Made by a program: the position numbers and the translations under genes | DNA from: Escherichia phage vB_EcoA_4HA11 | Length of the DNA stretch: 64,000 nucleotides | Direction: 5' to 3' (one strand) | Sequence record: MN445184 | Part shown: piece after piece, positions 1 to 64,000 of the stretch | Numbering within the stretch: the first letter of the stretch is position 1 | Layout of the letters: each line of letters opens with the position of its first letter | The notes under the pieces: model-generated | Database searches by the model: none | What the model was told of the DNA's origin: nothing | Seen by the model: only the letters and a program-made list of their open reading frames with translations

Positions 1-80
1 AAAAGGCAAGGAATATTGCTGAAATGTATGATGACGATTTTCAAAGTCATTAAGTTTGCGCAAAGCCTGTAGAGAAACCA

Positions 81-536
81 TTACATCCCATCCAAATATT
101 TTCGCCAATCAATAGCATTCTTCACTTCATATCCGAGTTTGTTCAAACGATCTAAGCAACTTTCGATGAACTTGACTTTGGCTTTCTGCTCTTGAAGCAT
201 GCTAGACAATTCGATATAATCATCATCTGCTTTTACCCAAACATCTATATCAGATTTCAGGGGTCGAACTTTTAATGGGCGTTCAACATAAACGTTGGGC
301 GGCAATTCCCCTGCATAAAATCGGCGTAAATAGAGATCTATTTGGCGAAATTTGCCAGTTAGATACTCCAGATATCTTCCTTCACGAATATAATGGCGTT
401 GCACAGTCATCCACGAACGACCAATTTTCAATGACATTTGGTCTAAGTTCATGTCTTCAGGATTTACCGAAATAAGAGGTTCCAATTCTGCCATTATATC
501 TTCGGTTTTCATCGTTTCAAGTTTTGTTTCGCTCAT
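81..536 (-). CDS. hypothetical protein
   Basis: 151-aa ORF, ATG start with AGGGAA Shine-Dalgarno; no recognisable motif. Confidence 0.55.
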   Translation of the reverse strand: MSETKLETMKTEDIMAELEPLISVNPEDMNLDQMSLKIGRSWMTVQRHYIREGRYLEYLTGKFRQIDLYLRRFYAGELPPNVYVERPLKVRPLKSDIDVWVKADDDYIELSSMLQEQKAKVKFIESCLDRLNKLGYEVKNAIDWRKYLDGM

Positions 537-574
537 GATTTATTCCCTGCTGTTTCAACTCTCTGTATTATAAC

Positions 575-1072
575 TTATTGTTTATCAATTTCGCGGGTGA
601 CGCGAGTCGGAGTCAGTTTCAAATATTTGAACGTGACAGTCGTGACCAGTTGGGGAACCGCAGCATCCACATCCACCAATACGTTGTCCAAAGCTGTGGG
701 ACGGGCTTCTTCCAACAACAATTGTAGACCAACAGGGCGATTCATGTTATCAAGAAGGTCGATGGTGATGTCACGGCTAACAGCTAAATCAGATCCAGCA
801 TTAGACGCAATCCAATTGTAAATCTGTTCCCAGTTGTACCAACTCTCATCGATAACGAACGTAAATACGATGGGGTCATACGTGAGACGTTCTGAAGGTA
901 TGGAGTTGAGCACATCGCCAGGGGATGGTCCCTCGATACCTTCAGAATACACTCCAGGAATACTGAAGTCATGTATTGAACGAGTAAGCAATATCAGGTC
1001 TCCGATAGTTAAGCGCCATTTATCGGAAGCCGCGAAATTAGGATTTTCGTTTTTGAATTGTACACCTGTCAT
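575..1072 (-). CDS. hypothetical virion/tail-associated protein
   Basis: 165-aa ORF with ATG start inside the late structural operon; function not recognisable. Confidence 0.5.
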   Translation of the reverse strand: MTGVQFKNENPNFAASDKWRLTIGDLILLTRSIHDFSIPGVYSEGIEGPSPGDVLNSIPSERLTYDPIVFTFVIDESWYNWEQIYNWIASNAGSDLAVSRDITIDLLDNMNRPVGLQLLLEEARPTALDNVLVDVDAAVPQLVTTVTFKYLKLTPTRVTREIDKQ

Positions 1073-1135
1073 GTTAGCACCTTTGCTGTGGAGAACGTTT
1101 TAGTGTTCCTGATACGCGGATTCAGAAAATGGATC

Positions 1136-1756
1136 ATGACGATGATAATGGTGCTTGCACTCACAAGTTGCCGTATCTTTGTCACGTCCGTCATTTCTGT
1201 AACCGACCTCTGGGATCCTGAAATCAGAACCATACCTGTTAACATCTCAGCCGACATTGATAAATGCAATAAAAATATTCTGAATCAAGTAGTATCTGAT
1301 TTTCAGAACTTCCAGACTCTTCAAGCTGTTGGTTGTTTTGATGATAACAACCAGTCACTGAGACCATACTGGAAAACCACGATTCCCCTATTGAGGAAAG
1401 GTGACGAAGGAAAGATCCCATATCTATCCGCAAGTATTTATTACTCTCAGAATAATAGCATCATAGCGACTTTCAATCCTTCTTTCTTTGACAAACTCAG
1501 AAGGAATACTCAAGCAAGGGACGTCGAAATCACCAGAGACGTTGCAATATCATTTCAGATAGTTAATAACACCAAATCTCCGATTCGAATTGCCACTCAG
1601 GGTGTTTTCGTTAATGGATCTGCTGTGGGTAATGAAATGAACATCTATGAAATAAGACCAGGCGGTAAAGTATGGATTCGAATGAGTGATGTTGGGGTGA
1701 ACTCCCTGGTGATGGAAGGTATCGAACCAGTGGGAGTTCTCCCCGCTAGACATTGA
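1136..1756 (+). CDS. putative lipoprotein on the opposite strand of the structural operon
   Basis: Only ORF filling the 684-bp gap between minus-strand genes; ORF-track start is TTG at 1058, first ATG at 1136; hydrophobic N-terminus ending in lipobox-like LTSC; no clear SD. Confidence 0.4.
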   Translation: MTMIMVLALTSCRIFVTSVISVTDLWDPEIRTIPVNISADIDKCNKNILNQVVSDFQNFQTLQAVGCFDDNNQSLRPYWKTTIPLLRKGDEGKIPYLSASIYYSQNNSIIATFNPSFFDKLRRNTQARDVEITRDVAISFQIVNNTKSPIRIATQGVFVNGSAVGNEMNIYEIRPGGKVWIRMSDVGVNSLVMEGIEPVGVLPARH

Positions 1757-2485
1757 TTATTTCAGGGACTCTTTTAATTCTGGAGTCCCTATTTTATCAA
1801 TAACGCCTCCAGCACAGAGATCTTTAGCCCATTCTCCAAGAACATTCGCAAAAGAGAAGTTTAGACATTCTTTGATCATACTTTCAATATGAGCAAGTTC
1901 TGCAGCTATCCCATCGGTGATATCGTTTATAACTCCATTGACGGCGGTTATTGCCTCATTGATATGTCCTGTTACTTCAGCAGCCAATTGCTGTAGTTTT
2001 GCCATCCCTTCTGAGGCACCTTCCATAATCATGTCATACAATTCCGATATCTTGTTTGTTACGGTCTGTAGAGCACCTTCCATAGCATTCAGCCATTGGC
2101 GTCCTAAATCCTGAACAACACCAAAAGCCTTGTTGATCAAATCACAATTGTTTGGCTCTCGTGATATACCCTTCAGACCTGATTTGTATGACACGGAAGT
2201 ACCGATGCGAGAATACGCGTCATTGATACTTTGGTCTCCATATGTGTTCAGTGTCGTTATCCCCGTGTTGGCGGCGCTATACATGGTGGTGGCTGCTGTG
2301 AGTTTTTCTGGTGTTAGTCCACCAGCAACCATAGCCGCCTGCATCTCCGGAGTCGCGTTGGCAGTTATCAATGGTATATTGGTACTACCACTGGTGATTA
2401 AATCCTGTGAGGGACCGGAGAGGGACGGAAGCGGGTTGCTAAATGCATTACCAGAGGAAAGGACATCGTAGATTTGTGCGTTCAT
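1757..2485 (-). CDS. hypothetical structural protein
   Basis: 242-aa ORF, ATG start, preceded by TATAAATA box and GGGGG-containing hairpin. Confidence 0.6.
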   Translation of the reverse strand: MNAQIYDVLSSGNAFSNPLPSLSGPSQDLITSGSTNIPLITANATPEMQAAMVAGGLTPEKLTAATTMYSAANTGITTLNTYGDQSINDAYSRIGTSVSYKSGLKGISREPNNCDLINKAFGVVQDLGRQWLNAMEGALQTVTNKISELYDMIMEGASEGMAKLQQLAAEVTGHINEAITAVNGVINDITDGIAAELAHIESMIKECLNFSFANVLGEWAKDLCAGGVIDKIGTPELKESLK

Positions 2486-2486
2486 A

Positions 2487-2516
2487 AAATACCCCCAATT
2501 TTGGGGGTATTTATAA
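2487..2516 (-). promoter_or_regulatory. late-promoter-like TATAAATA box fused to a 12-bp-arm perfect palindrome (AAATACCCCCAA/TTGGGGGTATTT) 1 nt upstream of the start codon
   Basis: Read directly; palindrome 2487-2512 has GGGGG (SD-like) in one arm; minus strand reads TTATAAATACCCCC. Confidence 0.45.
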
Positions 2517-2699
2517 TCATGGAAGATGATAGATAAAATTCTCGCAGAACTTTTTGGTGTATTTCTTTAGAAATATAAATTTAGGTTCGCGTGGTGTATT
2601 TTTCAGATCATTTAGTGTGATATAACTGATTCGCGCCAGAAAGTACATGGTAAAAGCGACACAAAGAATCAAAATTAATTGCAGCATAGCTAACTCCAT
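2517..2699 (-). CDS. small membrane protein (start uncertain)
   Basis: ORF-track start is GTG; internal ATGs with GGAG SD; hydrophobic segment LQLILILCVAFTMYFLA. Confidence 0.35.
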   Translation of the reverse strand: MELAMLQLILILCVAFTMYFLARISYITLNDLKNTPREPKFIFLKKYTKKFCENFIYHLP

Positions 2700-2721
2700 A
2701 TGGGTGTGAAGGCAAACATAT

Positions 2722-3144
2722 TTATAACAATCGTTTGGTTTTGGGTTTGCCCATGAGAGTGATATTGACATTGACACCTGCTTTTTTCATACGGGTAATC
2801 ATGTCTTGCGTCCCAGTAGACGAACCATCCCATAATGCAATTCCAAAGACCTCAAGACCTTTTTGTTTGGCCAGGGTTGTAGCTTTGTCTAACATATCTT
2901 TGTTACGTTGGTTTCCTGCGCCTTTCCCATATATCGTGTGATAATTCTTAGGGATCTCCATTGGTGTAACATGAACATAATTGATTTCACACCAATCACG
3001 AGATATCAAGTCCACACCAACCGCTTCACCTTCTATAAAAGTTTCGATCTCGTGGGGATCTAACAGTTCATCCAGTTTGGCGAAGATTTTATCCCGCTCG
3101 GTTATTGAGCGGGAACCTGTAATGAGCACGACATATTTCTTCAT
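2722..3144 (-). CDS. SLOG/DUF2493-like Rossmann-fold protein
   Basis: Start reset to MKKYVV; motifs LITGSRS, GEAVGVD and WDGSSTGT typical of the DprA/LOG-like SLOG fold. Confidence 0.5.
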   Translation of the reverse strand: MKKYVVLITGSRSITERDKIFAKLDELLDPHEIETFIEGEAVGVDLISRDWCEINYVHVTPMEIPKNYHTIYGKGAGNQRNKDMLDKATTLAKQKGLEVFGIALWDGSSTGTQDMITRMKKAGVNVNITLMGKPKTKRLL

Positions 3145-3149
3145 AGAAC

Positions 3150-3467
3150 TCACAGCGCCCCAAGATTGCTGATGACGTACAGGCTGCACAAGGGAGTCCC
3201 TGATGAACGAGGTTCTATGCTCATTCCCGAGAGGCGGATCAGTTCCAGCAAACCGTCGGTGGTCTGATACGCACGAGTCGAACCGTTTGGACGATATAGC
3301 TCCAACTCGGTTCGCCCTTCCTTTAATGCGTTACGGATGCGTGTGAATACGCTGTGGGCTTGATATTTTTGACGTAGAATATCTAAACGGGTGATGAGAT
3401 TTCGACTGCGGCTGCGACGTCCCGTTGACGAAACAACTAATTTCATTTCTGGTGTTTTACAAGCCAT
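3150..3467 (-). CDS. hypothetical protein
   Basis: 105-aa ORF, ATG, SD AGAGGA. Confidence 0.55.
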   Translation of the reverse strand: MACKTPEMKLVVSSTGRRSRSRNLITRLDILRQKYQAHSVFTRIRNALKEGRTELELYRPNGSTRAYQTTDGLLELIRLSGMSIEPRSSGTPLCSLYVISNLGAL

Positions 3468-3535
3468 GTTATAGTCCTCTATTTGTAGGGGTTGGGTATG
3501 ATTTTAACATACCCGTTCAAATGGTTTAGAACAAA

Positions 3536-4000
3536 TTACAGATCTTGGCACTGATCGCAATATTCGTCGTATGTGAATGTCTCATCACACAGGCCGTCAC
3601 GCATCATATCGGCCTTGGCTTCGCCAAACATTTTCAGGGTGATAACGTTGCCGTCTAAATCTTTACGAAGTTCGTTCGGCTTGGTTTCTATGAAGTCGAA
3701 CACCACAAAGAACCCTTCGGTGACATATTTGATGGTTTTGTTGCTCAGCTTACGGATGCCACCATTCTTTTTGAAGATAGAGGTGCGGAGGTTTTCGAAT
3801 TCGGCCAGATTGTCATCGTGATTCTTGATGGCGTTCAGCATTGCGTCAAGGTCGATTTCAGGACGAAGCATTTTGACCTGATCTTCGCGGTCATAAGAAG
3901 TGAAAGATTCTATGTTGGTGATGCCCAGAGCGTTTTTAACAAACGCGTCAAATTTGGTGAAATTGTTGAATGCCCAGACGGAGATTTTTACGGTTGTCAT
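3536..4000 (-). CDS. hypothetical protein
   Basis: 154-aa ORF, ATG, SD AAGGAA; immediately downstream of the repeated sigma70-like promoter element. Confidence 0.6.
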   Translation of the reverse strand: MTTVKISVWAFNNFTKFDAFVKNALGITNIESFTSYDREDQVKMLRPEIDLDAMLNAIKNHDDNLAEFENLRTSIFKKNGGIRKLSNKTIKYVTEGFFVVFDFIETKPNELRKDLDGNVITLKMFGEAKADMMRDGLCDETFTYDEYCDQCQDL

Positions 4001-4040
4001 GATGTAGTTCCTTCATTTCAGAGTCAGTGTTGTGCTGCTT

Positions 4041-4105
4041 ATGGAATGAAGTATACGGGGTTTATTGAAGAAGTAAACCCCGTTTATTGAATAAATTTTA
4101 AATTT
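4041..4105 (-). promoter_or_regulatory. sigma70-like promoter (GTTTAC-N17-TATACT) with AT-rich upstream element; copy 1 of a repeated ~60-bp element
   Basis: Near-identical element at 51261-51330; both sit 5' of a minus-strand gene start; contains palindrome TTTATTGAATAAA. Confidence 0.45.
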
Positions 4106-4340
4106 ATTTGAAGCGATCAGGAAGAGTGTCGTGAACCTCAGCGCTCAGCACCAGGAACTTGCCGTCTTTAGTAGGGAAGCAGTAGTCTTTCTTGATGTGG
4201 CGCATGTGTTCAGCCGTAGCCGCTACACAGTCGTTAGTCACGTCGGTCTTCTCACCTACCCACATACTGGTTTTGGTATTCAATGTACCTTGGAAGATAG
4301 TGCCCGTCAATGGGCTTGCTCCAATCTTTTTGATTCTCAT
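4104..4340 (-). CDS. hypothetical protein
   Basis: Start reset to ATG at 4340 (MRIKK) with GGGAG SD and ATGA overlap with the upstream stop. Confidence 0.5.
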   Translation of the reverse strand: MRIKKIGASPLTGTIFQGTLNTKTSMWVGEKTDVTNDCVAATAEHMRHIKKDYCFPTKDGKFLVLSAEVHDTLPDRFK

Positions 4341-4711
4341 AATTTCTCCCAAGTCCATGTTTGCGCCTTGGCTTTTCCGACTACTGGAACGTTACGGTGC
4401 ATGTTTCTGAAGCTGCCTGTCTGATAAAAACAGATCCTGATGCGTTCATTTTCGGTATGCTGTGCCCAAACATGATGACCGTCTGGGTATGGGTCGTGAC
4501 CAGCGCTACCTCCTTGTAGGGCTGTTTTGGTAACGACATAATGCCCTTGCATGTAACCGAAGAATCCCTCAGGGGTGATATAACCAGAGTCCGTTTGCCA
4601 ATCTCCCTTGCAATTAGAATACAAGAAATGCTTTGGCACCTGAGTTTCAACGGTCATTTCTTCTGTGAGGACGAACACATCGCCGACTTGAAGCAGTGGT
4701 AAATTGTTCAT
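4337..4711 (-). CDS. hypothetical protein
   Basis: 124-aa ORF, ATG, SD TGAGG. Confidence 0.55.
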   Translation of the reverse strand: MNNLPLLQVGDVFVLTEEMTVETQVPKHFLYSNCKGDWQTDSGYITPEGFFGYMQGHYVVTKTALQGGSAGHDPYPDGHHVWAQHTENERIRICFYQTGSFRNMHRNVPVVGKAKAQTWTWEKL

Positions 4712-4719
4712 AGTGGACC

Positions 4720-5160
4720 TCAGTTAATACGGAACAAATGTGGATAGCCACCAGGATGACCCTGGCCAGTAACGAACACGTCGAATTTTGAACCCTTGAT
4801 CAGGCCAGGCAGATTGCCGGAGTCCAGCAATTCACGGATCTGCTCCATCGCCAACATCCAGGTTTTGGCAGGTTCGGCTTCTGCTTCTCCTCGATTGAGT
4901 ACGAGTTCACCTTCGGAATAGAACTTCCCGCTGTCCTTCATATAGTACAACGTGATATGAATGTACTGAGGGGACGGAACTAAACGCCAACCGTCGTCGA
5001 TCAGATCTTGGCGATCATTGTCCAGTGACTGATAATCAATATCACCAGATGGCAAACCATAGCTGCGCATGTAGCGGAACTTCTCAACACGATCTTTCAC
5101 GTCGGAGATGAAGAACTCTTTCGTGGCAGGGCTGATGAATATGTATTTTCCTTTTGACAT
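4720..5160 (-). CDS. hypothetical protein
   Basis: 146-aa ORF, ATG, SD GAGAGAA. Confidence 0.6.
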   Translation of the reverse strand: MSKGKYIFISPATKEFFISDVKDRVEKFRYMRSYGLPSGDIDYQSLDNDRQDLIDDGWRLVPSPQYIHITLYYMKDSGKFYSEGELVLNRGEAEAEPAKTWMLAMEQIRELLDSGNLPGLIKGSKFDVFVTGQGHPGGYPHLFRIN

Positions 5161-5220
5161 GATGTAGTTCTCTCAGTGATAGACCATATCATAATAGCAC
5201 TGAGGACTGATAAAGAAAAA

Positions 5221-5868
5221 CTACATGAAATCTTTTACCCATTCAGGGTCTTCCATAGGAACCCAATTTTCGTATTTGAACATTTTGTACATGTTATAGA
5301 ACACTCGAATATTATTCCCGTCGTTCATCCGGTTACAAAATCGTTCATGCCCCCAACCTTCATTCTTCCATAATTGATAGAATTGGTCAGCCATAGCCCA
5401 AACGTGTTGGCATTTAGTTGCCCTTGGACGCTTCCATATCCTGATTTCATTCTGCCATTTGATCTGGGCTTGCCGTGATGTTTCCGAAAATCCAATTGGT
5501 TTGTTCTTTCCTCTTGTTACGTTAGACAAATGCGCCTTTGCTTCTTCGCTGAGTGGCCCAGTCCTTCCAAAATAAACGAGGGAACCATCTTTCTTAACAT
5601 GGAAACGATTTAAACAAAGAGGATTGGTGTGAACGGATTCGATCAATTGCGCTTCAACTTGGAGGGCTTCCTCTCCATCCCGACATAGCATTATCACTTC
5701 ATGGGTGAAGTAATCTGGTCCATGTTGTGATATAAGGGATTGGACAACTTTCGAGGACGTAAAATATTTTACCCAAAGTTCTTTGGGGTGACAGTTCTTT
5801 GCGTGACGACATCCATAATAGATGTGTCCATCTTTTGATTCTATTTTGTAAACGTATGGTTGGTTCAT
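5221..5868 (-). CDS. free-standing GIY-YIG homing endonuclease
   Basis: N-terminal YVYKIESKDGHIYYG...R GIY-YIG motif; sits beside the major capsid gene where T4 carries a seg-type endonuclease. Confidence 0.7.
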   Translation of the reverse strand: MNQPYVYKIESKDGHIYYGCRHAKNCHPKELWVKYFTSSKVVQSLISQHGPDYFTHEVIMLCRDGEEALQVEAQLIESVHTNPLCLNRFHVKKDGSLVYFGRTGPLSEEAKAHLSNVTRGKNKPIGFSETSRQAQIKWQNEIRIWKRPRATKCQHVWAMADQFYQLWKNEGWGHERFCNRMNDGNNIRVFYNMYKMFKYENWVPMEDPEWVKDFM

Positions 5869-5908
5869 AATTCCCCCTTTCAGGACATTATAACCCCATA
5901 CTTCTGAA

Positions 5909-5934
5909 ATAAAAACCCCGCCGAAGCGGGGTTT
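5909..5934 (-). terminator. intrinsic terminator after the major capsid gene
   Basis: CCCCGC-UUCG-GCGGGG stem-loop followed by U5 on the minus transcript. Confidence 0.65.
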
Positions 5935-5949
5935 GTAAGTCGTTGTTAA

Positions 5950-7272
5950 TTAAAACAAACTTTTGATTAAGCCCTTCCTGAAATACGGGTTGCTGTCTTG
6001 AGCAATACCGTCAGCAGTCACGTAAACCTGCGGGTCTTGGTTAGCCGGAATCTGTACGAACGGGTTAGCACAGATGCCGTAACGGGTTTTGAACGCCATA
6101 CGCGGAGCGAAGGTGGTTTCACCCTGGGTGCGGTACATTTCCAGCGGCACATACGGCGCGAAGAAGATACCGGCATCCAGCGCAGTTGCGCCTTTGTATG
6201 CCAGAGTGATATATTCTGCTACAGCATACGGGTCAACATAGACGCGCATACCGTTGGACAGAACACCAGCGAAGGTCTGGCCAGTCGGGTCAACAGCCAG
6301 TTTAGTGTTTTCCTGCAGAACCGGAGCATAGTCCAGCATGCCAGACATCGCCAGAGCGGATGCCACGTTCGGAGAACACAGAACACGGTTGCCTTTACCA
6401 CGACGGGTGTCAACACCGATACCGTTCGCTTCAACTTCCAGCATGAAAGTCAGGAACTTCCATTTTTCCAGCGCCCAACGACCAGAGATGTCCTGCGCGA
6501 TATCAACAACACCGTTGGTGCCGAATTTTTTGAAGCGAACAGCACTGAAGTTCATGGTGCGGATGAATTCACGGTTCATTTCCGCCTGAATTTCAGTTAC
6601 CATCACGTCAGACAGGATATTATCCACGTCTTCGCCGTGAATTGCCATCATGTCCTGACGCAGTTCATGGCTGTAATCAGCATACAGGCCGCGAGACTTG
6701 GCAGTAACGGTCGCTTTCTGAACAGTAATACCAACACGCGCCCAAGGGTTGGTGGTAGTACCCAGCAGTTCAGCGTCACTTGACGGCATACCTTTACCGA
6801 TAGTGGTCACGACAGAGCCGGAACCTTCGATTTCAGCCTGACTAAAGCCTGACGGGTCGCCAGCCTGTACAGTACCATCACCGGAATAGCCGGAATCGGC
6901 TTCCTGCATGAACAGTTCTTTACGAGACTGTGCGGTGTTGGAACTGTCACCAACACCCTGGCGAGCGCGCAGTGCAAAGATCTGACCGTCAGGACCAGAC
7001 AGCGGCTGAACACCGAAGAAGTCCATCGCGATGTTGATCGGCGCCAGACGTTTTGCCATGTCGATCAGAACTGGCTGCCATTTACCGACAGTGCTGTTCA
7101 CAGAACCAGGTGCGTCAGATTCGCCCAGGTTTTTTGCGTTCCATTCAGCCTGGTTCTGCATCAGACGGATGGTTACGTTTTCGGCAGACAGAGGTTGAAT
7201 AGCTTCAGATTCTTTTTGGAGAACTGGCAGCCACTGTTTGCGCATTTCTTCGGTTACAAGTTTCTTAGTCAT
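5950..7272 (-). CDS. major capsid protein (T4 gp23-like)
   Basis: Blocks matching T4 gp23 from memory: SGPDGQIFALRA, RVYVDPYA, DAGIFFAPYV, FKTRYGI..NPF; ATG start. Confidence 0.9.
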   Translation of the reverse strand: MTKKLVTEEMRKQWLPVLQKESEAIQPLSAENVTIRLMQNQAEWNAKNLGESDAPGSVNSTVGKWQPVLIDMAKRLAPINIAMDFFGVQPLSGPDGQIFALRARQGVGDSSNTAQSRKELFMQEADSGYSGDGTVQAGDPSGFSQAEIEGSGSVVTTIGKGMPSSDAELLGTTTNPWARVGITVQKATVTAKSRGLYADYSHELRQDMMAIHGEDVDNILSDVMVTEIQAEMNREFIRTMNFSAVRFKKFGTNGVVDIAQDISGRWALEKWKFLTFMLEVEANGIGVDTRRGKGNRVLCSPNVASALAMSGMLDYAPVLQENTKLAVDPTGQTFAGVLSNGMRVYVDPYAVAEYITLAYKGATALDAGIFFAPYVPLEMYRTQGETTFAPRMAFKTRYGICANPFVQIPANQDPQVYVTADGIAQDSNPYFRKGLIKSLF

Positions 7273-7324
7273 GATGCTCGTTCCTTACATTGATATTCAG
7301 TTAAGTTGAAATTACTTAGTAGTT

Positions 7325-7352
7325 CAAAATCAAGCCCCCTTTCGAGGGCTGT
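7325..7352 (-). terminator. hairpin between scaffold and capsid genes (weak terminator)
   Basis: AGCCC/GGGCU stem with U-rich tail on the minus transcript. Confidence 0.35.
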
Positions 7353-7363
7353 GGCTGCTAAAA

Positions 7364-8203
7364 TTAGCCGTTCAGCAAAGCACTGATCTGGCGACGGACG
7401 GCTTCGTTGACTTCTTTGCCAACTTCGTCTTTGTCATCATCGTCATCGTCATCATCGTCGGCTTCACCTTCTTTCTTCGGTTTTTTACCTTCTTTGATGT
7501 CTTTTTCAGACTTGTCGCCATCCGGCTTGCCTTTTTCATTGTCTTTGCCGACTTTATCAGAGAAGTCATCTTTGCCTTCTACCAGGTTACGGAAGGTGCG
7601 CACACGGGATTCAAATTCAGACTCGGTCTGGAATTCAATACCTTCCAGCAGGTTGACAACAGTGTCTTTCTTGGTGTCAACCATACCTTCACAAATACGA
7701 TCAATGACATCATTGCGCTGGCGTTTGGTTTCACTTTCTTTGAGCTGAGCCAATTCAGTATTGGCAATGCTGGCGCGTTTCTCTGCTTCAGCCAGGCGGT
7801 TGGTGAGAGCTGCAATCTGACCGTCTGGGTCAGTGGCGAAACTAACACCTGCTTCTTTCAGAACATTAGAGAAACCAGTGAGGAAGCGTTCAGCAGCTTC
7901 GGTTTTGATCTGAGCGTCAATGGCCGGAGCATTTTTGTTAGCCCATTCTTCAACAACCGCGTTGAGGAACGAATCAACTTTTTCCGCCAACTGAAGAGTG
8001 AAATTTTCTTTAAGGTCTGCGACTTCTTTCTGGTGGGCTTCTACCAGAGTCAGGCGCTCAACGTTACCAGCCGCTTCAGTTTCTTGAATAGCTTGCAGAC
8101 GGGCGGCTTCAACTTTAGATTCCAGCAGACCAGATACTTTGTCCAAGAAATCGGTGCTGAGGCCATTAACGCCTTCAAACAGTTTTTGCAATTCAGGTTT
8201 CAT
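7364..8203 (-). CDS. prohead scaffold protein (T4 gp22-like)
   Basis: Position between protease and capsid genes; alpha-helical charged sequence; poly-Asp C-terminal tract. Confidence 0.65.
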   Translation of the reverse strand: MKPELQKLFEGVNGLSTDFLDKVSGLLESKVEAARLQAIQETEAAGNVERLTLVEAHQKEVADLKENFTLQLAEKVDSFLNAVVEEWANKNAPAIDAQIKTEAAERFLTGFSNVLKEAGVSFATDPDGQIAALTNRLAEAEKRASIANTELAQLKESETKRQRNDVIDRICEGMVDTKKDTVVNLLEGIEFQTESEFESRVRTFRNLVEGKDDFSDKVGKDNEKGKPDGDKSEKDIKEGKKPKKEGEADDDDDDDDDKDEVGKEVNEAVRRQISALLNG

Positions 8204-8249
8204 GATAGTTTCCTTCTGAACGATTTTTCAGTATTTAGTGAGCTGAATT

Positions 8250-8918
8250 TCAGCCCAGATGATTCAATGCTGCATCAAGGCGGCGCAGGAAGTCGTCTTC
8301 TACTTGAATATTGGTTTTCACCAACTGGTCTACAACTTTCCCTTTAACATCACGAGGCATCCAAATACCCGAAGCCTCATCAAGCTGCCATTCAACAGAT
8401 TCACTCACAGCCTTAACATAACAAACTTGTCCAGAAGGACGGTCGACTGCATCAACAGCGGTGAGCATAAAGCCAGGTTGAACGTCGTCATAACCGTTTA
8501 CCGACTTGGTCTCACCCAGACCACGTGTAGACACGGCCAGATTGAAGTCTGCTTCAGCCAATGCACGTATGATTTGGCCTTTTGGTGTATTTAAAATTCG
8601 CGCCCGACCGATGGCATTAGTGCCTTCCCAGAGAAGGGATTCGGTTTTGAGCGCTGCTTCCACCAGATTAGGGAAAGGATAGTCAGGATGTGTGACTTCA
8701 CCGATTGCGCGACGATCTTGGATATACTCTTTGTCGTATGCTTCGACAGCAGGAATACCCACTTTCTGCAGATCATAGTTACGCCCGTTACGGTTGACTT
8801 GGTTACACATCACAAACGGACCTTCGATGAACATGGCCTTCCCACCAGTTGAGGTTGTGACCTCACCGATTTGAAGATCCTTCCCTATCGCTGTGATCTC
8901 ACGCAACAGTTTCATCAT
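8250..8918 (-). CDS. prohead core protease (T4 gp21-like)
   Basis: Matches to T4 gp21 from memory: VNRNGR, GEVTHP, GRARIL, VSTRGLG, VDAVDRPS. Confidence 0.8.
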   Translation of the reverse strand: MMKLLREITAIGKDLQIGEVTTSTGGKAMFIEGPFVMCNQVNRNGRNYDLQKVGIPAVEAYDKEYIQDRRAIGEVTHPDYPFPNLVEAALKTESLLWEGTNAIGRARILNTPKGQIIRALAEADFNLAVSTRGLGETKSVNGYDDVQPGFMLTAVDAVDRPSGQVCYVKAVSESVEWQLDEASGIWMPRDVKGKVVDQLVKTNIQVEDDFLRRLDAALNHLG

Positions 8919-8925
8919 AAACTCC

Positions 8926-9243
8926 TTACTTGTTCTTACTCAGTCCCATCATTTTGCGGAACTTCATAGCCTTTTTCTTGCGGCGCTCGATTTTACGTTG
9001 ATAGCCCATTCCCATACGCTTTTTAGAGCGGAGGGCTTTGCGGTTGCCGATCTTGCGAACACGACGTTCGCTGGCGTCCATAACTTCACAACGTGAACCA
9101 TCAGCCGACAATTTGAACCCAGGGGCACATTTCAAGCGGCGGCGGCGTTTACCACGAGCGTTCACTTTATCGATGACTCGCTGCTCGTCCATACGAGAGG
9201 CCAGGAAATCAGCGAACGTGGCGATCTCTGTGATTTCCATCAT
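8926..9243 (-). CDS. basic prohead core protein (gp68-like by synteny)
   Basis: 105 aa, very basic C-terminus, ATG with AAGGAGA SD, between portal and protease. Confidence 0.5.
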   Translation of the reverse strand: MMEITEIATFADFLASRMDEQRVIDKVNARGKRRRRLKCAPGFKLSADGSRCEVMDASERRVRKIGNRKALRSKKRMGMGYQRKIERRKKKAMKFRKMMGLSKNK

Positions 9244-9251
9244 GCATCTCC

Positions 9252-9422
9252 TTACTGGCCGTTGTTGTTTGAATTCATATCAGCTGCGATAGAATCCAGA
9301 ACATATGCTGTGCCTTGGTTTAATAGTTCTTGACTACGTGCATCAAGTTCCATGTTGCATTCTGCAACAGCAGTTTCAGTGTCACCGTCAATTACTGCAC
9401 GAACGATATCAATTGCGCTCAT
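9252..9422 (-). CDS. small acidic protein (gp67-like by position)
   Basis: 56-aa ORF below the ORF-track size cutoff; ATG with GGAGA SD; ACTAAATA motif upstream. Confidence 0.4.
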   Translation of the reverse strand: MSAIDIVRAVIDGDTETAVAECNMELDARSQELLNQGTAYVLDSIAADMNSNNNGQ

Positions 9423-9463
9423 GATTTTGATCTCCGAATTAATTTTCTATATTTAGTTGAACT

Positions 9464-11146
9464 TTAAATACTATCGTCTGTTGAACCAGAGAATGGGATA
9501 GTCTCAGGTTTAAACTTCAACGGACTAACATCTGAACCGCTATAATTGCCAGTTTCATCTGCTTGAACCTTCGGATAGAGACCTTTCTTCTTCTCTTCCG
9601 CGATCTTCGTTTGTTGTTCTTTAACTTCTTCATCAGACATACGCAATACATTTCTCATGACGTAGTCTATGGAGAAAATGGAACCAACAAATGGCTCAAC
9701 AGTGTTCAATGAAGCCAGACGATCATTCAAGATAGCGTTTTCTTGTTGTTCACGAATGTAACTATCGGATGTGAATTCAAACTTTATAAACGGTTTGATC
9801 TTCTCATTCCAATCCTTTTCATCCGTAACGCCTTTCAAAATTAACTGGCGGCGCAAGAATTCCATAAAGAAATGGGAGTAACGACGACGTAACCCAGCAC
9901 AGAACTTGCTGAAACGCAGCTCTTCCTGTGTAATCTCCGCGAGGTTGGAACCCCCAATGTTAATAGATCCTTCCTCTTGGAGGCGGCTCTTAGGGATCAT
10001 TAGAGCATCATAGAGTTTTTCACGGAAATAGTTCACGTGATCCATTTCGCCCAATTGATTCCCACCCCCAACAGTCGCAATCTCTGTAGCATTCTGACCT
10101 TCGCGGCGCGGCAACCAATAATCCTCTGCAATACCCATAAGATGGGCATTACCTGTTATCTTACCAGTGGTGCGGTCATATGCGTTGCGGTTTTTGAATT
10201 TACCCATCATCATGGTCATGTATTCTTCAGCAGATTTCTTACCGAGAGTACCGACGTCAAGATAGAATGCGCGTTTCTCAGGGGCGCGAGTGATGGCATA
10301 AATTACAGTCGCATCTTCAGTCGTAACCAGGTTGTTCAACGGACGGATAGCAGGATTTAAAAGGCCTGGGACAATACCATTGGCCAATGGCTCTTCACCA
10401 CTATCGATGTAAACAATGCTTTCGTCATCGAATACGAGTTCTTGTTGTGAAGGTTGGAAGTTTTGAGAAGTACCTGATTGACCAGTGAATTGGTTTCGAT
10501 TATAATTCGGATTGTAATAGTATTTCAGCGTTACAGATTCGATCGCTTCTATACCACCTTCACGCATTGCCTTTTCAACGATGTACACAGGACGAATACA
10601 ACGAGAATCCAGCATGACCAATTTCTTGATCCCGCCCTTCTTATTCGTTGGGTCAACAATCACATGATACGCTTGTCGACCATCTACATACCATTTCCGA
10701 ATCTTTTGATACGCCGTATTTTCAAAATCCATCAAATGAATCACTTCTTTGAAACATTCGGTGATAGATTCTTTGACTGATTCAGAAATACCATCAACTT
10801 TGTCAAGATTGACTGTCACCGGAGTTTCGTCTTCCTCACATGTGACAACGTCATTAACAATGATGTCCACAGCTTTGCGGATTTCTGGCTGCTGGGCCAT
10901 GGACTGATATTCTTCCACAACTGTTTTAACGCTGAGAAGTTCACTCTCAACGCCAACATAGTTGTAGGTGTTTGCACCGCCCTGAAGGATTATAGAACCG
11001 TCTTGAGCATCGTCCAGAGCAACAACTGTCGCCTTGGTGAGCAACAATTCATCTTGTTTTTGGGCTAACTTATCGGTGTCGACTTTGGCATTGACTAAAC
11101 CGCCGCCACCAAACAAACCGAAGAACCCCATGCCGTATCCAGCCAT
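9464..11146 (-). CDS. portal protein (T4 gp20-like)
   Basis: 560 aa, ATG with GAGGA SD; position between tail tube and prohead genes. Confidence 0.8.
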   Translation of the reverse strand: MAGYGMGFFGLFGGGGLVNAKVDTDKLAQKQDELLLTKATVVALDDAQDGSIILQGGANTYNYVGVESELLSVKTVVEEYQSMAQQPEIRKAVDIIVNDVVTCEEDETPVTVNLDKVDGISESVKESITECFKEVIHLMDFENTAYQKIRKWYVDGRQAYHVIVDPTNKKGGIKKLVMLDSRCIRPVYIVEKAMREGGIEAIESVTLKYYYNPNYNRNQFTGQSGTSQNFQPSQQELVFDDESIVYIDSGEEPLANGIVPGLLNPAIRPLNNLVTTEDATVIYAITRAPEKRAFYLDVGTLGKKSAEEYMTMMMGKFKNRNAYDRTTGKITGNAHLMGIAEDYWLPRREGQNATEIATVGGGNQLGEMDHVNYFREKLYDALMIPKSRLQEEGSINIGGSNLAEITQEELRFSKFCAGLRRRYSHFFMEFLRRQLILKGVTDEKDWNEKIKPFIKFEFTSDSYIREQQENAILNDRLASLNTVEPFVGSIFSIDYVMRNVLRMSDEEVKEQQTKIAEEKKKGLYPKVQADETGNYSGSDVSPLKFKPETIPFSGSTDDSI

Positions 11147-11213
11147 GATCTAAGTCCTCAACGTTTTCTTGTAATTAGTGAGGGGGAATAACATTCCCCC
11201 AGCACCGAGGACA

Positions 11214-11747
11214 TTACAATGACTTGTCAGAAACGGCTTGGAAATAACGCAAGTCGACAGTGAACTGTGTGTAAGAGTCCATTGCCGACATATCGAGTTC
11301 CAGTTGGCCGAGGTTTTGAGGCCAGCCGCCCTGTAAAGTCCATGTCTTAGTCACGTTGTCATTCGCGTCCAGAAGTTCCATGATGATATCACGGAAATAA
11401 TCATCTGGATTCGCGCTGGCGCGGTTGTTTTCACTACCGTTGATGAATTGCTGCCACACTTCAAAAGCATTGTATGGAGCGTTGTTCACCACGTTAATGA
11501 ACGTCACAGGAAGCGCTTCGAAACGACGATCCCCTGGGAACGGAAGTTCACGACCACCCCAGGGCACCAGAATTTCGCCCAGCTGACCTGTTGGGGTGTT
11601 GGTGGTTACAGCCAGCAAGGACACGTCACGAATTGTGTCGGAACCAGCAACAAAAGAAGGAAAGTTTACAGTCACACGCCAGCGGTGTTGGCGTTGTACG
11701 CCGCCCCCTCGTGACATGGCTGCGCGAAACTCATTGACTGTCGCCAT
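11214..11747 (-). CDS. tail tube protein (T4 gp19-like)
   Basis: 177 aa; C-terminal GGWPQNLGQLELD...FTVDLRYF resembles the gp19 C-terminus; synteny. Confidence 0.7.
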   Translation of the reverse strand: MATVNEFRAAMSRGGGVQRQHRWRVTVNFPSFVAGSDTIRDVSLLAVTTNTPTGQLGEILVPWGGRELPFPGDRRFEALPVTFINVVNNAPYNAFEVWQQFINGSENNRASANPDDYFRDIIMELLDANDNVTKTWTLQGGWPQNLGQLELDMSAMDSYTQFTVDLRYFQAVSDKSL

Positions 11748-11777
11748 TTTTATATCTCCAAATAAGAGTACACAATT

Positions 11778-12236
11778 CTAATTAGTCGTCAATCTTTTAA
11801 TCTTCATGGAAGAAAAATCAAATCCGTGGTCAACATTGCTTAAAACGGGTTCGATTTCACACAATTCCCAACGGGGATCTATGAGAGAAACAAGACCAAT
11901 GTGTTCACCTGTGGATGTCAATTTTGCTGCAGTTTTACCCAGCATATGACTTCCATCATTACCGCCTTTATTCATGTTGTAACCCATCTCATAAGAATTA
12001 TATTGAGAGATGAGTTGCTTCTCTAATTCCCATTTATGGACTTCATCGGTCTGAGCAATTACAACGAAAGTAAATCCAGATGTTCCATACTTACGCATGG
12101 CATCATACAATTCACTTTGGACTCCATGATGAAAAGCATTCGCAAAATGCTGATCATATCTTCGTTGTGGGTCATTGGTCACACCGATGTAGACCTTTCC
12201 ATTAGTTATCGTTTCAATTTTGTATGCGTATATCAT
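11778..12236 (-). CDS. free-standing GIY-YIG homing endonuclease
   Basis: MIYAYKIE...GKVYIGVTND...R motif; inserted between tail sheath and tail tube genes. Confidence 0.7.
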   Translation of the reverse strand: MIYAYKIETITNGKVYIGVTNDPQRRYDQHFANAFHHGVQSELYDAMRKYGTSGFTFVVIAQTDEVHKWELEKQLISQYNSYEMGYNMNKGGNDGSHMLGKTAAKLTSTGEHIGLVSLIDPRWELCEIEPVLSNVDHGFDFSSMKIKRLTTN

Positions 12237-12262
12237 TCAATAACTCAAATCAATAAGACAAA

Positions 12263-12287
12263 GGAAAACCCCGCCGAAGCGGGGTTG
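12263..12287 (-). terminator. intrinsic terminator after the tail sheath gene
   Basis: Identical CCCCGC-UUCG-GCGGGG hairpin plus U-run. Confidence 0.6.
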
Positions 12288-12292
12288 GTCAT

Positions 12293-14188
12293 TTATGAAG
12301 CAGCAACGATGCCGCCACCGGATTCGATTTCGCTGAACTCCATATCTGGTCGAACTGCAGCAAAATCCAAATAAATCCAGTTAATGCTGTACTCAGGCTT
12401 CAACCAAATACCAGCAACCATTTGGTTTGCCGCAATGATATCAGCAGTGTTGTTGTCTTCATCACATTTGACTTTACCATCGTAAATCGCGCCCATATTT
12501 GCCAGCTGGCGAATATATGGACGAACCGCATTGCTGAACAGACCACGTGTAAACGCGTCATTGTTCTCACCAAGATAGTATTTGGCGATTGCGGCGATGT
12601 TCTGCTCAGCCATGATGAACAGGCCACGAACGTTGATACGGTCAAACGCCGACGGGCGGGTCAGGCCAGTTTTGTCACCATACAGGACGATGCCTTCATT
12701 GGAGAAGGTTACGATGCTGTTGATCTGGTTGCGGTACAACACAGCACGTTCATCAGAAGATGCAGACCACGCCATTCGATTATAGTTGTTGTATTTACCA
12801 CGGTTGTGGAACGCCGGAGATTTGTAGATACCCGCGATTTCAATGCTTCGCGCCCAAACACCTGCGGTGCCACCACAAGCCGGAATCCAACGCATTTTGT
12901 CGTTGTACTTGTCGTACACATATGCCCAGTTATCATCCATGAAGAAATAAGAAGAGTCGCGAACAAGGCTTTCACGCCAAGCAACGACATCATCCATTTC
13001 ACGACCACGGTTGCCAACAACCGTATCACGGAGCGGGGATACGAAAGATACGGTATCTTTTCGCTCAGTAGATAAGTCGATCAATGCTTGTTGCTCAATC
13101 AGTTCTTCACAGTACGCAAATACTGGCTTCGCATCATATGCTTCAGCATTGTTCAAGACTTGGATAGCTGCCACGCGGTTGATGTTATAATCGTCTACGC
13201 CGCCTTCTAATTCAACGACACCTGCAACCAGTTCGCTCGCGAAGGTATACACCCAATTTGAAGTATCGTTGATCACGTCTTTGAAGTACGCATTCGCGCC
13301 ATCGGATTTTTTAGAACCCTGGGTGTTCTGCATCAGTTCGTATTTTTCAATGATGGAACCAGAAGCGCCAACAGTAGTGATTACGGCTGTTGCAGTCAGT
13401 CCTTTATCATCAGGAACGATAGCTGTAACGGCCTGAGGACCGATAGCTTTATGGGTCACGATGACAGTGTTGGACTTCACGACAACAGAAGAATAAACAC
13501 TTGTCAGGGAAGTTAGCGCTGTACCGATTTTGGTTGCCAAAGTGGCTGGAGTATCAGTATCCAGATATGCGATATCTTCACCTGCCACACTGATGGTGCC
13601 AGCAGCAGTAGCCGTACCAGAAACGGAGATACGGTCAACCTGACCGACTGCGCCAGCAGAGTCGGTAATGCGGCCAACTTTGTCTACGACAACTACATGG
13701 AATTCACCAGACTGAGGTGCGTATGCAAAGTTATTACGGAATTCCCAAGTCGAGAACCCAGCAGCATCACAAACATTGATAGCAATATCATTACCCAGGG
13801 AACCTGGATAACGACCAGTCCAAGTGATGGACGCCGAAGGACTTGCTGTTTCAAAATCCAGTTTGTTTTTGATCGCAATCGCTGTCTGACCTTTGGTAAC
13901 AGAGTTCTTGGCTAGAGGACCAACAACACGGGTCACCCATGCCATAGAGCTGTAAGACAAAAAGTCCGCGATTACGAGAAAATCGGTCGCAGTACTGTCG
14001 TTGGGTTTGAAGAATTTCTTCACCAAACCTGTCTCACCACCAGTCACCAGCACTGGAAGTTCAACTTCACCCCATTGAAATTTGCCGACGGTCGCGCCCT
14101 GAACAACAACGGACGGAGACGTCTGAAGCGTGGCATCACGCTCAGTCCACTGAACGGACGGCGCAACGCTGAAGCTTTGAGTTGCCAT
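12293..14188 (-). CDS. tail sheath protein (T4 gp18-like)
   Basis: ORF-track start at 14221 is TTG; first ATG at 14188 has GAAGGAA SD; size and synteny match gp18. Confidence 0.8.
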   Translation of the reverse strand: MATQSFSVAPSVQWTERDATLQTSPSVVVQGATVGKFQWGEVELPVLVTGGETGLVKKFFKPNDSTATDFLVIADFLSYSSMAWVTRVVGPLAKNSVTKGQTAIAIKNKLDFETASPSASITWTGRYPGSLGNDIAINVCDAAGFSTWEFRNNFAYAPQSGEFHVVVVDKVGRITDSAGAVGQVDRISVSGTATAAGTISVAGEDIAYLDTDTPATLATKIGTALTSLTSVYSSVVVKSNTVIVTHKAIGPQAVTAIVPDDKGLTATAVITTVGASGSIIEKYELMQNTQGSKKSDGANAYFKDVINDTSNWVYTFASELVAGVVELEGGVDDYNINRVAAIQVLNNAEAYDAKPVFAYCEELIEQQALIDLSTERKDTVSFVSPLRDTVVGNRGREMDDVVAWRESLVRDSSYFFMDDNWAYVYDKYNDKMRWIPACGGTAGVWARSIEIAGIYKSPAFHNRGKYNNYNRMAWSASSDERAVLYRNQINSIVTFSNEGIVLYGDKTGLTRPSAFDRINVRGLFIMAEQNIAAIAKYYLGENNDAFTRGLFSNAVRPYIRQLANMGAIYDGKVKCDEDNNTADIIAANQMVAGIWLKPEYSINWIYLDFAAVRPDMEFSEIESGGGIVAAS

Positions 14189-14230
14189 AATATCATTCCT
14201 TCTCGGTAGAGTTTCGCTCAATTTGAAAGA

Positions 14231-14238
14231 TATTTAGT
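14231..14238 (-). promoter_or_regulatory. late-promoter-like box ACTAAATA upstream of tail sheath
   Basis: Minus-strand ACTAAATA (T4 late consensus is TATAAATA); same octamer recurs before other late genes. Confidence 0.4.
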
Positions 14239-14240
14239 GA

Positions 14241-16451
14241 TCAATTCTTAAACCACTCATCCATGGTCATCCCTGACATTTCGTTGAAAACTTGAATACC
14301 CCCGAAACCAGGCAAATGCTCAGTTTCGGATGGGGTGTCTCCAACGACTAAACCGCCAAATGGGAATACCTGCTGAGATTCAGTTGAAGACATTCGGTTT
14401 CTCATGTCCTGAGAAATACTTGTAGATGTCAAATCACTGAACCATTCTTGTTTTACCGCCCATGAATATAAGACCAACGGCATGACACAGTCATCGTGAC
14501 AACCGTCATCGGCTTCATACCGAGCGCCTTTGAACACAAATGTACTGAGTTCATCTATCGTGTCCTGGTCTTCTATCACCAACATTTCTTTCTCAATGAG
14601 CGCTTTCAGGTTAGCACAACCGATAGATCGGACTTTTCTGTTGGTATTGATACCAGGTTCCGGTTTACGCCCACCAATCCGTTTCCCCGTCCCTTTGTTA
14701 TCTGTTGATGTGAATATGATTTCTGGATATTCTATCTCTTGATAAAGAATTGTAATAACCTGACCGCCGACGTCGTTGTTTGTTTCAACAAGGACAGGAC
14801 ATTCCCCGTATTCGGTGCACATATCAGCTATCGTGTATGCATACATCATAGGAGGTATCGTATTATTCCTGTACTTGGCTGCTATGACATGCGGATATTC
14901 AGTTATATCCAGAATTGTTAAGACGGAATAATCTCCTTCCACCCCCTTCCCAGTGTCCGCAATCCCAAAGTAGAGACGTTGTGGGTCGTATTCCTTATAA
15001 ATCTTGGTGAATTCATTAGGTTCCCGATACAACTTGGACGTCATTTTATCTAAGCATTTGGCCGGAATCAATGAACCCACGGAACCACGGAACTTAATGC
15101 CAAATTCTTGATCGAAACGAGCATCCCCCAGACGGGCACGTTGTTTGGTTTCCCAATCTGGATCTTTGGTATATGCCGGAACCTTATACCATGGGACTTC
15201 AGTTAGGTGGAAGTCGTTGTATTGTGGATGGCGCGGATCTGCTTTGGTGACAATATCATAGAACAACCCTCGCTGGCCTTTCGGAGTACTTGTCAAAATA
15301 CAGCGTGATGTATCGGCAGATGCAATGGCTGGGAAAGTTGATTCCCAAAATTCAAAGTCGTTTTCGATAAACGCGACTTCGTCAACGTACAAGAGCGATA
15401 CAGAACGACCACGGATGGAGTCCGAAGACGTGGCATAAGCGTATATCTTAGAACCATTTTCAAACTCTATCAGGGTAGAACCAAACTTCTCACAACCCTG
15501 CTGAAGGAAGAATGGAAGGTCTTGGTATGCCTTTCTGATACGGTCAAGAATTTCTATCGCTTGTTTCTCTTTGTTTGCCAGTACTGCGATTTCCTTATCA
15601 GAATGGAACATCGCATACCAAAGAAGAAACGCCGCCACCACGGTCGTGTTATGACTGAGAAAGCCATTCGTGTAATAACGTTGATCACTAGATTTGACCT
15701 GCAGATCGTACATATGGTGATATTCACCAGTCTGCCAAATCTCACGGATTTCTTCTGGACCTTCTGTCGTCATGATGTATGACCCAGCATTCAGGTCTTT
15801 GGCAAATGTCTCCTTCATGTCCGGAGTGAAGAACATATGTTCATCGGCCACGTTAATTCGCCTTCCGGTAACTGTGACAATAACGAATTCCGCATATTTC
15901 TTCGTCTTATGCGCTGCGATAACCGGAACCCAGCCACTATCGGATTGTACAAAGTAACGTTTGCCGAAGCGGCTGTCCACGAACTTGTCATGGTTGCCAA
16001 TGGTATTCAGCGGCACAGCGTGGTTGACGTCCTCGAATCGGCTGTGAAGCTCCCCTATGGTCAGGAGCAACTCCTCTTGGCTGAGAGTATCGTAAACTGT
16101 GACAAGCGTGTCGCCTTTTACACATTTTCCAGACTGACGAGCCTGGATGACCGCATTGAATCGATAGTCCTGAAAGTCATGGAACAACTGTTTCTGATAA
16201 TCATGCATATCGAAAAGGATAAAGCCTTTATCGATCGTGGTTATCTTGTAATAGTTGGCGGCGAAGTAGTGTGCATCCATAGAACATTCAACGAATTCGT
16301 CTTCTTGTTCATCTGTCAGCATTAACTCGACTCGAGGAGCACGCACAGAAGGTTTGCGCATAAACGTTTGGTCCATACGCAATTTCACATCGTCTATTTT
16401 GAACCCCGTTTTAATTGGGGCATATTCTATATCACGCTTCTGATACGCCAT
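14241..16451 (-). CDS. terminase large subunit (T4 gp17-like) containing a mini-intein
   Basis: Walker A QARQSGK|TTVVAAF split by an insert beginning Cys and ending His-Asn before Thr; rest of protein aligns with gp17 ATPase/nuclease. Confidence 0.9.
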   Translation of the reverse strand: MAYQKRDIEYAPIKTGFKIDDVKLRMDQTFMRKPSVRAPRVELMLTDEQEDEFVECSMDAHYFAANYYKITTIDKGFILFDMHDYQKQLFHDFQDYRFNAVIQARQSGKCVKGDTLVTVYDTLSQEELLLTIGELHSRFEDVNHAVPLNTIGNHDKFVDSRFGKRYFVQSDSGWVPVIAAHKTKKYAEFVIVTVTGRRINVADEHMFFTPDMKETFAKDLNAGSYIMTTEGPEEIREIWQTGEYHHMYDLQVKSSDQRYYTNGFLSHNTTVVAAFLLWYAMFHSDKEIAVLANKEKQAIEILDRIRKAYQDLPFFLQQGCEKFGSTLIEFENGSKIYAYATSSDSIRGRSVSLLYVDEVAFIENDFEFWESTFPAIASADTSRCILTSTPKGQRGLFYDIVTKADPRHPQYNDFHLTEVPWYKVPAYTKDPDWETKQRARLGDARFDQEFGIKFRGSVGSLIPAKCLDKMTSKLYREPNEFTKIYKEYDPQRLYFGIADTGKGVEGDYSVLTILDITEYPHVIAAKYRNNTIPPMMYAYTIADMCTEYGECPVLVETNNDVGGQVITILYQEIEYPEIIFTSTDNKGTGKRIGGRKPEPGINTNRKVRSIGCANLKALIEKEMLVIEDQDTIDELSTFVFKGARYEADDGCHDDCVMPLVLYSWAVKQEWFSDLTSTSISQDMRNRMSSTESQQVFPFGGLVVGDTPSETEHLPGFGGIQVFNEMSGMTMDEWFKN
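15648..16124 (-). other. mini-intein (159 aa, no endonuclease domain) inside the terminase P-loop
   Basis: Starts CVKGDTLV (Cys1), ends ...NGFLSHN followed by Thr; extein junction reconstitutes GKT; boundary codons checked against the sequence. Confidence 0.8.
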
Positions 16452-17112
16452 CGTCTTCTTCCTTCACATCAACTGTTTCACCATCAATGATTTCATCTTC
16501 TGGTTGTTGTGCGGCCTTTGCTTGTGCTCTTTCTTCAGCGCGACGGCGGGCATCTTCAATCGTCTTCAATAAATCGCGAGAAGATCGCGCCTTTTTCCCA
16601 ACCGATACTGTTGTTGTTCCGTCTGGTGAAGTTGTAACATCCACTGTCGTGTCATCAACAGGTGGTTCTTTATCACCTGTTACTGCCTTGATGGTTTTCT
16701 GGTTTTCCATCAAGTCTTTATTCAGACCGCGCATGAGTTCACCCAATTCACGGAAAACAGAAAATGCTCGCGGAGCTTCTGTGGATGCAGCCAATTTAGC
16801 GGCTTGTCCCATCATGAACATTGTGGCTTCTTGCATGGCATATGTTGTGTCGCGTATCCGTTTGTAATCCGTTGTAGCATCAGTGTCCGCAAACTCAGGT
16901 ACTTTGGATTCCTTGGAAGCAATATCCTCCAATGAAGGAGGTTCAGGAATCGGCTGATACCCTTCCGGACGTTCACCAAACCATTCACCTGTATTTTCAT
17001 CGAAGTCAATACCTGGACGAGGGGCGACAGCCTCCATCGCCTCCTTCCCAACTTCGTCTCGGGCGGTCACTGCATCAAGTGTGGCGAGTAACCTTTCTGA
17101 CATATTGCTCAT
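16432..17112 (-). CDS. putative terminase small subunit (gp16 position)
   Basis: Immediately upstream of and overlapping the large terminase; start reset from TTG to ATG with GGAGGA SD. Confidence 0.45.
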   Translation of the reverse strand: MSNMSERLLATLDAVTARDEVGKEAMEAVAPRPGIDFDENTGEWFGERPEGYQPIPEPPSLEDIASKESKVPEFADTDATTDYKRIRDTTYAMQEATMFMMGQAAKLAASTEAPRAFSVFRELGELMRGLNKDLMENQKTIKAVTGDKEPPVDDTTVDVTTSPDGTTTVSVGKKARSSRDLLKTIEDARRRAEERAQAKAAQQPEDEIIDGETVDVKEEDDGVSEA

Positions 17113-17114
17113 GA

Positions 17115-17813
17115 TCAATCCTCCGGATGATGTATGCCGTCTTTATCAACTCGGAACCACTCAGGAAGTTCCGACCATGGCATGTTCAAATCATTAGACA
17201 TTTCAATAATTATCTCTTTGATGACGTTTGGATCCCCACCGCCCGAACCATCATCAACCCAATAATCTTCTCCATAGATGTGACCATGTAATTGAAAATT
17301 GAATGAACAATCTATGTGTGGTGATTCTGTTGCGTCCCCTTCCCAGTTGTCAGAAATCGTGTGATTTACCAACATTATCTTCACGTTCTGATCTTGAGAT
17401 AAAGTATCGTTGTCCTTTATCTGACAGTCAACAGAAGGAGTGAACACAGAATAAATTTGTTCTAATACTTGCAACATTTCGACCAATTTTTTAGTTCTGA
17501 TATTGTATTCAAAATCTATAATGATCGGAATGCGTTGTTTGGACCGTGCCGTAGCGGTCGATATTTGGTTGTGGTATGACTTCGTCACCTGTTTATTGAT
17601 TTCGAACTGACCAAAGGACATTGTTGCAAATGGCAGCATATTGGCTGGCACGTTCCTGTTGAGGTCATTACGGCGGCCAATGGCCATATGCAGCGGAATT
17701 TCCATCAAGCCACGTTCGGTTTTGACTTTTAAATCTGACATGATAGCGTTGAACACATGTATGTATTTCAACAATGATTCATGATAGAAATATTTTTCAA
17801 ATGGTCTGGCCAT
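17115..17813 (-). CDS. tail completion / sheath stabiliser (gp15 position)
   Basis: Synteny only (gp13-14-15-16-17 order). Confidence 0.4.
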   Translation of the reverse strand: MARPFEKYFYHESLLKYIHVFNAIMSDLKVKTERGLMEIPLHMAIGRRNDLNRNVPANMLPFATMSFGQFEINKQVTKSYHNQISTATARSKQRIPIIIDFEYNIRTKKLVEMLQVLEQIYSVFTPSVDCQIKDNDTLSQDQNVKIMLVNHTISDNWEGDATESPHIDCSFNFQLHGHIYGEDYWVDDGSGGGDPNVIKEIIIEMSNDLNMPWSELPEWFRVDKDGIHHPED

Positions 17814-17815
17814 GA

Positions 17816-18457
17816 TTATTCCCCGAAGTCGATCTTCATTTTATTGGGCGAAAGATCTTTCTCTATTTCGTCCGCAAATTGGTTATCCGTTTGCAGGCTG
17901 GCGTCTTTGTACACACCGTCTCCTTCCAGATCCTGCAATCGTTTATCAATATCGTCTATTTCAGATACACCTGTATCGAAATCTTCGTTACCGTATTGGA
18001 ACAACGTACATGGTAGGGAATATGTGTACCATTTCCCAAATTGCATGAATTCTTCATCGTTATTCGGGTTATTCACTTTAAATATTTTGTTAGCCATAGG
18101 CAGATATATCAAATCACCTTCTTGAGGCATTTGTTCAAGGCCTGGACCATTACCAATAACTTCTGAAAAACGACGACGAGCAATAGTGAATGTCACTTCA
18201 TCTTGTAATTGGATACCGCCGAACTTTTCCCACATCTGTGTGTTGAAGCCTTGATAATCCTGCATGTACACTTCGATGTCAAACGCTTGGTCGAATTTGT
18301 GTTCGGCCTCGTTTAAAATTGGGTATTTTTCAACAATAGAACGTGGAATATACTTGACATCAATCCCACGCAATTGTATCATCTCGACCACCAAGTCATC
18401 AATTAATTTTTGAGTCCCTTGGTGTGCAGTGTAATTGAAGTATCGAGAAGTAGCCAT
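17816..18457 (-). CDS. neck protein (gp14 position)
   Basis: Synteny only; ATG start; ACTAAATA box upstream. Confidence 0.4.
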   Translation of the reverse strand: MATSRYFNYTAHQGTQKLIDDLVVEMIQLRGIDVKYIPRSIVEKYPILNEAEHKFDQAFDIEVYMQDYQGFNTQMWEKFGGIQLQDEVTFTIARRRFSEVIGNGPGLEQMPQEGDLIYLPMANKIFKVNNPNNDEEFMQFGKWYTYSLPCTLFQYGNEDFDTGVSEIDDIDKRLQDLEGDGVYKDASLQTDNQFADEIEKDLSPNKMKIDFGE

Positions 18458-18515
18458 AATATTTTCCTCAAGATTTAAATATATTTAGTTGAATTTGTTT
18501 TTAAGGTGAATCAAT

Positions 18516-19226
18516 ATGATCGTCCTGACAGAAGGAATTGCTTCTAAAAGAATCAAATCATATGCTTCTTCTAGAGGTGGAATATTTCACGGATTTGTCG
18601 GTGGTAAATTTGTCACCAACCAAACTAAGTGTATTTTGTCTTGCGAATTTGGTCATGAATGGAACTCAGCAACTTATGCGAATTTGATAAATAAAGGAAG
18701 TTGGTGTCCTTCGTGTCGTGGAAACAAGAAGATCTCAAATGAAGAAGCTAAAATCAGGATATCGGAGTACGCCGTAAGCAACGGTGGTAAATTCATAAAT
18801 TTCATTGGCGGGAAGTACAAAGACAACGTGACAATTTGTGTCATGGAATGTTCTGAAACACACAGGTGGGAATCCAGGTACGGTAATTTAGTCAACAGCC
18901 GAAGTTGGTGTCCGTATTGCGCAGAATCGGGTTACAATTATTCTAAGGAAGGTTTCTTATATATTCTAGTCAACGACGAAGGTTGTATGAAAGTGGGAAT
19001 AACCAACTCACCTAAGAAACGCATAAATTGTTTAAGAAGCAGCACCCCGTTTGACTTCAACGTTCTAGAAATATTCAATTCAACCGACGGATTATTTGTT
19101 TCCAGGTTGGAAAGAATTGCCCATAGAATGTGTAAGAGCGCGGGATATAAGGATTTTGACGGTGCTACCGAATGGTTTGTATATGACGGGTCAGTCGTAG
19201 ATTTTATCAGAAATATTTTGAAGTAG
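18516..19226 (+). CDS. homing endonuclease-like protein (GIY-YIG/T5orf172-type nuclease with tandem zinc-ribbon modules)
   Basis: Two repeated Cys/His modules (C..C..H..SWCP.C) then GFLYIL..KVGIT..R; opposite strand to neighbours. Confidence 0.55.
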   Translation: MIVLTEGIASKRIKSYASSRGGIFHGFVGGKFVTNQTKCILSCEFGHEWNSATYANLINKGSWCPSCRGNKKISNEEAKIRISEYAVSNGGKFINFIGGKYKDNVTICVMECSETHRWESRYGNLVNSRSWCPYCAESGYNYSKEGFLYILVNDEGCMKVGITNSPKKRINCLRSSTPFDFNVLEIFNSTDGLFVSRLERIAHRMCKSAGYKDFDGATEWFVYDGSVVDFIRNILK

Positions 19227-19291
19227 CCATGACTTTACCCTCAATTTTGAAGGTATTTAGTCAATCATTAATTCTTTTGAGGAATTGATAA

Positions 19292-19504
19292 ATGAAGGTT
19301 GAAGATATTAAAGAAACTCGTGACGGAAGGCGTGTGAGAATTATCTGTGTAGATGCTAAAATCGCCGATGGTTCATATAACATTGTGGGTCTTATCAAAG
19401 GCGAAAAGGGAAATGATTTTATTGAATGGTGGGACGAAAAGAACGTGGTTGATGGTTATATTCTAGCAAATTCAGATCCTTCCGGACGCGACATCAAGTT
19501 ATAA
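19292..19504 (+). CDS. hypothetical small protein
   Basis: 70-aa ORF, ATG, SD GAGGAA. Confidence 0.45.
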   Translation: MKVEDIKETRDGRRVRIICVDAKIADGSYNIVGLIKGEKGNDFIEWWDEKNVVDGYILANSDPSGRDIKL

Positions 19505-19534
19505 AAAGAAAGGCGGGTTATCCCGCCTTCTCTT
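19505..19534. terminator. bidirectional terminator between convergent genes
   Basis: AGGCGGG-UUAU-CCCGCCU hairpin with U-rich flanks in both directions. Confidence 0.5.
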
Positions 19535-20285
19535 ATCCCATCATGAAATCAATGGGGTATTGCTGACCAGTACGCAATTCTTCCTCCAACCGCTCTATCT
19601 CGGTCTCGGCCTCACTGAACATACTATCACCATCCAGTTCGATACCACCAGGGAGACGGATGCCTCTTGCCTTCTTAAGCACCTCTGCCCAACGGCGCTT
19701 GACCAATGCAGTCGCATACGCTTTCAACCACATATCATTCCATGCTTCAGCGTTTTCTTCCGATTCGGGGTCGATATTTTGATAACAACGAAAAGCCAGG
19801 GTTTCATCAACAATGGCAGCAAACTGCGGGTAAAGGCGTCGCTGGAACTTCTTGTACACAAAATTACGGCGAACATTTAAGACGCTTGTGATATCCGACA
19901 GGCGTTGTTGCATGGAAACATAATCAATGAGACGAATAGAAACCAGCGCTGCTTTGGGGACAAGCATTGCTTGAGCCATTTGCCATTGAGGAGTTGCCCA
20001 GTTTCCGATTGACTCAATAGGAGGTCCAGGGATAACTTCAATCACATCGTCAATATCATCGGGAAATTCTATATACCCCTTGTCAATATCTTCTTGTTTA
20101 ACTTGGTACAGGAAGAACGCATCTTGGCTACCATCACGATGATATTCCCAAAATTTCTGCAGAGCATCATCGACTGCATCTTCGACTTGTGAACTGTCAA
20201 GGTTAATTTGGATCACAGGAGCGCCCAATTTACGCAAGACATAATTCATAAAAGATTTTTTGTCTCGAATCTTATTGACGGCCAT
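19533..20285 (-). CDS. neck protein (gp13 position)
   Basis: Start reset to internal ATG (MAVNKIR) with AAGGGGAA SD; synteny. Confidence 0.45.
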   Translation of the reverse strand: MAVNKIRDKKSFMNYVLRKLGAPVIQINLDSSQVEDAVDDALQKFWEYHRDGSQDAFFLYQVKQEDIDKGYIEFPDDIDDVIEVIPGPPIESIGNWATPQWQMAQAMLVPKAALVSIRLIDYVSMQQRLSDITSVLNVRRNFVYKKFQRRLYPQFAAIVDETLAFRCYQNIDPESEENAEAWNDMWLKAYATALVKRRWAEVLKKARGIRLPGGIELDGDSMFSEAETEIERLEEELRTGQQYPIDFMMG

Positions 20286-20613
20286 TGTTATTCCCCTTTT
20301 GCTGCAAATCAGATACAGTAATCCGCAGTGTGCGAACATCATCTGAAAGACTGCTGCTATTGAGTTTTAACTCAGCCATGTTTTGTTTGACATATGCGAG
20401 GTCAGTATTCATGATCGCCATACGTTCACTCATGTCATTCACTTTCTGAAGAACTTGATCCATCTTGTTGGAATCTCGTTCCAATACATTCACGCGCGTT
20501 TCCATCCCGCCCATGAACCAAAGGAACGATGCTGCCGAGACCAATGCAGAAGCCACGACAGCGGTTAAGATACCACGGATGTCAAGCCCCGTTCTTTCAG
20601 CTTGCGTCGCCAT
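20272..20613 (-). CDS. membrane-anchored coiled-coil protein
   Basis: 113 aa, one hydrophobic segment then heptad-like region. Confidence 0.5.
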   Translation of the reverse strand: MATQAERTGLDIRGILTAVVASALVSAASFLWFMGGMETRVNVLERDSNKMDQVLQKVNDMSERMAIMNTDLAYVKQNMAELKLNSSSLSDDVRTLRITVSDLQQKGNNNGRQ

Positions 20614-20845
20614 TCTGACCTCCTTCGGGGATTTCGATCCCCAACTTTTCGGCCATCATTTTGATTGTCGCCTCCAGATTAGATATCTGGTTTGATTGTT
20701 CAACAATGGTGGCTTCACGGGTTTCATTGCGTTGACGGGCTTGCAATGCAGCCATGCCAGCGGCGTGATCGGTGCAAATAATCGCGCCAGGGCAAGAACT
20801 GCTTCTCAACATGGATGCGTGCCCCTGTACTTTCACTCCACGCAT
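20597..20845 (-). CDS. hypothetical protein
   Basis: ORF-track start is GTG; reset to ATG (MRGVKV) with AGAGGA SD. Confidence 0.4.
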   Translation of the reverse strand: MRGVKVQGHASMLRSSSCPGAIICTDHAAGMAALQARQRNETREATIVEQSNQISNLEATIKMMAEKLGIEIPEGGQNGDAS

Positions 20846-20897
20846 ATCTTTATCCTCTATTGGTTTGGTGGGCTTTACGCCCACCTTTCAACATTAT

Positions 20898-23800
20898 TTA
20901 TGCCAGAGCAATAAGACGGAAGTCTTTGAATGATGGAGGAGCAACGCGGTTCCCCCGTACAAGCGCTCGGACTTTCAGGCCAACAAACGGGTTATTGCTC
21001 GCCACAGTCTTGTCATACTCATATTCAAAGAATGTGGAACCGTCGTTAACCAGAGGCGAAGTTGGGGTGACGTCTTCCCAAGCCACACTATCCATCTCTT
21101 GCCCTGCTCGTAGAAGTTTCACCTGCACCTTCATCGAAGACTGAGATGGGAGCATTGCACCAAAGAACAACTTCACAGTAGAACACGGATTATCAAATCC
21201 GATGTCCTTTGTCACGTATTTGAAGACATCTTCAAATGGATCCACACCGTATGAGTTGAAGATTACGCTCAGGTCATCGCCATCAATCATTGGAGCAGTG
21301 TACACGTTGTTTTCACTACGCGTCATGGTGGCTCGGATTTGGAAATCCCCGACCTGACGATAGATACCTTCAGTCGGCAATGCCACGTCAGTGTCAGTTT
21401 CAAACTCAGCCCAATCAGACATAGAATTTGAAGTGGCATCGCGATAACGGTATTCCAATTTCAGAATTGAACCTTCCAGAGCCGAATTGGTAACGCTGGC
21501 ATAGAACATATCAACCAGATAATTGCCCAAGAAAGAAGCATTATCTCCACCGATTTGTCCATTGCTGTCTGCTGCCGTACCGACGTCAATCTTGAATGAA
21601 GTATAGCTCGCATCTGTCACAGTAAACGTTTTGTTAAGTTGTTCAGGAGTAAAGCCACAACCGCCTGTCAATTCAGAAAGAGTGACATTGTTCCCAGCAA
21701 CCAAACCATGACCAGGTGCAAACACAGTCACAACAGAAGACCCGCTTACGCAGTTCAGAGTGTTCAATCCCAACGGACGTTGTTTTGGCCCGAGCTTCGG
21801 ATCAAATGTTACAACGTTCTGTCCCGCAGCGAAGTTACAACGATATATGCGGAATTTCATATCAGCCATTTGGTTTGGAGACCATGTAGAACCGTTTGAA
21901 GAAGTGAAGAACACCCCTGTATACGGTTGTTTGGCGATATATTCGTTGGACAGAAGGTTTTTCTTGCCCATTTCCGCGATATACGCGTTGTAATCCTGAG
22001 TATTCGCCAACAAAACGATAGCAAACTCAGTCGATGCTTGCAGATACACCGGATAATCAAAGGTGAACTTCGTACCGCCGGAAGAGTCTGTAGAGATCGT
22101 CACTTCAGACGGGTTCAAAGTTTTACGAGTAATGACTGTATGAGAAGGTAAGCCATTCTCCATCTCGCGAATTTCCAGAGTGATCGGAACATCACGTGAC
22201 TTGGTAGAGAAGAATACTTCCACGCCTTCAATATACTCGCCGCCATTCTTAGTCGCTACCATAAACGATTGGGCAATCGGATCACGCCATTGGTCGACCA
22301 CAACTTCAGAAGTGCTGGTTTCGGTGCGAGTACTAGCAGTGTAACCCAGGACACGAGTGTTGACAAAGGTCTTTTGAATACCTTGTTTCTTACCGAAAGA
22401 TTTATGAACAATTTCTGCATTGGTCAGTGTATCATCCGCAGATTTACTGTCAACAGGGCTATCCGTTAAGCGGAACACGTTATCGCCTGTGTTGAACTTG
22501 ATTGTATCGTTCTGTGGAACGCGGAATATACCTTTAACAGCACCATTGGCATCAGTGGTGATTGGGTCACCGAAATTACCACCATTCGGTTTGCAATACA
22601 GATTGACGTCACGACCAGAGAAGAACGCATACATACGAGTGAAAGGTCGCAGCCCAGATGCGTCGAAAGAAATATCGATCTCGCGCATGTATGGGATAAC
22701 TTGCGTCTCCACAATCTGTTCACCAGTCATGGTCGTGGTTGTTTTGTCCGTGTATGTATATGTGGTGACATCACGGGCAGAAACAGTCGTGCGGTAACGA
22801 TATCCCCACCACACACCACCAGCGCCATGCGGTTCCCAAACACGATCAGAAACAGAAACAGTACGCCATGTTCCGTACACTGAACCTTCTTGTACAGTAC
22901 CACGGGTGTTGATCGTTTCATTGATAATACGCGGCGCAACATAATAGTTTTCGAACCAGTAGTCTGTGGTCGGGTTAATCTTCAAGAAACCTTCCCAATT
23001 GAATACTGCATACGGGTTAACGTTGATCGTCGTCGTCGCATATTCTTGGTTCACTGAGATTTCAGGCGTGTAATTACAAACCACCATCCCATCCATCACT
23101 TTGTTCCAGCCAACAGGAGTCATGTCAACAACGTTCTGTTGTACAAACGGGCGTAGACGTCCGTTTTCGGTATCGATAGAACCCATCCAATCTTCAGACA
23201 AGTCATCAATCAACCGGAAGTCTTTGAACGGATCAGCTGCAATACCATTTTTGAAACGGGGATTGCCCGTGATGGGGTCGAACACTTGCTGTGTCATCGC
23301 TGAAGATTCCAACTGTGACAGAGAGGTATAGTATTCAACATTGGAAATACGGGTTTCCAGTTTACCGATATCGCGCATCGTATAACGACGATTGTCAATA
23401 GTGCGAATTTGGATATCATCAATATTCGGCGTATACGGTGGGATCAACAATTCATACAAACGCATGGCGTTCGCTGGGATTGCTGGAGAAGCCAGATTGT
23501 TCGAACTGATGCCACGAGCCACACCAAACACACCGTTATCTGCCAGATAAATCGCGTCAATACGCGGCAGATAATATTCTGTGTCCAGAATAACTGCAGT
23601 GTTTGGACGAACCATATCTGTGTCAGAAGTTCCGTTGGTGATTTTCGGACGGAAATCCAAACTATCTGCCAGGCCGTACACCGCGCCTGATGTAGAAGAT
23701 GTATAATTCGGGATATCTTTATAATCCATCGAAGTATACGAATCAGCAGAGAAGAAATCACCGGAACTGTGGGCGAAGTATTGATACACCACTGTATACG

Positions 23801-25736
23801 TCCCTGAGATTGCTCCAGCGCTGGATAACAAGTTAGACTTGTAATACCCTGCATCACGCTGTCCGCCATCTAGGACGAAGCTGGAGGTCACGTCTGCGCC
23901 AGTATCGTTTTTGACCGACACCAATTTCCAACCATCGTGATTCGCCAAAGGGCGGCTAGTCTGCGAGGTGAACGTCACTGTTTCAGTTGTTTCAGTGATG
24001 GTCTTCGTTTTGATTGTGGCCGTGGTACGAATCATCAGCGCCAGCAAATTGATTGACTGGTTAGCATTACCACTGCCCAGAGAAATCTGCAACGCCGAAC
24101 CGACCGGAGAACCAGTCAAAGACAAAGAACCAGAGATATCGAACTGCGCTTCGGAACCATCAGATTTCGCTGCAGAGTACAACGAAAATTCTGGGGAAAA
24201 ACTATATCCCAATGGAGCAGAAATAGAACCCGCGCCGCTGTTGTCCAACGTCACTTTATACGTTCTGAGAACAGTGTAGTTGATATCCACGGAGCCAGTT
24301 GGTGCTAAAGTCTTGACACCGAATACCGGAAGAGAGAAGATCAGATCTATCATAGAACTCTGGTTAAACTGATTGGATTCCAGTTCAGCAGAGAACATGG
24401 TGATACCGCTTTCTTCGTAAGACACTTTGGTGATAGTGGATGCATCGCCAGTAACGACCAGGTCGCGCATATACAGACGAAATTCTGTTGAATTACGTTC
24501 AGCTGATATACAAAGTGCTGTAGCCTGGGTAACGCCTGAAGCATTCAGTAATTTGTATCGAACGGTGCGGGATATCACTGGCACACCTTTAGAATTCTTA
24601 GTGACCAGATAATTGCCTGTGGCCACCGCAACAGGGGTGTTGTTCAGGACATCGGTATCCCGCGCCTTATCAACGATCACCAACTCTTCCCCGACGTTTT
24701 CGATACGGCGACCGCGAACATAGGAAATACCTGGTTTCATTACAGACACGAATTTACTTTCGTCGCCGCCATCAGCAGCATTGAATACACCACCATTGTT
24801 ATTGACTTTCAGGTGTTCGCGGATGTCGATCTGGTGCGTTGAAACGTTGTAATCGCCGTTGGTTTCATACGTCCGTTGGGCCAACGTGTCTTCCAGAATA
24901 TTATAGGTGGACTGAGTCACCATAGACTGGATTTTACCATCACGAACTTTGGCCAGTTCAACAAAGTCTTCAACCACAGCATCATAATCAAATCGAGATA
25001 AGACCAGATCTATTCGAAGACGATGAGCGCCTGGGGCTTTGGAGTTAATCGTTCCCTGAGCATTTGAATAAAGGGATTCATCTTCTGTTTCAGTGACAAT
25101 GGTTTCGGTGACTTTAAATCCGATGCGGTGGGAAGTGATGTTAGAAGTTTTGTCAACGATAAGAGTTGCGTCATCAACGTCTAGGAACATCCCACGAATG
25201 AAGTAAACGCCTTTCGTCATACGAGCGACGATAGAACCAGTCACTGCAGCTGCGATACCATAACCAATACGAATGAAATTATCATTCACGTCGTAAGTCT
25301 GGAAATACAGATTATCGTTAACATGGAATCCGTCAGCATTACCCGCTTCAGTCATCTCAAGGATAGCCAGCATCGTATCAGGAGCAGACAGATCACGTTC
25401 AAGAGACAACACACGCGCTTTGGCATTATTGTCCTTCCCCAAAACGTAGAGTTCAGAAATACCTTCCAGATCAGTGAATTCAGTACCACCAGCCAAAGTG
25501 AATTTCAAAGAAACTGCGGCATTGGTGATCGTCAGACCGCCAGGGATAACCATAGAACCATCTTTGAACAAATGGTTGCCTAATTTTTCAATTTGATCCT
25601 GAAGAATAGTCTGCATCTGGTTCAGTTCGCGAGTCTGAACCTTGATAGGCATCGGACGAAAAAGAATCCGTGAAAAACGTTTCCCAGGATTCCAGTCATC
25701 CCAATACGGGCGACGGTTTAAATTTGTAGATTGCAT
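20898..25736 (-). CDS. very large virion structural protein (baseplate or tail-fibre associated)
   Basis: 1612-aa uninterrupted ORF, ATG with GGAG SD, TATAAATG and ACTAAATA boxes upstream; function not resolvable from sequence. Confidence 0.8.
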   Translation of the reverse strand: MQSTNLNRRPYWDDWNPGKRFSRILFRPMPIKVQTRELNQMQTILQDQIEKLGNHLFKDGSMVIPGGLTITNAAVSLKFTLAGGTEFTDLEGISELYVLGKDNNAKARVLSLERDLSAPDTMLAILEMTEAGNADGFHVNDNLYFQTYDVNDNFIRIGYGIAAAVTGSIVARMTKGVYFIRGMFLDVDDATLIVDKTSNITSHRIGFKVTETIVTETEDESLYSNAQGTINSKAPGAHRLRIDLVLSRFDYDAVVEDFVELAKVRDGKIQSMVTQSTYNILEDTLAQRTYETNGDYNVSTHQIDIREHLKVNNNGGVFNAADGGDESKFVSVMKPGISYVRGRRIENVGEELVIVDKARDTDVLNNTPVAVATGNYLVTKNSKGVPVISRTVRYKLLNASGVTQATALCISAERNSTEFRLYMRDLVVTGDASTITKVSYEESGITMFSAELESNQFNQSSMIDLIFSLPVFGVKTLAPTGSVDINYTVLRTYKVTLDNSGAGSISAPLGYSFSPEFSLYSAAKSDGSEAQFDISGSLSLTGSPVGSALQISLGSGNANQSINLLALMIRTTATIKTKTITETTETVTFTSQTSRPLANHDGWKLVSVKNDTGADVTSSFVLDGGQRDAGYYKSNLLSSAGAISGTYTVVYQYFAHSSGDFFSADSYTSMDYKDIPNYTSSTSGAVYGLADSLDFRPKITNGTSDTDMVRPNTAVILDTEYYLPRIDAIYLADNGVFGVARGISSNNLASPAIPANAMRLYELLIPPYTPNIDDIQIRTIDNRRYTMRDIGKLETRISNVEYYTSLSQLESSAMTQQVFDPITGNPRFKNGIAADPFKDFRLIDDLSEDWMGSIDTENGRLRPFVQQNVVDMTPVGWNKVMDGMVVCNYTPEISVNQEYATTTINVNPYAVFNWEGFLKINPTTDYWFENYYVAPRIINETINTRGTVQEGSVYGTWRTVSVSDRVWEPHGAGGVWWGYRYRTTVSARDVTTYTYTDKTTTTMTGEQIVETQVIPYMREIDISFDASGLRPFTRMYAFFSGRDVNLYCKPNGGNFGDPITTDANGAVKGIFRVPQNDTIKFNTGDNVFRLTDSPVDSKSADDTLTNAEIVHKSFGKKQGIQKTFVNTRVLGYTASTRTETSTSEVVVDQWRDPIAQSFMVATKNGGEYIEGVEVFFSTKSRDVPITLEIREMENGLPSHTVITRKTLNPSEVTISTDSSGGTKFTFDYPVYLQASTEFAIVLLANTQDYNAYIAEMGKKNLLSNEYIAKQPYTGVFFTSSNGSTWSPNQMADMKFRIYRCNFAAGQNVVTFDPKLGPKQRPLGLNTLNCVSGSSVVTVFAPGHGLVAGNNVTLSELTGGCGFTPEQLNKTFTVTDASYTSFKIDVGTAADSNGQIGGDNASFLGNYLVDMFYASVTNSALEGSILKLEYRYRDATSNSMSDWAEFETDTDVALPTEGIYRQVGDFQIRATMTRSENNVYTAPMIDGDDLSVIFNSYGVDPFEDVFKYVTKDIGFDNPCSTVKLFFGAMLPSQSSMKVQVKLLRAGQEMDSVAWEDVTPTSPLVNDGSTFFEYEYDKTVASNNPFVGLKVRALVRGNRVAPPSFKDFRLIALA

Positions 25737-25756
25737 TTTGATGCTCCATAGAGTGC

Positions 25757-25776
25757 CATTTATAGAGATATTTAGT
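25757..25776 (-). promoter_or_regulatory. tandem late-promoter-like boxes (ACTAAATA and TATAAATG) upstream of the 1612-aa gene
   Basis: Read on the minus strand 20-40 nt upstream of the ATG. Confidence 0.4.
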
Positions 25777-25801
25777 ATACAGCCAACAAACAGGATAGAA
25801 A

Positions 25802-25828
25802 TAAAACCCCCGCCGAAGCGGGGTTTTT
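25802..25828 (-). terminator. intrinsic terminator after tailspike gene
   Basis: CCCCCGC-UUCG-GCGGGGG hairpin plus U-run. Confidence 0.6.
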
Positions 25829-25829
25829 A

Positions 25830-28142
25830 CTATGATCCTATAATTTTATAGGTTAGAGAAGTATTACCATCAACTGGATCAGCATCTATTCCTGTCGGTC
25901 TTGACGCTGTCTTAACCATGACACCAGCGATAGTTTGTCCAGCTGTTGCACCTACATACTTAGAACAATTTACAGAATAGAATAATTGCCTGTATTCAAT
26001 ATTACCCTGAATCTCACTTAGTACAACATAGGCCGCACCAGAATCCACTGGGCAGTTAGTATGTATGTTTACTTTTTCCGTGGTGGAGACTCTAAACATA
26101 TGGCCGCCATCTGTAGATATACCAGCAAGCCCAATTAATGATAATGTCCCACCGGTTTTGATAAGGAAGCTACTACCAGAATTTGCCTTCAAGCTACCAG
26201 TACCTTCAAAATTAACCATCGGCAACTCCGTGTTAGAGGTAATGGCTATCTCACCTGGGTTAAGATAAACTCTTTTGCACTTGAATAGCTGGCATAACTT
26301 TGAAATATTAAGTAGCTCTCTTATAGGTTTGGTTCCGTTAAATCCCCAGTTGTAGTTATTACCATTTACAGGATCTATGTATAGAGTGTCTGCTTTTACA
26401 CCAACAACATCTTTGATATAGAAAATGTCACCAACTTCCCCAAATTGGAATTGACTTCCCATATTTGTACAGTCGAGTACCAATGTAGGGTAGTTACCAG
26501 TACCTCTAACGAGTTTTAAACCACCTACTGGCATTTGTCCTCTGACAACATTTCGAGCAGTTTCTGGGCAGTTTTTAAGGAAGTACATACTATCTAGATC
26601 AGGGTCTTGTCCGGAAAGACCTACCCCTGACAACGTAACATCTGAACTGGTATTGATCAGGTAGAAACTATGTTTTTTCTTCCCACCAGATGATTCAATG
26701 TGGGGTTTATCAACCATAAATAAACCGTAGGAATCAGTATCCCGGCCAGCGTGAACAAAGTCGAATGATGCTTGTTCGATGATTGGGCTATTAAACTTAA
26801 CCTCTGAACCTGCAAACTGAGTGATGGCAACATCACCTACCTCAGTAAACCCTGCTGGTTTATACACCGCTTGTTCTAGCTCACCATTGGTATTACCAAG
26901 GCGGGAAATGTAAGCATTGTTTACAGTAGCACCGCCATTAGAGTCAATGAACACTGCGCCCTGAGTTTTATACAGGATGCGTAGATTTTCATGAACAGAA
27001 CCCCATGATGCTGACTGCAACAATCCTACTCTTGGCAGTCTTGCTGTTGTAATATCGCTCCCTGTATTCTCCCCAATAGATAACCCTTTTGTAGTGCAAC
27101 CTGCCCCACCTATCCATTTAACACCAACCTTTACACCTGGTGCTGTAATCAGGTTAAGGTTACTAATATCAATTTTTCTGGCACATGTTACAGCGTACCC
27201 ATTATCAATATCTAACCCAGTAGGATAATAATCTACATCTTTATTGAGTTTGTATGAACCATCGGGTTGTTTACGGTACACCATTAAGCTGATTGCTGCT
27301 GTATTCTTATCTACTGGGTCATAAAACAATCCTTGCTTACACTCACGAGTAAAAAAGTTTGGTGCTGGCATTTCAATTGAAACACCTGGGGGTATGTATA
27401 GCGTCTCTGTGAAACGGTATAACTTGGTCAGGTTAATTTTTACTGCTACTTTCTCCATGTACGAGTTTACAGCCGCAGCATCAGGAAGTGTTTCAGGAAC
27501 GTTGTTTATGTCTGAAAGCATTTCTTTTAATTTTGAAGTATCGTCAGCTATTCCGTCGCCTACCGCATTGTACTGTTCAGGTGTGCGTACAGTTAATACA
27601 TTATTTAGCGTCCCGTGCGGATGAACTCCAATCAACGAGCCATTGCCGTTTGCCAGTTGTGTTCTCAAAGAAGCATCACCAACACTAACCCACGCGCCAA
27701 GACCAATACCACCAGTTGATGCAGGAGTTGAACCGGCAGGGACAGCTTTAGGTAATGCTCCATCCCAGCGATACTTACCATCTGTATAAGTGAGTAATTC
27801 ATTTTTAACGTTAAGCGTAGAACCAGAATCAAACGAACCAGGTAAGGTTACGTATTCTTCACGAGATACAGCTAATGCGCCTAAGTCTACAGAACCTGCT
27901 GAATGTACAAGTACAGCAGCAGTATTAAGACTGACGGCAGTAGTACCAGAAGCAATACCAGCAGGTAAGGAATAAGCTCTTTGCGTTTCCTTGTCATAGA
28001 TAACTTTATACCCCCCTAAATCTACACCAACCGAAAAGTAAACAATCTCAGATTGCTTAACCCCAAAGTGTCTAGCTACTGCTTGTTTGTTGGTTAGGAT
28101 TCCAGTTGAACCCTTACCACCTTGACTAAACATCTCGTTCAT
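25830..28142 (-). CDS. tailspike protein with shared N-terminal anchor module (TSP1-like, 770 aa)
   Basis: N-terminal ~150 aa (VSREEYVTLPGSF...KYRWDGALPK..AGSTPASTGG.GLGAWVSVGDA) near-identical to the 698-aa and 1167-aa proteins; divergent C-terminal domain. Confidence 0.8.
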   Translation of the reverse strand: MNEMFSQGGKGSTGILTNKQAVARHFGVKQSEIVYFSVGVDLGGYKVIYDKETQRAYSLPAGIASGTTAVSLNTAAVLVHSAGSVDLGALAVSREEYVTLPGSFDSGSTLNVKNELLTYTDGKYRWDGALPKAVPAGSTPASTGGIGLGAWVSVGDASLRTQLANGNGSLIGVHPHGTLNNVLTVRTPEQYNAVGDGIADDTSKLKEMLSDINNVPETLPDAAAVNSYMEKVAVKINLTKLYRFTETLYIPPGVSIEMPAPNFFTRECKQGLFYDPVDKNTAAISLMVYRKQPDGSYKLNKDVDYYPTGLDIDNGYAVTCARKIDISNLNLITAPGVKVGVKWIGGAGCTTKGLSIGENTGSDITTARLPRVGLLQSASWGSVHENLRILYKTQGAVFIDSNGGATVNNAYISRLGNTNGELEQAVYKPAGFTEVGDVAITQFAGSEVKFNSPIIEQASFDFVHAGRDTDSYGLFMVDKPHIESSGGKKKHSFYLINTSSDVTLSGVGLSGQDPDLDSMYFLKNCPETARNVVRGQMPVGGLKLVRGTGNYPTLVLDCTNMGSQFQFGEVGDIFYIKDVVGVKADTLYIDPVNGNNYNWGFNGTKPIRELLNISKLCQLFKCKRVYLNPGEIAITSNTELPMVNFEGTGSLKANSGSSFLIKTGGTLSLIGLAGISTDGGHMFRVSTTEKVNIHTNCPVDSGAAYVVLSEIQGNIEYRQLFYSVNCSKYVGATAGQTIAGVMVKTASRPTGIDADPVDGNTSLTYKIIGS

Positions 28143-28164
28143 ACATACCTCTTTGTTTTTCTAG

Positions 28165-28195
28165 TAAGCCCCTCCTAAGAGGGGTGTATTTTTTT
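28165..28195 (-). terminator. terminator-like hairpin after tailspike gene
   Basis: CCCCTC-CTAA-GAGGGG hairpin with T-rich flank. Confidence 0.5.
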
Positions 28196-30959
28196 AAATA
28201 GAAGAATCCAATATACGGTAACTAATTAACTTAGTAGGGTCTACCGGATTAATCAGATTGTAGTATCGTGAGGCTACATAATCGTTCTCGGAAGAGAACA
28301 TACCAACATACACTTTAGCGCCCACCCCAGAACAAGCATCCCCACCAGCATTGCTATCTGAGAAGAACGTTAATGGGGAAGTTAATCCGAATATAGAATT
28401 AAATGGTACGGCTAAATAAGCGCCTCGGAATGACCGTCTGATTCTCTTACCCGTCTGAATATTAAGAATACTCCACCAGAAATATCCTGGTTTAGCACCA
28501 ATAGCTATATGATATGGTACACCACTTTGTAGTTTAAGGTCGTTAGGTAAATCCCCAGATAAAATTTGGGTTGTACCATCGCCCCCCAATAGCAAAGCAA
28601 TTGTTTGTTTTCCAGAAGCGTCTATAACTAATTGAAGATGAAGACTGTTGGATGTATCACTAAACCCTGAACCAATGGCCATGAAGTTAAATACTTCAGC
28701 TCCAGATATGGTGGGTACTACAACAGCAGCCATGGTAATACCTTCTGGACCTGCTGTTCTTGAATACAGTAATTTATCTTTGTTGGCTTGTGATAGTCTC
28801 AGACCATTTACTTGCCCTACAGAAGATGGGACACTTACATAAACAGGTGTAGTGCTAACACCATCAAATGTAGGGGTCTCGTTCATGGTTTGCAAACCAG
28901 TCTTGGAATAATTAACCAATCCGTTAATGCTCAGGTCGGAATTGGTGGGGTTGATAATATTGTTATCACCAATAAAGTTAATGCCCATATAACCAGTCTC
29001 AACCACACCATTAATGGTGACACTACAATCATTAGACAGGAACTGAAAATTGCCTGCACTAGAGTTAGCACCTGAACCACTATTCGCGGCATAATTGAGT
29101 CCTACGAATCCGTTGATAACTGCATCACTTTTGTTAAATACGATGTTGTAGAAAGTGTTGTTAGCATTGATGCCGTTACGATTGGTGTTCAATCCGTTCA
29201 TGGAAATTGAATATGAATCGCTAATCTCAATGCCATTCCCGCCACAATCTTGTACCTCAATACCATTAATAACCATATTCTGGCTGTTATTAATAGTAAT
29301 GCCTGGAAACTGTCCTACTGTACCATAAGGTTGCCAGTTAGCCCAAATGAATTTACCGCCAATAATACGACCATTACCACAACCATCAAGAACTAGACAT
29401 TGTTTACCGCAGGTATTAACCTGGATATTTGTCCAAGTCCAATCAGTAGTAGCACAACGGACACCCACCTGATTGATGTGGTTGACTAAAAGAGAATCTG
29501 TAGTAACACTAAAGTTACCACTATCAATATTTAACCCATATTCATCAAAACCTGCTATATGGACCTTAGAAATACACAAGTCCCGTCTTGGGTCTGCGGT
29601 AGTGTGGAACGGATAATCGGCTGAGAGACCTGAAGGAGTTTCTACATAGATACCTGTTGTGCCCGCAGTAAATGACGTGCCTTGTTGTGCACCTGTGCCA
29701 TATACCCCAAAGGCGTCTAATACAATAAGGGAGCATGTATCTTTTATGGTAATACAATTCCCAGTAGCAGAAGGCAACTGATGCAACCTTGAGTAATGTA
29801 ATCCAGACCCATAAATAGACGACGTATTATATTTTAACTGGATATTGCTAACGTAATGTACACCAGTTAATTGTGTGGCCTTACCACTATCCACACAAGA
29901 TTGTACTGGAATAGTATCATCATTAGAACCACCCAAAGCACCAAACATGAATGGGTTAACTCTATCAGCATTAACACGTAACCATGCTGCGCCGCCAACA
30001 GTTTTGATCACAGTACCGTTATTATCAGTCTTTCCTGTACCATCAATTAACGCACGGAATACCCCTCCACCAAGAAGAGTACCCGCAGTGTGTTGCTTAA
30101 GAATAATGCGTTGTCCATCCATAGTGGGTTCAGTATTCCTGAGATCAGCAACAGAATGGCATTCTCCAATATACTTGGCACCATCATTGCGCCCCAGAGT
30201 GTTTATCACATTAATAAATGAATCTTCTAAAGGCAACAAATCAACCTGCACATCACCTGGGTTGTAATTCAATTTCCCAGCAGATACAGAAGAAATGACA
30301 GAACCATCAGGAATGGTTGGTAAACCATAACTGGTTTGCGTCGCTATATCATAAACAACTTTCTTCCCATCCAACAAAGATATGGTGTCCGTACTAACGA
30401 TGACTTCAGAGTCTTTTACATTAGCAGAACGGGCGATTTCTTGAATACTTCGGTCAAACGCCGGACTGATATTCGGTTGTTTAACAGACATTTCAGCGAC
30501 TACCCAAACGCCTGCAGTCAGTGCAGTTTGCAAAGACACTTTCCCTGTCGTGCTGTTATAGGAATATTCAATTTCGGGTGTTTTGTACTCGCCACCGATA
30601 TAAAGAGATTGGACACCATAGGATGTGAAATCAGGAGTGAACTCGGTTTCACCCCCTACGGCTTGAAATTTGTATATGCGGATACCTTTGGCTGTATCTT
30701 CTGGCGAAAGAATTTTATCGAATAAGCAATACACAACATCGCCTTTGGACAATGCGCGCCCGAGATTCAACGTATTTCCTTCGATTTCAAAGTTGTCTAA
30801 GGGAACTTGCATACCACCGTTGATTGTGACTACGCCAGTGACAGGATAGAACGGCAAGGAAAGGAAAGTTTCTCCACCAACATTTGATTTATACGTGAAA
30901 GGAATCTGGTGGGGAGCTGTGATTACGCCGCCGAATAATTCTTCTACATTTCTGGTCAT
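28194..30959 (-). CDS. tailspike protein (TSP2-like, about 921 aa)
   Basis: Divergent copy of the shared module internally; start taken as MTRN by analogy with the conserved leader; in-frame ATG 15 nt upstream cannot be excluded. Confidence 0.75.
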   Translation of the reverse strand: MTRNVEELFGGVITAPHQIPFTYKSNVGGETFLSLPFYPVTGVVTINGGMQVPLDNFEIEGNTLNLGRALSKGDVVYCLFDKILSPEDTAKGIRIYKFQAVGGETEFTPDFTSYGVQSLYIGGEYKTPEIEYSYNSTTGKVSLQTALTAGVWVVAEMSVKQPNISPAFDRSIQEIARSANVKDSEVIVSTDTISLLDGKKVVYDIATQTSYGLPTIPDGSVISSVSAGKLNYNPGDVQVDLLPLEDSFINVINTLGRNDGAKYIGECHSVADLRNTEPTMDGQRIILKQHTAGTLLGGGVFRALIDGTGKTDNNGTVIKTVGGAAWLRVNADRVNPFMFGALGGSNDDTIPVQSCVDSGKATQLTGVHYVSNIQLKYNTSSIYGSGLHYSRLHQLPSATGNCITIKDTCSLIVLDAFGVYGTGAQQGTSFTAGTTGIYVETPSGLSADYPFHTTADPRRDLCISKVHIAGFDEYGLNIDSGNFSVTTDSLLVNHINQVGVRCATTDWTWTNIQVNTCGKQCLVLDGCGNGRIIGGKFIWANWQPYGTVGQFPGITINNSQNMVINGIEVQDCGGNGIEISDSYSISMNGLNTNRNGINANNTFYNIVFNKSDAVINGFVGLNYAANSGSGANSSAGNFQFLSNDCSVTINGVVETGYMGINFIGDNNIINPTNSDLSINGLVNYSKTGLQTMNETPTFDGVSTTPVYVSVPSSVGQVNGLRLSQANKDKLLYSRTAGPEGITMAAVVVPTISGAEVFNFMAIGSGFSDTSNSLHLQLVIDASGKQTIALLLGGDGTTQILSGDLPNDLKLQSGVPYHIAIGAKPGYFWWSILNIQTGKRIRRSFRGAYLAVPFNSIFGLTSPLTFFSDSNAGGDACSGVGAKVYVGMFSSENDYVASRYYNLINPVDPTKLISYRILDSSI

Positions 30960-31037
30960 TTGAAAATACCCCATAAGGATTTGCCAATATGGGGTATTTA
31001 GTCTGAACTAATAAAATTTATGAACAAAGGTATAATA
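30960..31037 (-). promoter_or_regulatory. conserved inter-tailspike cassette: ACTAAATA box plus leader hairpin (AAUACCCCAU/AUGGGGUAUU)
   Basis: About 90% identical to 33172-33248; hairpin 3' arm carries GGGG just 5' of the start codon. Confidence 0.5.
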
Positions 31038-31062
31038 AGAACCCCGCCAAAGCGGGGTTTTT
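31038..31062 (-). terminator. intrinsic terminator after tailspike gene
   Basis: CCCCGC-UUUG-GCGGGG hairpin plus U-run. Confidence 0.6.
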
Positions 31063-31074
31063 GCTCAAGATAAA

Positions 31075-33171
31075 TTAAAGTGTGTATGTTACATAACTTC
31101 CATCTGGTTTTTTAGCAAGCAACCTCAATGCTCCGTCACTTCCGAAGAAGAATCCTATAGATGAATTATGTTCCAGAGCGCTCTCTGGTAATTGTAAAGG
31201 GGCAGCAGGTATACTCATATGCTTAAAGCCTAAGCGGTTAAGCTGAAACTCACCTACACGTACACCCTCCTGAATTGCCGAAAGCTTGACAATACTTGCC
31301 TCACCCCCTGGTGTAGCAACCTGGCAATCTGCCGTCATAAGCAAAGATGGGTTTGTAGTACCACCCATAGCAGGTTGCATTGCAAGTGTCATTTGGTTGG
31401 CACTATGCTGAACATTGATATTACCTCCCTGAATATCGCTTATATAGGTACATAGTAATTTCTTAGTACCGGAACCAGCACAGGAAACATTACTTACTTC
31501 TGAAGACGGAGCGTATATAGCGTAACCTTGTGTAGTATATGCATGGATGTTAATACCACGAAGTCTACTACCTCCCTCACAGGTAAGCTGATTTAGGTTA
31601 GTTAAATCCTTATTCGCACCTACTACAGTAATGTTAGTAATATCATTGTTAGTACCCCTATCGAAGACGCCTTCCTTATGGGCCTCATAAGTAACAACAT
31701 TATCAATAATATTTTTCTGACCATCCCACCAAGCACCAATCCCCATACAATCACGAGTAATAATATTACGGATGATATGTTGAGTAGGTAGGTGGAACCA
31801 TGGATACTCTGCGAGTGAGTAGTCATCCACACGTTCAGTTGGCGACCCTGTGTCAGCATTAACATCAATACCATCATAGTAACACTGGATTGTAGTTATA
31901 TTGTCGAACACTAAACGGTAGTTCCTGGCTGAACGACCTCCAATTTCGTTCTGATAGGTTTTAATACCTGATTCTCCAACACGGTATGAGATTAAATCCC
32001 TTACTCCACCATCATGGTCTGTACCACCATCATTGCGAATGAACAGTACAGCGGAACCAGAGCCATATTTTATCTCACCCCCAACAACCCAGTTGCCAGT
32101 ACCCCATGCAGTTGTATGATGGTTCTCAAATGTAATGCCCGATTCCAAAGCAATAAAATTGCGTGGATTCTTAACAAGAATCCTATTACATAAAGTAAAT
32201 AGATAACCACCAAATGTAGCTTCTGGGTTCTCTACGATGATATTATCGCCGCTCATTATTCGCAAAGTAGCACCAGCAACCTGATTTTTTACATTATCAG
32301 GAAGGTCGTCCCAAATATCTAAATCGTTAATATTTGGCTTATATCCAACATCCAAACGCTGCTGAACAGATGCCAGAACTTGTGTTGGGTCTGTAACCCA
32401 ATTACCGTTTGCATCGAATCGGTAAACAGTATACGGCGTAGTTTTAGTATGCATGTGCGGTTTCTTAATTACTGAACCCGCACCCAAACCATTCCAAACC
32501 AACATACCATCGCCAATGAATTTTCCTTTGCATTCAATGATTAAAACTTTACCGCTAAAATCTACATTCTCATCTGCAGTAAAAGTGTAGTCAACATCAA
32601 TAAGCAATCCATCTACGGCTGCTGTCGCTGCATCCTGTAATGTAGAATAATCAGATAACTTTACTGAATATTTGAATTTCTTATTAGCTTCCTGCCTAAA
32701 TGCAGCATCACCAACACTAACCCAAGCACCTAAACCAACGCCACCAGTTGATGCTGGAGTTGAACCAGCAGGAACAACTTTAGGTAATGCACCATCCCAT
32801 CGATATTTTTCATCATCGTGAACAAGAAGTTCATTTTTCACATTAATAGTATGGCCGAAATTAAAAGAACCAGGTAAAGTCACATATTCTTCGCGGCTTA
32901 CTGCTAATTCCCCGAGATCAACAGAGCCAGAAGAATGAGTAAGGATGGCTTGTTCGTTCAGACTTATCGCAGTCGTTCCTGAAACAATACCTGAAGGAAG
33001 AGAATAAGCCCGTTGGGTAGACTCATCATAAATTACTTTAAATCCGCTGAGATCAATACCGACAGTGAAATAAATGACTTCGTCTTCTTTGACACCGAAA
33101 TTTCGAGCGATAGATTGTTTGTTAACTTCTATGGAAGTGGAGCCGCGTGGTTGATTGAATTGAGAAATCAT
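31075..33171 (-). CDS. tailspike protein (TSP3-like, 698 aa)
   Basis: Shared N-terminal module; ATG start after conserved leader. Confidence 0.8.
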   Translation of the reverse strand: MISQFNQPRGSTSIEVNKQSIARNFGVKEDEVIYFTVGIDLSGFKVIYDESTQRAYSLPSGIVSGTTAISLNEQAILTHSSGSVDLGELAVSREEYVTLPGSFNFGHTINVKNELLVHDDEKYRWDGALPKVVPAGSTPASTGGVGLGAWVSVGDAAFRQEANKKFKYSVKLSDYSTLQDAATAAVDGLLIDVDYTFTADENVDFSGKVLIIECKGKFIGDGMLVWNGLGAGSVIKKPHMHTKTTPYTVYRFDANGNWVTDPTQVLASVQQRLDVGYKPNINDLDIWDDLPDNVKNQVAGATLRIMSGDNIIVENPEATFGGYLFTLCNRILVKNPRNFIALESGITFENHHTTAWGTGNWVVGGEIKYGSGSAVLFIRNDGGTDHDGGVRDLISYRVGESGIKTYQNEIGGRSARNYRLVFDNITTIQCYYDGIDVNADTGSPTERVDDYSLAEYPWFHLPTQHIIRNIITRDCMGIGAWWDGQKNIIDNVVTYEAHKEGVFDRGTNNDITNITVVGANKDLTNLNQLTCEGGSRLRGINIHAYTTQGYAIYAPSSEVSNVSCAGSGTKKLLCTYISDIQGGNINVQHSANQMTLAMQPAMGGTTNPSLLMTADCQVATPGGEASIVKLSAIQEGVRVGEFQLNRLGFKHMSIPAAPLQLPESALEHNSSIGFFFGSDGALRLLAKKPDGSYVTYTL

Positions 33172-33248
33172 GATAATACCCCATAAAGGATGACCAATAT
33201 GGGGTATTTAGTCTGAATTAACAAAATTTTATAAACATGGATATAATA
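33172..33248 (-). promoter_or_regulatory. conserved inter-tailspike cassette copy 2 (ACTAAATA box plus leader hairpin)
   Basis: Near-identical to 30960-31037. Confidence 0.5.
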
Positions 33249-33273
33249 AGAACCCCGCCGAAGCGGGGTTTTT
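33249..33273 (-). terminator. intrinsic terminator after tailspike gene
   Basis: CCCCGC-UUCG-GCGGGG hairpin plus U5. Confidence 0.6.
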
Positions 33274-33274
33274 A

Positions 33275-36200
33275 CTATGATGTAAATTTCATTGCATCCC
33301 ATGTTGTACCATTATGTCGATACCCGAAAATATTTGATGCCCCAGCAATAACATCATATCTGTCACCAGACGCATTACCAAAAGGCCTGTCAGGAACAGA
33401 AGTTGTGTCAGTTGCTAAAATGCCTTTAAACCACCATCCATTCTGGGTGTTTGGTTTGTATTTGTAAAATTGTTTAACATATGGTTGAGTTGGCGAGTCA
33501 ACATTAATTTGCCCATGAATACCAGCGTATCCGTATAAAGGTTCACTGGTATTCACATCACTGTATACATCAATGTTGAAGTAGTAATCCTGTACGGATA
33601 GTGGAGCTATCCCAAGCGCTGGATGCATCCATCTATCTGTTTTAATATCAGCAGTGAATTGCACAACACCAACAGTCACTCCTGCTGCTTGTTGCAATAA
33701 ACCCAGGACACCACCAAACTGACATTTTGTCATATTCCATTTAATATGCATTTCATCAAGGTGAACAAGATAATCGTTGGCAAATTTATTGGTAAACCTT
33801 ATGGCTGTGTTGTCTGATAATTGAGGTGAACCGTTGGTCCCGCAAGAGACAAAAGAGTCATTGCTGTTGAAAGTAGCACCTGTTTTTTGTTTACCCAAGC
33901 GAACACACCCCCAAAAACCTGAGAAAGTGTTATTTTCACTAACAACTTCTTTGAAATAGTCCAGGTCATAAGCAACGTTTGCAGCTTTTTGTTCAGTTGT
34001 CCAATCTGCGGCTCTGTTTTTTTGCAATATGTTATTATTTGCAGAGTAAATAATTGCATTAATAGTGGTTGGGTCAGATGACAAAACAGACGGCTGCTGT
34101 GTTGTGAATGCCGCAGTATTAGGATACCCGATAACTTGCTTTTCTGATCGTAGCGTTACAGTATTACCAATAAATCTGGCAACAGTTGTAACGTTAGGTA
34201 CGGTATCCAGAACCAAAGCACTACCTGCGTCCTCACAGACGTTATTTGTGAAGGTGACTATAGATGTCGATGTAGCACCGTCGTTAGCCTTCAGGAATGG
34301 GTAGCGAGCTTTTTTGGTGATGCATCCATCAACGATCCCATTACCATGACACTCAAATACCGTACACATGTCTGACATGGTTGGCTGGATACATTTAACG
34401 TTATTTATAACGTAGCCATCGGAATGAATTCTTATTGATGAGTGGTCTATTAGGTTACTGTTTCCAGTCACAGCGTCAGCAACGCGATAGAAGTTGCAAT
34501 TCTCTACACGCGTATTGTAGCTGTTGAACGCTGCCTGAGCTTCCTGGAATACCATTACGTTTGCACCAGGAGCATTCTTGACGTTAACTCCAGAAACAGT
34601 CACACCATTACTACCTTCGTAACAAGCTACTGCTGGACAATGAGCTTGTGCTCCAGACCAGTTCAATGGCGGGACAAGGTTATTGTCACCATTTTCATCA
34701 ATTAGCATATCGTGGACATATGCGTTCTGAATTTCACGAATACCATCACCGAAAACTACAAAGCCTTTAGTGCCCCCGTTTTCCTTATTGCGCTCAACAA
34801 CACCATCGGCAACATACAGTAACGTTGCGTCGCCATCGCCGATGAAAGTAACGTTGTTGCGAAGAAAAATCATAACTTCCTGATTACGATAAATAGTCAG
34901 ACCATGCGCCGTGCCTTCCACAAGAGTCGTTTTATCCAACAGATAAGTGCCAGCAGGAACCATGACAACTTGCTGGGATCCGAATAGTTCCGCACGTTTC
35001 TCCGCATGATAACCTGCGAGGTTTATAGCATCGACCGCGTCTACACCGATCTTATCTGCGATAGAATAGTTGTTATCAGCACCCCAGTTTGTAACAGACT
35101 GCCAATCATAATCTGTTAAATATCCAACACAGTAAAAATCGGGATAGTCTGGAACAGTTCCCGGCGCTACTGTATAACCACCACTTTGTATAGCACCATA
35201 TTTAACCCAGAAAAGACCACTTGAATCAACAAGAGCTTGCTCGTTGGTGGTTAAAACTGAACCTTGCAAGAAAGACCCAAACTTCTCGAATTTACTATTG
35301 ATATAATTATTAGCTACCCACTGGCGGGCAGTGGCATCACCAACACTCAACCACGCTCCCGAACCAACGCCTCCAGTTGTTGCAGGTGTTGAGCCAGCAG
35401 CTACAGTTTTAGGAAGTGTACCATCCCAACGATACTTTCCATCAGTATGGGTGAGTAATTCATTTTTAGTATTGATGACAGCACCAGAATCAAATGTCCC
35501 AGCCAAGGTAACATATTCTTCACGAGATACAGCTAATGCGCCCAGATCAACACTACCAGCAGAATGTACAAGCACAGCCGAAGAACTAAGGCTGACTGCC
35601 GTGGTTCCAGTCGGTAACTCTGGAATAAAATATGATCTCTGTGTTATTTTATCGTAGATAACTTTATACCCGCTTAACACAGCACCAACACTAAAATAAA
35701 CGACCTCTGTATCTTTAACATTGGTTACACGAGCCACTTCCCGCAAAGTATAATCAATTTGATTATAGATGTTTGGCGTTCCATTGATAATTACAACAAC
35801 TTCATCCTCTGCATCCAGTTCTTGCGCAAGAGTGATTTTACTGGTTAATGGATCGAATGTGAACCCCAGATTTTTATACTGGCGACTTCCGTTTATATCA
35901 ATGGCCGGAACATCATCAACAACGACGTCTAACGTGATTTCGGTTTCACCGCCAATCGCTGAACCCCCATTATAGACCCAAGTAATCGTAGAAGAACTAG
36001 AATCACCGCCATTACCCAATTGAATAGGAGTATATTCAATCACCTGAAGTTCTGTGCTGGCTGGCAAAGAAGGACTGAAAGTGATTACATTCCCATCTAG
36101 TGAATATTTGGATTCCGCAAGACGTTTTCCGTCAGCATACACGTCCACGATTGTTGGTGGAGTATTGAGAGTGACAGCACTTGTTTCAGACGCCAAAATT

Positions 36201-36778
36201 TGTGTAAAGATTTCACGACTGTAGACACGGCCTTGACCAAGACCGACGCCGGATGTAATAACCCAACCTTGTTCAGGTCCAGACCAAGTGAACGTTGCTG
36301 ATACGTTATCAGTTGTTATAGCCATGTCTTCAGTGGAGCCATACAAATTATTTCCAGAAGGAGACACGGTCAATGGGTAAGTGGCAAATTTCCCATAAGC
36401 ATCACAAATAGTAACGGAATCCCCAATACGCGTAGGGGGAGGGAGAACCACTGTAGATGCCCCTGTGGTATTATTAATGAGATAGCCACGACCTTCTAAC
36501 AAATTGCTAGAGGGAGCGTGAGGGAGCGTTTCCCAGCGTATTCCACCACCCCCCAAAGACAACCAACCACCGTTTTCGTAATAACCTTCAAATTCATCAC
36601 TATCAGGATTGTAACGCACAGAAGATGGAAGACCTGTAACTTCAGTATCTTCAGGAAATGTCATTACGGCACCAGGGGAATGCTCAATAGTGCCGGAGTT
36701 GTTGAAGCCTTTTATGTTCGAAGACTCAGAAGTTTCTAAACCCAAAGGGAAAAGAGGCTGTGTTGGTTTGTTGGCCAT
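33275..36778 (-). CDS. tailspike protein with extended N-terminal region (TSP4-like, 1167 aa)
   Basis: Shared module located internally (about residues 330-480) after a ~330-aa N-terminal extension. Confidence 0.8.
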   Translation of the reverse strand: MANKPTQPLFPLGLETSESSNIKGFNNSGTIEHSPGAVMTFPEDTEVTGLPSSVRYNPDSDEFEGYYENGGWLSLGGGGIRWETLPHAPSSNLLEGRGYLINNTTGASTVVLPPPTRIGDSVTICDAYGKFATYPLTVSPSGNNLYGSTEDMAITTDNVSATFTWSGPEQGWVITSGVGLGQGRVYSREIFTQILASETSAVTLNTPPTIVDVYADGKRLAESKYSLDGNVITFSPSLPASTELQVIEYTPIQLGNGGDSSSSTITWVYNGGSAIGGETEITLDVVVDDVPAIDINGSRQYKNLGFTFDPLTSKITLAQELDAEDEVVVIINGTPNIYNQIDYTLREVARVTNVKDTEVVYFSVGAVLSGYKVIYDKITQRSYFIPELPTGTTAVSLSSSAVLVHSAGSVDLGALAVSREEYVTLAGTFDSGAVINTKNELLTHTDGKYRWDGTLPKTVAAGSTPATTGGVGSGAWLSVGDATARQWVANNYINSKFEKFGSFLQGSVLTTNEQALVDSSGLFWVKYGAIQSGGYTVAPGTVPDYPDFYCVGYLTDYDWQSVTNWGADNNYSIADKIGVDAVDAINLAGYHAEKRAELFGSQQVVMVPAGTYLLDKTTLVEGTAHGLTIYRNQEVMIFLRNNVTFIGDGDATLLYVADGVVERNKENGGTKGFVVFGDGIREIQNAYVHDMLIDENGDNNLVPPLNWSGAQAHCPAVACYEGSNGVTVSGVNVKNAPGANVMVFQEAQAAFNSYNTRVENCNFYRVADAVTGNSNLIDHSSIRIHSDGYVINNVKCIQPTMSDMCTVFECHGNGIVDGCITKKARYPFLKANDGATSTSIVTFTNNVCEDAGSALVLDTVPNVTTVARFIGNTVTLRSEKQVIGYPNTAAFTTQQPSVLSSDPTTINAIIYSANNNILQKNRAADWTTEQKAANVAYDLDYFKEVVSENNTFSGFWGCVRLGKQKTGATFNSNDSFVSCGTNGSPQLSDNTAIRFTNKFANDYLVHLDEMHIKWNMTKCQFGGVLGLLQQAAGVTVGVVQFTADIKTDRWMHPALGIAPLSVQDYYFNIDVYSDVNTSEPLYGYAGIHGQINVDSPTQPYVKQFYKYKPNTQNGWWFKGILATDTTSVPDRPFGNASGDRYDVIAGASNIFGYRHNGTTWDAMKFTS

Positions 36779-36782
36779 TTGT

Positions 36783-36823
36783 AATACCCCTAAATGTATT
36801 CATGTCATCTAGGGGTATTTAGT
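36783..36823 (-). promoter_or_regulatory. ACTAAATA box plus leader hairpin upstream of the 1167-aa tailspike
   Basis: AAUACCCCUA/UAGGGGUAUU 10-bp stem ending 5 nt before the ATG. Confidence 0.45.
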
Positions 36824-36824
36824 T

Positions 36825-38015
36825 TTAGAAAGAAGCTGCAATAGAATAATCGACAGAACAAGCGGTTGTTGTATTCGCATTAACAACGGAAATTCTCAAT
36901 TTACCACCCACCACAGCCCCTGTGAACGTCACTGTACCACTCGTACTTTTCTGAACCAACAACTCTGATTTGATCGTTCCGTCACGAGTTATGGTTACTC
37001 GATATGTGTCAACAACGTTACCCGTCCCCCATTGCGCAGTTACCAGTATTTGACAAAGGTTCACCAAATCAAAATCTGGAAGAGCCGTCGTTCCAGAAGC
37101 CGAAACCGTGTATGACGACAAGTTTGTTTTTGTGCGATAAACTGCGTTCCCTAAACTGTTATCAATTGTGGTCATTTTGGCATTATACGTTGATACATCG
37201 ACCTTACCAGTCGTGAGAGAACTGATACTGCCGTCCAAGGAAGTCATCTTCGTATTATATGTGCTGACCTCGACTTTATTACCCAGAGACGTGTTGATAT
37301 TGGAGATACTCAAATCCAACGACGCCATCTTAGTGTTGTAAGTCGAGGTGTTGACTTTCCCGTTCAACGACGTGTTGATGTTATTAATTTGAGACTCTAA
37401 ACTCAGCATATCTGCATCATACGCTGTCGTTGTCACATATCCATTAAATCGGTTATCTGCAAACAACGCATCAAAAAATGCAGTCATTGCCCAATAACGC
37501 GCTCCAGAATCTGTTTGTACTGGAACTGAAGTCGGCAACGTTGGTCCGGTATACGCAGACAATCTGGTGAAATCCAAATTGAATTTGTAATATCCGGATG
37601 TCAACAACTCCCCAGCCAAACCAGAACCAGGCGGGGTAGTGTCTTCACTGACGCCATGCTTTCTCAACATGCTCAGGTTAACACCATCTGTCGAGTTCGT
37701 TGGTTCATCTGTGATTGAAACGGATTTTCCAGCAGGGACTTGTATACCCCCATTGGTCACCAACAAAGCATTGAAAGTCTTTTTGCCATTGATTGTTTGT
37801 TCACCACTATCTGTCCGAATAACTTTGTTGGCCAAAGTATCATTGATTGTGTCAACAGATCTTTTCAACTCGTATGTCAGGCGAGCAGACGGTGGAAACA
37901 ATGGGTCGCTGACTTCAAAATCATCAATGACGTCGTTTTTACTTACTTTGTCGTCAACAGAACCCAATATCTGATCTATCTGCTGACCTGTATATTGACT
38001 CAGGAAATCGGCCAT
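36825..38015 (-). CDS. fibrous protein with tandem peptide repeats (short tail fibre or fibritin-like)
   Basis: Four tandem ~23-27-aa repeats (STYNTKM.SLD.SISNINTSLGNKV); position among baseplate/fibre genes. Confidence 0.65.
   Translation of the reverse strand: MADFLSQYTGQQIDQILGSVDDKVSKNDVIDDFEVSDPLFPPSARLTYELKRSVDTINDTLANKVIRTDSGEQTINGKKTFNALLVTNGGIQVPAGKSVSITDEPTNSTDGVNLSMLRKHGVSEDTTPPGSGLAGELLTSGYYKFNLDFTRLSAYTGPTLPTSVPVQTDSGARYWAMTAFFDALFADNRFNGYVTTTAYDADMLSLESQINNINTSLNGKVNTSTYNTKMASLDLSISNINTSLGNKVEVSTYNTKMTSLDGSISSLTTGKVDVSTYNAKMTTIDNSLGNAVYRTKTNLSSYTVSASGTTALPDFDLVNLCQILVTAQWGTGNVVDTYRVTITRDGTIKSELLVQKSTSGTVTFTGAVVGGKLRISVVNANTTTACSVDYSIAASF
37128..37421 (-). repeat. in-frame tandem repeats (about 70-80 bp unit, 4 copies) inside the fibrous-protein gene
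   Basis: Repeated peptide unit seen in translation; coordinates derived from residue positions. Confidence 0.6.
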
Positions 38016-38017
38016 TT

Positions 38018-38872
38018 TTAGCTCCTTGTGCTTTCTAGGAATACAGTAAATCCAGCAGGATGAAAATGCTGACGGAAGACGCGCTCAAACACACCTTCAA
38101 AATCAGATACGTCGCCTGGGACTCCTATAACATAAGTGTATTCATCATAATAGTAATCATCACGCATCCCTGTCTTGCCGTCACATTCAAAATTTCCGTC
38201 CAGACCGCCTATGTCTTCTTTCGTAAAATAGACGCTGACTGGACAACCGAAATATATCCAAAAGAACAATTCAATCGCTTTCTTTGTTCCACGTATTTTA
38301 TAGATGTGTTTCAACAATTTCAGCCAACGCGGATGATCCAGAGTTCTCCGTTTCGTTCCTTCGATATAAACAGAGAACGTATCGCCCGTGGCCGTCAATA
38401 AAGAATCCGAACCGACTGGGATAAAATGTCCAAATTCTTGAAATGATTTATCAACAGTTCGTTGGAAACCAAAATCATTATACCAGTCATCTATCTGTTT
38501 GTTCTTATCTTCTATTGACAGTAGCGGCCTTCCGTCGGAATCTAAAAGTTCTTCGGCATCCAGAGCCATCATGTTCTCAAAGGTACGAACCAAGAATTTA
38601 TCAGACAAATAATCCTTGGCCTCTGAGCCTGGGGTCTTGTCAGCCTTTAAATCAATCAGCTGTTTAACTGGAGAATCTTCACTCTCAGGATTCATCCAAC
38701 TAGACGTATCCGCCAGATATGCCAAGATCTCTTCTTGAGTGAACCCCTGCTGTCTATACAACCAATTGAAAAACGTGTCCATAAATTCTATGAACAGAGG
38801 GAAATCATTCTGGTAGAACAACGGAGTTTCATACTTAACCCCGTTGTGTCCATTATTAAGATCTTTGGACAT
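38018..38872 (-). CDS. baseplate-associated protein (start reset)
   Basis: Start moved to ATG (MSKDLNNG) with AGAGGTG SD; overlaps the end of the gp6-like gene. Confidence 0.5.
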   Translation of the reverse strand: MSKDLNNGHNGVKYETPLFYQNDFPLFIEFMDTFFNWLYRQQGFTQEEILAYLADTSSWMNPESEDSPVKQLIDLKADKTPGSEAKDYLSDKFLVRTFENMMALDAEELLDSDGRPLLSIEDKNKQIDDWYNDFGFQRTVDKSFQEFGHFIPVGSDSLLTATGDTFSVYIEGTKRRTLDHPRWLKLLKHIYKIRGTKKAIELFFWIYFGCPVSVYFTKEDIGGLDGNFECDGKTGMRDDYYYDEYTYVIGVPGDVSDFEGVFERVFRQHFHPAGFTVFLESTRS

Positions 38873-40637
38873 AGCGCACCTCTGGCGTAACAACCACATC
38901 ACCAATCTTGAATACTTGGTTTTGTGTAGCCTGTATGTTCTGGTTCAGTCCATCCGGTAACACGACTATGGTCACCCCTTCAGGGTTATAGTTAGAGACC
39001 GTGATCTGCTGAAGGTCTACAACCCCATTTGCATAATCCACAACCCCTGTTTTTTGAACTAAAAACTCTTTTGTCGTGTCATTGTTATTCACTTTATACA
39101 TGTTCAAATCGCCATTATTGTCGCGCATGTAGTAAGTGAAATCCACCTCGGCAGGAAGCGGTTTGAACCCCGTTATTTTCACAGAACCAGGTTTGATACT
39201 TCGTCCATAACTGAATGTGAAACTGTCTAAGACTCCATAATCAGGTTTGAAATGGCGTTTATAACCAACCGAAGTAATATTCGAGTTAATAGAACGCTCC
39301 ATTTTTGTAATTGCTTCCTGCAATATTTCTTTGTCAAACAATTGATCAAATCCGCCGAGATTATTTTCACCCCATTTAACGATACTGTTTCCAACAACAA
39401 CTTTCATCTGTTCTTCAACGTAGACTGTAGAAGTAGGATCCCAAAATATAGTCGTTGAGACTTGGATATATGTGATCTCGGAGTCTACCACTTTGGGGGT
39501 AATAGATCCCACATTATACTTGTCCAGAGCAGCAACGATATCGGCCTTCTCAGCGTCCGAAAGTGTCTCACCAACAGAAGGTATAACAGCGATGTAAACA
39601 TAGCCAGAATCAGGAGGAGACAGCGTGTCACCACCATATGATTTAGCTCGGGAGACGTTGGAGAATAACCTTTCAGTCAATACACCATAATCTGTTTCTG
39701 TAACCGCAGCACCATCAGCCTGATAAGCTAAAGGAGCCAACCGTTTAGTGTCCTCAATAGATTCCGGATCGTCTCCACCTGCGCTACGTTCGGAAACCAA
39801 TTCTACGTCGACCTGGTTAAACCCGCCTATGGATGACGCTGATGACAGGCTTGTAATATCATTCCCATCAGCACCAGAAGTTTCTAAGTATTGAAGGAAT
39901 ATGACGTTCCCATCTTCTACTCGACGCGAAAGATAACCATCTCCGAATTCAAACACATACAGACCATCAATACCCAATTCTACGAAATACAGGTAGGCAT
40001 ATTGGCTCAGATCAAATGGACTGTTGTAACGTTGATATGTCGTCGAAACGTCGGAAGACTCTGATTCTTGTACTTGCACGACCATATGATTGATATCGAC
40101 ATTCCCAGAAGGAATCGTATATGTTGAAATCGCGCTTCCTTCAACATCATATGTCTTGTACAACCAATTCCCCTGTACCAACTTTACATTGTTGAACATG
40201 TAATAACCGTCTGCAGTCAACGTTGCCGACACTGGTTTCTCAACAGTAAAGTTGTAGGAACTGCCGTCTTTTGCCCCAACGAACATTACGCGCCGATCCA
40301 TGATGATTTCATTGGGGGCTGTGCTGGCGTCATAAGGCGTAACTTTGATGTTGACATACATGTATGCTGCCCGATAGTTGTCAGGCGTGTAGGAAAGAAA
40401 TGCAGCAGATAAACCGACGTTTGAACGTTGATTTGCTGTCTTCAAATGGCCTTCACCATTAAGCATGTTTTGCATAAAGGCTATGGCGTTCGCGTCAGAT
40501 GCCAACAAACGAATAATCGCACTAAGACCAGAACCTTCAAAGTCATAATCTTTAAAGGTGGGATCAGCTTTCATTCGCTGTTTAATAATGTATTCAAATG
40601 CTCTGACGTCGAGTGAAGGAACTGTTTGCGTGGCCAT
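38856..40637 (-). CDS. baseplate wedge protein (T4 gp6-like)
   Basis: DYDFEGSGLSAIIRLLA matches the gp6 N-terminal DYDFEGS motif from memory; ORF-track start is TTG, reset to ATG (MATQTV) with GGAGA SD. Confidence 0.7.
   Translation of the reverse strand: MATQTVPSLDVRAFEYIIKQRMKADPTFKDYDFEGSGLSAIIRLLASDANAIAFMQNMLNGEGHLKTANQRSNVGLSAAFLSYTPDNYRAAYMYVNIKVTPYDASTAPNEIIMDRRVMFVGAKDGSSYNFTVEKPVSATLTADGYYMFNNVKLVQGNWLYKTYDVEGSAISTYTIPSGNVDINHMVVQVQESESSDVSTTYQRYNSPFDLSQYAYLYFVELGIDGLYVFEFGDGYLSRRVEDGNVIFLQYLETSGADGNDITSLSSASSIGGFNQVDVELVSERSAGGDDPESIEDTKRLAPLAYQADGAAVTETDYGVLTERLFSNVSRAKSYGGDTLSPPDSGYVYIAVIPSVGETLSDAEKADIVAALDKYNVGSITPKVVDSEITYIQVSTTIFWDPTSTVYVEEQMKVVVGNSIVKWGENNLGGFDQLFDKEILQEAITKMERSINSNITSVGYKRHFKPDYGVLDSFTFSYGRSIKPGSVKITGFKPLPAEVDFTYYMRDNNGDLNMYKVNNNDTTKEFLVQKTGVVDYANGVVDLQQITVSNYNPEGVTIVVLPDGLNQNIQATQNQVFKIGDVVVTPEVRYVQRS

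Positions 40638-64000: not shown

Follow-up and report, generated by a model that had tools for sequence, protein, structure and literature searches.

Introduction

The clades of SLOG domains are said to have been defined by Burroughs et al. in 2015. Of the domains of uncharacterised function carried by phages, plasmids and integrative elements, the YAcAr domain ("YspA, cpYpsA-related SLOG family", PF10686, once DUF2493) is one of the most frequent: a profile search at E≤1e-3 retrieves 19,253 cluster representatives. SLOG domains have been reported in about one fifth of medium-sized phages. Annotation and the literature assume two incompatible functions for the family: a DprA-like handling of ssDNA, and the sensing or degradation of immune signals derived from ADP-ribose. 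On the one hand, the ssDNA-binding signatures of DprA, a RecA-loading ssDNA-binding protein, have been defined experimentally as R52 and R143/N144 (PMC3950713) and confirmed for ShosA, the DprA-like antitoxin of ShosTA (PMC12961424). On the other hand, curators assign YAcAr to the YpsA-like SLOGs and predict that its ligands derive from ADP-ribose (PMC9503650, PMC7824862). A further described system is the late-transcription coactivator gp33 of phage T4, in which the last ~7 residues constitute an essential clamp-binding motif (PMC2988020, PMC7892883).

Here we analyse a YAcAr gene of Escherichia phage vB_EcoA_4HA11 (MN445184), a Kuttervirus of the Ackermannviridae, in a window of 64,000 nucleotides, and compare it with these systems. 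An open reading frame with a SLOG fold is by itself ordinary, and this one is already annotated; the new element is an Ackermannviridae-specific C-terminal tail, KPKTKRLL.

Results

A stand-alone YAcAr protein with an intact SLOG pocket

The SLOG/YAcAr gene (2722..3144, minus strand) encodes 140 aa plus a stop codon and corresponds to S117 orf137. Its start is likely the ATG at 3144, 5 nt past the stop codon of the preceding ORF (3150-3467); in all orthologues from other genera translation begins at the corresponding Met. The extension to GTG-3189 annotated in some records runs into the upstream gene. The product is a stand-alone YAcAr-family SLOG domain. In a Pfam scan it matches PF10686 (E=9.7e-9, 35.4 bits against a curated gathering threshold of 28.2), as do 29/29 aligned relatives, and it also matches phrog_289 (E=4e-43). 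The AlphaFold2 model (pLDDT 93.6, pTM 0.87) has the topology b1-a1-b2-a2-b3-a3-b4-a4-b5 and contains the SLOG Rossmannoid core, a five-stranded parallel sheet in which strands 1 and 3 are each followed by conserved polar residues. The preliminary description had assigned the protein to the SLOG fold and to DUF2493 from the letters and translations; the profile searches bear this out, PF10686 scoring above its cut-off, and, SLOG similarity being present, the claim stands. A single-sequence PDB search returned only a chance match, to glucose-6-phosphate isomerase (E=1.4).

The three motifs singled out in that description are found exactly in the translation (LITGSRS at residues 7-13, GEAVGVD at 39-45 and WDGSSTGT at 105-112), together with a fourth that it had overlooked, AGNQRN at residues 76-81. 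The G10-S11-R12 loop after strand 1 (3109..3117, minus strand) corresponds to motif 1 of the DprA ssDNA pocket (G-S/T/A-R; PMC3950713), is kept family-wide and aligns to the GSR of 3uqz. The G39-E-A-V-G-V-D45 loop after strand 2 (GxAxGxD; 3010..3030, minus strand) carries, as an invariant G43-V-D45, both the GxD/E of YpsA-like SLOGs (PMC6459960) and the G.A.GID of DprA; since the signature is common to the two, it does not discriminate between them. The segment A76-G-N-Q-R80-N81, in the long helix that follows strand 3 (2902..2919, minus strand), retains the invariant R-N of DprA motif 2 (F/L/Y-x-x-R-N/D or A-M-x-R-N/D; PMC3950713) as G77-N-Q-R80-N81, with Gly replacing the aromatic platform residue. 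Lastly, the W105-D-G-S-S-T-G-T112 loop after strand 4 (2809..2832, minus strand) presents SxGT, a phosphate-binding-type turn and a remnant of the LOG PGGxGTxxE motif with no conserved acid. The pocket formed by these elements (GSR, GxAxGxD, AGxxRN, SxGT) is intact and lies at the C-terminal edge of the sheet. Positions G10, R12, G39, A41, G43, D45, R80, N81, S109, G111 and T112 are invariant in the family (in the family alignment, G10 is invariant and R12 near-invariant), and those after S109, G111 and T112 are variable. This conservation is far beyond chance. The protein may bind or process a nucleotide-derived ligand, as had been suggested from the motifs.

Several database labels for this protein were considered and rejected. 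'Chromosome segregation protein', 'aspartate kinase' and 'phosphoribosyl transferase' (GenBank) have no supporting family match. The label 'GTP-binding domain' (GenBank/PHROGs) is accompanied by neither a Walker A GxxxxGK[ST] nor G-domain motifs, and the Pfam scan returned no GTPase family; the label is carried over from phrog_289, a chimeric 500-position profile that spans the SLOG protein, the 56-aa ORF downstream of it and DUF7217, and that probably traces to an ORF of 475 aa that was called in Salmonella phage 38.

Sequence relationship to DprA, YpsA and LOG proteins

The nearest characterised family, as judged from sequence, is DprA. A profile built from 29 diverse members matches S. pneumoniae DprA (3uqz, E=0.0038) and H. 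pylori DprA, and the alignment places GSR and G.A.G.D in register. The DprA family PF02481 is matched below threshold by 12/29 relatives (best E 1.2e-8), and many homologues among the profile-search matches listed have a precomputed PF02481 match beside PF10686; the query itself has no match to PF02481 at E≤1 in the Pfam scan. YpsA, cpYpsA or LDcluster4 are matched, weakly, by only one or two of the 29 relatives, PF06908 (YpsA) by a single one at E=0.019. The counterparts of DprA R52 and R143/N144 are R12 and R80/N81, all among the family-invariant positions.

The same invariant polar residues, D45, R80 and N81, could instead be catalytic, in which case the protein might be a nucleotide-processing enzyme, either a LOG-like N-glycosidase/phosphoribohydrolase or the partner of a phosphoribosyltransferase, acting on free nucleotides or modified bases in pool or DNA-hypermodification metabolism. 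The phage does hypermodify thymidine, encoding HMUDK, HMUD2, ADDT and a PLP enzyme, and in mycobacteriophage Smeadley a phosphoribosyltransferase gene directly precedes the homologue, echoing the pairing of a phosphoribosyltransferase with a DprA-like protein in ShosTA (PMC12961424). However, of the LOG signatures PGGxGTxxE and GGGxGxMG just SxGT is kept: the acid position is variable across the family (D/H/N/G/C/T), the first loop reads GSR and not GGGxG, and PF03641 (LOG) does not match the query. Furthermore, the hypermodification cluster lies 45-58 kb from the SLOG gene in the window, no phosphoribosyltransferase adjoins the gene, whose upstream neighbour has no informative fold match, and many phages and plasmids that carry members of the family lack modified DNA. 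An enzymatic role of this kind thus appears very unlikely.

The locus and its place in the morphogenesis block

Directly upstream of the SLOG gene, and always immediately so, lies orf138 (105 aa; 3150..3467, minus strand), which is found in the Ackermannviridae only and is probably translationally coupled to it. It combines a basic disordered N-terminus with a small alpha/beta domain for which fold comparison returned no informative match. Directly downstream, in conserved synteny, is an ORF of 56 aa (2517..2687, minus strand) with a largely hydrophobic sequence; one record annotates a 'putative membrane protein' in this region. A late-promoter-like motif, TATAAATA (2719..2726, minus strand), overlaps the SLOG stop codon and marks where the next unit, with the 56-aa ORF and DUF7217, begins. 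The local form of this motif, (C/A)TAAATA, stands ahead of the genes for scaffold, sheath, gp14 and DUF7217 and is absent between 2726 and 8232 on the strand of the SLOG gene. The T4 late promoter TATAAATA was tried as a marker and discarded, with four copies in 64 kb and no enrichment. A strong intrinsic terminator after the major capsid gene (5913..5934, minus strand; 9-bp stem, 6 GC, T-run), annotated at the same place in the record of phage Magnus, divides the capsid operon from the cluster of small ORFs that ends with the SLOG gene. Besides this terminator, a sigma-70 and terminator scan upstream of the SLOG gene gave nothing decisive, and a literature search for Ackermannviridae RNA-seq returned no relevant paper.

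All sampled Ackermannviridae genera have the SLOG gene at the same, fixed place. In the window it precedes UvsY by four genes; the genes for the exonuclease, UvsW and gp45 come after UvsY. The preliminary description considered this location among late genes unexpected for a structural component. However, the region shows synteny with genomes of the T4 type, in which UvsY/UvsW and small accessory genes are scattered among those for morphogenesis, and the position is therefore not unexpected; the gene belongs to the morphogenesis block by position only. Its place between capsid and tail-completion genes might also suggest a structural or virion-packaged late protein, and the gene is indeed co-oriented with the morphogenesis genes and neighboured by virion proteins (DUF7217 and a gp3-like protein). 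Iyer et al. (2022) note, moreover, that the genes of some domains that process ADP-ribose (Macro, NADAR, Nudix) lie among those for the head and that their products may enter the virion. Nevertheless, the orthologue gp164 is not listed in the LC-MS/MS virion proteome of the CsCl-purified Kuttervirus Sajous1, a list that goes down to single-spectrum proteins and includes the neighbours gp157, gp160, gp166 and gp168, with both flanking structural proteins among its entries (PMC10892097, Table 6). With a terminator between the capsid operon and the gene, no late-promoter-like motif ahead of it and homologues elsewhere located in early or replication regions, a structural role is extremely improbable.

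Genomic contexts of relatives

Contexts of relatives were sampled by hand from annotated records. One relative directly follows a DNA polymerase gene, another is sited between clamp and polymerase genes, and in the T4-like Vibrio phage nt-1 a stand-alone relative lies directly upstream of dda. Primase genes are found close to the relative on a Campylobacter island, adjoining it on an Agrobacterium plasmid and, as a primase/polymerase, upstream of it in a Streptomyces phage. Further relatives lie near DnaC or near PolA and a clamp loader, the one in a Campylobacter phage is two genes away from a gene of the RecA-like kind, and one is fused to DciA. Neither Macro nor NADAR was present in the sampled contexts.

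These contexts bear on the main rival to a DNA-handling role, which is a published computational prediction for viral SLOG domains: that the pocket sponges or cleaves an ADP-ribose-derived immune signal, such as the 2'/3'cADPR of Thoeris TIR proteins, and so blunts abortive infection. According to Iyer et al. (2022), who report fusions to Macro, NADAR and DUF4326, SLOGs of viruses are predicted to detect or break down signals of the cADPR type, and a survey of jumbo phages makes the same prediction for YAcAr (PMC9503650, PMC7824862). The YpsA-like GxD/E signature and the small, stand-alone nature of a protein that ends a block of small ORFs, with content varying among genera, are in keeping with this proposal. 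In contrast, the fixed position in every sampled genus and the occurrence of the family beside replication genes at thousands of plasmid, island and phage loci are unlike typical accessory anti-defence genes, and the sequence is nearer DprA than YpsA or LD-cluster SLOGs. No PADLOC model (ThsA, ShosA) detects the protein or its neighbours, and TIR, SIR2 and Macro are absent near the gene in Pfam, PHROG and PADLOC scans of the neighbours and in record annotations, so that the pairing or fusion of SLOG with an effector and a TIR synthase typical of ThsA is not seen here. The signal sponges Tad1, Tad2, Acb2 and Acb4 are not described as SLOG proteins in the literature that names them. To our knowledge, their folds differ from SLOG. 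An anti-defence function, which would also leave the C-terminal tail unexplained, is therefore regarded as somewhat unlikely.

A C-terminal tail resembling that of gp33

The C-terminal tail of the SLOG protein, G132-KPKTKRLL140 (2725..2751, minus strand), is a putative sliding-clamp-binding motif with the pattern of the gp33-like tail. It is invariant within the Ackermannviridae, missing from other YAcAr proteins and flexible in the AlphaFold2 model (pLDDT 58). The phage's own gp33-like coactivator, identified by PF16805 (E=4.6e-19), ends in KSKKLI where the SLOG protein ends in KTKRLL, and its tail is placed exactly as the clamp-binding motif of T4 gp33, with a 3-residue linker followed by the last ~7 residues. 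Among 420 ORFs of at least 60 aa in the six frames of the ~158-kb genome, two have the pattern [KR][ST][KR][KR][LI][LIVFM]-COOH, the SLOG protein and the gp33-like protein; the per-protein chance of this strict pattern is 7e-6 to 2e-5, and the pattern is kept by gp33 in four other lineages. In the same genome-wide scan gp55, UvsW, UvsX, gp32, gp41, gp59, ligase and RNase H do not match, and rIIA (…SKRILGA) fits a loose version of the pattern only. The SLOG homologue was not found in the 45 kb examined of the divergent Vibrio phage D509; two metagenomic proteins that bear the tail (P0037, P0038) are not in GenBank phages. The tail is thus of the kind expected of a clamp ligand: it is short and conserved, ends the protein, follows a flexible linker and is shared with another presumed clamp ligand of the same phage.

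An indication of what clamp-type tails look like in this lineage comes from the family-B DNA polymerase. Its C-terminal 15 residues, HKRRVNLLSMMGKKG (55170..55214, plus strand), occupy the position of the clamp-binding tail of T4 gp43 (EEKASLDFLFG), and the stretch aligned to T4 SLDFLFG reads KRRVNLL in the Ackermannviridae. The polymerase tail shows that predicted clamp-type tails in this family are basic with a Leu-Leu, and by analogy with T4 the Kuttervirus gp33 would bind gp45 via its tail.

Both KTKRLL and KSKKLI are basic and then end in two aliphatic residues at a free C-terminus, and an alternative is that they are ClpX-type recognition or degradation tags, or simply basic DNA-binding tails, so that the likeness to gp33 would reflect shared turnover control or DNA affinity. 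The SLOG tail resembles a MuA-like C-terminal class of ClpX signals, RRKKAI-COOH, reportedly described by Flynn et al. in 2003. The acidic and hydrophobic clamp-binding motifs of T4, unlike the Kuttervirus tails, and a gp55-like protein without the motif point the same way. Such an origin of the likeness is nonetheless distinctly unlikely, given that the gp33 tail sits exactly where the T4 gp33 clamp-binding motif sits and that the polymerase tail aligned with SLDFLFG is likewise basic with Leu-Leu, which suggests a lineage-wide change in the clamp motif and not a different function.

Discussion

The favoured explanation, to which we assign a probability of about 0.4, is that the Kuttervirus protein is a minimal DprA-like nucleotide- or ssDNA-binding module tethered to the replication and late-transcription clamp. 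The SLOG pocket would grip one nucleotide unit, its phosphate held by the GSR and SxGT turns and its base or sugar by R80, N81 and D45, and, as for DprA and ShosA, the most likely ligand would be a nucleotide within single-stranded DNA. The flexible, lineage-specific KPKTKRLL-COOH would dock on the sliding clamp gp45, which corresponds to S117 orf128, at the site used by gp33, making the protein a non-structural accessory of the replication, recombination or late-transcription machinery on DNA. Its action might then consist either in handling ssDNA at clamp-loaded junctions or in competing for the clamp with gp33 and the polymerase.

Several observations count against parts of this explanation. 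For the DprA-like component, these are the absence of a PF02481 match for the query, the Gly at the aromatic platform of motif 2, the mildly acidic character of the SLOG domain without its tail (pI 6.3) and the curators' prediction of ADP-ribose-derived ligands. For the clamp component, they are the lack of such a tail in the gp55-like protein, the loose resemblance of the polymerase tail, and the possibility that a basic-hydrophobic C-terminus serves to bind DNA or to be recognised by ClpX.

A more elaborate version of the clamp-tethered module can be envisaged, in which the tail, copied from or shared with gp33, lets the protein ride gp45, read out ssDNA or a nucleotide ligand at junctions that carry a loaded clamp, contend with gp33 and the polymerase for clamp sites, and thereby couple the state of replication and recombination (or nucleotide- or NAD-derived signals) to late transcription in the Ackermannviridae. 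It would be the first SLOG or DprA-like protein at a clamp, no report of a SLOG protein as a clamp ligand having been found in the literature consulted; as a whole, this scheme is doubtful.

The Ackermannviridae tail, matching the presumed clamp-binding tail of gp33, provides a concrete experimental handle on a family with two assumed functions. Binding of the tail to gp45 would put the SLOG protein on DNA alongside the machinery for replication and late transcription, favour the DNA-handling interpretation and give the phage clamp 'tool-belt' a new class of client. Should the tail fail to bind and the protein take up a cADPR-type ligand instead, it would represent a new anti-Thoeris fold in phages under development for Salmonella and E. 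coli biocontrol.

Compared with other YAcAr/DUF2493 proteins, the Kuttervirus protein is typical in size (115-140 aa), stand-alone layout, distribution over phages, plasmids and islands, and all four motifs, and it differs in the 9-residue C-terminal tail GKPKTKRLL. With respect to DprA/Smf, whose domain spans ~210 aa, it is ~70 residues shorter, lacks the SAM and winged-helix domains and is not known to have the dimerisation and RecA-binding elements of DprA. YpsA of B. subtilis (2nx2) shares 16% identity with it, the YpsA family PF06908 does not match the query, and the reported role of YpsA in FtsZ/cell division inhibition in Firmicutes has no contextual support at the SLOG locus. LOG or 'lysine decarboxylase-like' proteins differ in their catalytic acid, which is not conserved here, and the SLOG domain of ThsA in type I Thoeris (7uxs, 3'cADPR-bound) is host-encoded and fused to a SIR2 effector, whereas the phage protein is phage-encoded and unfused. 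The HelB helicase of ICP1 is an SF1B/Dda-type replication/recombination helicase with a DUF2493 domain fused at its C-terminal end; the Kuttervirus protein, in contrast, is free-standing and has no Dda-type helicase adjoining it. Lastly, the sliding-clamp-binding motifs of T4 gp33, gp55, gp43 and ligase are, like the tail described here, short motifs at the extreme C-terminus on a flexible linker, but they are hydrophobic and acidic (SLDFLFG) where the Kuttervirus tails are basic and end in Leu-Leu or Ile.

Gene Order Around the SLOG Gene

The first 9 kb of the window are 99.9% identical to Salmonella phage S117 and align to upwards of 100 further Kuttervirus genomes (Ackermannviridae, ViI-like) as well, with 80% or more of their length covered. 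The minus-strand ORF at 2722-3144, which corresponds to S117 orf137 and encodes the SLOG protein, is real, and its start is probably the ATG at 3144, which lies 5 nt past the orf138 stop codon and is equivalent to the methionine that begins orthologues of other genera. On the minus strand, the genes for the prohead protease, the scaffold and the major capsid protein (5950-7272) are transcribed first, up to a strong intrinsic terminator (5934-5913); behind it lie the gene of a GIY-YIG homing endonuclease (5221-5868), the uncharacterised small ORFs orf142 to orf138 (five in all) and the SLOG gene, 3' of orf138. Next come a 56-aa ORF (2517-2687, minus), DUF7217 (1757-2485, minus), the oppositely oriented DUF7424, a gp3-like tail-completion protein (575-1072, minus) and UvsY (81-536, minus), and then, outside the window, exonuclease, UvsW, clamp and clamp-loader genes. 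The position of the SLOG gene does not change across Kuttervirus, Agtrevirus, Limestonevirus, Taipeivirus and Nezavisimistyvirus, and the ORF content between it and the capsid gene differs across these genera. Directly 5' of it, orf138 (105 aa) is conserved alongside at 27-36% identity across genera, with its end abutting or overlapping the SLOG start; its homologues are confined to the Ackermannviridae, and a structure model and fold search of it were uninformative.

Several other features of the window can be recorded. The GIY-YIG interval (5221-5868) varies among Kuttervirus isolates, many records aligning as two pieces with 96% covered, and in SJ3 and Sajous1 an ORF of 846 nt takes the place of the homing endonuclease. 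Between orf140 and orf139, a gap of 103 nt (4001-4103, minus) holds a perfect inverted repeat of 10 bp (ACGGGGTTTA…TAAACCCCGT) with a 9-nt loop and no T-run after it, which could be a terminator or a processing site within the small-ORF cluster. On the plus strand, ARAGORN calls tRNA-Met, tRNA-Asn and tRNA-Ser at 44027-45348, leaving uncalled the tRNA-Tyr annotated between Asn and Ser in the S117 record; beyond about 42 kb, window and S117 coordinates are offset by about 700 bp, and the tRNA region therefore contains an indel relative to S117. A thymidine-hypermodification cluster (47336-59628, plus) surrounds the family-B DNA polymerase gene (52062-55217) and comprises genes for a PLP-dependent enzyme (47336-48529), an NT5C-like nucleotidase (55573-56415), 5-hmdU DNA kinase 2 (56731-57636) and an amino-acid:DNA transferase (58393-59628); elsewhere in the genome, S117 orf123 encodes a second HMUDK.

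Fold and Family of the SLOG Protein

The preliminary description had proposed a SLOG fold from the motifs LITGSRS, GEAVGVD and WDGSSTGT, to be abandoned if profile searches revealed no such similarity. All three motifs are present in the translated ORF, and profile searches do reveal it: Pfam places the 140-aa protein in YAcAr (PF10686, formerly DUF2493) above the curated cut-off. Since a confident AlphaFold2 model (pLDDT 93.6, 20 orthologues as input) has a five-stranded Rossmannoid fold, and BFVD returns dozens of viral 'DUF2493/YspA/DprA-like' matches, from tailed phages through Pandoravirus and Marseillevirus, the SLOG assignment stands. A family profile run against 1.84 billion cluster representatives yielded 19,253 matches at E<=1e-3, the majority of them stand-alone proteins of 115-140 aa; tblastn matched the SLOG protein to 587 phage records in GenBank, spread over many genera, and homologues reside on 177 plasmids, chiefly conjugative rhizobial ones. 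The SLOG-fold finding is correct, yet it is already contained in public annotation, where UniRef names the orthologues 'YspA cpYpsA-related SLOG domain-containing protein', and in two comparative-genomics surveys that catalogue phage YAcAr/SLOG domains and predict a role in the use or sensing of NAD+/ADP-ribose derivatives (PMC7824862, PMC9503650). No experimental study of the YAcAr family was found in the literature.

The GenBank label 'GTP-binding domain' was rejected, as the sequence has no P-loop and the label derives from phrog_289, a profile of 500 positions that is chimeric over three consecutive genes (1757-3144, minus), matching the SLOG protein at 20-146, the 56-aa ORF at 161-207 and DUF7217 at 259-500. 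The chimera was probably caused by a gene-spanning 475-aa 'protein' of Salmonella phage 38 (BFVD A0A0N7CDB8), and the misleading label now appears in many RefSeq phage records.

Late-Promoter-Like Motifs and Virion Content

A C-A/C-TAAATA motif lies upstream of the scaffold, orf148, sheath and gp14 genes, and TATAAATA upstream of DUF7217 and the 56-aa ORF, the minus-strand CA-CTAAATA or TATAAATA sites being 8232-8238, 9450-9456, 14231-14237, 18482-18488, 2508-2515 and 2719-2726. The last of these, a TATAAATA, overlaps the SLOG stop codon and therefore serves downstream genes. The strong terminator ending the capsid gene precedes the small ORFs and the SLOG gene, and no late-promoter-like motif occurs on the minus strand of 2726-8232, which spans the SLOG gene together with the preceding ORFs. 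The placement among late genes that had earlier seemed odd is hence late by map position only, and the oddity dissolves. Morphogenesis genes carry CA-CTAAATA or TATAAATA upstream instead of a uniform T4 TATAAATA, the capsid gene has only CTAAGTA, and MTAAATA is observed 29 times against 17.3 expected; from sequence, the MTAAATA-type motif looks like an Ackermannviridae late-promoter variant. A literature search for Ackermannviridae transcriptomics found nothing relevant.

LC-MS/MS of the CsCl-purified Kuttervirus Sajous1, whose gene numbering was mapped onto the window in this analysis, detected the major capsid protein gp157 with 924 spectra, gp160 with 1, and gp166 (DUF7217) and gp168 (gp3-like) with 8 each (PMC10892097). 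Packaging of the SLOG protein, which the preliminary description had raised as a matter for proteomics, finds no counterpart there: the orthologue gp164 is not listed among the virion proteins (PMC10892097). Non-detection in a shotgun list is only weak evidence against packaging, but it agrees with the promoter picture, and a structural protein, as map position might suggest, is very unlikely. The helical, 242-aa DUF7217 protein, with its own TATAAATA upstream, is probably a minor structural protein, because gp166 was detected in virions; the 'ferritin / molybdate operon' (gp214-217) of the Sajous1 paper is a different locus (PMC10892097).

A C-Terminal Tail Shared With gp33

The SLOG protein of the Ackermannviridae ends in an invariant tail (L-x-G-x-P-K-x-K-R-L; GKPKTKRLL), varied in metagenomic relatives as KSKRLF, KSRRLI and KTKRLM, and YAcAr members outside this clade end just past strand 5, without a tail. 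It is the sole low-confidence part of the AlphaFold2 model, and the net positive charge resides in it (core pI 6.3, whole protein pI 8.9). Independently of other readings, the tail, which resembles MuA RRKKAI, might serve as a ClpX-type tag or simply bind DNA, but either role is rather improbable.

A scan for similar C-termini in the genome of about 158 kb, assembled from S117 and the window, retrieved the gp33-like coactivator of late transcription (…GELKSKKLI; Pfam PF16805, E=4.6e-19). The strict pattern [KR][ST][KR][KR][LI][LIVFM]-COOH, with a chance of 7e-6 to 2e-5 per protein, is matched by these two proteins only among 420 ORFs (at least 60 aa, six frames), and gp33 tails also carry the pattern in Taipeivirus (KSKKIL), Limestonevirus (KSKKLV), Miltonvirus (KPRSKKLI) and a Vibrio relative (KTRKLF). 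In T4, the last ~7 residues of gp33, after a 3-residue linker, constitute a sliding-clamp-binding motif that is essential in late transcription and swappable with the gp55 and gp43 tails (PMC2988020, PMC7892883). The Kuttervirus polymerase tail aligned to T4 EEKASLDFLFG is HKRRVNLLSMMGKKG, kept in Taipeivirus and the Vibrio relative, which suggests that clamp-type tails in this phage family have turned basic and Leu-Leu. On the basis of motif identity and positional homology, we infer that the SLOG protein is a putative ligand of the clamp, gp45. This lineage-specific tail common to the SLOG protein and gp33, and hence the clamp-tethering hypothesis, is what is new here, and tethering, if true, would make the finding considerably more interesting. 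In the genome scan, the gp55-like late sigma factor (S117 orf97; locus L026, 19017-19808) lacked the tail motif; it ends in …EREQQNNGDC and, unlike gp33, has no recognisable clamp-binding tail, and the late-transcription clamp contact in this family may be made by gp33 alone.

Genomic Contexts of Relatives

Annotated loci were sampled by hand and do not constitute a census. Homologues lie directly 3' of a DNA polymerase in E. coli phage CWW26, between clamp and polymerase in Vibrio phage VspDsh_1, immediately 5' of dda in nt-1, a T4-like Vibrio phage (locus L021, 3486-5137), two genes from a RecA-like gene and ahead of RNR in Campylobacter phage F368, and 3' of a primase/polymerase in a Streptomyces phage and of DnaC in a Pseudomonas phage. 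An integrative element of Campylobacter has a homologue near a Toprim primase, an Agrobacterium plasmid has one that follows a primase and a giant methylase, a metagenomic phage contig has one near PolA, UDG and a clamp loader, and in mycobacteriophage Smeadley one follows a phosphoribosyltransferase, with DnaB nearby; the remaining sampled loci are uninformative runs of small ORFs. Furthermore, the YAcAr domain is fused to DciA in Streptomyces and to the SF1B helicase HelB of ICP1 (bioRxiv 10.1101/671271). The sampled contexts clearly lean to replication and recombination. Adjacency in nt-1 and fusion in HelB link the domain to Dda-type SF1B helicases.

The chief competitor of the reading favoured below is a prediction from the literature, in which viral SLOGs act on ADP-ribose-derived immune signals by binding or degrading them; this prediction draws on fold similarity to ThsA-SLOG and TRPM2 and on the clade assignment made by family curators, but leaves unexplained the fixed core-gene position, the replication contexts and the tail; for this protein it appears unlikely. 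Macro, NADAR and DUF4326 fusions of viral SLOGs have been reported by Iyer et al. (PMC9503650), and none was encountered in the hand-sampled loci.

Comparison With DprA, LOG and ShosTA

Alignment of 29 diverse members reveals nine invariant and five near-invariant positions in four motifs, G10-S-R12 after strand 1, G39-x-A-x-G43-x-D45 after strand 2, A76-G-x-x-R80-N81 in the long helix after strand 3 and S109-x-G-T112 after strand 4, all of which, in the AlphaFold2 model, border the canonical ligand site along the C-terminal sheet edge. Searched against solved structures, the family profile matched DprA chains only (3uqz, E=0.0038), with GSR and G.A.G.D aligned. Pfam DprA is matched by 12 of the 29 members, and YpsA, cpYpsA and LDcluster4 by one or two, weakly; the SLOG protein itself is not placed in DprA by Pfam. 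The ssDNA-binding signature of DprA consists of G-S/T/A-R and F/L/Y-x-x-R-N/D (Wang et al.), R52E and R143E reduce affinity 170- to 315-fold (PMC3950713), and ShosA needs the same two arginines (PMC12961424). Both signature motifs have counterparts among invariant residues of the SLOG protein, except that a glycine replaces the aromatic platform of the second; the extra domains of DprA are missing. Compared with LOG, the catalytic PGGxGTxxE has shrunk to SxGT in the YAcAr family, with the acidic position unconserved across the 29 members, and a LOG-like enzyme is very unlikely because the catalytic motif is not retained. With the DprA-type GSR and RN residues kept and the LOG catalytic motif reduced, the SLOG protein is best described as a minimal DprA-like pocket.

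This pocket, the replication and recombination neighbourhoods and fusions, the non-virion status and the gp33-type tail make an accessory nucleotide or ssDNA binder held at clamp-loaded DNA the best-supported reading, with a probability of about 0.4. The SLOG protein would then act as a small accessory factor: its ligand would be a nucleotide unit, most probably within ssDNA, and it would be retained where the clamp is loaded. In Smeadley (locus L006, 4248-5363), the phosphoribosyltransferase gene lies directly 5' of the YAcAr/'DprA-like' gene, the same domain pairing as in ShosTA (PRTase toxin and DprA-like antitoxin), and this pair may represent a ShosTA-like module of a phage, based on the short YAcAr domain.

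Follow-up and report, generated by a model that had tools for sequence, protein, structure and literature searches.

Two sites 47 kb apart in the genome of Escherichia phage vB_EcoA_4HA11, here called copies A and B, share an element of about 113 nt that runs from an AT-rich tract through a leader and a ribosome site, GAAGGAAnTACATCATG, to the ATG of a small gene. Each site is probably one copy of a PeSL-like early promoter, leader and ribosome-site cassette that is conserved in the Ackermannviridae. The element belongs to a family in the genome, is more conserved between genera than the adjacent coding sequence, and is followed by different genes in related phages.

The window analysed is a 64,000-nt stretch of sequence record MN445184. 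It belongs to the genus Kuttervirus (Ackermannviridae, Vi01-like myoviruses), and Salmonella phage S117 (MH370370) is 99.9% and 98.5% identical to it in two regions by megablast. Position 1 of the window corresponds to S117 position 94297, and whole-genome counts were made on the window joined to the remaining S117 genome (158 kb in total). Intergenic calls follow the S117 annotation; our own ORF caller over-extended two ORFs across cassettes, at copy B and at the orf56 copy. Copy A lies between orf140 and orf139 of S117, downstream of the major head gene, and copy B between orf184 and orf183, near the DNA polymerase gene. Both copies and all these genes are on the minus strand, as are all features of the two copies given below.

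The initial annotation had described a repeated promoter element of about 60 bp at 4041-4105 and 51261-51330. The repeat is real but longer, the likeness continuing for about 113 nt through the leader and ribosome site. The two intervals are identical at 52 of 58 positions (89.7%) with an alignment score of 31, as compared with 6.5 ± 2.1 and a maximum of 18 for shuffled sequences. Exactly two sites in the window read GTTTAC-N17-TATACT, 4050-4078 and 51269-51297. The longer pattern GTTTACTTCTTCAATAA-N4-CGTATACTTC matches both sites with zero mismatches; no further window site has three or fewer, and 100 shuffles gave no match. The AT-rich upstream region and the position of both copies 5' of minus-strand ORFs (3536-4000 and 50662-51219) were also borne out, the 27-33 nt upstream of the -35 being 81% A+T in copy A and 91% in copy B. 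In the sigma-70 register both sites read TTTACT-N16-TATACT with 9 of 12 consensus matches, a score equaled by chance matches nearby in the same sigma-70 scan. The scan found no TGn extended -10 at either site; CG precedes TATACT. Repetition and conservation, rather than the consensus match, single out these two sites.

The entire copy A cassette occupies 3998-4110, from the orf140 stop codon to the orf139 ATG, and is matched by an nhmmer model of the family with E = 5e-26. At its upstream end is an AT-rich, UP-element-like tract (4079-4103, 81% A+T) with the box TTCAATAAA at 4091-4083, which is kept in A and C orthologs. The -35 region (4072-4078), invariant in 15 distinct family sequences, can be read as GTTTAC (4078-4073) in the T4-early register or as TTTACT (4077-4072) in the sigma-70 register. 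In the spacer, the box TTCAATAA (4062-4069) lies within the invariant segment TTCTTCAATAA; no ortholog or paralog of A, B or C deviates from it, nor does Serratia phage Kevin. The -10 hexamer TATACT (4050-4055) is part of an invariant GTATA(C/A)TTC. From the usual spacing of about 7 nt, transcription is predicted to start near 4043-4042, giving a predicted 5' leader (4001-4042) with the Shine-Dalgarno sequence GAAGGA (4014-4009) and a conserved GGAACTACATC before the ATG (4000-3998). The leader and ribosome-site motifs are common to copies B, C and E, and the leader has no significant fold (z = -0.47). A stem-loop, ACGGGGTTTA-(9 nt)-TAAACCCCGT, spans 4055-4083 (arms 4083-4074 and 4064-4055), taking in the -35 and spacer and reaching one base into the -10. 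The gene behind copy A, orf139 (3536-4000, 154 aa), has a phrog_6516 match. It is followed at 3523-3535 by the junction sequence TTTGTTCTAAACC, a relic consisting of the last codons and stop of an alternative 93-aa gene.

Copy B extends over 51217-51329 and ends at the orf183 ATG (nhmmer E = 3e-23). It begins inside the upstream gene, orf184 (stop at 51317-51315), the last codons of which make up its first 15 nt. The box TTGAATAAA (51306-51298) lies just upstream of the -35 region (51291-51297), which again can be read as GTTTAC (51297-51292) or TTTACT (51296-51291). The TTCAATAA box in the spacer is at 51281-51288 and the -10 hexamer TATACT at 51269-51274. Transcription is predicted to begin near 51261, and the predicted leader (51220-51261) contains GAAGGA at 51233-51228 before the ATG at 51219-51217. 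The leader shows no significant fold (z = -1.06), and folding of the promoter of copy B gave no stem-loop and no significant structure. The gene behind it, orf183 (50662-51219, 185 aa), has phrog_4823 as its only match.

A genome-wide motif search, which the initial annotation had proposed as a check, revealed that the two copies are part of a nine-member family. The pattern NTTTAC-N16-18-TAnnnT, with at least five of six positions agreeing in the -10, has 15 matches in the genome. By the S117 annotation nine of these are intergenic and co-oriented with the next gene, where intergenic DNA makes up 7.6% (binomial P of about 3e-7). Besides A and B, a third close copy (C, CTTTACTTCTTCAATAACCCACGTATAAT) is found upstream of orf90, and more diverged copies lie upstream of orf45, orf56, orf74, orf81, orf109 and orf114. 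The family layout consists of an AT-rich tract, the -35 TTTACT, a TATAMT-like -10 hexamer, a leader of about 40 nt and a ribosome site. In five of the nine a GC stem-loop adjoins or overlaps the -35, and TTTAC doubles as the T-tract of the hairpin; AAAGGGGCAAAAGCCCCTTTACTTC, upstream of orf90, is an example. A 16-nt invariant core is common to copies A, B and C (three of the nine). In 50 of 52 cassette instances the ATG lies at a fixed distance from TTTAC, 77 nt for A and B and 76 nt for C.

Conservation of the element extends well beyond the genus. A 113-nt copy A query found 282 phage records, typically at two to four places in each, and a copy B query found 285. Many Kuttervirus records contain all 113 nt of the copy A cassette without a difference. 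When the window is compared with Limestonevirus (Coodle) or Taipeivirus (PWKp5, IME250, KWBSE43-6), identity is 90-98% for the copy A element, as against 74-81% for orf140 and 48-61% at its third codon positions. Likewise, the copy B element is 95-99% identical to its Agtrevirus and Taipeivirus counterparts and orf184 79-88%; the copy B cassette as a whole is 94-100% identical across Kuttervirus, Agtrevirus and Taipeivirus. Overall, between genera, the element is 90-99% identical, the adjacent coding gene 74-88% and its third codon positions 48-73%. Part of this high identity could come from recent horizontal exchange rather than purifying selection.

The pattern of variation is not uniform along the element. 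Among 15 distinct sequences of types A, B and C two blocks are invariant, TTTACTTCTTCAATAA and GTATA(C/A)TTC, whereas differences occur in the 4-5 bases that separate them, in the AT-rich tract and midway along the leader. Even Serratia phage Kevin (Miltonvirus), whose upstream protein has only some 30% identity to orf184, preserves GTTTACTTCTTCAATAAAC. A scan of IMG/VR with the exact 16-mer TTTACTTCTTCAATAA returned mostly chance matches on unrelated AT-rich contigs, so a specific core pattern with 25 specified bases was used instead. In IMG/VR this pattern matches 42 times, exclusively on contigs of 152-162 kb, with a maximum of three matches on one contig. The same pattern has no match in 185,579 prokaryotic genomes, and a copied host promoter or a prophage origin was accordingly rejected.

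What follows the cassette differs from phage to phage. Searching for loci with the orf139 protein gave only four near-identical loci, and the cross-genus comparison was made instead in a collection of annotated phages. The orf139 of the window (154 aa) is distantly related (28-39%) to ORFs of 105-145 aa in some relatives. An unrelated 93-aa ORF stands behind copy A in Kuttervirus heyday and in Dickeya phages, and an unrelated ORF of about 99 aa in IME250 and in an IMG/VR Kuttervirus contig, L098. The orf140 of heyday and that of L098 are 100% identical to that of the window; thus the content of the slot does not track its flanks. The next gene past the slot, orf138, is again conserved. The sequence TTTGTTCTAA follows the stop codons in the window and L098; in Coodle, heyday and L116 the same bases close the coding sequence of the 93-aa gene, which marks a replacement. 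At copy B, Menlow has a 74-aa ORF inserted directly after the cassette, before the orf183 homolog, and EspM4VN and one Kuttervirus have an orf183 with a different N-terminal third from the ATG on. Over the 52 cassette instances surveyed, the ORFs behind the A type fall into four unrelated families (10, 8, 3 and 1 instances); behind the B type there are at least two families and behind the C type at least four. Searches with orf139, orf183 and the alternative ORFs gave no Pfam, NCBIfam or PDB match, and in PHROGs families of unknown function or nothing. Judged by these comparisons the cassette marks a slot for ORF exchange between related phages, with recombination as the presumed mechanism of swapping. 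The leader and ribosome site as parts of the unit, and the slot itself, had been overlooked in the initial annotation.

A mechanism can be proposed from the layout. The AT-rich upstream tract would recruit the host sigma-70 RNA polymerase, by analogy through contact with the alpha-CTD. The polymerase would read the T4-early-type -35, (G/C)TTTACT, together with the -10 TATACT, which agrees with the consensus at five of six positions, and start about 7 nt downstream, near 4042 and 51261. Translation of whichever ORF lies behind would then be directed by a strong ribosome site (GAAGGA, about 8 nt, ATG) in an unstructured leader some 40 nt long. In most members a GC stem-loop right before the -35, with TTTAC as its T-tract, may end upstream transcripts, so that the cassette would both insulate and restart transcription. 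In copy A the stem-loop appears shifted, its 5' arm including the -35 and its 3' arm being formed by the end of the spacer. Because the cassette is near-identical between phages, it would also supply the homology for exchange of the downstream ORF.

This promoter for the host polymerase, which the initial annotation had suggested for both copies, is the best available reading; the nine-copy family, the cross-genus footprint, the T4-early-like -35 and the annotation of a relative (below) all point to it as a predicted early promoter. The DNA of Vi01-like phages contains hypermodified thymidines, which may count against reading the element as a host-polymerase promoter. Two other classes of element were considered and rejected. 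The first is a structured RNA or riboswitch; the leaders have no significant fold, and Rfam gave only sub-threshold chance matches at copy A and none at copy B. The second is a late promoter. Structural genes carry ACTAAATA upstream instead, with 12 occurrences in the genome of which 11 are intergenic, and the cassette is thus not of the late class.

The type of cassette is already known from T4-like phages, and the promoter reading from the annotation of one relative. Promoter early stem-loop cassettes, or PeSLs, were described in the phages RB49/phi1, PST/T4 and nt-1/KVP40 (Arbiol et al. 2010, PMC2839356; Comeau et al. 2014, PMC4122927). They are defined by an AT-rich tract, sigma-70-like boxes, a 3' Shine-Dalgarno sequence and start codon, an upstream stem-loop and an association with indels. 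Both copies described here resemble them in the AT-rich tract, in the -35 and -10 about 17 bp apart, and in the Shine-Dalgarno sequence and ATG at the 3' end. There are, in addition, several dispersed similar copies per genome (nine here), and the adjoining ORFans vary among closely related phages. TTTACT...TATACT of the cassette resembles TTTACW...TAYWAT, the PST/T4 consensus. The differences are as follows. The PeSL stem-loop precedes the promoter, whereas that of copy A overlaps the -35 and spacer, copy B has none, and five of nine in the family have one. The phage lineage is Ackermannviridae and not T4-like proper, and the spacer segment TTCTTCAATAA is invariant in the cassette. The slot is bounded on its 3' side by a different conserved intergenic sequence and not by a second cassette. 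The two copies are 47 kb apart with essential genes between them, which makes excision of a mini-circle between them implausible. Finally, PeSLs are also defined by demonstrated promoter and terminator activity and by recombination between copies (mini-circles), for which the cassette is a candidate by its sequence.

In T4 early promoters GTTTAC occupies -36 to -31, and conservation is not confined to the hexamers (Hinton 2010, PMC2988021; Nolan et al. 2006, PMC1524935). The cassette shares with them the GTTTAC -35, a TATAAT-like -10, the A/T-rich upstream region and the additional conserved positions; it differs in having no TGn extended -10 and TATACT as the -10 itself. In Dickeya phage LIMEstone1 (HE600015; Adriaenssens et al. 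2012, PMC3296691) five early promoters were predicted from the T4 consensus. One of these is the copy A ortholog, annotated "putative early promoter" (GTTTAC 94292-94297, TATACT 94269-94274, upstream of ORF133), with 98% identity to the window across its cassette. The annotation there is a match to the consensus and describes no family, conserved leader, overlapping hairpin or gene slot. An orf184-like sequence in LIMEstone1 opens a 186-aa ORF (ORF176) with no separate cassette annotated after it; copy B, therefore, apparently has no LIMEstone1 counterpart. In the papers searched, the family in Ackermannviridae, its conservation across genera including the leader, the stem-loop overlapping the promoter and the ORF slot appear to be undescribed. 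The same literature held no transcript 5'-end or expression data for Ackermannviridae phages and nothing relevant on TTCAATAA.

The alternative that survives best, possible though the odds are against it, adds a phage-encoded factor that binds TTCAATAA and also reads the promoter. It would activate a second class of sites and repress or retune the cassette promoters, forming a one-factor switch from early to middle transcription. The 11-nt spacer segment TTCTTCAATAA is invariant across paralogs and genera while the 4-5 bases beside the -10 vary; 11 invariant spacer bases exceed the needs of sigma-70 and hint at an additional reader of the sequence. A second instance of the 8-mer TTCAATAA stands shortly before the -35, in the form TTCAATAAA in copies A and C and TTGAATAAA in copy B. 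The 9-mer TTCAATAAA, which is TTCAATAA and the next A, occurs 22 times in the 158-kb genome, where a rough composition-based estimate gives about 2 by chance. When TTCAATAA with up to one mismatch is followed by a TATAAT-like hexamer, there is a sharp peak of 14 sites at a spacing of 12 as compared with 0-5 at other spacings, and the peak is reproduced in LIMEstone1. These TTCAATAA-N12-TATAAT sites, among them window positions 40929, 44119, 46498, 55218, 59852 and 62344, precede genes of the replication region: they are found behind the DNA polymerase gene, ahead of that for the sliding clamp and close to the ligase gene. They also occur in the tRNA region. Their geometry is that of T4 middle promoters, in which the MotA box is 12 ± 1 bp from the -10; TTCAATAA, on the other hand, is unrelated to the T4 sequence TGCTTtA.

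Several points argue against the factor. ViI-like phages were reported to have no homologs of the T4 proteins for early and middle regulation, including MotA and AsiA (CBA120 paper, 2011). In copies A and B, TTCAATAA is 6 bp from the -10, not 12 ± 1, and a -35 is present; the activating geometry is thus absent from the cassette promoters. T4 early promoters likewise have extra consensus positions with no dedicated factor, and repression by the factor is purely inferred. The specific form in which TTCAATAA is the box of a non-MotA factor, making middle promoters at 12 bp and shutting off the early cassettes from the spacer and upstream tract, is rather improbable. If true, the cassette would be the early half of a one-factor early-to-middle switch. 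Each of the three promoter classes, early, middle and late (ACTAAATA), would then have a concrete consensus in this family, for which the 2011 CBA120 paper could identify none by informatics, early promoters included.

It is unlikely that the cassette is instead a promoter of a middle or delayed class, read by a phage-modified polymerase and not by the unmodified host enzyme right after infection. The extra conserved bases, the moderate sigma-70 score and the location of copy A within an otherwise structural (late) gene block would fit such a promoter. Against it, the hexamers are of T4-early type and spacing and the downstream genes are small ORFans, typical of early genes. Moreover, late genes use ACTAAATA, and a separate candidate middle class is present.

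The early promoter cassette also offers an explanation for the inverted repeat of copy A. The initial annotation had noted 8-bp arms across the -35 of this copy that copy B lacks, and suggested extra control of copy A. The repeat is indeed there, with no significant fold at the corresponding place in copy B, but its arms are 10 bp. With the 9-nt loop it folds at -14 kcal/mol (z = -4.65; none of 200 shuffles folds as well). It could in principle be a DNA operator for a dimeric repressor, since its 10-bp arms match perfectly, lie across the -35 and spacer, and do not vary among all the A orthologs of three genera. That reading is very doubtful. At the same place the paralogs have ordinary GC hairpins with T-tracts whose stem sequences are unrelated; hence it is a hairpin that is conserved, not a binding sequence. 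Compared with copy C, the paralog at orf90, copy A misses exactly 10 nt, which takes out the loop and the 3' arm, and the remaining GGGG pairs with CCCC at the end of the spacer, rebuilding the stem. On this alignment copy A looks like a cassette in which 10 nt were deleted and the stem was re-formed with the spacer. The arms are GC-rich with a 9-nt gap, and in the KWBSE43-6 record the same hairpin is annotated as a terminator by ARNOLD. Against a terminator stand the 9-nt loop and a poor U-tract tail, AUACUUCAUU, and our terminator scan did not call it. The arms show no variation, so covariation cannot separate a DNA from an RNA reading.

Given the GC hairpins of the paralogs, the 10-nt deletion and the KWBSE43-6 annotation, the repeat is better read as a terminator or insulator than as an operator, and it is most likely the stem-loop of the cassette in a shifted register. 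Transcripts begun at this promoter would not contain it, so the hairpin would form only in RNA reading through from upstream. Extra control of copy A, in the form given in the initial annotation, is not supported.

A reading without promoter function, in which the repeat results from duplication or gene conversion or serves as a target for recombination or homing, is highly improbable: leader as well as promoter are common to the copies, Taipeivirus A-copies bear the leader variant of copy C and gene exchange does take place at the cassette, but the copies are intergenic (9 of 15 against 7.6%), always co-oriented with the next gene and at a fixed distance from its ATG, the positions that never change coincide with the -35 and -10 and variation falls between the TTCAATAA box and the -10, the core persists in a genus whose flanking proteins are only about 30% identical, and neither copy in the window adjoins an endonuclease gene.

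Vi01-like phages are widely isolated and are used against Salmonella, E. coli O157, Klebsiella and Dickeya, and their early transcription signals are essentially uncharacterized. The early promoter cassette offers predicted, testable start sites for this transcription. Since ORFs are naturally swapped at a fixed distance from the promoter, it could serve in the engineering of these phages as a ready platform for expression and a safe place to insert genes. It also points to the small ORFans that are the likeliest candidates for a role in host takeover or counter-defense. The idea of the PeSL, regulatory cassettes as joints for gene shuffling, is extended beyond the T4-like phages proper.

A minor observation concerns the second class of sites. 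In several of the TTCAATAA-N12 sites the -10 falls within the loop of a terminator-like hairpin, and in LIMEstone1 one such site is annotated both as a terminator and as a promoter.

The genome holds a second promoter-like class, TTCAATAA-N12-TATAAT, whose box is an 8-mer also found inside the spacer of the repeated cassette (a putative early promoter with its leader and ribosome site). Genome-wide, 14 sites have a spacing of 12 between TTCAATAA and TATAAT, compared with 0-5 sites at other spacings, and the same spacing peak is seen in the Dickeya phage LIMEstone1. The position of the box has the geometry of the T4 MotA box and does not match that of a sigma-70 -35 element. On the (+) strand of the window the boxes start at 40929, 42311, 44119, 46498, 55218, 59852 and 62344, with a further (+) site at 18329 that probably lies in a coding region. 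Some follow the DNA polymerase gene, others fall within the tRNA region or precede small genes of the replication region. The tRNA cluster (Met-CAT, Asn-GTT and Ser-GCT) occupies 44027-45348 (+), and one of the sites starts 17 nt past tRNA-Met.

Several members of this class (55218-55260, 59852-59900 and 62344-62390, all (+)) carry their -10 hexamer inside a GC hairpin loop, with a T-run behind the hairpin, an arrangement in which terminator and promoter overlap. GGGGGAtataatTCCCCC and GGGGAATGGGTtattattaGCCCGTTCCCCTTTCTTTTT are examples of this arrangement. The LIMEstone1 ortholog of the site at 62344 is annotated both as a terminator and as a promoter -10. Another terminator-then-restart junction is found at 5867-5934 (-), where the strong terminator AAACCCCGCttcgGCGGGGTTT and its T-run stand directly 3' of the major head gene. 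Both GGGGTTATAATG and the following gene's ribosome site come no more than 30 nt later.

The 2011 CBA120 paper stated that the late sequence had not been identified for this phage family. ACTAAATA was found 5' of most structural genes checked, including those for the scaffold, sheath, neck, tail spikes and a 1612-aa protein; the tail tube and portal genes have ACTAATTA in its place. The genome has 12 copies of ACTAAATA, 11 of which lie between genes, and within the window its low coordinates are 8232, 9450, 14231, 18482, 19254, 25769, 30995, 33205 and 36816, all (-). ACTAAATA is probably a late-promoter consensus of the family; the T4 sequence for comparison is TATAAATA.

The intergenic stretch after the slot gene, the exchangeable ORF behind cassette copy A, spans 3468-3535 (-) and is kept across genera whichever gene stands before it. 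Its conserved sequence is TTTGAACGGGGTATGTTAAccgCATACCCtatCCCCTACAAATAGAGGACT..ATG. It contains a hairpin of 7-8 bp without a T-run, and TTTGTTCTAA, a relic of the alternative 93-aa gene.

The genes upstream of cassette copies A and B both end in ...TTCAAA... (..RFK* at 4104-4115 and ..EFKIY* at 51315-51329, both (-)), so the 5' edge of the repeat extends into the last codons of unrelated genes. The same FKIY* ending is found on the orf184 homolog of Serratia phage Kevin. In the cassette 5' of orf45 in Salmonella phage S117 (30926-30970 (-); locus L003, outside the window), the 16-mer CTTTACTTCAATAAAA is tandemly duplicated directly behind a terminator hairpin, a pattern suggestive of slippage or recombination in the -35/box region. 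The leader variant GCAGTACGACACCAAC is present in Taipeivirus A-type cassettes (L010, L013 and L074) and in the third S117 cassette, copy C (63405-63460), whereas S117 copy A carries a different variant. The sharing of the copy C leader by Taipeivirus A-copies suggests gene conversion between cassette copies.

Follow-up and report, generated by a model that had tools for sequence, protein, structure and literature searches.

The window analyzed here, the whole 64,000-nt stretch of sequence record MN445184, comes from a Kuttervirus, i.e., a Vi01/CBA120-like Salmonella phage of the family Ackermannviridae, and is 96-98% identical to Kuttervirus genomes. Its morphogenetic module, in which profile searches recognize T4-like gp23, gp22, gp21, gp20, gp19, gp18, gp17, gp16, gp15 and gp14, contains three additional genes (ORF1, ORF2 and ORF3), all open and intact at the coordinates and on the strands listed in Table 1 and lying between T4-like structural genes (gp23, gp18/gp19 and gp14/gp13, respectively). 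A fourth element, a mini-intein, interrupts the large terminase subunit TerL (gp17). We consider it very probable that ORF1-ORF3 are free-standing homing endonuclease genes lodged in intergenic gaps of this module. As such, these three genes and the TerL mini-intein are already known and ordinary, because public genomes of related phages annotate them likewise: GenBank records of relatives label the genes homing endonucleases and the TerL insert an intein.

Table 1. Endonuclease genes, the mini-intein and associated features in the window
Feature	Position	Strand	Basis or remark
ORF1, free-standing Seg-like GIY-YIG homing endonuclease, 215 aa	5221..5868	-	profile matches, motifs
gp23 intrinsic terminator, immediately upstream of ORF1	5913..5934	-	kept in all relatives, with or without an endonuclease gene following
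gp23 last nine codons (RKGLIKSLF), recoded in endonuclease-bearing genomes	5953..5979	-	comparison of relatives
ORF2, free-standing GIY-YIG endonuclease, 152 aa, between gp18 terminator and gp19 promoter region	11778..12236	-	Pfam, PHROG, I-TevI alignment
gp18 intrinsic terminator, immediately upstream of ORF2	12267..12286	-	
Mini-intein, 159 aa, TerL (gp17) aa 110-268, in Walker A (QSGK/C...SHN/T)	15648..16124	-	splice residues, empty orthologue
Sigma-70-like promoter match TTGACA-17-TATCAT in gp14, facing ORF3 and the 70-aa gene	18354..18382	+	consensus match only
gp14 codons 1-9, cassette-borne: ATG GCT ACT TCT CGA TAC TTC AAT TAC	18431..18457	-	
Cassette-borne spacer: replacement gp14 upstream region and RBS (-, CTAAATA motif kept); ORF3 RBS (+)	18458..18515	.	
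ORF3, endonuclease with two CapR zinc fingers and T5orf172 domain, 236 aa	18516..19226	+	
21-nt remnant of original gp14 5' end, reverse complement of ATGGCTACTTCAAAATATTTC	19210..19230	.	
Conserved 70-aa gene, PHROG 4466	19292..19504	+	adjoins gp14 in empty-site genomes

An earlier note, made from the sequence alone, had placed two GIY-YIG genes at 5221-5868 and 11778-12236 and a third gene, with a zinc ribbon and a T5orf172-like domain, between conserved structural genes. The boundaries of both GIY-YIG genes are exact, their Pfam and PHROG matches and motifs bear out the assignment, and the flanking genes do belong to the T4-like gp14-gp23 set. ORF2 matches Pfam GIY-YIG (PF01541) with an E value of 1.3e-11, which exceeds the curated cut-off, and PHROG 5123 ("homing endonuclease with GIY-YIG motif") at 1e-93; in an alignment with the catalytic domain of I-TevI (1MK0/1LN0), it has residues at the conserved GIY-YIG positions, the hallmarks of this catalytic domain being Tyr...Tyr-x-Gly, Arg, Glu and Asn. 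ORF1 scores just below the cut-off for Pfam SegE_GIY-YIG (23.7 bits against 25), matches PHROG 314 ("homing endonuclease") strongly (5.7e-32) and displays the motifs VYKI...IYYG...R...E...N. In ORF3, the T5orf172 nuclease stands, while the "zinc ribbon" is better described as a CapR-type treble-clef finger, present twice: CapR (PF21817) matches two stretches above cut-off (3e-13), with the zinc ligand sets C43/H47/C64/C67 and C112/H116/C132/C135, and MUG113/T5orf172, a nuclease with a GIY-YIG fold, also scores above cut-off (1.7e-9 and 3.3e-7), with all invariant residues of the nuclease domain retained. All three genes are under purifying selection (dN/dS 0.03-0.13 in between-lineage comparisons) and, as the earlier note's reading demands, all three are polymorphic for presence and absence among relatives. 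Site-by-site maps of 20 relatives reveal sites that are empty, occupied, replaced, doubled or decayed, the last stage being represented in PhaxI by an endonuclease gene copy with a frameshift.

ORF1 is an ORF of its own, set in the gap that follows the gp23 terminator and ends at the next gene, rather than part of an intron or intein. A catalytic domain (~aa 1-95) is followed by a NUMOD3-like linker (~aa 105-135; a weak match, E=0.032). The 80-aa region at the C-terminus matches no family and is common to a second endonuclease type: the last 49 aa are identical to those of the 281-aa pertopsoe-type endonuclease, although the nuclease domains are just 46% identical. DNA of the ORF1 family occurs in 65 of ~275 records, at full length in 36, and the site after gp23 has an endonuclease-free arrangement in 99. 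Synonymous divergence shows a recent transfer between genera, ORF1 being 97.1% identical in nucleotide sequence to its counterpart in Klebsiella phage KP6, which belongs to a different genus, Taipeivirus (dS 0.117, dN/dS 0.09), whereas neighboring genes have a dS of 0.49-3.1. Divergent ORF1 alleles (74.6-78.6% nucleotide identity) also occur in backbones that are 96-99% identical. Next to the insertion, gp23 ends in nine codons that occur in three versions, fully synonymous with one another, which differ at 10-12 of 27 nt, even though the 120 nt before them show few or no differences. The version is perfectly associated with the endonuclease state in 16 genomes; the eight endonuclease-free genomes sampled, which span three genera, all have a single one. 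These codons probably serve the ORF1 family as its target or as an immunity region.

ORF2 has a different history. It is carried by 206 of the 291 records that match the region, and its divergence from Taipeivirus (dS 1.32, dN/dS 0.09) is similar to that of its neighbors gp18 (dS 1.17) and gp19 (dS 1.56); these comparisons show long vertical descent, as would be expected of an old, nearly fixed resident and not of a recent invader. The gp19/gp18 site is nonetheless variable. It is empty, at 80-81 nt, in Agtrevirus Gloob and Erwinia phage phiEa2809, is occupied by a different endonuclease in pertopsoe, Se-J (both within Kuttervirus), SKML-39 and JA15, and holds two endonucleases in Det7, PhaxI and phiMAM1. 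Among the sampled Kuttervirus genomes, no empty site was found. Only ~60 aa of ORF2 lie outside the catalytic domain, and searches with family models recognized no DNA-binding domain there.

The site of ORF3, between gp14 and a small plus-strand gene, is empty and uninterrupted in 223 of 272 records, and 48 carry a gene of the ORF3 family. Here too, the comparison shows recent movement between genera: ORF3 is 93.8-94.5% identical in nucleotide sequence across genera, against 57-76% for neighboring genes, and its dS relative to JA15 and SNUABM02 is 0.24, against saturation in those neighbors. The cassette, of which an exact 799-nt copy is common to the window and pertopsoe, comes with a promoter region of its own and with recoded first codons of gp14. 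The first nine gp14 codons borne by the cassette have the same version in ORF3-bearing phages of three genera, whereas codons 4-8 read TCA AAA TAT TTC AAC in all seven sampled empty-site genomes; this divergence, 6 of 27 nt, is close to that of the backbone between genera. The adjoining spacer shows no sequence relationship to its 59-61 nt counterpart at empty sites. At the other end, the 21 nt that are left of the former gp14 5' end provide the last codons and the stop codon of ORF3, and form with 18447-18457 the direct repeat GAAGTAGCCAT. Part of the presumed ORF3 target thus stays intact in ORF3's own genome. The 70-aa gene is a resident of the site and lies outside the cassette; the sigma-70-like match within gp14 is a candidate promoter for the plus-strand unit that this gene forms with ORF3. 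Our tentative reading, which we hold to be possible rather than probable, is that ORF3 is an active T5orf172 homing endonuclease in a self-sufficient ~800-nt cassette, which may have hopped among three Ackermannviridae genera, replacing the promoter/RBS region and first nine codons of gp14, an essential neck gene, with a cut-resistant version and taking its stop codon from the gp14 remnant.

How might these genes spread? In a mixed infection, each enzyme would attack the allele of a related phage that lacks the endonuclease gene, cutting it at, or not far from, the end of the essential gene alongside. The 3' end of gp23 is the likely target of ORF1; ORF2 would probably cut in the region of the gp18/gp19 spacer, and ORF3 at the 5' end of gp14. 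Repair by recombination would then copy into the cut genome the endonuclease gene together with short flanks bearing cut-resistant synonymous variants. What we infer is the cleavage of DNA by these proteins, the places of that cleavage, and its role, rather than that of general recombination, in driving the spread. The variant flanks could also be donor-lineage sequence carried along by co-conversion, and not selected immunity.

A different view of ORF2 above all, and possibly of ORF3, is that they are domesticated nucleases or DNA-binding proteins that benefit the phage, by analogy with known systems perhaps through exclusion of co-infecting relatives, anti-satellite activity (as for ICP1 Odn) or transcriptional control (as for PLE CapR and I-TevI autorepression). 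That ORF2 has diverged at the pace of the backbone in three genera, with a dN/dS of 0.09, and is present in 206 records speaks for this view, since a purely selfish gene would be expected to decay once fixed. So do the co-option of T5orf172 and CapR domains in the ICP1/PLE system (PMC10448857, PMC8096241) and the position of ORF3 in one plus-strand unit with a conserved gene, flanked by two neck genes. However, the ORF3 nuclease domain has kept every invariant residue, and the gene is missing from most records and has moved between genera. Likewise, the ORF2 site is empty or otherwise occupied in relatives, even within the genus (pertopsoe, Se-J), nothing indicates that the phage depends on the gene, and marker exclusion is a known by-product of homing that calls for no separate mechanism. 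We regard domestication as unlikely, and homing as the better account of all three genes.

Recombination in this region is not confined to these genes. The stretch from 3.5 to 21 kb is a patchwork of tracts with different closest relatives and breakpoints in gp20, gp18 and gp17. Breakpoints occur at a distance from any endonuclease gene (e.g., at 10434-10444, within gp20), and small non-nuclease ORFs vary as well (4337-4711, and in CBA120 the four small ORFs that follow gp23). Such pervasive mosaicism means that general recombination alone could shuffle small cassettes; nevertheless, the idea that the three ORFs are ordinary accessory genes (morons) spread by T4-like general recombination, their nuclease domains being irrelevant, is very hard to sustain despite this patchwork and the neighboring present/absent ORFs, because at least four junctions in this family each hold several unrelated nuclease genes (GIY-YIG, T5orf172, DUF559/Vsr-like, NUMOD3) and nothing else, synonymous changes cluster to an extreme degree in the 27 gp23 nucleotides beside the insert, and ORF1 and ORF3 crossed genus boundaries while their neighbors did not. 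The recombination hotspot proposed in the earlier note is only partly supported, because the entire module is mosaic: cassette-sized exchanges and endonuclease-linked flank variants argue for it, and breakpoints away from the endonuclease genes argue against it. A "HEG island" in the sense of Barth et al. 2023, i.e., more than 10 kb of unusually high nucleotide identity between divergent phages bracketed by endonucleases, was also considered and rejected, as the ORF1-ORF3 interval shows backbone-level identity (~60-90%) to Taipeivirus, Agtrevirus and Limestonevirus, exceeded only by the endonuclease genes.

The terminase mini-intein, also named in the earlier note, is real. It begins with C110 and ends with H267-N268, followed by T269, and splits a Walker A motif that is continuous in the 580-aa TerL of phiEa2809 (QSGK-TTVVAAF), where the insert is exactly missing, and likewise uninterrupted in T4 gp17. 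Support for its identity is marginal by score (TIGR01445, intein N-terminal region, 24.9 on the excised segment against a cut-off of 24.5; Pfam Intein_splicing, E=8.6e-7, under its cut-off) and strong by context. The insert, a class-1-looking mini-intein with no endonuclease domain, has to splice for the packaging ATPase to function and cannot move on its own. Among 278 records, 93 have the window-type allele (≥90% identity) and 184 have other alleles (60-80%); two alleles ~26% apart in nucleotide sequence coexist within Kuttervirus, and Se-J differs from the window almost only at ~15550-16150. This two-allele state, together with an allele swap confined to ~600 nt, is what is new here. As a second, weaker strand of our tentative reading, the mini-intein, exchanged as a discrete ~600-nt cassette, might be mobilized in trans by a free-standing endonuclease such as the F-LimIX type, which in Aglimvirinae lies 330 nt away. 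The TerL inteins annotated in the GenBank features of Salmonella phages Marshall and Maynard, of the same genus, show no essential difference, and actinobacteriophages have TerL inteins too. In phage Mooltan, the TerL intein was reported as a "selfish element" along with a GIY-YIG endonuclease (PMC6486243).

Comparison with known systems highlights several similarities and differences. Like ORF1 and ORF2, the T4 Seg endonucleases (SegD, SegE, and SegF/SegG of "intronless homing") are encoded by free-standing GIY-YIG genes beside essential genes, and the seg/mob-like placement proposed earlier is apt even by position, since T4 segD, like ORF1, lies directly downstream of the major capsid gene, although on the strand opposite to gene 23, whereas ORF1 is on the gp23 strand. 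Flank co-conversion and marker exclusion are said to have been established for the Seg family by Belle and colleagues in 2002 and Liu and colleagues in 2003. The relationship is distant, with 24-28% identity over ~70 aa of the catalytic domain, and ORF2 is far shorter than every T4 Seg protein; the "SegD" label on ORF2 in the CBA120 record does not denote orthology. Dickeya phage LIMEstone1 is from the same virus family and has F-Lim endonucleases at the same junctions (Adriaenssens et al. 2012, PMC3296691): F-LimVII follows gp23, F-LimVIII occupies the gp19/gp18 junction, and a homologue of ORF3 (93.5% nucleotide identity) lies between the neck genes. However, F-LimVII and F-LimVIII are DUF559/Vsr-like ("Hef-like"), not GIY-YIG as ORF1 and ORF2 are, and the ORF3 homologue was given only as one of two hypothetical proteins between neck genes.

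For ORF3, a parallel is found in the putative T5orf172/CapR homing endonucleases of vibriophage ICP1 and other phages (PMC10448857), which have an equal architecture, CapR-type repeats followed by T5orf172, and share a location beside essential structural and terminase genes, the replacement of alleles at a single site and mosaicism at the level of domains, although in a phage family other than Ackermannviridae. PLE CapR, unlike ORF3, is a repressor without a nuclease domain (Netter et al. 2021, PMC8096241). Homing of T5orf172 genes has not been experimentally verified, as stated by Barth, Dunham & Seed 2023 (PMC10448857), and the ORF3 locus would offer a clean test system for it. If our reading of ORF3 is true, nature would have supplied here, for the first time, a defined pair of donor and recipient, with 223 recorded empty sites, on which T5orf172 homing and its target could be demonstrated directly.

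The three genes that the earlier note had read as free-standing homing endonucleases lie exactly where it placed them, and the HMM search it had called for finds GIY-YIG in ORF2 and T5orf172 in ORF3. ORF2 (152 aa) passes the Pfam GIY-YIG model (1.3e-11) and, when aligned to the catalytic domain of I-TevI, has the residues at the conserved GIY-YIG positions of that enzyme. ORF1 (215 aa) scores slightly under the Pfam cut-off for SegE_GIY-YIG, with GIY-YIG motifs visible and a match to the homing-endonuclease family PHROG 314 (5.7e-32). ORF3 (236 aa), encoded on the plus strand, combines a pair of CapR zinc-finger repeats with a MUG113/T5orf172 domain, and its invariant residues Y149, R169, E199, H203 and T-E-W 218-220 are kept in nine homologues. 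A sequence search of solved structures returned no match for ORF1 or ORF3—the ORF3 fold is that of a predicted model—no NCBIfam model matches either, and no other paralogues of these families were found within the 64-kb window. For annotation, the three ORFs are thereby confirmed as selfish inserts, not structural genes. The observation is correct and well placed, yet the elements are already known: GenBank features at matching records read "homing endonuclease," "GIY-YIG homing endonuclease," "endonuclease" and "intein." What we add is incremental detail: transfer between genera, the recoding of gene ends, a substituted gp14 start and the exchange of an intein allele.

A database search with bases 4700-19600 gave about 290 matching phage records, the closest (96-98% identity) being Kuttervirus phages of Salmonella and Escherichia, in the family Ackermannviridae (the group of Vi01, CBA120, Det7 and PhaxI), and the window carries a T4-like morphogenetic block on its minus strand (Table). 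Two records, OR844942.1 ("Enterococcus phage Efm 3-10") and MN871475.1 ("Pseudomonas phage Pa-sanjiao"), share 99.6-99.9% identity with the Kuttervirus region of the window and are probably mislabelled or contaminated entries. Next to ORF1, the 146-aa gene has two deep alleles within the genus: the aa identity of its product is 96-100% for some phages but 54-62% for others (CBA120, Se-J, aagejoakim and pertopsoe). The neighboring 124-aa ORF varies in presence among Kutterviruses, being alignable, among the relatives compared, only in CBA120, Se-J, S117, BPS6, aagejoakim and Gloob.

Table. Features of the window and of fetched relatives (L005, L008 and L016, Aglimvirinae phages; L011, PhaxI)
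Feature	Position	Strand	Remark
124-aa ORF	4337-4711	-	function unassigned
146-aa gene	4720-5160	-	PHROG 4181, unknown function; adjoins ORF1
ORF1	5221-5868	-
gp23 terminator	5913-5934		ORF1 placed directly after
gp23, major capsid protein	5950-7272	-	T4-like block
gp22, gp21		-	T4-like block, between gp23 and gp20
gp20, portal	9464-11146	-	T4-like block
gp19, tail tube	11214-11747	-	T4-like block
ORF2	11778-12236	-
gp18 terminator	12267-12286		ORF2 placed directly after
gp18, tail sheath	12293-14221	-	T4-like block
gp17, TerL	14241-16451	-	T4-like block
gp16, gp15		-	T4-like block, between gp17 and gp14
gp14, neck protein	17816-18457	-	T4-like block
ORF3	18516-19226	+
gp14-start remnant	19210-19230		21 nt; direct repeat GAAGTAGCCAT with 18447-18457
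gp13	19533-20342	-	T4-like block
Sf6-type tail-needle-knob domain	45975-46493	+	Pfam
PLP-dependent enzyme	47336-48529	+	Pfam, weak match
ART-PolyVal ADP-ribosyltransferase domain	48569-49018	+	Pfam
Frameshifted 281-aa endonuclease copy	L011 2014-2861		PhaxI gp23 junction; 91% nt, two indels
F-LimIX type gene	L005 17704-18582		Aglimvirinae
F-LimIX type gene	L008 14896-15774		Aglimvirinae
F-LimIX type gene	L016 14896-15774		Aglimvirinae

The earlier note had named a presence/absence comparison as the test that could refute it. We mapped the junctions in the homologous region fetched from 20 relatives of six genera. At the gp23 3' junction, ORF1 is found in the window, S117, BPS6, SS9 and Klebsiella phage KP6, deeply divergent alleles of it in Hercules_SET (78.6% nt) and 3384-D8 (74.6% nt), a 281-aa paralogue in pertopsoe, and a DUF559/Vsr-like enzyme in JA15 and SNUABM02; CBA120, Det7, Se-G, Se-J, aagejoakim, Gloob, SKML-39 and 0507-KN2-1 have no endonuclease there. 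The frameshifted pertopsoe-type copy in PhaxI is a decaying gene. The gp19/gp18 junction holds ORF2 in most Kuttervirus and Taipeivirus phages and phiMAM1 (with a second GIY-YIG gene in Det7, PhaxI and phiMAM1), a different endonuclease in pertopsoe, Se-J, SKML-39, SNUABM02 and JA15, and an empty spacer of 80-81 nt in Gloob and phiEa2809. The third junction, where gp14 faces a conserved plus-strand gene of 70 aa, is an empty spacer of 59-61 nt in seven sampled genomes, and occupied sites carry ORF3 of type A (the allele of the window), type B (SS9, 65.7% aa) or type C (Se-J, 61% aa, 309 aa long). PhaxI and EP75 have ORF3, and CBA120 lacks it. Database-wide, ORF1-family DNA occurs in 65 records (full length in 36), ORF2 in 206 and the ORF3 family in 48, while the gp23 junction is without endonuclease in 99 records and the ORF3 site is uninterrupted in 223 of 272. 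All three sites are polymorphic, and the claim therefore withstands the comparison. Pattern scans of IMG/VR for empty-site and recoded gp14 junctions gave nine matches, several of them as long as known isolate genomes, and hence little independent sampling.

Synonymous divergence shows how differently the three genes have traveled. Between the window and KP6, a phage of another genus, dS is 0.117 for ORF1, 0.49 for gp23 and 1.1-3.1 for gp22, gp21 and gp20. For ORF3 it is 0.24 against Dickeya phage JA15 and Agtrevirus SNUABM02, with gp14, gp13 and the 70-aa gene saturated. ORF2 compared with Taipeivirus gives 1.32 (gp18 1.17, gp19 1.56) and has moved together with the backbone. Within the genus, phages whose backbones are 96-99% identical carry ORF1 alleles that differ by a dS near 3. 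The nuclease domains of ORF1 and the pertopsoe-type paralogue are 46% identical and their last 49 aa identical, which therefore places a recombination joint within the gene. Since dN/dS is 0.03-0.13 for ORF1, ORF2 and ORF3 in between-lineage comparisons, all three code for constrained proteins.

The ends of two essential genes have been reshaped at these sites. ORF3-bearing genomes of three genera share a base-for-base common stretch that begins about nine codons into gp14. Their gp14 starts ATG GCT ACT TCT CGA TAC TTC AAT TAC, codons 4-8 being TCA AAA TAT TTC AAC in seven of seven empty-site genomes, and the region upstream is unlike the usual one save for a CTAAATA motif and the RBS. ORF3 ends, stop codon included, in a 21-nt remnant of the old gp14 start, read as its reverse complement. 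The cassette therefore inserted among the opening codons of gp14 and gave this essential gene a new start and a new promoter region. The CTAAATA motif, which precedes the start codon by about 25-35 nt in both cassette-borne and native regions (18458-18500 and the equivalent empty-site spacer), is a candidate late-promoter element. Across the ORF3 cassette (18498-19296) the window matches pertopsoe base-perfectly, and the flanks differ. At gp23, the last nine codons (RKGLIKSLF) exist in three wholly synonymous versions differing at 10-12 of 27 nt, in places by a change of codon family for Ser, Arg and Leu, with the preceding 120 nt identical or almost identical. One version is found in all endonuclease-free genomes (three genera) and another in all ORF1-family genomes, which is the mark that would be expected of a target site shielded by silent changes. 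Alternatively, the variants could be donor flank brought in by co-conversion.

The fourth element, the terminase mini-intein, is borne out as well. The 159-aa TerL insert (aa 110-268, nt 15648-16124) begins with Cys, ends with His-Asn followed by Thr and interrupts Walker A between GK and T; it is precisely absent from TerL of Erwinia phage phiEa2809, and the excised segment passes intein model TIGR01445, confirming the long TerL as a precursor that carries an intein. The intein, which has no endonuclease domain, is found in 278 records, with two Kuttervirus alleles about 26% apart at the nucleotide level. Se-J and the window are almost identical across gp17 except at about 15550-16150, and the allele was therefore swapped as a small cassette. 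In Aglimvirinae, an F-LimIX type endonuclease gene (NUMOD3, 292 aa) separates TerS from TerL, at a distance of about 330 nt from the codon where the intein is inserted. The window has no such gene there, and its gp16 and gp17 overlap.

That these four elements mark a recombination hotspot, as the note had proposed, is only partly supported. The window reads as a patchwork in which 3500-10444 is identical to S117, 10434-12454 to Se-G and, save one mismatch, 12174-15233 to SS9. Backbone switches do occur near endonuclease genes, one at the ORF2/gp18 junction and two flanking ORF3, but others fall within gp20, gp18 and gp17, distant from all of them. Short divergent patches (86-91% identity, surroundings 98-100%) are seen at 7500-8000 in gp22 and 10500-10750 in the 5' part of gp20, with no endonuclease gene nearby. 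Reading the ORF1-ORF3 stretch as an HEG island was rejected, its identity to other genera being only backbone-level.

The likeness to T4 seg genes holds in placement, segD of T4 sitting directly after gene 23. T4 SegD and SegE are only distant relatives of ORF1 and ORF2, and orthology was rejected (24-28% identity, catalytic core only). ORF3 has in common with ICP1 and other phages the CapR and T5orf172 architecture, described there beside essential genes by authors who state that T5orf172 homing is experimentally unverified (PMC10448857). In LIMEstone1, 14 endonuclease genes were reported, some at the same junctions, and its ORF3 homologue was labelled hypothetical at the time (PMC3296691).

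The silent recoding at the gp23 tail, together with the replaced gp14 start and promoter, makes a well-resolved case of endonuclease genes reshaping the ends of essential genes, and such endonuclease genes cross genus borders in a phage family used for biocontrol. The DNA of Kutterviruses contains hypermodified thymidines, which may block cutting by these enzymes. Kutterviruses with and without ORF3 or ORF1 share E. coli O157 and Salmonella hosts and so offer a ready test system, the chief value of which is for experiments on T5orf172 homing.

What the first reader, a model, noticed from the sequence alone, without database searches (positions are those of the whole stretch)
15648..16124. Mini-intein interrupting the Walker A P-loop of the large terminase
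The terminase reads ...QARQSGK then a 159-aa insert beginning CVKGDTLV and ending NGFLSHN, then TTVVAAFLLW. Removing the insert restores a contiguous GKT P-loop as in T4 gp17. The insert has Cys1, a penultimate His, a terminal Asn and a +1 Thr, and is too short for a homing-endonuclease domain. Terminase function therefore depends on protein splicing.
Basis: partly seen in the sequence, partly recalled or inferred. Interest (0 to 1): 0.6.

Follow-up and report, generated by a model that had tools for sequence, protein, structure and literature searches.

The report
Known mini-intein in phage terminase P-loop
The large terminase gene of this Salmonella/E. coli Kuttervirus phage really is interrupted, between the Lys and Thr of its ATP-binding loop, by a 159-residue self-splicing mini-intein. 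The same intein, with the same boundaries, has been annotated and published for sister phages since 2013, so the finding is correct but ordinary.

Summary
The TerL ORF is 14241-16451(-), 736 aa. Residues 110-268 (window 15648-16124) read CVKGDTLV...NGFLSHN and sit between ARQSGK and TTVVAAFLLW.

- **Host protein:** removing the insert gives a 577-aa protein that aligns without a gap across the Walker A motif to T4 gp17 (E 1e-76).
- **Intein-free relatives:** Ackermannviridae relatives without the insert show a clean empty site, RQSGK|TTVVAAFLLW.
- **Fold:** with a 21-sequence alignment the insert models at pLDDT 95 as a HINT fold. The 50 best listed PDB matches are inteins or intein-like BIL domains.
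- **Conservation:** C1, block B His96, block F Asp140, His158-Asn159 and Thr+1 are invariant across about 27 same-site TerL inteins. Omega is about 0.05-0.07.
- **No endonuclease:** none was found in frame, out of frame or antisense.

This is a class 1 mini-intein that must splice to give active terminase. Splicing is inferred, not shown.

It is already known. GenBank KF669653 (phage Marshall) annotates "intein from Cys110 to Asn268", and genome announcements from 2013 and 2019 report it.

A side result may be unreported. Kutterviruses carry two intein alleles only 72% identical in DNA inside terminase genes that are 98-99% identical, and the intein and extein histories disagree. Recombination therefore still moves this endonuclease-less intein.

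The parts
14241..16451 (-). Large terminase (TerL, T4 gp17-type) precursor ORF, 736 aa, 84.5 kDa, stop codon included
   Evidence: ORF list. Terminase_6N scores 60.3 bits. The spliced form aligns to T4 gp17 structures 3ezk/3cpe at E 1e-76. The gene is 99.5% identical in DNA to the TerL of Salmonella phages SS3 and SS9.
16125..16451 (-). N-extein, residues 1-109, ending ...ARQSGK (Walker A up to the invariant Lys)
15648..16124 (-). Class 1 mini-intein, 159 aa (precursor residues Cys110-Asn268), 18.3 kDa
   Evidence: Translation. TIGR01445 24.9 bits and PF14890 29.3 bits. Sequence hits to solved inteins. AF2 pLDDT 95.1 and HINT-fold matches. Same boundaries as the annotated intein of phage Marshall.
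16122..16124 (-). Cys1 codon (block A nucleophile; the only Cys in the intein)
   Evidence: Invariant in 21 of 21 family members. Positions.
15837..15848 (-). Block B, A93-D94-E95-H96. His96 is invariant. The usual Thr of TxxH is an invariant Ala in this family.
   Evidence: Alignments. Aligned to block B of the gp41-1 and CatC inteins.
15705..15713 (-). Block F, M138-Y139-D140, with invariant Asp140
   Evidence: Aligned to the IDIEV segment of gp41-1.
15648..15653 (-). Block G, His158-Asn159 (penultimate His and the cyclising Asn)
   Evidence: Invariant LSHN in all family members.
15645..15647 (-). Thr+1 codon. It is the first residue of the C-extein, the splicing nucleophile and the Walker A Thr of GKT.
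14241..15647 (-). C-extein, 468 aa plus stop: the rest of the ATPase domain (Walker B LLYVDE) and the RNaseH-like nuclease domain
16432..17118 (-). Context: small terminase (gp16-like), overlapping the TerL start by 20 nt. The conserved order is gp14-gp15-gp16-gp17-gp18.
   Evidence: PF11053 27.8 bits. Same gene order in intein-free Vibrio phage YC and in L018.

Best explanation
This is a class 1 mini-intein without an endonuclease, inserted in frame between Lys109 and Thr of the Walker A motif (GK|T) of the T4 gp17-type large terminase of a Kuttervirus (Ackermannviridae).

The 84.5-kDa precursor cannot bind ATP, because 159 residues separate the P-loop Lys from the Thr. The HINT domain folds and splices itself out by the standard four steps, which I infer rather than show:
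1. An N-S acyl shift at Lys109-Cys110.
2. Attack of the thioester by the hydroxyl of Thr+1.
3. Cyclisation of Asn268, helped by His267 and the block F Asp.
4. An O-N shift that forms a normal Lys-Thr peptide bond.

The products are a 66.2-kDa active TerL and a free 18.3-kDa intein.

At the DNA level the element has no nuclease of its own. It is inherited mainly vertically across enterobacterial Ackermannviridae and is kept splicing-competent by purifying selection, because a non-splicing allele would abolish DNA packaging. Ordinary homologous recombination in the conserved extein flanks reshuffles it between lineages.
For: **Shown here**
- Exact in-frame insert with C1, HN and T+1.
- The spliced sequence aligns gap-free across Walker A to T4 gp17.
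- Intein-free homologues with the same gene order have a clean empty site: L018/P0015 at 84% extein identity, and Vibrio phage YC, an Ackermannviridae member of genus Campanilevirus.
- The AF2 model has pLDDT 95.1 and pTM 0.88. All 50 listed PDB fold matches are inteins or BIL domains, led by VidaL at E 4e-11 and TM 0.75-0.82.
- Sequence-level hits to the CatC, VidaL and gp41-1 inteins, and to TIGR01445 and PF14890.
- C1, A93, D94, H96, D140, S157, H158 and N159 are invariant in 21 family members down to 34% identity, and the LSHN|T junction is kept in every extracted same-site intein.
- dN/dS of the intein is 0.05-0.07.
- There is no second TerL or intein in the window.
- No in-frame, out-of-frame or antisense nuclease was found.

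**From the literature**
- The same intein is annotated in phages Marshall and Maynard (PMC3853055, PMC3868846; GenBank note) and in Klebsiella phage Magnus (PMC6763660).
- Insertion between the P-loop Lys and Thr is called the 'classic' intein site, and five mycobacteriophage TerL inteins, of other terminase families and insertion sites, spliced in a reporter (PMC5050341).
Against: - No experimental evidence of splicing exists for this intein, here or in the papers I found.
- The block B Thr of the canonical TxxH motif is Ala, although this is invariant across the family.
- Curated HMM scores are marginal. PF14890 scores 29.3 bits against a cut-off of 35.8. TIGR01443 scores about 13 against 15.6. 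TIGR01445 passes only when the intein is scanned alone (24.9 against 24.5).
- The structure is a prediction. The single-sequence attempt failed at pLDDT 30.
Confidence: 0.93

Rival explanations
1. The intein is more than a passenger. It acts as a conditional (environment-sensing) splicing switch that times or gates terminase activation, which would explain why it is retained across nearly a whole phage family.
For: It is present in all sampled enterobacterial Ackermannviridae genera at 67-100% identity. It is under strong purifying selection. Its position in the ATP-binding loop makes activity strictly dependent on splicing. Kelley et al. 2016 (PMC5050341) discuss this idea for P-loop and TerL inteins.
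Against: Purifying selection and retention are equally expected for any intein in an essential gene that lacks a means of precise deletion. The intein has a single Cys (Cys1) and a Thr at +1, and the nearest extein Cys is residue 56, so the known disulfide-trap type of redox control is not evident. Close relatives do well without the intein (P0015-P0019, Vibrio phage YC). No data bear on splicing kinetics.
Confidence: 0.1
2. The endonuclease-less intein is still actively mobile by homing in trans. A free-standing homing endonuclease encoded elsewhere in an Ackermannviridae genome would cut intein-free terminase alleles, and repair would copy the intein in.
For: Intein and extein histories disagree strongly. 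Window versus L016: extein dS 0.05-0.12, intein dS saturated, and the divergent block equals the intein plus about 65 nt on each side. Window versus L006: intein dS 0.31, extein dS 1.3-2.8. These genomes carry several free-standing endonuclease genes, one of them 2.4 kb away at 18516-19226 (PMC3853055). Related large inteins at the same site carry nested +1-frame HNH or Vsr-like endonuclease ORFs.
Against: Exchange between two occupied alleles offers no empty target to cut. T4-like phages recombine at very high rates, and the terminase C-extein is itself mosaic (dS about 1.0 in L007, L008 and L010 against 0.05 in L016). In L006 the shared tract ends inside the intein rather than at its edge. 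The neighbouring endonuclease gene does not track the intein allele: phage pertopsoe has that gene but carries intein allele 2. General recombination explains everything seen.
Confidence: 0.12
3. The insert is a degenerate, non-splicing HINT domain or a bacterial intein-like (BIL) domain that stays in the mature terminase or only cleaves it.
For: Block B lacks the canonical Thr. Curated HMM scores are marginal. BIL2 domains appear among the fold matches.
Against: Every residue needed for all four splicing steps is invariant over a family that has diverged to 34% identity. BIL domains occur in variable regions of non-essential proteins, not between the catalytic Lys and Thr of an essential ATPase. 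A P-loop split by 159 residues cannot work, and cleavage without ligation would separate Walker A Lys from the rest of the ATPase. Omega of 0.05-0.07 shows the domain is constrained.
Confidence: 0.03

Closest known systems
Annotated TerL intein of Kuttervirus phages Marshall and Maynard (GenBank KF669653: 'intein from Cys110 to Asn268'; PMC3853055, PMC3868846)
   Same: Same genus, same gene, same insertion point, same length (159 aa) and same residue numbers. The exteins are about 99% identical in protein.
   Different: The window carries the other intein allele, 78.6% identical in protein and about 72% in DNA to the Marshall type. That allele is also already in public genomes, for example SS3/SS9, CBA120, EP75 and PhaxI at 99-100%, but those records call the gene plain 'terminase large subunit'.
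Mycobacteriophage TerL1-a inteins and the 'classic' P-loop intein site (Kelley et al. 2016, PMC5050341)
   Same: Insertion between the invariant Walker A Lys and the nucleophilic Thr of a phage large terminase ATPase. Splicing is required to rebuild the active site.
   Different: The terminase family differs: Terminase_6/T4 gp17 type here, Terminase_1 there. The Terminase_6 inteins in that study sit in the C-motif instead. The paper showed identifiable, active homing endonucleases for the TerL1-b and TerL1-c inteins; this intein has none.
Structurally characterised mini-inteins and split inteins of phage or metagenomic origin: VidaL (6vgv), gp41-1 (6qaz), the consensus CatC (6dsl) and NpuDnaB (4o1r)
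   Same: HINT fold (TM 0.66-0.82). Detectable sequence similarity over blocks B, F and G, including the ...YYTNG[IF]xSHN ending.
   Different: Those are split or engineered inteins from other host proteins, at only about 16-20% identity. This one is contiguous and has an extra helical loop of about 20 residues (residues 30-46) between block A and the invariant Lys47-Phe48.
Phage inteins with out-of-frame or antisense homing endonuclease genes (bioRxiv 10.1101/2025.01.02.630785)
   Same: Metagenomic relatives of this intein at the same TerL site (L019, L020, L021) show that architecture. The intein frame stays open through a +1-frame HNH-NUMOD3 or DUF559/Vsr-like ORF.
   Different: The window's intein has no such hidden ORF, so it is a true mini-intein. 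In the relatives the insert lies between block A and block B rather than at the usual block B/F position.

Membership tests
Class 1 intein (HINT superfamily) | N-terminal Cys or Ser nucleophile (block A) | tested here: met
   Cys110 of the precursor is intein residue 1. It is invariant in 21 of 21 aligned family members.
Class 1 intein (HINT superfamily) | Block B His (TxxH motif) | tested here: met
   His96 is invariant and aligns to the block B His of gp41-1 and CatC. The Thr of TxxH is replaced by an invariant Ala93 (motif A-D-x-H). This deviates from the consensus but does not touch the essential His.
Class 1 intein (HINT superfamily) | Block F Asp and block G His-Asn at the C-terminus | tested here: met
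   M138-x-D140 and L156-S157-H158-N159 are invariant.
Class 1 intein (HINT superfamily) | Cys, Ser or Thr as first residue of the C-extein | tested here: met
   Thr+1 (TTVVAAF...). T is kept in nearly all same-site TerL inteins collected and is S in two, P0071 and P0097.
Class 1 intein (HINT superfamily) | HINT fold | tested here: met
   AF2 with a 21-sequence alignment gives pLDDT 95.1. The top 50 Foldseek PDB hits are all inteins or BIL domains, with probability 1.00 and TM up to 0.82.
Class 1 intein (HINT superfamily) | Score above the curated cut-off of intein profile HMMs | tested here: inconclusive
   PF14890 scores 29.3 against a cut-off of 35.8. TIGR01445 scores 24.9 against 24.5 with the intein alone, but 19.2 in the full protein. 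TIGR01443 scores about 13 against 15.6. The hits are significant but marginal, because this intein family is divergent.
Class 1 intein (HINT superfamily) | In-frame insertion at a conserved site of a host protein, with intein-free homologues | tested here: met
   Gap-free alignment of the spliced protein to T4 gp17. Empty sites in P0015-P0019, Vibrio phage YC and many others.
Class 1 intein (HINT superfamily) | Autocatalytic protein splicing that yields ligated exteins | not testable with these tools
   This needs expression and SDS-PAGE or mass spectrometry. I found no published experiment for this intein.
Mini-intein (no homing endonuclease) | No endonuclease domain in frame, and none hidden in another frame or on the other strand | tested here: met
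   The 159 aa form a single HINT fold. Alternative-frame and antisense ORFs have no Pfam or PHROG nuclease hits. The long antisense open stretch is codon-aligned, is explained by rare TTA/CTA/TCA codons (1.9%), and is not conserved in other genera.
Class 3 intein (WCT type) | Block F Cys nucleophile with Trp (block B) and Thr (block G), usually without an N-terminal nucleophile | tested here: not met
   The intein starts with Cys1, block F has Asp140 rather than Cys, and Cys1 is the only Cys.
T4 gp17-type large terminase (Terminase_6) | N-terminal ASCE ATPase with Walker A and B, plus a C-terminal RNaseH-like nuclease | tested here: met
   PF03237 scores 60.3 bits against a cut-off of 22. Residues 28-516 of the spliced protein align to gp17 structures 3ezk/3cpe at E 1e-76, including SRQLGKT/ARQSGKT and the nuclease domain. 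PF17289 alone is just below its cut-off (20.9 against 22.6).

The most novel reading that the evidence does not exclude
The intein has no endonuclease, but it is not an evolutionary dead end. Within Kuttervirus two alleles that are saturated at synonymous sites (72% DNA identity) sit in terminase genes that are 98-99% identical. The window's allele is also shared at dS 0.3 with a lineage whose exteins differ at dS 1.3-2.8. So the intein segment is being exchanged between phage lineages. This could happen with help in trans from free-standing endonucleases, or from the nested out-of-frame endonucleases seen in relatives at the same site. Such exchange would make Ackermannviridae a tractable system for studying how mini-inteins persist and spread. 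I found no published description of this allele structure, but my literature search was limited.
Probability: 0.3. Interest if true: 0.4.

Novelty: already known. Interest (0 to 1): 0.15.

Why it matters
**Annotation.** Most of the public Kuttervirus records I saw label this gene simply 'terminase large subunit' or 'hypothetical protein'. Terminase is a favourite marker for phage phylogeny and packaging-type prediction, so the 159-residue insert should be removed before alignment. Left in, it can mislead trees, because its history differs from that of the exteins.

**Biology.** The intein adds nothing new in kind. P-loop inteins in phage terminases are well documented (PMC5050341), and this very intein was annotated in 2013.

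**What might merit follow-up.** The two-allele structure and the intein/extein incongruence could interest people who study intein population dynamics. So could the nested out-of-frame endonucleases in related same-site inteins. A compact, naturally contiguous Cys1/Thr+1 intein related to the fast gp41-1/VidaL group could also be worth a look as a protein-engineering part.

Tried and rejected
- **Plus-strand reading of the given coordinates.** It contains a stop and is meaningless. The feature is on the minus strand.
- **Single-sequence AlphaFold of the intein plus 10-residue flanks.** pLDDT was 30 and the model was unusable. It was replaced by a run with an alignment.
- **The search for homologous proteins with the intein alone.** It returned only 2 proteins. 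The full precursor was needed to collect the family.
- **Hidden out-of-frame or antisense endonuclease in the window's intein.** The 162-aa antisense ORF at 15837-16325(+) and the smaller ORFs have no Pfam hit, and only one non-significant PHROG hit of unknown function (E 0.09). The antisense open stretch is codon-aligned, so stops can arise only from TTA/CTA/TCA, which make up 1.9% of TerL codons. It extends into the exteins and is interrupted in other genera. Rejected.
- **Link between the neighbouring sporadic T5orf172/GIY-YIG-like gene (18516-19226) and the intein allele.** There is no correlation.
- **Second terminase copy or second intein in the window.** None found.
- **Foreign base composition.** The intein has GC 0.476 against 0.449 for the gene and 0.450 for the window, which is not informative.
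- **Class 3 intein, BIL domain, sequencing artefact or intron.** All rejected on residue pattern, on conservation in more than 280 phage records, and on omega of about 0.06.
- **The 443-447-aa 'inteins' of P0054 and P0065 as ordinary endonuclease-bearing versions.** Pfam finds no in-frame nuclease. The insert is low-complexity in the intein frame because the real endonuclease ORF is in the +1 frame.
Full report
**1. Observation**

The coordinates are right, but the feature is on the minus strand. The plus-strand translation of 15648-16124 contains a stop and is meaningless. The minus strand gives 159 codons, CVKGDTLVTVYDTL...DQRYYTNGFLSHN. These lie inside a 736-aa ORF at 14241-16451(-), as residues 110-268. 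They are preceded by ...DYRFNAVIQARQSGK and followed by TTVVAAFLLWYAMFH. The surrounding genes are on the same strand and follow the T4-like late-gene order:
- neck protein gp14 (17816-18457)
- tail sheath stabiliser gp15 (17115-17813)
- small terminase (16432-17118)
- large terminase
- tail sheath (12293-14221)

**2. Source**

The terminase gene is 99.5% identical in DNA to Salmonella phages SS3, SS9 and SeKF_64, and 99.1% to Escherichia phage CBA120. It matches 210 phage records in all. The window is therefore from a Kuttervirus (Ackermannviridae, Cvivirinae). The taxonomy is taken from the Marshall record.

**3. Host protein and insertion site**

Pfam finds Terminase_6N after the insert, at residues 269-460, with 60.3 bits. 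With residues 110-268 removed, the 577-aa product aligns to the T4 gp17 structures 3ezk and 3cpe over residues 28-516 (E 1.4e-76). The alignment runs straight through the junction: query ARQSGKTTVVAAFLLW against gp17 SRQLGKTTVVAIFLAH. The insert therefore splits the Walker A motif between the invariant Lys and the Thr.

Intein-free relatives exist and are close. The metagenomic proteins P0015-P0019 (575-581 aa, 74-85% extein identity) read VQARQSGKTTVVAAFLLWYA. P0015's contig L018 has the same gp15-gp16-gp17-gp18 order and a clean empty site, CGTCAGTCAGGTAAG|ACAACTGTCGTG. Vibrio phage YC, an Ackermannviridae member of genus Campanilevirus, also lacks the insert.

**4. The insert is an intein**

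*Sequence.* TIGR01445 (intein N-terminal region) scores 24.9 bits against a cut-off of 24.5 when the insert is scanned alone. PF14890 scores 29.3 bits (E 8.6e-7), below its cut-off of 35.8. TIGR01443 scores about 13 against 15.6. A phmmer search of PDB sequences returns only inteins: CatC, VidaL, gp41-1, PabCDC21-1 and Mxe GyrA. The alignments cover blocks B, F and G.

*Family.* Among terminase homologues I extracted 27 inteins of 150-181 aa at the same RQxGK|C site. Several larger ones occupy the same site too. All end in [FIV]LSHN followed by T (S in two). In a 21-sequence alignment reaching down to 34% identity the invariant positions are C1, K47, F48, G64, T74, Y77, A93, D94, H96, T119, G122, M138, D140, T152, L156, S157, H158 and N159. 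These include the full class 1 catalytic set: Cys1, block B His96, block F Asp140, and block G His158-Asn159, together with Thr+1. Block B reads A-D-x-H, so the usual Thr is an invariant Ala in this family.

*Structure.* A single-sequence model failed at pLDDT 30. With the alignment, AlphaFold2 gave pLDDT 95.1 and pTM 0.88. All 50 listed Foldseek PDB hits are inteins or BIL domains: VidaL at E 4e-11, then NpuDnaB, PhoCDC21-1, Ssp DnaB, gp41-1, Mtu RecA and others, with TM up to 0.82. The whole chain is one HINT domain with a short helical loop at about residues 23-43.

*Selection.* Where synonymous divergence is measurable, the intein's dN/dS is 0.05-0.07.

*Class.* It is not class 3, because it starts with Cys1, has no block F Cys, and Cys1 is its only Cys.

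**5. No endonuclease**

A recent preprint warns that inteins with out-of-frame or antisense endonuclease genes can be mistaken for mini-inteins (10.1101/2025.01.02.630785), so I checked the other five frames. The longest is an antisense ORF of 162 aa at 15837-16325(+). It has no Pfam hit and only one non-significant PHROG hit of unknown function. It is codon-aligned with the sense frame, so stops can arise only from TTA, CTA or TCA, which make up 1.9% of terminase codons. It also runs out into the N-extein and is interrupted in other genera. I conclude that this is a true mini-intein.

**6. Mechanism**

This part is inferred from the established class 1 pathway. The 84.5-kDa precursor is inactive because the P-loop is split. 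Splicing then proceeds in four steps:
1. Cys110 forms a thioester with Lys109.
2. The hydroxyl of Thr269 attacks the thioester.
3. Asn268 cyclises.
4. An O-N shift rebuilds Lys-Thr.

The products are a 66.2-kDa terminase and an 18.3-kDa intein (masses). There is no second terminase gene in the window, so packaging should depend on splicing. Five mycobacteriophage terminase inteins, of other terminase families and insertion sites, spliced efficiently in a reporter. The Lys|Thr site is described there as the 'classic' P-loop insertion (PMC5050341). Splicing of this particular intein has not been shown in anything I found.

**7. Already known**

It also carries mat_peptide features for the intein and for the spliced terminase. 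These are the same residue numbers as here. The genome announcements of Marshall and Maynard (2013; PMC3853055 and PMC3868846) and of Klebsiella phage Magnus (2019; PMC6763660) state that the large terminase is interrupted by an intein. The nr database holds a 159-aa entry named 'intein [Salmonella phage Maynard]', 79% identical to the window's intein. The finding is therefore correct and already known.

**8. What goes beyond the published notes**

*(a) Two alleles in one genus.* tblastn with the intein finds 93 phage records at 90% identity or more. It finds a large group at exactly 78.6% (the Marshall type) in otherwise near-identical Kutterviruses. Other genera infecting Klebsiella, Dickeya, Shigella and Serratia lie at 67-76%.

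Against locus L016, a 160,400-bp Kuttervirus genome, the N- and C-exteins are 97.6% and 98.9% identical in DNA (dS 0.12 and 0.05; dN 0.004 or less). The intein is 72.3% identical, with dN 0.163 and saturated dS. The divergent block runs from about 67 nt upstream to about 63 nt downstream of the intein.

*(b) The converse case.* Against L006 the intein has dS 0.31 and the exteins 1.3-2.8. At protein level, window against P0005 gives intein 96.9% and extein 87.2%. Here the shared tract ends inside the 3' part of the intein.

*(c) General mosaicism.* The terminase C-extein is itself mosaic among Kutterviruses, with dS about 1.0 against L007, L008 and L010 but 0.05 against L016.

The simplest reading is frequent homologous recombination. 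The intein behaves as a block too divergent to recombine internally, so it is exchanged whole or nearly whole. Homing assisted in trans by an endonuclease is possible but not needed. I give it about 0.12.

**9. Relatives at the same site**

Three metagenomic terminases with 422-447-aa inteins at the same GK|T site (L019, L020, L021) keep the intein frame open. Their extra roughly 280-310 codons lie between block A and the invariant Lys-Phe, not at the usual block B/F position. That insert encodes a +1-frame ORF:
- In L019 it is an HNH plus NUMOD3 homing endonuclease (phrog_655, E 1e-44).
- In L020 and L021 it is a DUF559/Vsr-like nuclease with an N-terminal zinc-finger-like region.

Architectures of this kind were recently described for actinobacteriophage inteins. 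The window's variable loop, residues about 30-46, maps to this insertion point. A plausible but untested idea is that the mini-intein is either what remains after such a nested gene was lost or the form that existed before one arrived.

**10. Verdict**

Novelty is 'already known' and interest is low (0.15). The most novel reading not excluded is continuing horizontal exchange of an endonuclease-less intein, with two ancient alleles in one genus. I give that a probability of about 0.3 and moderate interest if true.

Noticed in passing
window 18516-19226 (+): A 236-aa ORF with two CapR-homology repeats and a T5orf172/MUG113 (GIY-YIG-like) domain (phrog_681 'endonuclease', E 4e-60). It lies on the strand opposite the gp14-gp18 late genes, just upstream of gp14. 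It is sporadic: only 39 of 192 matching phage records carry most of it, and the rest match only the last 90 nt or so. It is 93% identical in DNA in Dickeya (Limestonevirus) phages. It looks like a free-standing mobile homing-endonuclease gene. Its presence does not track the intein allele.
   Followed up: partly
window 15580-16190 (-), compared with loci L016, L006-L010: Kutterviruses carry two intein alleles, 72% identical in DNA and 78.6% in protein, inside terminase genes that are 98-99% identical. The divergent block is the intein plus about 65 nt of extein on each side. Conversely, the window's allele is shared (dS 0.31) with a lineage whose exteins differ at dS 1.3-2.8. Intein and extein histories are therefore incongruent.
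   Followed up: yes
L019 1651-2991 (nested ORF 1763-2689); L020 1262-2590 (1341-2246); L021 1292-2557 (1362-2207): Metagenomic T4-like terminases have 422-447-aa inteins at the same GK|T site. Their insert is low-complexity in the intein frame but encodes a +1-frame endonuclease: HNH plus NUMOD3 (phrog_655, E 1e-44) in L019, and DUF559/Vsr-like in L020 and L021. Both frames stay open for about 300 codons. The insert sits between block A and block B, not at the usual block B/F position.
   Followed up: partly
P0063 (Vibrio phage VP-1 TerL, residues 506-589); P0090 (residues 327-409): Some terminase homologues have a GIY-YIG catalytic domain after the ATPase domain and no detectable RNaseH-like nuclease domain. 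This suggests an in-frame fusion with, or read-through into, a Seg-like endonuclease gene that splits the terminase gene.
   Followed up: no
P0081, P0086, P0100, P0118 (terminase homologues): These carry a second intein that ends ...HN|C immediately before the Walker B region (for example CNLLYIDETAF). Some terminases therefore hold two inteins, one in Walker A and one at Walker B.
   Followed up: no
window 15837-16325 (+): A 162-aa antisense ORF overlaps the N-terminal half of the intein and part of the N-extein. In allele-2 phages the open stretch reaches 240 codons. It has no Pfam hit and only one non-significant PHROG hit. The frame is codon-aligned with the sense strand, so it reflects the rarity of TTA/CTA/TCA codons (1.9%), and it is broken in other genera. 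I judge it not to be a gene.
   Followed up: yes
public records matched: Most of the Kuttervirus and other Ackermannviridae records I saw label this gene only 'terminase large subunit' or 'hypothetical protein', with no intein feature. Phage 38 (KR296692) has it as two CDS with a 1-nt length difference, which is probably a sequencing frameshift.
   Followed up: no
window 20898-25736 (-): A very long ORF of 1612 aa lies a few kb from the terminase module. I did not examine it.
   Followed up: no

Follow-up and report, generated by a model that had tools for sequence, protein, structure and literature searches.

The genes at positions 25830-36778 of the window, the whole 64,000-nucleotide stretch of DNA that was analysed, are the tsp1-tsp4 cluster of a virulent Kuttervirus myophage (Ackermannviridae, SFP10/S117-like) and encode a branched four-tailspike receptor-binding complex, a reading that is given a probability of about 0.96. 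The original prediction had described four adjacent genes on the minus strand between these positions, encoding proteins of 770, about 921, 698, and 1167 aa; four adjacent minus-strand open reading frames span exactly this interval, and their lengths agree with those sizes. The genes are ordered tsp4-tsp3-tsp2-tsp1 between baseplate wedge genes and a VriC-like gene, and the same layout is seen in S118, CBA120, and S117.

36825..40688 (minus strand): upstream context, comprising a 396-aa conserved protein, a baseplate wedge subunit (PF23786), and a gp6-like baseplate wedge protein
33275..36778 (minus strand): tsp4, 3504 nt, 1167 aa, subtype TSP4-1
31075..33171 (minus strand): tsp3, 2097 nt, 698 aa, subtype TSP3-1
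28194..30959 (minus strand): tsp2, 2766 nt, 921 aa, subtype TSP2-1
25830..28142 (minus strand): tsp1, 2313 nt, 770 aa, subtype TSP1-1
20898..25736 (minus strand): downstream context, a 1612-aa VriC-like protein with DUF4815

Over all 10,949 nt, the cluster DNA is 99.3-99.7% identical to that of S118, S115, LPEK22, STP-4, S117, and SFP10, and the genes are labelled tail spike 1-4 in the Kuttervirus records of the matching genomes. The three blocks of the window that were searched (1-25000, 25830-36778, and 39001-64000) are 95-99.7% identical to, and colinear with, S117, SFP10, and BPS6. Kuttervirus-like genes for terminase, portal, capsid, sheath, baseplate, DNA polymerase, and phage tRNAs are found along the 64 kb, with tRNA-Met, tRNA-Asn, and tRNA-Ser present as in the relatives. 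DNA identity, structure matches, and flanking genes thus all support the earlier assignment to an Ackermannviridae multi-tailspike complex like that of CBA120, and BLASTP against Ackermannviridae tailspikes gave clear homology, with TSP1-4 matching the S117 and CBA120 spikes.

The S117/SFP10 cluster (species Kuttervirus SFP10) has the same gene order, orientation, lengths, and flanking genes, and the intergenic promoter-hairpin cassettes of S117 are the same as those found here. TSP4 is 100% identical to its S117 counterpart and TSP3 to its counterparts in both S117 and S118, while TSP1 (99.2%) and TSP2 (99.3%) each differ from the S117 proteins by six amino acids. The flanking 25-kb blocks, however, are only 95.5-98.3% identical to S117/SFP10, and the window therefore derives from a distinct isolate. 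In S118 and S115, which are the closest relatives over the whole cluster, tsp1 is frameshifted, whereas it is intact in this phage, for which plating is accordingly predicted on Salmonella O:21, E. coli O157, and Salmonella O:4/O:9.

The intergenic regions contain recurrent motifs and hairpins. CTAAATACCCC, which has been cited as an Ackermannviridae regulatory motif (PMC7283392), forms the 5' arm of the hairpin upstream of tsp4, and the 3' arm, GGGGTATT, stops 5 nt short of the ATG. The intergenic cassette upstream of tsp2 is repeated whole upstream of tsp3, with 86-87% identity.

36812..36822 (minus strand): CTAAATACCCC motif upstream of tsp4; hairpin fold -19.1 kcal/mol, z -5.7
33251-33270: tsp4 terminator hairpin, preceding the tsp3 motif and hairpin
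33201..33211 (minus strand): CTAAATACCCC motif and hairpin upstream of tsp3; fold -20.9 kcal/mol, z -4.6
31040-31059: tsp3 terminator hairpin, preceding the tsp2 motif and hairpin
30991..31001 (minus strand): CTAAATACCCC motif and hairpin upstream of tsp2; fold -18.7 kcal/mol, z -4.0
25808..25823 (minus strand): candidate GC-rich hairpin terminator beyond tsp1, where the cluster ends

A promoter scan showed no enrichment of sigma-70 promoters in the cluster (29 sites vs 38.6 expected), and host-type promoters are therefore no useful explanation for its expression. An in-frame ATG at 30974 would prepend MGYFQ to TSP2 and extend it to 926 aa, the 921-aa start being Met6 at 30959. This longer reading was rejected: the additional start codon falls within the conserved hairpin upstream of the gene, and the equivalent ATG at the same position upstream of tsp3 is out of frame. 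The 921-aa protein is the annotated and crystallised form.

Each of the four proteins can be divided into N-terminal assembly domains and a C-terminal body.

35750-36778 (minus strand): TSP4 baseplate anchor (AD) and XD1-XD2-XD3, residues 1-343
35333-35749 (minus strand): TSP4 head D1-D2, residues 344-482
33278-35332 (minus strand): TSP4 orphan receptor-binding body, residues 483-1167
32701-33171 (minus strand): TSP3 head D1-D2, residues 1-157
31078-32700 (minus strand): TSP3 P22/9NA-type endorhamnosidase body
30492-30959 (minus strand): TSP2 XD2-XD3, about residues 1-156
30189-30491 (minus strand): TSP2 single D1 head domain, about residues 157-257
28197-30188 (minus strand): TSP2 body
27648-28142 (minus strand): TSP1 head D1-D2 and neck, residues 1-165
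25833-27647 (minus strand): TSP1 beta-helix glycosidase body

The module shared by TSP1, TSP3, and TSP4 is the D1-D2 "head" of the tailspikes, which serves for docking and as a spacer and ends in GAW(V/L)SVGDA right before the neck. It stands at the N-terminus of TSP1 and TSP3 and inside TSP4 (about residues 344-490), as had been proposed. The earlier description of the three copies as near-identical holds as far as homology is concerned, but not in degree, as they share only 56-72% identity over about 145-185 aa: in BLASTP, TSP1 and TSP3 are 72% identical over 162 aa (E 1e-73), TSP1 and TSP4 71% over 146 aa (E 2e-59), and TSP3 and TSP4 56% over 185 aa (E 2e-53). Conservation reaches 76-85% pairwise (56/66, 52/66, and 50/66) in the 66-aa D2 block, VSREEYVT...SVGDA, which occupies residues 92-157 of TSP1, 91-156 of TSP3, and 417-482 of TSP4 and is matched by Tail_spike_N (PF18668) at TSP1 91-156 (E 1e-25), TSP3 90-155 (E 2.5e-30), and TSP4 416-481 (E 5e-24). 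The profile search gave no PF18668 match in TSP2, and the divergent stretch that had been ascribed to this protein proves to be D1-like, about 35% identical to the other heads (35% to TSP1, E 5e-5; 35% to TSP3, E 6e-8). Residues 100-244 of TSP2 also align to residues 274-417 of TSP4 (34% over 146 aa, E 1.5e-16) through shared XD-type domains, a relationship between these two proteins that had gone unremarked. Phages exchange their receptor-binding bodies at the SVGDA end of the head, and the breakpoints relative to CBA120 fall directly after it, at residue 157 of TSP3 and residue 482 of TSP4.

The bodies of TSP1-3 all match solved beta-helix glycosidases, and that of TSP4 models as a beta-helix depolymerase, so that a carbohydrate-active fold is found or predicted in every C-terminal domain. 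TSP1 matches CBA120 TSP1 (4oj5) over its full length with 1636 bits and conserves the catalytic residues D313, E456, and E483 (PMC7506556), E456 and E483 being the acid/base residues; S117 TSP1 has Salmonella O:21 as its receptor (PMC8432352). TSP2 matches 6w4q with 2069 bits, from residue 6 of the 926-aa query, as well as 5w6p, and conserves D506, E568, D571, and Y623, the first three of which are acid/base catalytic residues; its receptor is E. coli O157 (PMC7506556, PMC8432352).

TSP3 is composite. Residues 1-166 match the head of CBA120 TSP3 (5w6f), while residues 156-698 match the 9NA tailspike (3riq; PMC5015238) at 84.7% identity. The PF09251 profile aligns to residues 161-697 as a full-length family match (355 bits, curated cut-off 25, E 6e-106). 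Within conserved local motifs, E400, D433, and D436 of TSP3 align to Glu359, Asp392, and Asp395, the catalytic residues of the P22 tailspike. S117 TSP3 recognizes and cleaves the Salmonella O:4/O:9 O-antigen (PMC8432352), and the same cleavage has been shown for the 85% identical 9NA tailspike (PMC5015238).

Residues 1-338 of TSP4 match 7rej/7rfo (732 bits), and 5w6h was also matched. The 685-aa body of TSP4 models as a beta-helix depolymerase fold in an AF2 prediction of moderate confidence (pLDDT 62.5, from a seven-sequence alignment) that covers all but the last 70 or so residues. Full-length relatives, 52-81% identical, are the tailspikes of unrelated phages of P22-like, lambdoid, and T7-like kind, and the 81% identical body lies on a P22-like phage (contig SRR23362621_212). 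For four other phage backbones, the alignment starts at residues 485-488 or, in the two relatives with Tail_spike_N, at residues 416-425 inside D2. The GTDB species-representative scan returned no relatives. A lambdoid contig was rejected as a clue to the host, as E. coli prophage tail backbones match it at 88-93% but never over the tailspike gene, and a P22-like and an ECBP5-like contig, only 77-80% identical to phages of several genera, give no host. The sole relative with an assigned host is the tailspike of a prophage integrated beside thrS in Citrobacter freundii TUM17564 (GCA_020889125.1). An O-antigen-type acyltransferase gene follows the gene for the relative in two prophages; such an arrangement usually marks an O-antigen-specific spike accompanied by a gene that modifies the receptor and blocks superinfection. 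It is tentatively suggested, as a possibility of rather low probability, that the TSP4-1 body is enzymatically active as a depolymerase and has a receptor beyond the tested Salmonella and E. coli panels, most likely a Citrobacter O-antigen or a serogroup sharing its structure. If this were true, SFP10/S117-like phages would be three-genus phages. The Citrobacter prophage relative offers a cheap, testable lead to the receptor of a body carried by at least 37 Kuttervirus records.

A competing explanation of the TSP4-1 body is that it is non-enzymatic or vestigial, TSP4 serving only as a scaffold through its anchor and XD domains, as in the Limestonevirus phages, whose TSP4 has no receptor-binding domain. 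Purified S117 TSP4, 100% identical to the protein described here, did not produce a clearing zone on any of the strains tested (PMC8432352, Table 4), S117 recombinants without most of tsp4 stay infectious, and the receptor was still unidentified in 2024 (PMC11414711), with no identifying paper found in the literature from 2024 onward; nor have catalytic residues been identified in the body. However, the strains tested with S117 TSP4 were Salmonella and E. coli only, the body is conserved at 98-100% identity in at least 37 Kuttervirus records, its helix region keeps 11 invariant acidic residues (D678, D694, D698, E721, D768, D778, D787, D803, E809, D833, and D850), and the full-length relatives act as tailspikes in unrelated phages; a non-enzymatic or vestigial body is regarded as unlikely.

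Two further alternatives concern the heads and the region as a whole. The likeness of the heads might reflect recent gene conversion among three in-genome paralogues, rather than an old duplication kept for docking, since the copies are direct repeats located within 8 kb of sequence and tsp-gene recombination has been observed experimentally in S117 (PMC11414711). Yet DNA identity among the copies is only 73-79% across 277 nt and 64-71% across the neighbouring 91 nt, whereas orthologues exceed 90%, and no long identical tracts shared by paralogues but absent from orthologues were found. Each head is closer to its CBA120 orthologue (90-100% aa identity) than to its in-genome paralogues (56-72%), and the heads therefore diverged before CBA120 and the SFP10-like phages separated; recent conversion was rejected on these grounds as very improbable. 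That the region is a prophage or a bacterial polysaccharide-utilisation locus might be considered from the occurrence of beta-helix glycosidases in bacteria (pectate lyases and alginate lyases are among the fold matches) and of TSP4-body relatives in prophages. The colinearity of the entire window with 157-kb Kuttervirus genomes makes this idea hardly credible, and a blastn search (word-11) for the TSP4 body found no match among 5,426 complete E. coli genomes.

For the Kuttervirus tailspike cluster, the following mode of action can be proposed from published work on receptors and assembly (PMC8432352, PMC8825819, PMC7506556, PMC11721090, PMC11414711). Trimeric TSP4 would be held on the baseplate by its N-terminal anchor domain; its XD2 would bind XD2 of TSP2, and its XD3 would dock the D1 head of TSP1. 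After TSP4 and TSP2 have joined into a complex, XD3 of TSP2 would dock the D1 head of TSP3. Each C-terminal body is predicted to form a trimer, to be a right-handed beta-helix glycosidase, and to bind and cleave a single surface polysaccharide, namely Salmonella O:21 for TSP1, E. coli O157 for TSP2, Salmonella O:4/O:9 for TSP3, as a P22/9NA-type endorhamnosidase, and probably some further glycan for TSP4. The original proposal of a different polysaccharide target for each C-terminal domain is thus borne out for TSP1-3, through the S117 proteins (PMC8432352), and is unproven for TSP4. We infer from the 93-100% identity of the assembly domains that the four trimers probably assemble as in CBA120, and this particular phage is expected to behave like its near-identical relatives in both receptors and assembly order.

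The cluster, its domain architecture, three of the four receptors, and its use as a modular engineering platform have all been published, and little is added here as discovery. The branched complex of CBA120, which has been demonstrated by ultracentrifugation and crystallography (PMC8825819), has the same architecture (4oj5, 6w4q/5w6p, 5w6f/6nw9, 5w6h, and 7rej/7rfo). CBA120 TSP1 is 93.2% identical to that of this phage, TSP2 99.2% over 921 aa, the TSP3 head (1-157) 93%, and the anchor, XD, and head domains of TSP4 (1-482) 98%, or 94-100% per 50-aa block. After the SVGDA junction, in contrast, identity falls to 17-18% in TSP3 and TSP4, whose bodies have been replaced: those of CBA120 target E. 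coli O77 and O78, while this phage has a 9NA/P22-type body on TSP3 and an orphan body on TSP4. The TSP3 body shares 84.7% identity with the 9NA tailspike's receptor-binding domain and 33% with P22 gp9 (PF09251), and its Salmonella serogroup range agrees with that of 9NA and P22 (O:4, O:9). The N-termini differ, as TSP3 carries an Ackermannviridae D1-D2 head in place of the head-binding domain of P22 and the siphovirus adaptor of 9NA. XD-type beta-jellyroll domains also serve as trimer-on-trimer docking platforms in T4 gp10 and in gp66/gp63.1 of coliphage G7C (PMC8825819), a likeness at the fold level only, drawn through identity to the N-terminal part of CBA120 TSP4.

The tailspike locus of vB_EcoA_4HA11 belongs, on sequence grounds, to the Kuttervirus four-tailspike complex. 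As originally predicted, it consists of four adjacent minus-strand genes:

25830-28142, minus strand: tsp1, 770-aa ORF
28194-30974, minus strand: tsp2, 926-aa ORF if read from its first ATG, 921 aa if started at the ATG at 30959
31075-33171, minus strand: tsp3, 698-aa ORF
33275-36778, minus strand: tsp4, 1167-aa ORF

The 921-aa TSP2 is the form that has been annotated and crystallised. The start of the 926-aa form (30960-30974, minus strand) falls in the upstream hairpin, on its 3' arm, and the corresponding ATG before tsp3 is not in frame.

A megablast search of the 10,949-nt tailspike region against 50,697 phage records returned full-length matches (99.3-99.7% identity) to S118, S115, LPEK22, STP-4, kage, aagejoakim, S117, and SFP10, which are Kuttervirus genomes (Ackermannviridae, Cvivirinae) whose records name the four genes tail spike 1, 2, 3, and 4. 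These genomes are also colinear with the rest of the window (95-98% identity), which encodes terminase, portal, capsid, sheath, baseplate wedge, and DNA polymerase, and carries three tRNA genes found in related Kuttervirus genomes (Met-CAT, Asn-GTT, and Ser-GCT; 44027-45348, plus strand). The window is thus part of a virulent Kuttervirus genome. TSP3 and TSP4 do not differ from their S117 and S118 counterparts (100% identity), while TSP1 and TSP2 are 99.2% and 99.3% identical to those of S117, and 93.2% and 99.2% identical to those of the structural model phage CBA120. The subtype combination (TSP1-1, TSP2-1, TSP3-1, and TSP4-1) is also that of S117, SFP10, kage, and aagejoakim (PMC8432352). 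Every defining feature testable by sequence was found, except an enzymatic TSP4 body, for which there is fold-level support only; the original prediction is correct and describes a system that is already known.

The flanks (1-25000 and 39001-64000) are 95.5-98.3% identical to S117, versus 99.3-99.7% for the tailspike cluster to S117/S118, and no single record is the best match for all three blocks (1-25000, 25830-36778, and 39001-64000). The genome is thus mosaic, a pattern that fits exchange of the entire tsp cluster among Kuttervirus phages. The cluster is also 98.5% identical to that of MN871475.1, "Pseudomonas phage Pa-sanjiao" (host P. aeruginosa PAO1); the match statistics of this record are the same as those of Salmonella phage Se-U, and its host label looks doubtful.

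The solved structures of related tailspikes define the domain anatomy of the four proteins. TSP1 matches CBA120 TSP1 (4oj5) end to end, and TSP2 matches full-length CBA120 TSP2 (6w4q, 5w6p) from Met6 of the 926-aa ORF. TSP3 aligns with the head of CBA120 TSP3 (5w6f) over residues 1-166, and its residues 156-698, which include PhageP22-tail (PF09251), best match 3riq (84.7% identity), the phage 9NA tailspike (PMC5015238), followed by the Det7 and P22 tailspikes. In TSP4, residues 1-338 correspond to crystallised CBA120 TSP4-N (7rej, 7rfo, and 7rfv), which comprises the T4 gp10-like domains XD1, XD2, and XD3 in addition to the baseplate anchor domain (PMC8825819), and residues 344-486 correspond to the 5w6h head. 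An XD-type region is common to TSP2 and TSP4 (E 1.5e-16).

The N-terminal module that the original prediction described as near-identical in three of the proteins is real, and its quoted peptide strings occur in TSP1, TSP3, and TSP4, but it is less uniform than claimed: pairwise identities are 72%, 71%, and 56% over 146-185 residues (BLASTP E-values 1e-73, 2e-59, and 2e-53 between pairs), and identities of 76-85% are confined to the quoted 66-residue block VSREEYVT...SVGDA (TSP1 92-157, TSP3 91-156, and TSP4 417-482). As DNA, the copies are 73-79% identical. The structure matches, and the placement of Tail_spike_N (PF18668) in TSP1, TSP3, and TSP4, identify the module as the D1-D2 (TD1-TD2) head. 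Pfam places no Tail_spike_N in TSP2, which carries a divergent, D1-like stretch with about 35% identity to the other heads, as predicted; TSP2 is known to have D1 only (PMC7506556).

Directly behind ...SVGDA, identity to CBA120 falls from 93% to 18% past residue 157 of TSP3, and from 98% to 17% past residue 482 of TSP4. For relatives of the TSP4 body without Tail_spike_N (n = 2), alignment starts at TSP4 residues 485-488, and for those with it (n = 2) at residues 416-425. The identity drops and the alignment starts of the foreign-backbone relatives mark the end of D2 as the exchange point for receptor-binding bodies in the tsp locus. An additional conserved site, GTTAVSL at the D1 end, has been proposed earlier (PMC8432352).

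The published catalytic residues of TSP1 (E456 and E483, plus D313) are kept. TSP3 E400, D433, and D436 are the conserved equivalents of E359, D392, and D395, the catalytic residues of the P22 tailspike. TSP2 keeps its published residues D506, E568, D571, and Y623 (PMC7506556). Experiments on the S117 proteins identified Salmonella O:21 as the target of TSP1, E. coli O157 as that of TSP2, and Salmonella O:4 and O:9 as those of TSP3; TSP4 gave zero clearing on all strains tested (PMC8432352). TSP4 was without an assigned receptor as of 2024 (PMC11414711), and no later paper identifying one was found. The window's tsp1 is intact (2313 nt), whereas the 99.9%-identical S118, S115, and rabagast records span 2314 nt, with one extra base, and the gene is annotated as frameshift-split in S118 and S115; vB_EcoA_4HA11 should keep the O:21 specificity presumably lost in the frameshifted phages.

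The TSP4 body (residues 483-1167) is the sole part of the four proteins with no solved structural relative by sequence. Its AlphaFold2 model, from a 7-sequence alignment, is of moderate confidence (pLDDT 62.5, pTM 0.69), with the final ~70 residues poor; the top Foldseek match in the PDB was the tailspike of HK620 (E 1e-7, TM 0.5), and further beta-helix proteins came next. The modelled fold supports an enzymatic body, and none of the four proteins was found to lack a carbohydrate-active fold. The body is rare, with only 7 clusters among 5.8 billion proteins, and in the phage collection it is limited to 37 Kuttervirus records (98-100% identity). Its relatives occupy four unrelated backbones:

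P22-like podophage contig: 81% identity, fused to the P22 head-binding domain
Lambdoid siphoprophage (L005): 61% identity
ECBP5-like podophage: 60% identity
Citrobacter freundii TUM17564 prophage by thrS (L007): 73% and 50% identity, gene in pieces

Neither the set of 5,426 complete genomes of E. coli nor, by pattern scan, the GTDB representatives yielded a relative. The Citrobacter prophage (GCA_020889125.1, BQGP01000002.1) lies directly upstream of thrS-infC-rpmI-rplT-pheST, and its spike copy is split into two or three ORFs. In both prophages an Acyl_transf_3 gene follows the spike gene (L007 10001-13645; L005 10001-13622), and probably serves O-antigen acetylation. These observations give a weak, testable lead towards a Citrobacter-type O-antigen as the TSP4-1 receptor.

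The assembly scheme derives from CBA120 biochemistry (PMC8825819, PMC11721090), and we infer it here because the assembly domains are near-identical to those of CBA120. The TSP4 anchor would attach to the baseplate, TSP4 XD2 would pair with TSP2 XD2, TSP4 XD3 would hold the TSP1 head, and TSP2 XD3 would hold the TSP3 head.

The window contains four exact copies of CTAAATACCCC, which is listed among Ackermannviridae regulatory motifs (PMC7283392), and three of these copies directly precede tailspike genes:

30991-31001, minus strand: upstream of tsp2
33201-33211, minus strand: upstream of tsp3
36812-36822, minus strand: upstream of tsp4
48536-48546, plus strand: before the ORF starting at 48570

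At up to one mismatch, 6 matches were observed in the window versus 0.76 expected. In all four exact copies, the 3' half of the motif doubles as the 5' arm of a hairpin of 10-14 bp (-18.7 to -20.9 kcal/mol; z-scores -4.0 to -5.7), whose 3' arm, GGGGUAUU, ends 2-7 nt ahead of the start codon. Pairing in the tsp4 hairpin is retained despite changes in both arms, and the arrangement is also kept in CBA120 and S117. Terminator hairpins lie behind tsp4, tsp3, and tsp1. A cassette of ~105 nt (terminator hairpin, AT-rich spacer, promoter motif, and hairpin) is duplicated upstream of tsp2 and tsp3 (30961-31065 and 33171-33276; 86-87% identical), and is more conserved than the neighbouring coding heads (73-79%).

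The motif is absent from the tsp1 upstream region; given the 51-nt tsp2-tsp1 gap, the two genes may be co-transcribed. The sole structure in this gap is a GC hairpin (28168-28185) with its T-tract on the strand that does not encode the genes (plus); as it has no U-tract on the coding strand, efficient termination of tsp2 transcription there is unlikely.

The motif resembles the T4 late promoter TATAAATA, and its placement within a hairpin appears analogous to the layout of T4 e, soc, and gene 49, where the ribosome-binding site is occluded in read-through transcripts but not in late ones, which start inside the hairpin.

Follow-up and report, generated by a model that had tools for sequence, protein, structure and literature searches.

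Late promoters that overlap putative ribosome-binding-site-masking hairpins upstream of tailspike and other genes in a Kuttervirus

Several tailspike genes of Escherichia phage vB_EcoA_4HA11 are set apart by short spacers, two of which are nearly copies of one another, and this raises the question of what the repeated sequence is for: does it serve the exchange of receptor-binding genes, the expression of the gene that follows, or both? The stretch analysed here (the window) comprises 64,000 nucleotides of this phage (sequence record MN445184), a Kuttervirus of the Ackermannviridae with about 99.9% identity to Salmonella phages S115 and S118. An initial annotation had put the identity of the two spacers at about 90% and had described in each a terminator, a box and a leader hairpin with GGGG in its 3′ arm. 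Alignment gives 89% (90 of 101 ungapped columns match), and this anatomy is correct at both spacers, each of which carries on the minus strand an intrinsic terminator, the late-promoter motif CTAAATAcCcc and a hairpin of 11–12 bp. At the gathering threshold, three tRNAs are the only Rfam matches in the window. The features of the two spacers are as follows.

33172–33274, features on the minus strand: spacer B, inter-tailspike, after TSP4 and upstream of TSP3
33251–33270, minus strand: intrinsic terminator after TSP4, AACCCCGC-TTCG-GCGGGGTT, then CTTATTAT
33205–33212, minus strand: T4-type late promoter ACTAAATA of TSP3, the known Ackermannviridae motif CTAAATAcCcc
33175–33208, minus strand: TSP3 leader hairpin, 5′ arm 33208–33198 (AAUACCCCAUA), 3′ arm 33185–33175 (UAUGGGGUAUU)
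30960–31074, features on the minus strand: spacer A, inter-tailspike, after TSP3 and upstream of TSP2
31040–31059, minus strand: intrinsic terminator after TSP3, AACCCCGC-TTTG-GCGGGGTT, then CTTATTAT
30995–31002, minus strand: T4-type late promoter ACTAAATA of TSP2, a match to the same motif
30964–30999, minus strand: TSP2 leader hairpin, 5′ arm 30999–30988, 3′ arm 30975–30964

Both predicted terminators lie downstream of a stop codon and have the form of intrinsic (Rho-independent) terminators, with an 8-bp stem containing 6 GC pairs, a tetraloop and the tail CTTATTAT, the U-tract of which is interrupted. The hairpin arms read AA(A)UACCCCAUA and UAUGGGGUAUU(U), and none of 200 shuffled sequences was equally stable. 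In both spacers the Shine-Dalgarno sequence GGGGU lies in the 3′ arm, 7–9 nt ahead of the ATG (33182–33178 with the start codon at 33171–33169 for TSP3; 30972–30968 with the start codon at 30959–30957 for TSP2). TSP2 truly starts with the ATG at 30959, and the choice of the ORF lister, an in-frame ATG at 30974, falls within the 3′ arm. The TSP3 and TSP2 leaders can also add an outer helix, in which UUCAGA pairs with the region of the AUG. In both spacers the box ACTAAATA leads into CCCC (31002–30995 and 33212–33205). Box and hairpin had been described as separate items; both exist, but they overlap, the 5′ arm beginning with the four bases that end the box.

The box belongs to a motif already named for the Ackermannviridae (PMC7283392) and credited as a regulatory motif to Adriaenssens et al. 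2012 (PMC9965104), and GenBank record OP991882.2 annotates a “Kuttervirus late gene promoter” in the TSP4–TSP3 spacer. Allowing at most one mismatch, CTAAATACCCC occurs six times in the window, with 0.76 expected; exact CTAAATAcCcc is present in four copies (31001, 33211, 36822 and 48536) alongside one TATAAATACCCC, all co-oriented with, and upstream of, late genes. The shorter CTAAATA occurs 16 times against an expectation of 6.8±2.7, and 14 of these are co-oriented with genes, mostly just upstream of structural genes. Late promoters that lack the hairpin are AT- or pyrimidine-rich at positions −5 to −1, not CCCC. The gp55/gp33/gp45 system on which such promoters depend in T4 is annotated in the near-identical S115 genome, as a gp55-like sigma (orf97), a gp33-like co-activator protein (orf64) and a sliding clamp (orf129), all three of which map outside the window. 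The T4 late TATA box spans −13 to −6 (PMC2988020), so the start in this phage would fall after the CCCC. In the literature searched, no transcript 5′ ends, expression or transcriptome data for Ackermannviridae or Kuttervirus were found. The AT-rich stretch of the spacers was rejected as the site of an alternative promoter, since it is not conserved (it is absent in loci L009 and L010 and in other genera).

The arrangement is not confined to the two spacers. The initial annotation had placed the same hairpin ahead of TSP4, gene 1757–2485 and the ADP-ribosyltransferase (ART)-like gene; these placements hold (36822, 2515 and 48536), and there is a sixth site.

36783–36823, minus strand: TSP4 promoter AACTAAATA (36823–36816) and 14-bp hairpin, arms 36819–36806 and 36796–36783
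2482–2516, minus strand: TATAAATA (2515–2508) and hairpin before the DUF7217 gene 1757–2485
48536–48566, plus strand: CTAAATA (48536–48542) and hairpin (48540–48550 with 48556–48566) before the ART-PolyVal gene at 48569
59629–59661, plus strand: TATAAATA (59629–59636) and hairpin before the gene of a 55-aa membrane protein (ATG 59665), the sixth site

We observe the same anatomy at every one of these sites and the same difference in stability between long and late-start leaders, and the design is in use genome-wide. Specifically, at 6/6 sites in the window ACTAAATA or TATAAATA shares four bases with the 5′ arm, and GGGGU (or GAGGA) is fully paired at all six; the folding energies of the full leaders run from −17.8 to −20.9 kcal/mol (z −4 to −5.7; 0/200 shuffles). 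Begun 6 nt after the box, the same six leaders reach only −0.2 to −5.2 kcal/mol, with z about 0. The values, full leader against late start, are −20.9 (z −4.73) and −5.2 kcal/mol (z 0) for TSP3, −18.7 (z −4.06) and −3.8 for TSP2, −19.1 (z −5.74) and −3.2 for TSP4, −17.8 and −0.2 for the DUF7217 gene, −18.7 and −2.1 for the ART-like gene, and −18.1 and −0.8 for the 55-aa gene, whose hairpin has different arms (AAUAUCCUCGC and GCGAGGAUAUU) and the Shine-Dalgarno sequence GAGGA. At TSP1, neither promoter nor hairpin was found.

These features suggest a mechanism. We consider it likely that in each spacer a terminator precedes a signal for late expression that is complete in itself and includes a T4-type switch masking the ribosome-binding site. 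The box ACTAAATA would be a gp55-type (T4-like) late promoter whose last bases, together with CCCCAUA, build the 5′ arm, and the 3′ arm UAUGGGGUAUU carries the Shine-Dalgarno sequence for the tailspike gene that follows. Initiation by RNA polymerase at the late promoter would occur some 6 nt beyond the TATA box, past the CCCC, so that by analogy with T4 the late transcripts of these genes would begin within the hairpin; such an mRNA, lacking the 5′ arm, would have a free ribosome-binding site and be translated. A transcript entering from upstream would bear the whole hairpin, and the gene on it would be translationally silent. RNA from upstream may cross these hairpins, the candidates being read-through of the terminators, the gp6–orf167 late transcript running into TSP4 and, for the ART-like and 55-aa genes, early transcripts; if T4 is a guide, this long RNA would be blocked for translation at the hairpin. 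The genes ahead of the ART-like and 55-aa genes are early-type DNA-modification genes: the former follows a PLP-enzyme gene and an early-promoter-like site at 46498, the latter an amino-acid:DNA transferase gene and an early-promoter motif at 55218. TSP4 has no upstream terminator, and the stop codon of the gene before it (36827–36825) is 2 nt from the promoter; TSP3 and TSP2 stand behind terminators.

Such a device would be of the same kind as T4 lysozyme control and not a fundamentally new mechanism. In T4 genes e, soc, 49 and I-TevI, a late promoter lies within a hairpin that sequesters the ribosome-binding site, and the mechanism has been demonstrated (PMC3014915). As in the gene e leader, a plain translational block (McPheeters et al. 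1986, reviewed in PMC3014915), a TATAAATA-type box directly precedes the 5′ arm, the Shine-Dalgarno sequence and UAUU lie in the 3′ arm ahead of the AUG, and by computed folding long transcripts form the hairpin that late transcripts cannot; the T4 gene e leader, folded as a control, gave −14.9 kcal/mol long and −2.8 kcal/mol late. The likeness is closest at the S115 endolysin (domains Muramidase and PG_binding_1), whose leader TAAATACCTTCGCA...TGCGGAGGTATT differs little from TAAATACCTTC...TAGGAGGTATT, that of T4 gene e, and whose design TAAATACCTTC...GGAGGTATT is almost that of T4 e. Likewise, on a metagenomic contig of T4-like (T-even-like) type, the gene of a lysozyme with 75% identity to T4 e stands behind AATAAATACCCC...GGGGGTATTATG, a CCCC/GGGGG version of the hairpin. 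A scan of IMG/VR with the pattern TAAATACCCC-N(4-30)-GGGGTAT returned at least 120 stretches, a number that is no measure of prevalence, since by rough estimate so short a pattern would give many chance or terminator-like matches; the matches listed, filtered for a following ORF, include the T4-like lysozyme leader and further metagenomic cases of T4-like type. Unlike in T4 e, the box here is usually CTAAATA and the Shine-Dalgarno sequence GGGGU, the design is known here from sequence, and it sits on tailspike genes in the late cluster, two of them preceded by terminators, in several near-identical copies per genome. The ART-like and 55-aa genes, late genes behind early-type genes with early-promoter motifs, resemble T4 soc, gene 49, I-TevI and Aeh1 mobE (PMC3014915), although the genes are unrelated and there is no homing endonuclease or intron context here. 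The Ackermannviridae motif was treated as a bare promoter in PMC7283392 and PMC9965104, whereas here its cCcc pairs with the Shine-Dalgarno sequence; neither this pairing nor any hairpin is mentioned in those two papers or in the 2024 family review, which also makes no mention of promoter or transcription.

It is worth considering that the complementarity has no function in RNA, and is a by-product of the promoter CTAAATAcCcc meeting an unusual ribosome site, GGGGUAU, the two being copied together as a cassette. The arms are invariant among orthologues and thus show no classical two-sided covariation: in the orthologue comparison of the endolysin leader there were no double compensatory changes, just one-sided wobble-compatible ones. 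Furthermore, loci L066 and L067 retain CTAAATACCCC with no GGGG partner, which suggests that the promoter itself may also favour CCCC. Orthologue covariation being uninformative, we turned to arm variants among paralogues, to extensions of the stem and to a permutation test, and motif copying leaves all of these unexplained. Stems extend past CCCC/GGGG with site-specific sequences (36 extension pairs in 9 site classes, against 5.5±2.8 when shuffled; 0/20000). Other Shine-Dalgarno sequences have matched anti-Shine-Dalgarno arms (UCCUCGC/GCGAGGA, CCUUCGC/GCGGAGG and CCCAUAAC/GUUAUGGG). The S115 genome uses the same promoter–hairpin design with other arm sequences, and its promoter-proximal segments contribute a mean of −4.29 kcal/mol to the stability of the leaders to which they natively belong, against −1.86±0.30 when swapped among sites (0/5000), a result that persists with the CCCC class left out. 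The arms also persist between genera while loop length and sequence vary, which copying again does not explain. An absence of RNA function is therefore very improbable, and these sequence comparisons show a hairpin that appears to be under selection, not a coincidence of two conserved motifs.

A selected hairpin might act in other ways. The initial annotation had proposed that it couples termination to translation initiation, which finds no support here: the hairpin occurs with no upstream terminator at TSP4, gene 1757–2485, the ART-like gene and the TSP3 of L009 and L010; moreover, with the late promoter as its 5′ arm, the hairpin should be wholly missing from the late transcript that belongs to the gene. 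On a polycistronic RNA, a ribosome that finishes the upstream gene could instead melt the 5′ arm and transiently free the ribosome-binding site, so that translation from long transcripts would hinge on that of the upstream gene instead of being off; at 4/6 sites in the window the upstream stop does lie 5–11 nt ahead of the point where pairing in the 5′ arm begins (TSP4, 36827–36825; gene 1757–2485, TGA 2519–2517; ART-like gene, TAA 48527–48529; 55-aa gene, TGA 59626–59628). We regard such coupling as unlikely: TSP3, TSP2 and the endolysin have their upstream stop at a distance of 34–80 nt, with a terminator intervening for both tailspikes, a terminating ribosome would open only about 5–7 of the 11–14 pairs, and the T4 gene e precedent is a plain block (PMC3014915).

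The mature late mRNA could also retain the hairpin, which might then stabilise the 5′ end or open under the action of a phage factor or of temperature. Hairpins at the 5′ end stabilise some bacterial and phage mRNAs, and the outer helix possible at TSP3 and TSP2 would fit such a role. For the full hairpin to be in a tailspike late mRNA, transcription would have to start upstream of AAUACCCC, that is, upstream of the promoter's own −10 element, and there is no conserved alternative promoter upstream; in addition, a perfect stem of 11–14 bp over the Shine-Dalgarno sequence would block translation of abundant structural proteins. We thus give this role very little credence. An RNA thermometer was rejected, as perfect stems at −18 to −21 kcal/mol would not melt at 37–42 °C.

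What, then, of gene exchange? Spacers that flank divergent receptor-binding genes might be mainly homology arms for swaps of whole tailspikes, with the hairpin linking termination to initiation. We compared breakpoints in 10 Kuttervirus loci together with rows sampled from 170–250 GenBank phage records. Downstream of the divergent receptor-binding part of TSP4 or TSP3, homology between phages restarts at three discrete points within the spacers.

33272–33282 and 31057–31062: at the stop codon or the start of the terminator
33240/33234 and 31021–31022: in the middle of the AT-rich stretch
33211 and 31001–31007: exactly at CTAAATA

These boundaries favour the spacers as homology arms, as do the presence of the TSP3 3′ end and its terminator even in unrelated Salmonella siphoviruses of about 45 kb and the several other genomes in which the two spacers resemble each other more than in the window. 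Crossovers in the spacers and crossovers in the adjoining conserved N-terminal coding block do, however, look alike in these data. The upstream breakpoint lies within coding sequence, at 35334 in TSP4 and 32390–32705 in TSP3, with another at about 27670, at the end of a paralogous block common to TSP4, TSP3 and TSP1. This is where a TD1/GTTAVSL recombination site for swapping of Kuttervirus receptor-binding modules was already proposed (PMC8432352); the intergenic spacers, in which we map the downstream boundary to three points, are not a subject of that paper. The sole intragenomic rearrangement seen, in L006, fused the TSP4 N-terminus to the TSP3 C-terminus through this TD1-like coding block and not through the spacers. 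Comparison of tailspike loci, as the initial annotation had suggested, thus places downstream breakpoints at the spacers and upstream ones in coding sequence; cassette exchange stands as far as the downstream boundaries are concerned, and the picture of a whole gene flanked by two spacers does not, no whole-gene cassette with both ends in spacers having been found. The promoter–hairpin, which also occurs without a terminator, is furthermore kept in different genera and at such non-exchanged genes as the endolysin, ART-like and DUF7217 genes, which argues for a function in expression. Spacers acting mainly as homology arms are accordingly a possibility that we consider less likely. On these alignments the promoter–hairpin and the N-terminal coding part of the next gene appear to form a conserved downstream homology block for exchange of receptor-binding domains, and the terminator half seems to tend to travel with the upstream domain.

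It is informative to ask what a T4-type switch would do at the tailspikes. Late promoters and late genes are the only ones found upstream of the tailspike genes, so the classical silencing of early read-through is not obviously applicable there, and a benefit from silencing late read-through is conjecture. More speculatively, the device, the terminators and the identical promoter and Shine-Dalgarno sequences may make TSP4, TSP3 and TSP2 insulated units of similar output, an idea that leaves out one of the four tailspikes, since TSP1 has neither promoter nor hairpin. A further extension, which we offer tentatively and think rather doubtful, is that these three genes are insulated, dosage-matched sockets into which foreign receptor-binding domains, often with their own terminator, plug without disturbing the stoichiometry of the branched complex, insulation having co-evolved with host-range exchange. 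If true, this would extend the T4 device from early-versus-late control to late-versus-late insulation.

For the family, the “cCcc” tail of the Ackermannviridae late-promoter motif is explained as the partner of the ribosome-binding site, and the analysis shows what would by analogy be a T4 lysozyme-type switch throughout, on the endolysin, three tailspikes, an ADP-ribosyltransferase-like protein and small membrane proteins. The breakpoint map offers natural junctions at which chimeras could be built, with a conserved promoter–hairpin “socket” and a variable “plug” of receptor-binding domain and terminator. In the engineering of Kuttervirus tailspikes and reporter phages, the matching 3′ arm of a gene inserted behind such a promoter must be either preserved or removed by design, and a tailspike gene that retains the hairpin should stay unexpressed from transcripts entering upstream.

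The stretch from 30700 to 33500 is 99.9% identical with the Salmonella phages S115, S118 and rabagast (Ackermannviridae, Kuttervirus), and its spacers separate consecutive tailspike genes.

Tailspike genes of the window
33275-36778, minus strand, TSP4
31075-33171, minus strand, TSP3
28194-30959, minus strand, TSP2 (the annotated start, 30959, also fits the ribosome site; the ORF lister picked an in-frame ATG at 30974)
25830-28142, minus strand, TSP1

Spacers A (30960-31074, between TSP3 and TSP2) and B (33172-33274, between TSP4 and TSP3) match in 90 of the 101 ungapped alignment columns. Each carries, read on the minus strand, an intrinsic terminator (AACCCCGC-TTYG-GCGGGGTT with CTTATTAT directly after it), the box ACTAAATA followed by CCCC, and a hairpin, AA(A)UACCCCAUA...UAUGGGGUAUU(U), whose end lies 4-6 nt 5′ of the ATG. 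Folding energies of the hairpins are -20.9 (spacer B) and -18.7 kcal/mol (spacer A), and none of 200 shuffles is as stable. This confirms the initial annotation's description of near-identical spacers with a terminator, box and leader hairpin; that description missed the overlap of box and hairpin. The same architecture, as was also claimed, lies ahead of TSP4, gene 1757-2485 and the gene at 48569, and CTAAATACCCC (at most one mismatch) occurs 6 times in the window against 0.76 expected. The feature is real and non-random. At TSP3 and TSP2, a terminator lies ~40 nt upstream of each promoter. TSP4 has no upstream terminator and the orf167 stop codon is 2 nt ahead of its promoter, so late transcripts from the gp6 promoter (40684) would be expected to enter it. 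TSP1 has neither late promoter nor hairpin, and its ribosome site is an ordinary AGAGG.

Several other details of the locus were observed. The TSP2-TSP1 spacer (28143-28193) holds a CCCCTC-TTAG-GAGGGG stem-loop with a poor U-tract on the gene strand and a T7 run on the plus strand, and resembles a terminator serving antisense transcription. In the window TSP1 (25830-28142) is one intact ORF of 770 aa, but a frameshift splits it in the GenBank record of S115 (L001, 25829-28142). Within spacer B, 33218-33247 on the plus strand is a strong sigma-70-like promoter match (TTAACA-18-TATAAT, 11/12), opposite the tailspike strand and antisense into TSP4; spacer A retains the TATAAT with a poorer -35.

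The box is best considered in light of T4 late promoters. CTAAATA occurs 16 times in the window (6.8±2.7 expected), 14 of the copies having the orientation of the local genes, and most lie just 5′ of structural genes (scaffold, neck, VriC, gp6, tailspikes). Homologues of gp55, gp33 and gp45 are encoded by Ackermannviridae, CTAAATAcCcc is a listed regulatory motif of the family (PMC7283392), and GenBank OP991882.2 carries a 'Kuttervirus late gene promoter' feature within the same spacer. By the T4 rule, in which the TATAAATA box occupies -13 to -6 (PMC2988020), transcription would start at the 6th-7th base past the box, directly 3′ of CCCC; A or G is present at the predicted position at all sites. 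At late promoters that lack the hairpin, positions -5 to -1 are AT/pyrimidine-rich, as in T4 (PMC2988020), not CCCC. With fair confidence, we interpret the feature as a hairpin that masks the ribosome site and has a T4-type late promoter built into it, with terminators ahead of it at two genes. Elsewhere, at 18475-18488, divergent late-promoter boxes overlap in the palindrome TTAAATATATTTAG, with the minus-strand CTAAATA ahead of a gp14-like neck gene and the plus-strand TTAAATA ahead of ORF 18516-19226.

In such an arrangement the 5′ arm (AAUACCCC...) would comprise the last four bases of the box and the untranscribed -5 to -1 bases, and hence the gene's own late mRNA would be unable to form the hairpin. 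Leaders begun 6 nt past the box fold at -0.2 to -5.2 kcal/mol (z ~0), versus -17.8 to -20.9 kcal/mol for leaders that contain it. The 3′ arm includes GGGGU, 4-8 nt from the AUG; we infer that this sequence can base-pair with the anti-SD if it takes the GAGGU register, where one pair is G·U. Nothing was found to link termination with initiation, a coupling that the initial annotation had suggested as possible for the hairpin. The sole natural variant seen with a weakened TSP3 hairpin is a 161.5-kb Kuttervirus contig (L011, ~14640-14685), with GGGGCATT in place of GGGGTATT (-14.9 versus -19.6 kcal/mol).

These leaders have the layout demonstrated at gene e of T4, whose long early RNA is not translated, whereas the RNAs that begin at late promoters within the hairpin are; soc, 49 and I-TevI behave likewise (PMC3014915). 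As a control, the gene e leader (TAAATACCTTC-TATAAATACT-TAGGAGGTATTATG) was folded, with -14.9 kcal/mol as a long RNA against -2.8 kcal/mol when begun at the late start. Strikingly similar is the endolysin leader of the near-identical phage S115 (TAAATACCTTCGCA-loop-TGCGGAGGTATT; -18.0 versus -2.6 kcal/mol), although the two enzymes belong to different Pfam families, the S115 protein having Muramidase and PG_binding_1 domains and a match to the PHROG endolysin family. The neighbours of this endolysin gene are early-type genes; the ART-PolyVal gene (48569) and a 55-aa gene lie downstream of a PLP-enzyme gene and an amino-acid:DNA transferase gene, respectively, with early-promoter motif matches upstream (46498 and 55218). 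These cases fit the classical logic of a late gene inside an earlier transcription unit.

Matches to TTCAAT-N14-TATAAT, an Ackermannviridae early-type motif
40929-40954, plus strand, match
55218-55243, plus strand, match
44119, plus strand, one mismatch
46498, plus strand, one mismatch
59852, plus strand, one mismatch
62344, plus strand, one mismatch
51263, minus strand, one mismatch

Nearly all of these matches are on the plus strand, among DNA-metabolism and DNA-modification genes.

The CCCC/GGGG version is not peculiar to the Ackermannviridae, since it occurs in T4-like contigs: an IMG/VR pattern scan, which is no measure of prevalence, included among the matches listed a 170.8-kb T4-like contig with AATAAATACCCC-TATATAA-GGGGGTATTATG 5′ of a lysozyme gene (product 75% identical to T4 e) and metagenomic contigs, probably T4-like, with TATAAATACCCC...GGGGTATTTTTTTATG. 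In metagenomic viral contigs with TATAAATACCCC-loop-GGGGTATTTTTTTATG (L108, L151, L158, L164, L173 and others; L105, L107, L126, L139, L202, L221), the downstream gene is a conserved 267-271-aa ORF without a Pfam hit or an ORF of 110-115 aa that matches a PD-(D/E)XK nuclease family weakly and below the cutoff, the latter recalling the T4 gene 49 case.

Two conserved motifs could lie together by coincidence, but five results argue for selection of the hairpin. Stem extensions past CCCC/GGGG vary by site (UAGAUG/CAUUUA, AUA/UAU, AUAC/GUGU, AAUG/CAUU, AUUAGG/CCUGAU, AUAAC/GUUAU), and nine site classes have 36 extension pairs versus 5.5±2.8 with the inner sequence shuffled (0/20000). Across 18 loci whose upstream-gene proteins range from 100% to 51% identity, both arms are kept while loop length and sequence vary. 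Matched but different arms precede the 55-aa membrane protein gene at 59665 (TATAAATA-UCCUCGC...GCGAGGA-UAUU), and the same layout with other matched arms is found at the S115 endolysin, orf67, the gp14-like neck gene, orf173 and orf175. Throughout the S115 genome, the promoter-proximal segment stabilizes its own leader by a mean of -4.29 kcal/mol, versus -1.86±0.30 when swapped among sites (0/5000), and ten sites reach -8 kcal/mol or below (0.87 expected); the swap result holds with the CCCC class removed. The fifth result is the base composition noted above for late promoters that lack the hairpin, where CCCC is not found at -5 to -1. Endolysin leader orthologues contain three pairs with one-sided, wobble-preserving changes; their alignment has no double compensatory changes, and orthologous alignments alone are uninformative. 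In another Ackermannviridae lineage (L066/L067, ~2700-2790), a different hairpin, CTCAGTGTGG...CCACACTGAG, has CTAAATACCCC in its loop; its 5′ arm is upstream of the promoter and its 3′ arm extends into a GAGGA ribosome site. This is a different build that follows the same logic of a late start within the hairpin, and it shows, as a caveat, that CCCC can persist without a GGGG partner.

The initial annotation had also proposed that the spacers would provide homology for cassette exchange. When ten Kuttervirus loci were compared with the window, TSP4 was conserved as far as 35334 (in two loci, 35698/35730), and similarity past the variable part resumes at 33273-33280 (five loci), 33240 (one) or 33211, the C of CTAAATA (two); the TSP3 variable part runs from 32390 or ~32700 to 31057-31070. 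The same three classes of resumption point appear at each spacer in samples of 170 and 250 GenBank records, and in Klebsiella, Serratia and Enterobacter phages of other genera similarity starts exactly at CTAAATA. The upstream breakpoints, however, lie in coding sequence and coincide with a 230-nt block paralogous among TSP4, TSP3 and TSP1; this block is the TD1/GTTAVSL site put forward by Sørensen et al., where the spacers are not discussed (PMC8432352). The exchange idea is thus partly right: the spacers mark the edges of modules and contribute to the homology on the downstream side, but the exchanged unit is not the whole gene between two of them; the constant block is the promoter-hairpin plus the N-terminal coding part of the next gene. 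A 159,128-bp Kuttervirus contig from IMG/VR (L006, 6589-9663) has no separate TSP3; its TSP4, of 1024 aa, consists of an N-terminal part from TSP4 and the C-terminal receptor-binding part from TSP3, fused through the paralogous block (window 35566-35334 versus 32937-32705) and not through the spacers. The AT-rich variant of spacer B in the window is linked to its TSP4 allele, most other TSP4 alleles having a spacer-A-like version. The TSP3 3′ end (last ~60 nt) and terminator (31032-31138) are 88-98% identical in the ~45-kb Salmonella siphoviruses D10, VSt472 and 64795_sal3; in D10 (Skatevirus; L223, 2501-2610) they survive as an orphan remnant ~180 nt past the end of a 675-aa ORF, presumably a tailspike gene. 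Taken together, these data indicate that the terminator half tends to move along with the receptor-binding domain on its upstream side.

It is also worth considering what would be silenced in the tailspike cluster. Upstream on the same strand, only late promoters and one weak sigma-70-like site (40979-40950) were found, and thus the long RNAs silenced at the tailspikes would be late read-through RNAs. Translational coupling, in which a terminating ribosome opens part of the stem, could be a partial alternative: at four window sites, only 5-11 nt separate the upstream stop codon from the base at which pairing of the 5′ arm begins, but the idea is inapplicable to TSP3, TSP2 and the endolysin. 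The literature that was read does not appear to state the pairing role of the 'cCcc' tail in the known motif, the presence of the device on tailspike genes within a late cluster, or the placing of the exchange boundaries in the spacers. TSP4, TSP3 and TSP2 have promoters identical from -13 to +2 and identical ribosome sites; given this and the predicted silencing of read-through RNA by the masking hairpin, our best guess is that the three genes would be independent units with similar output.
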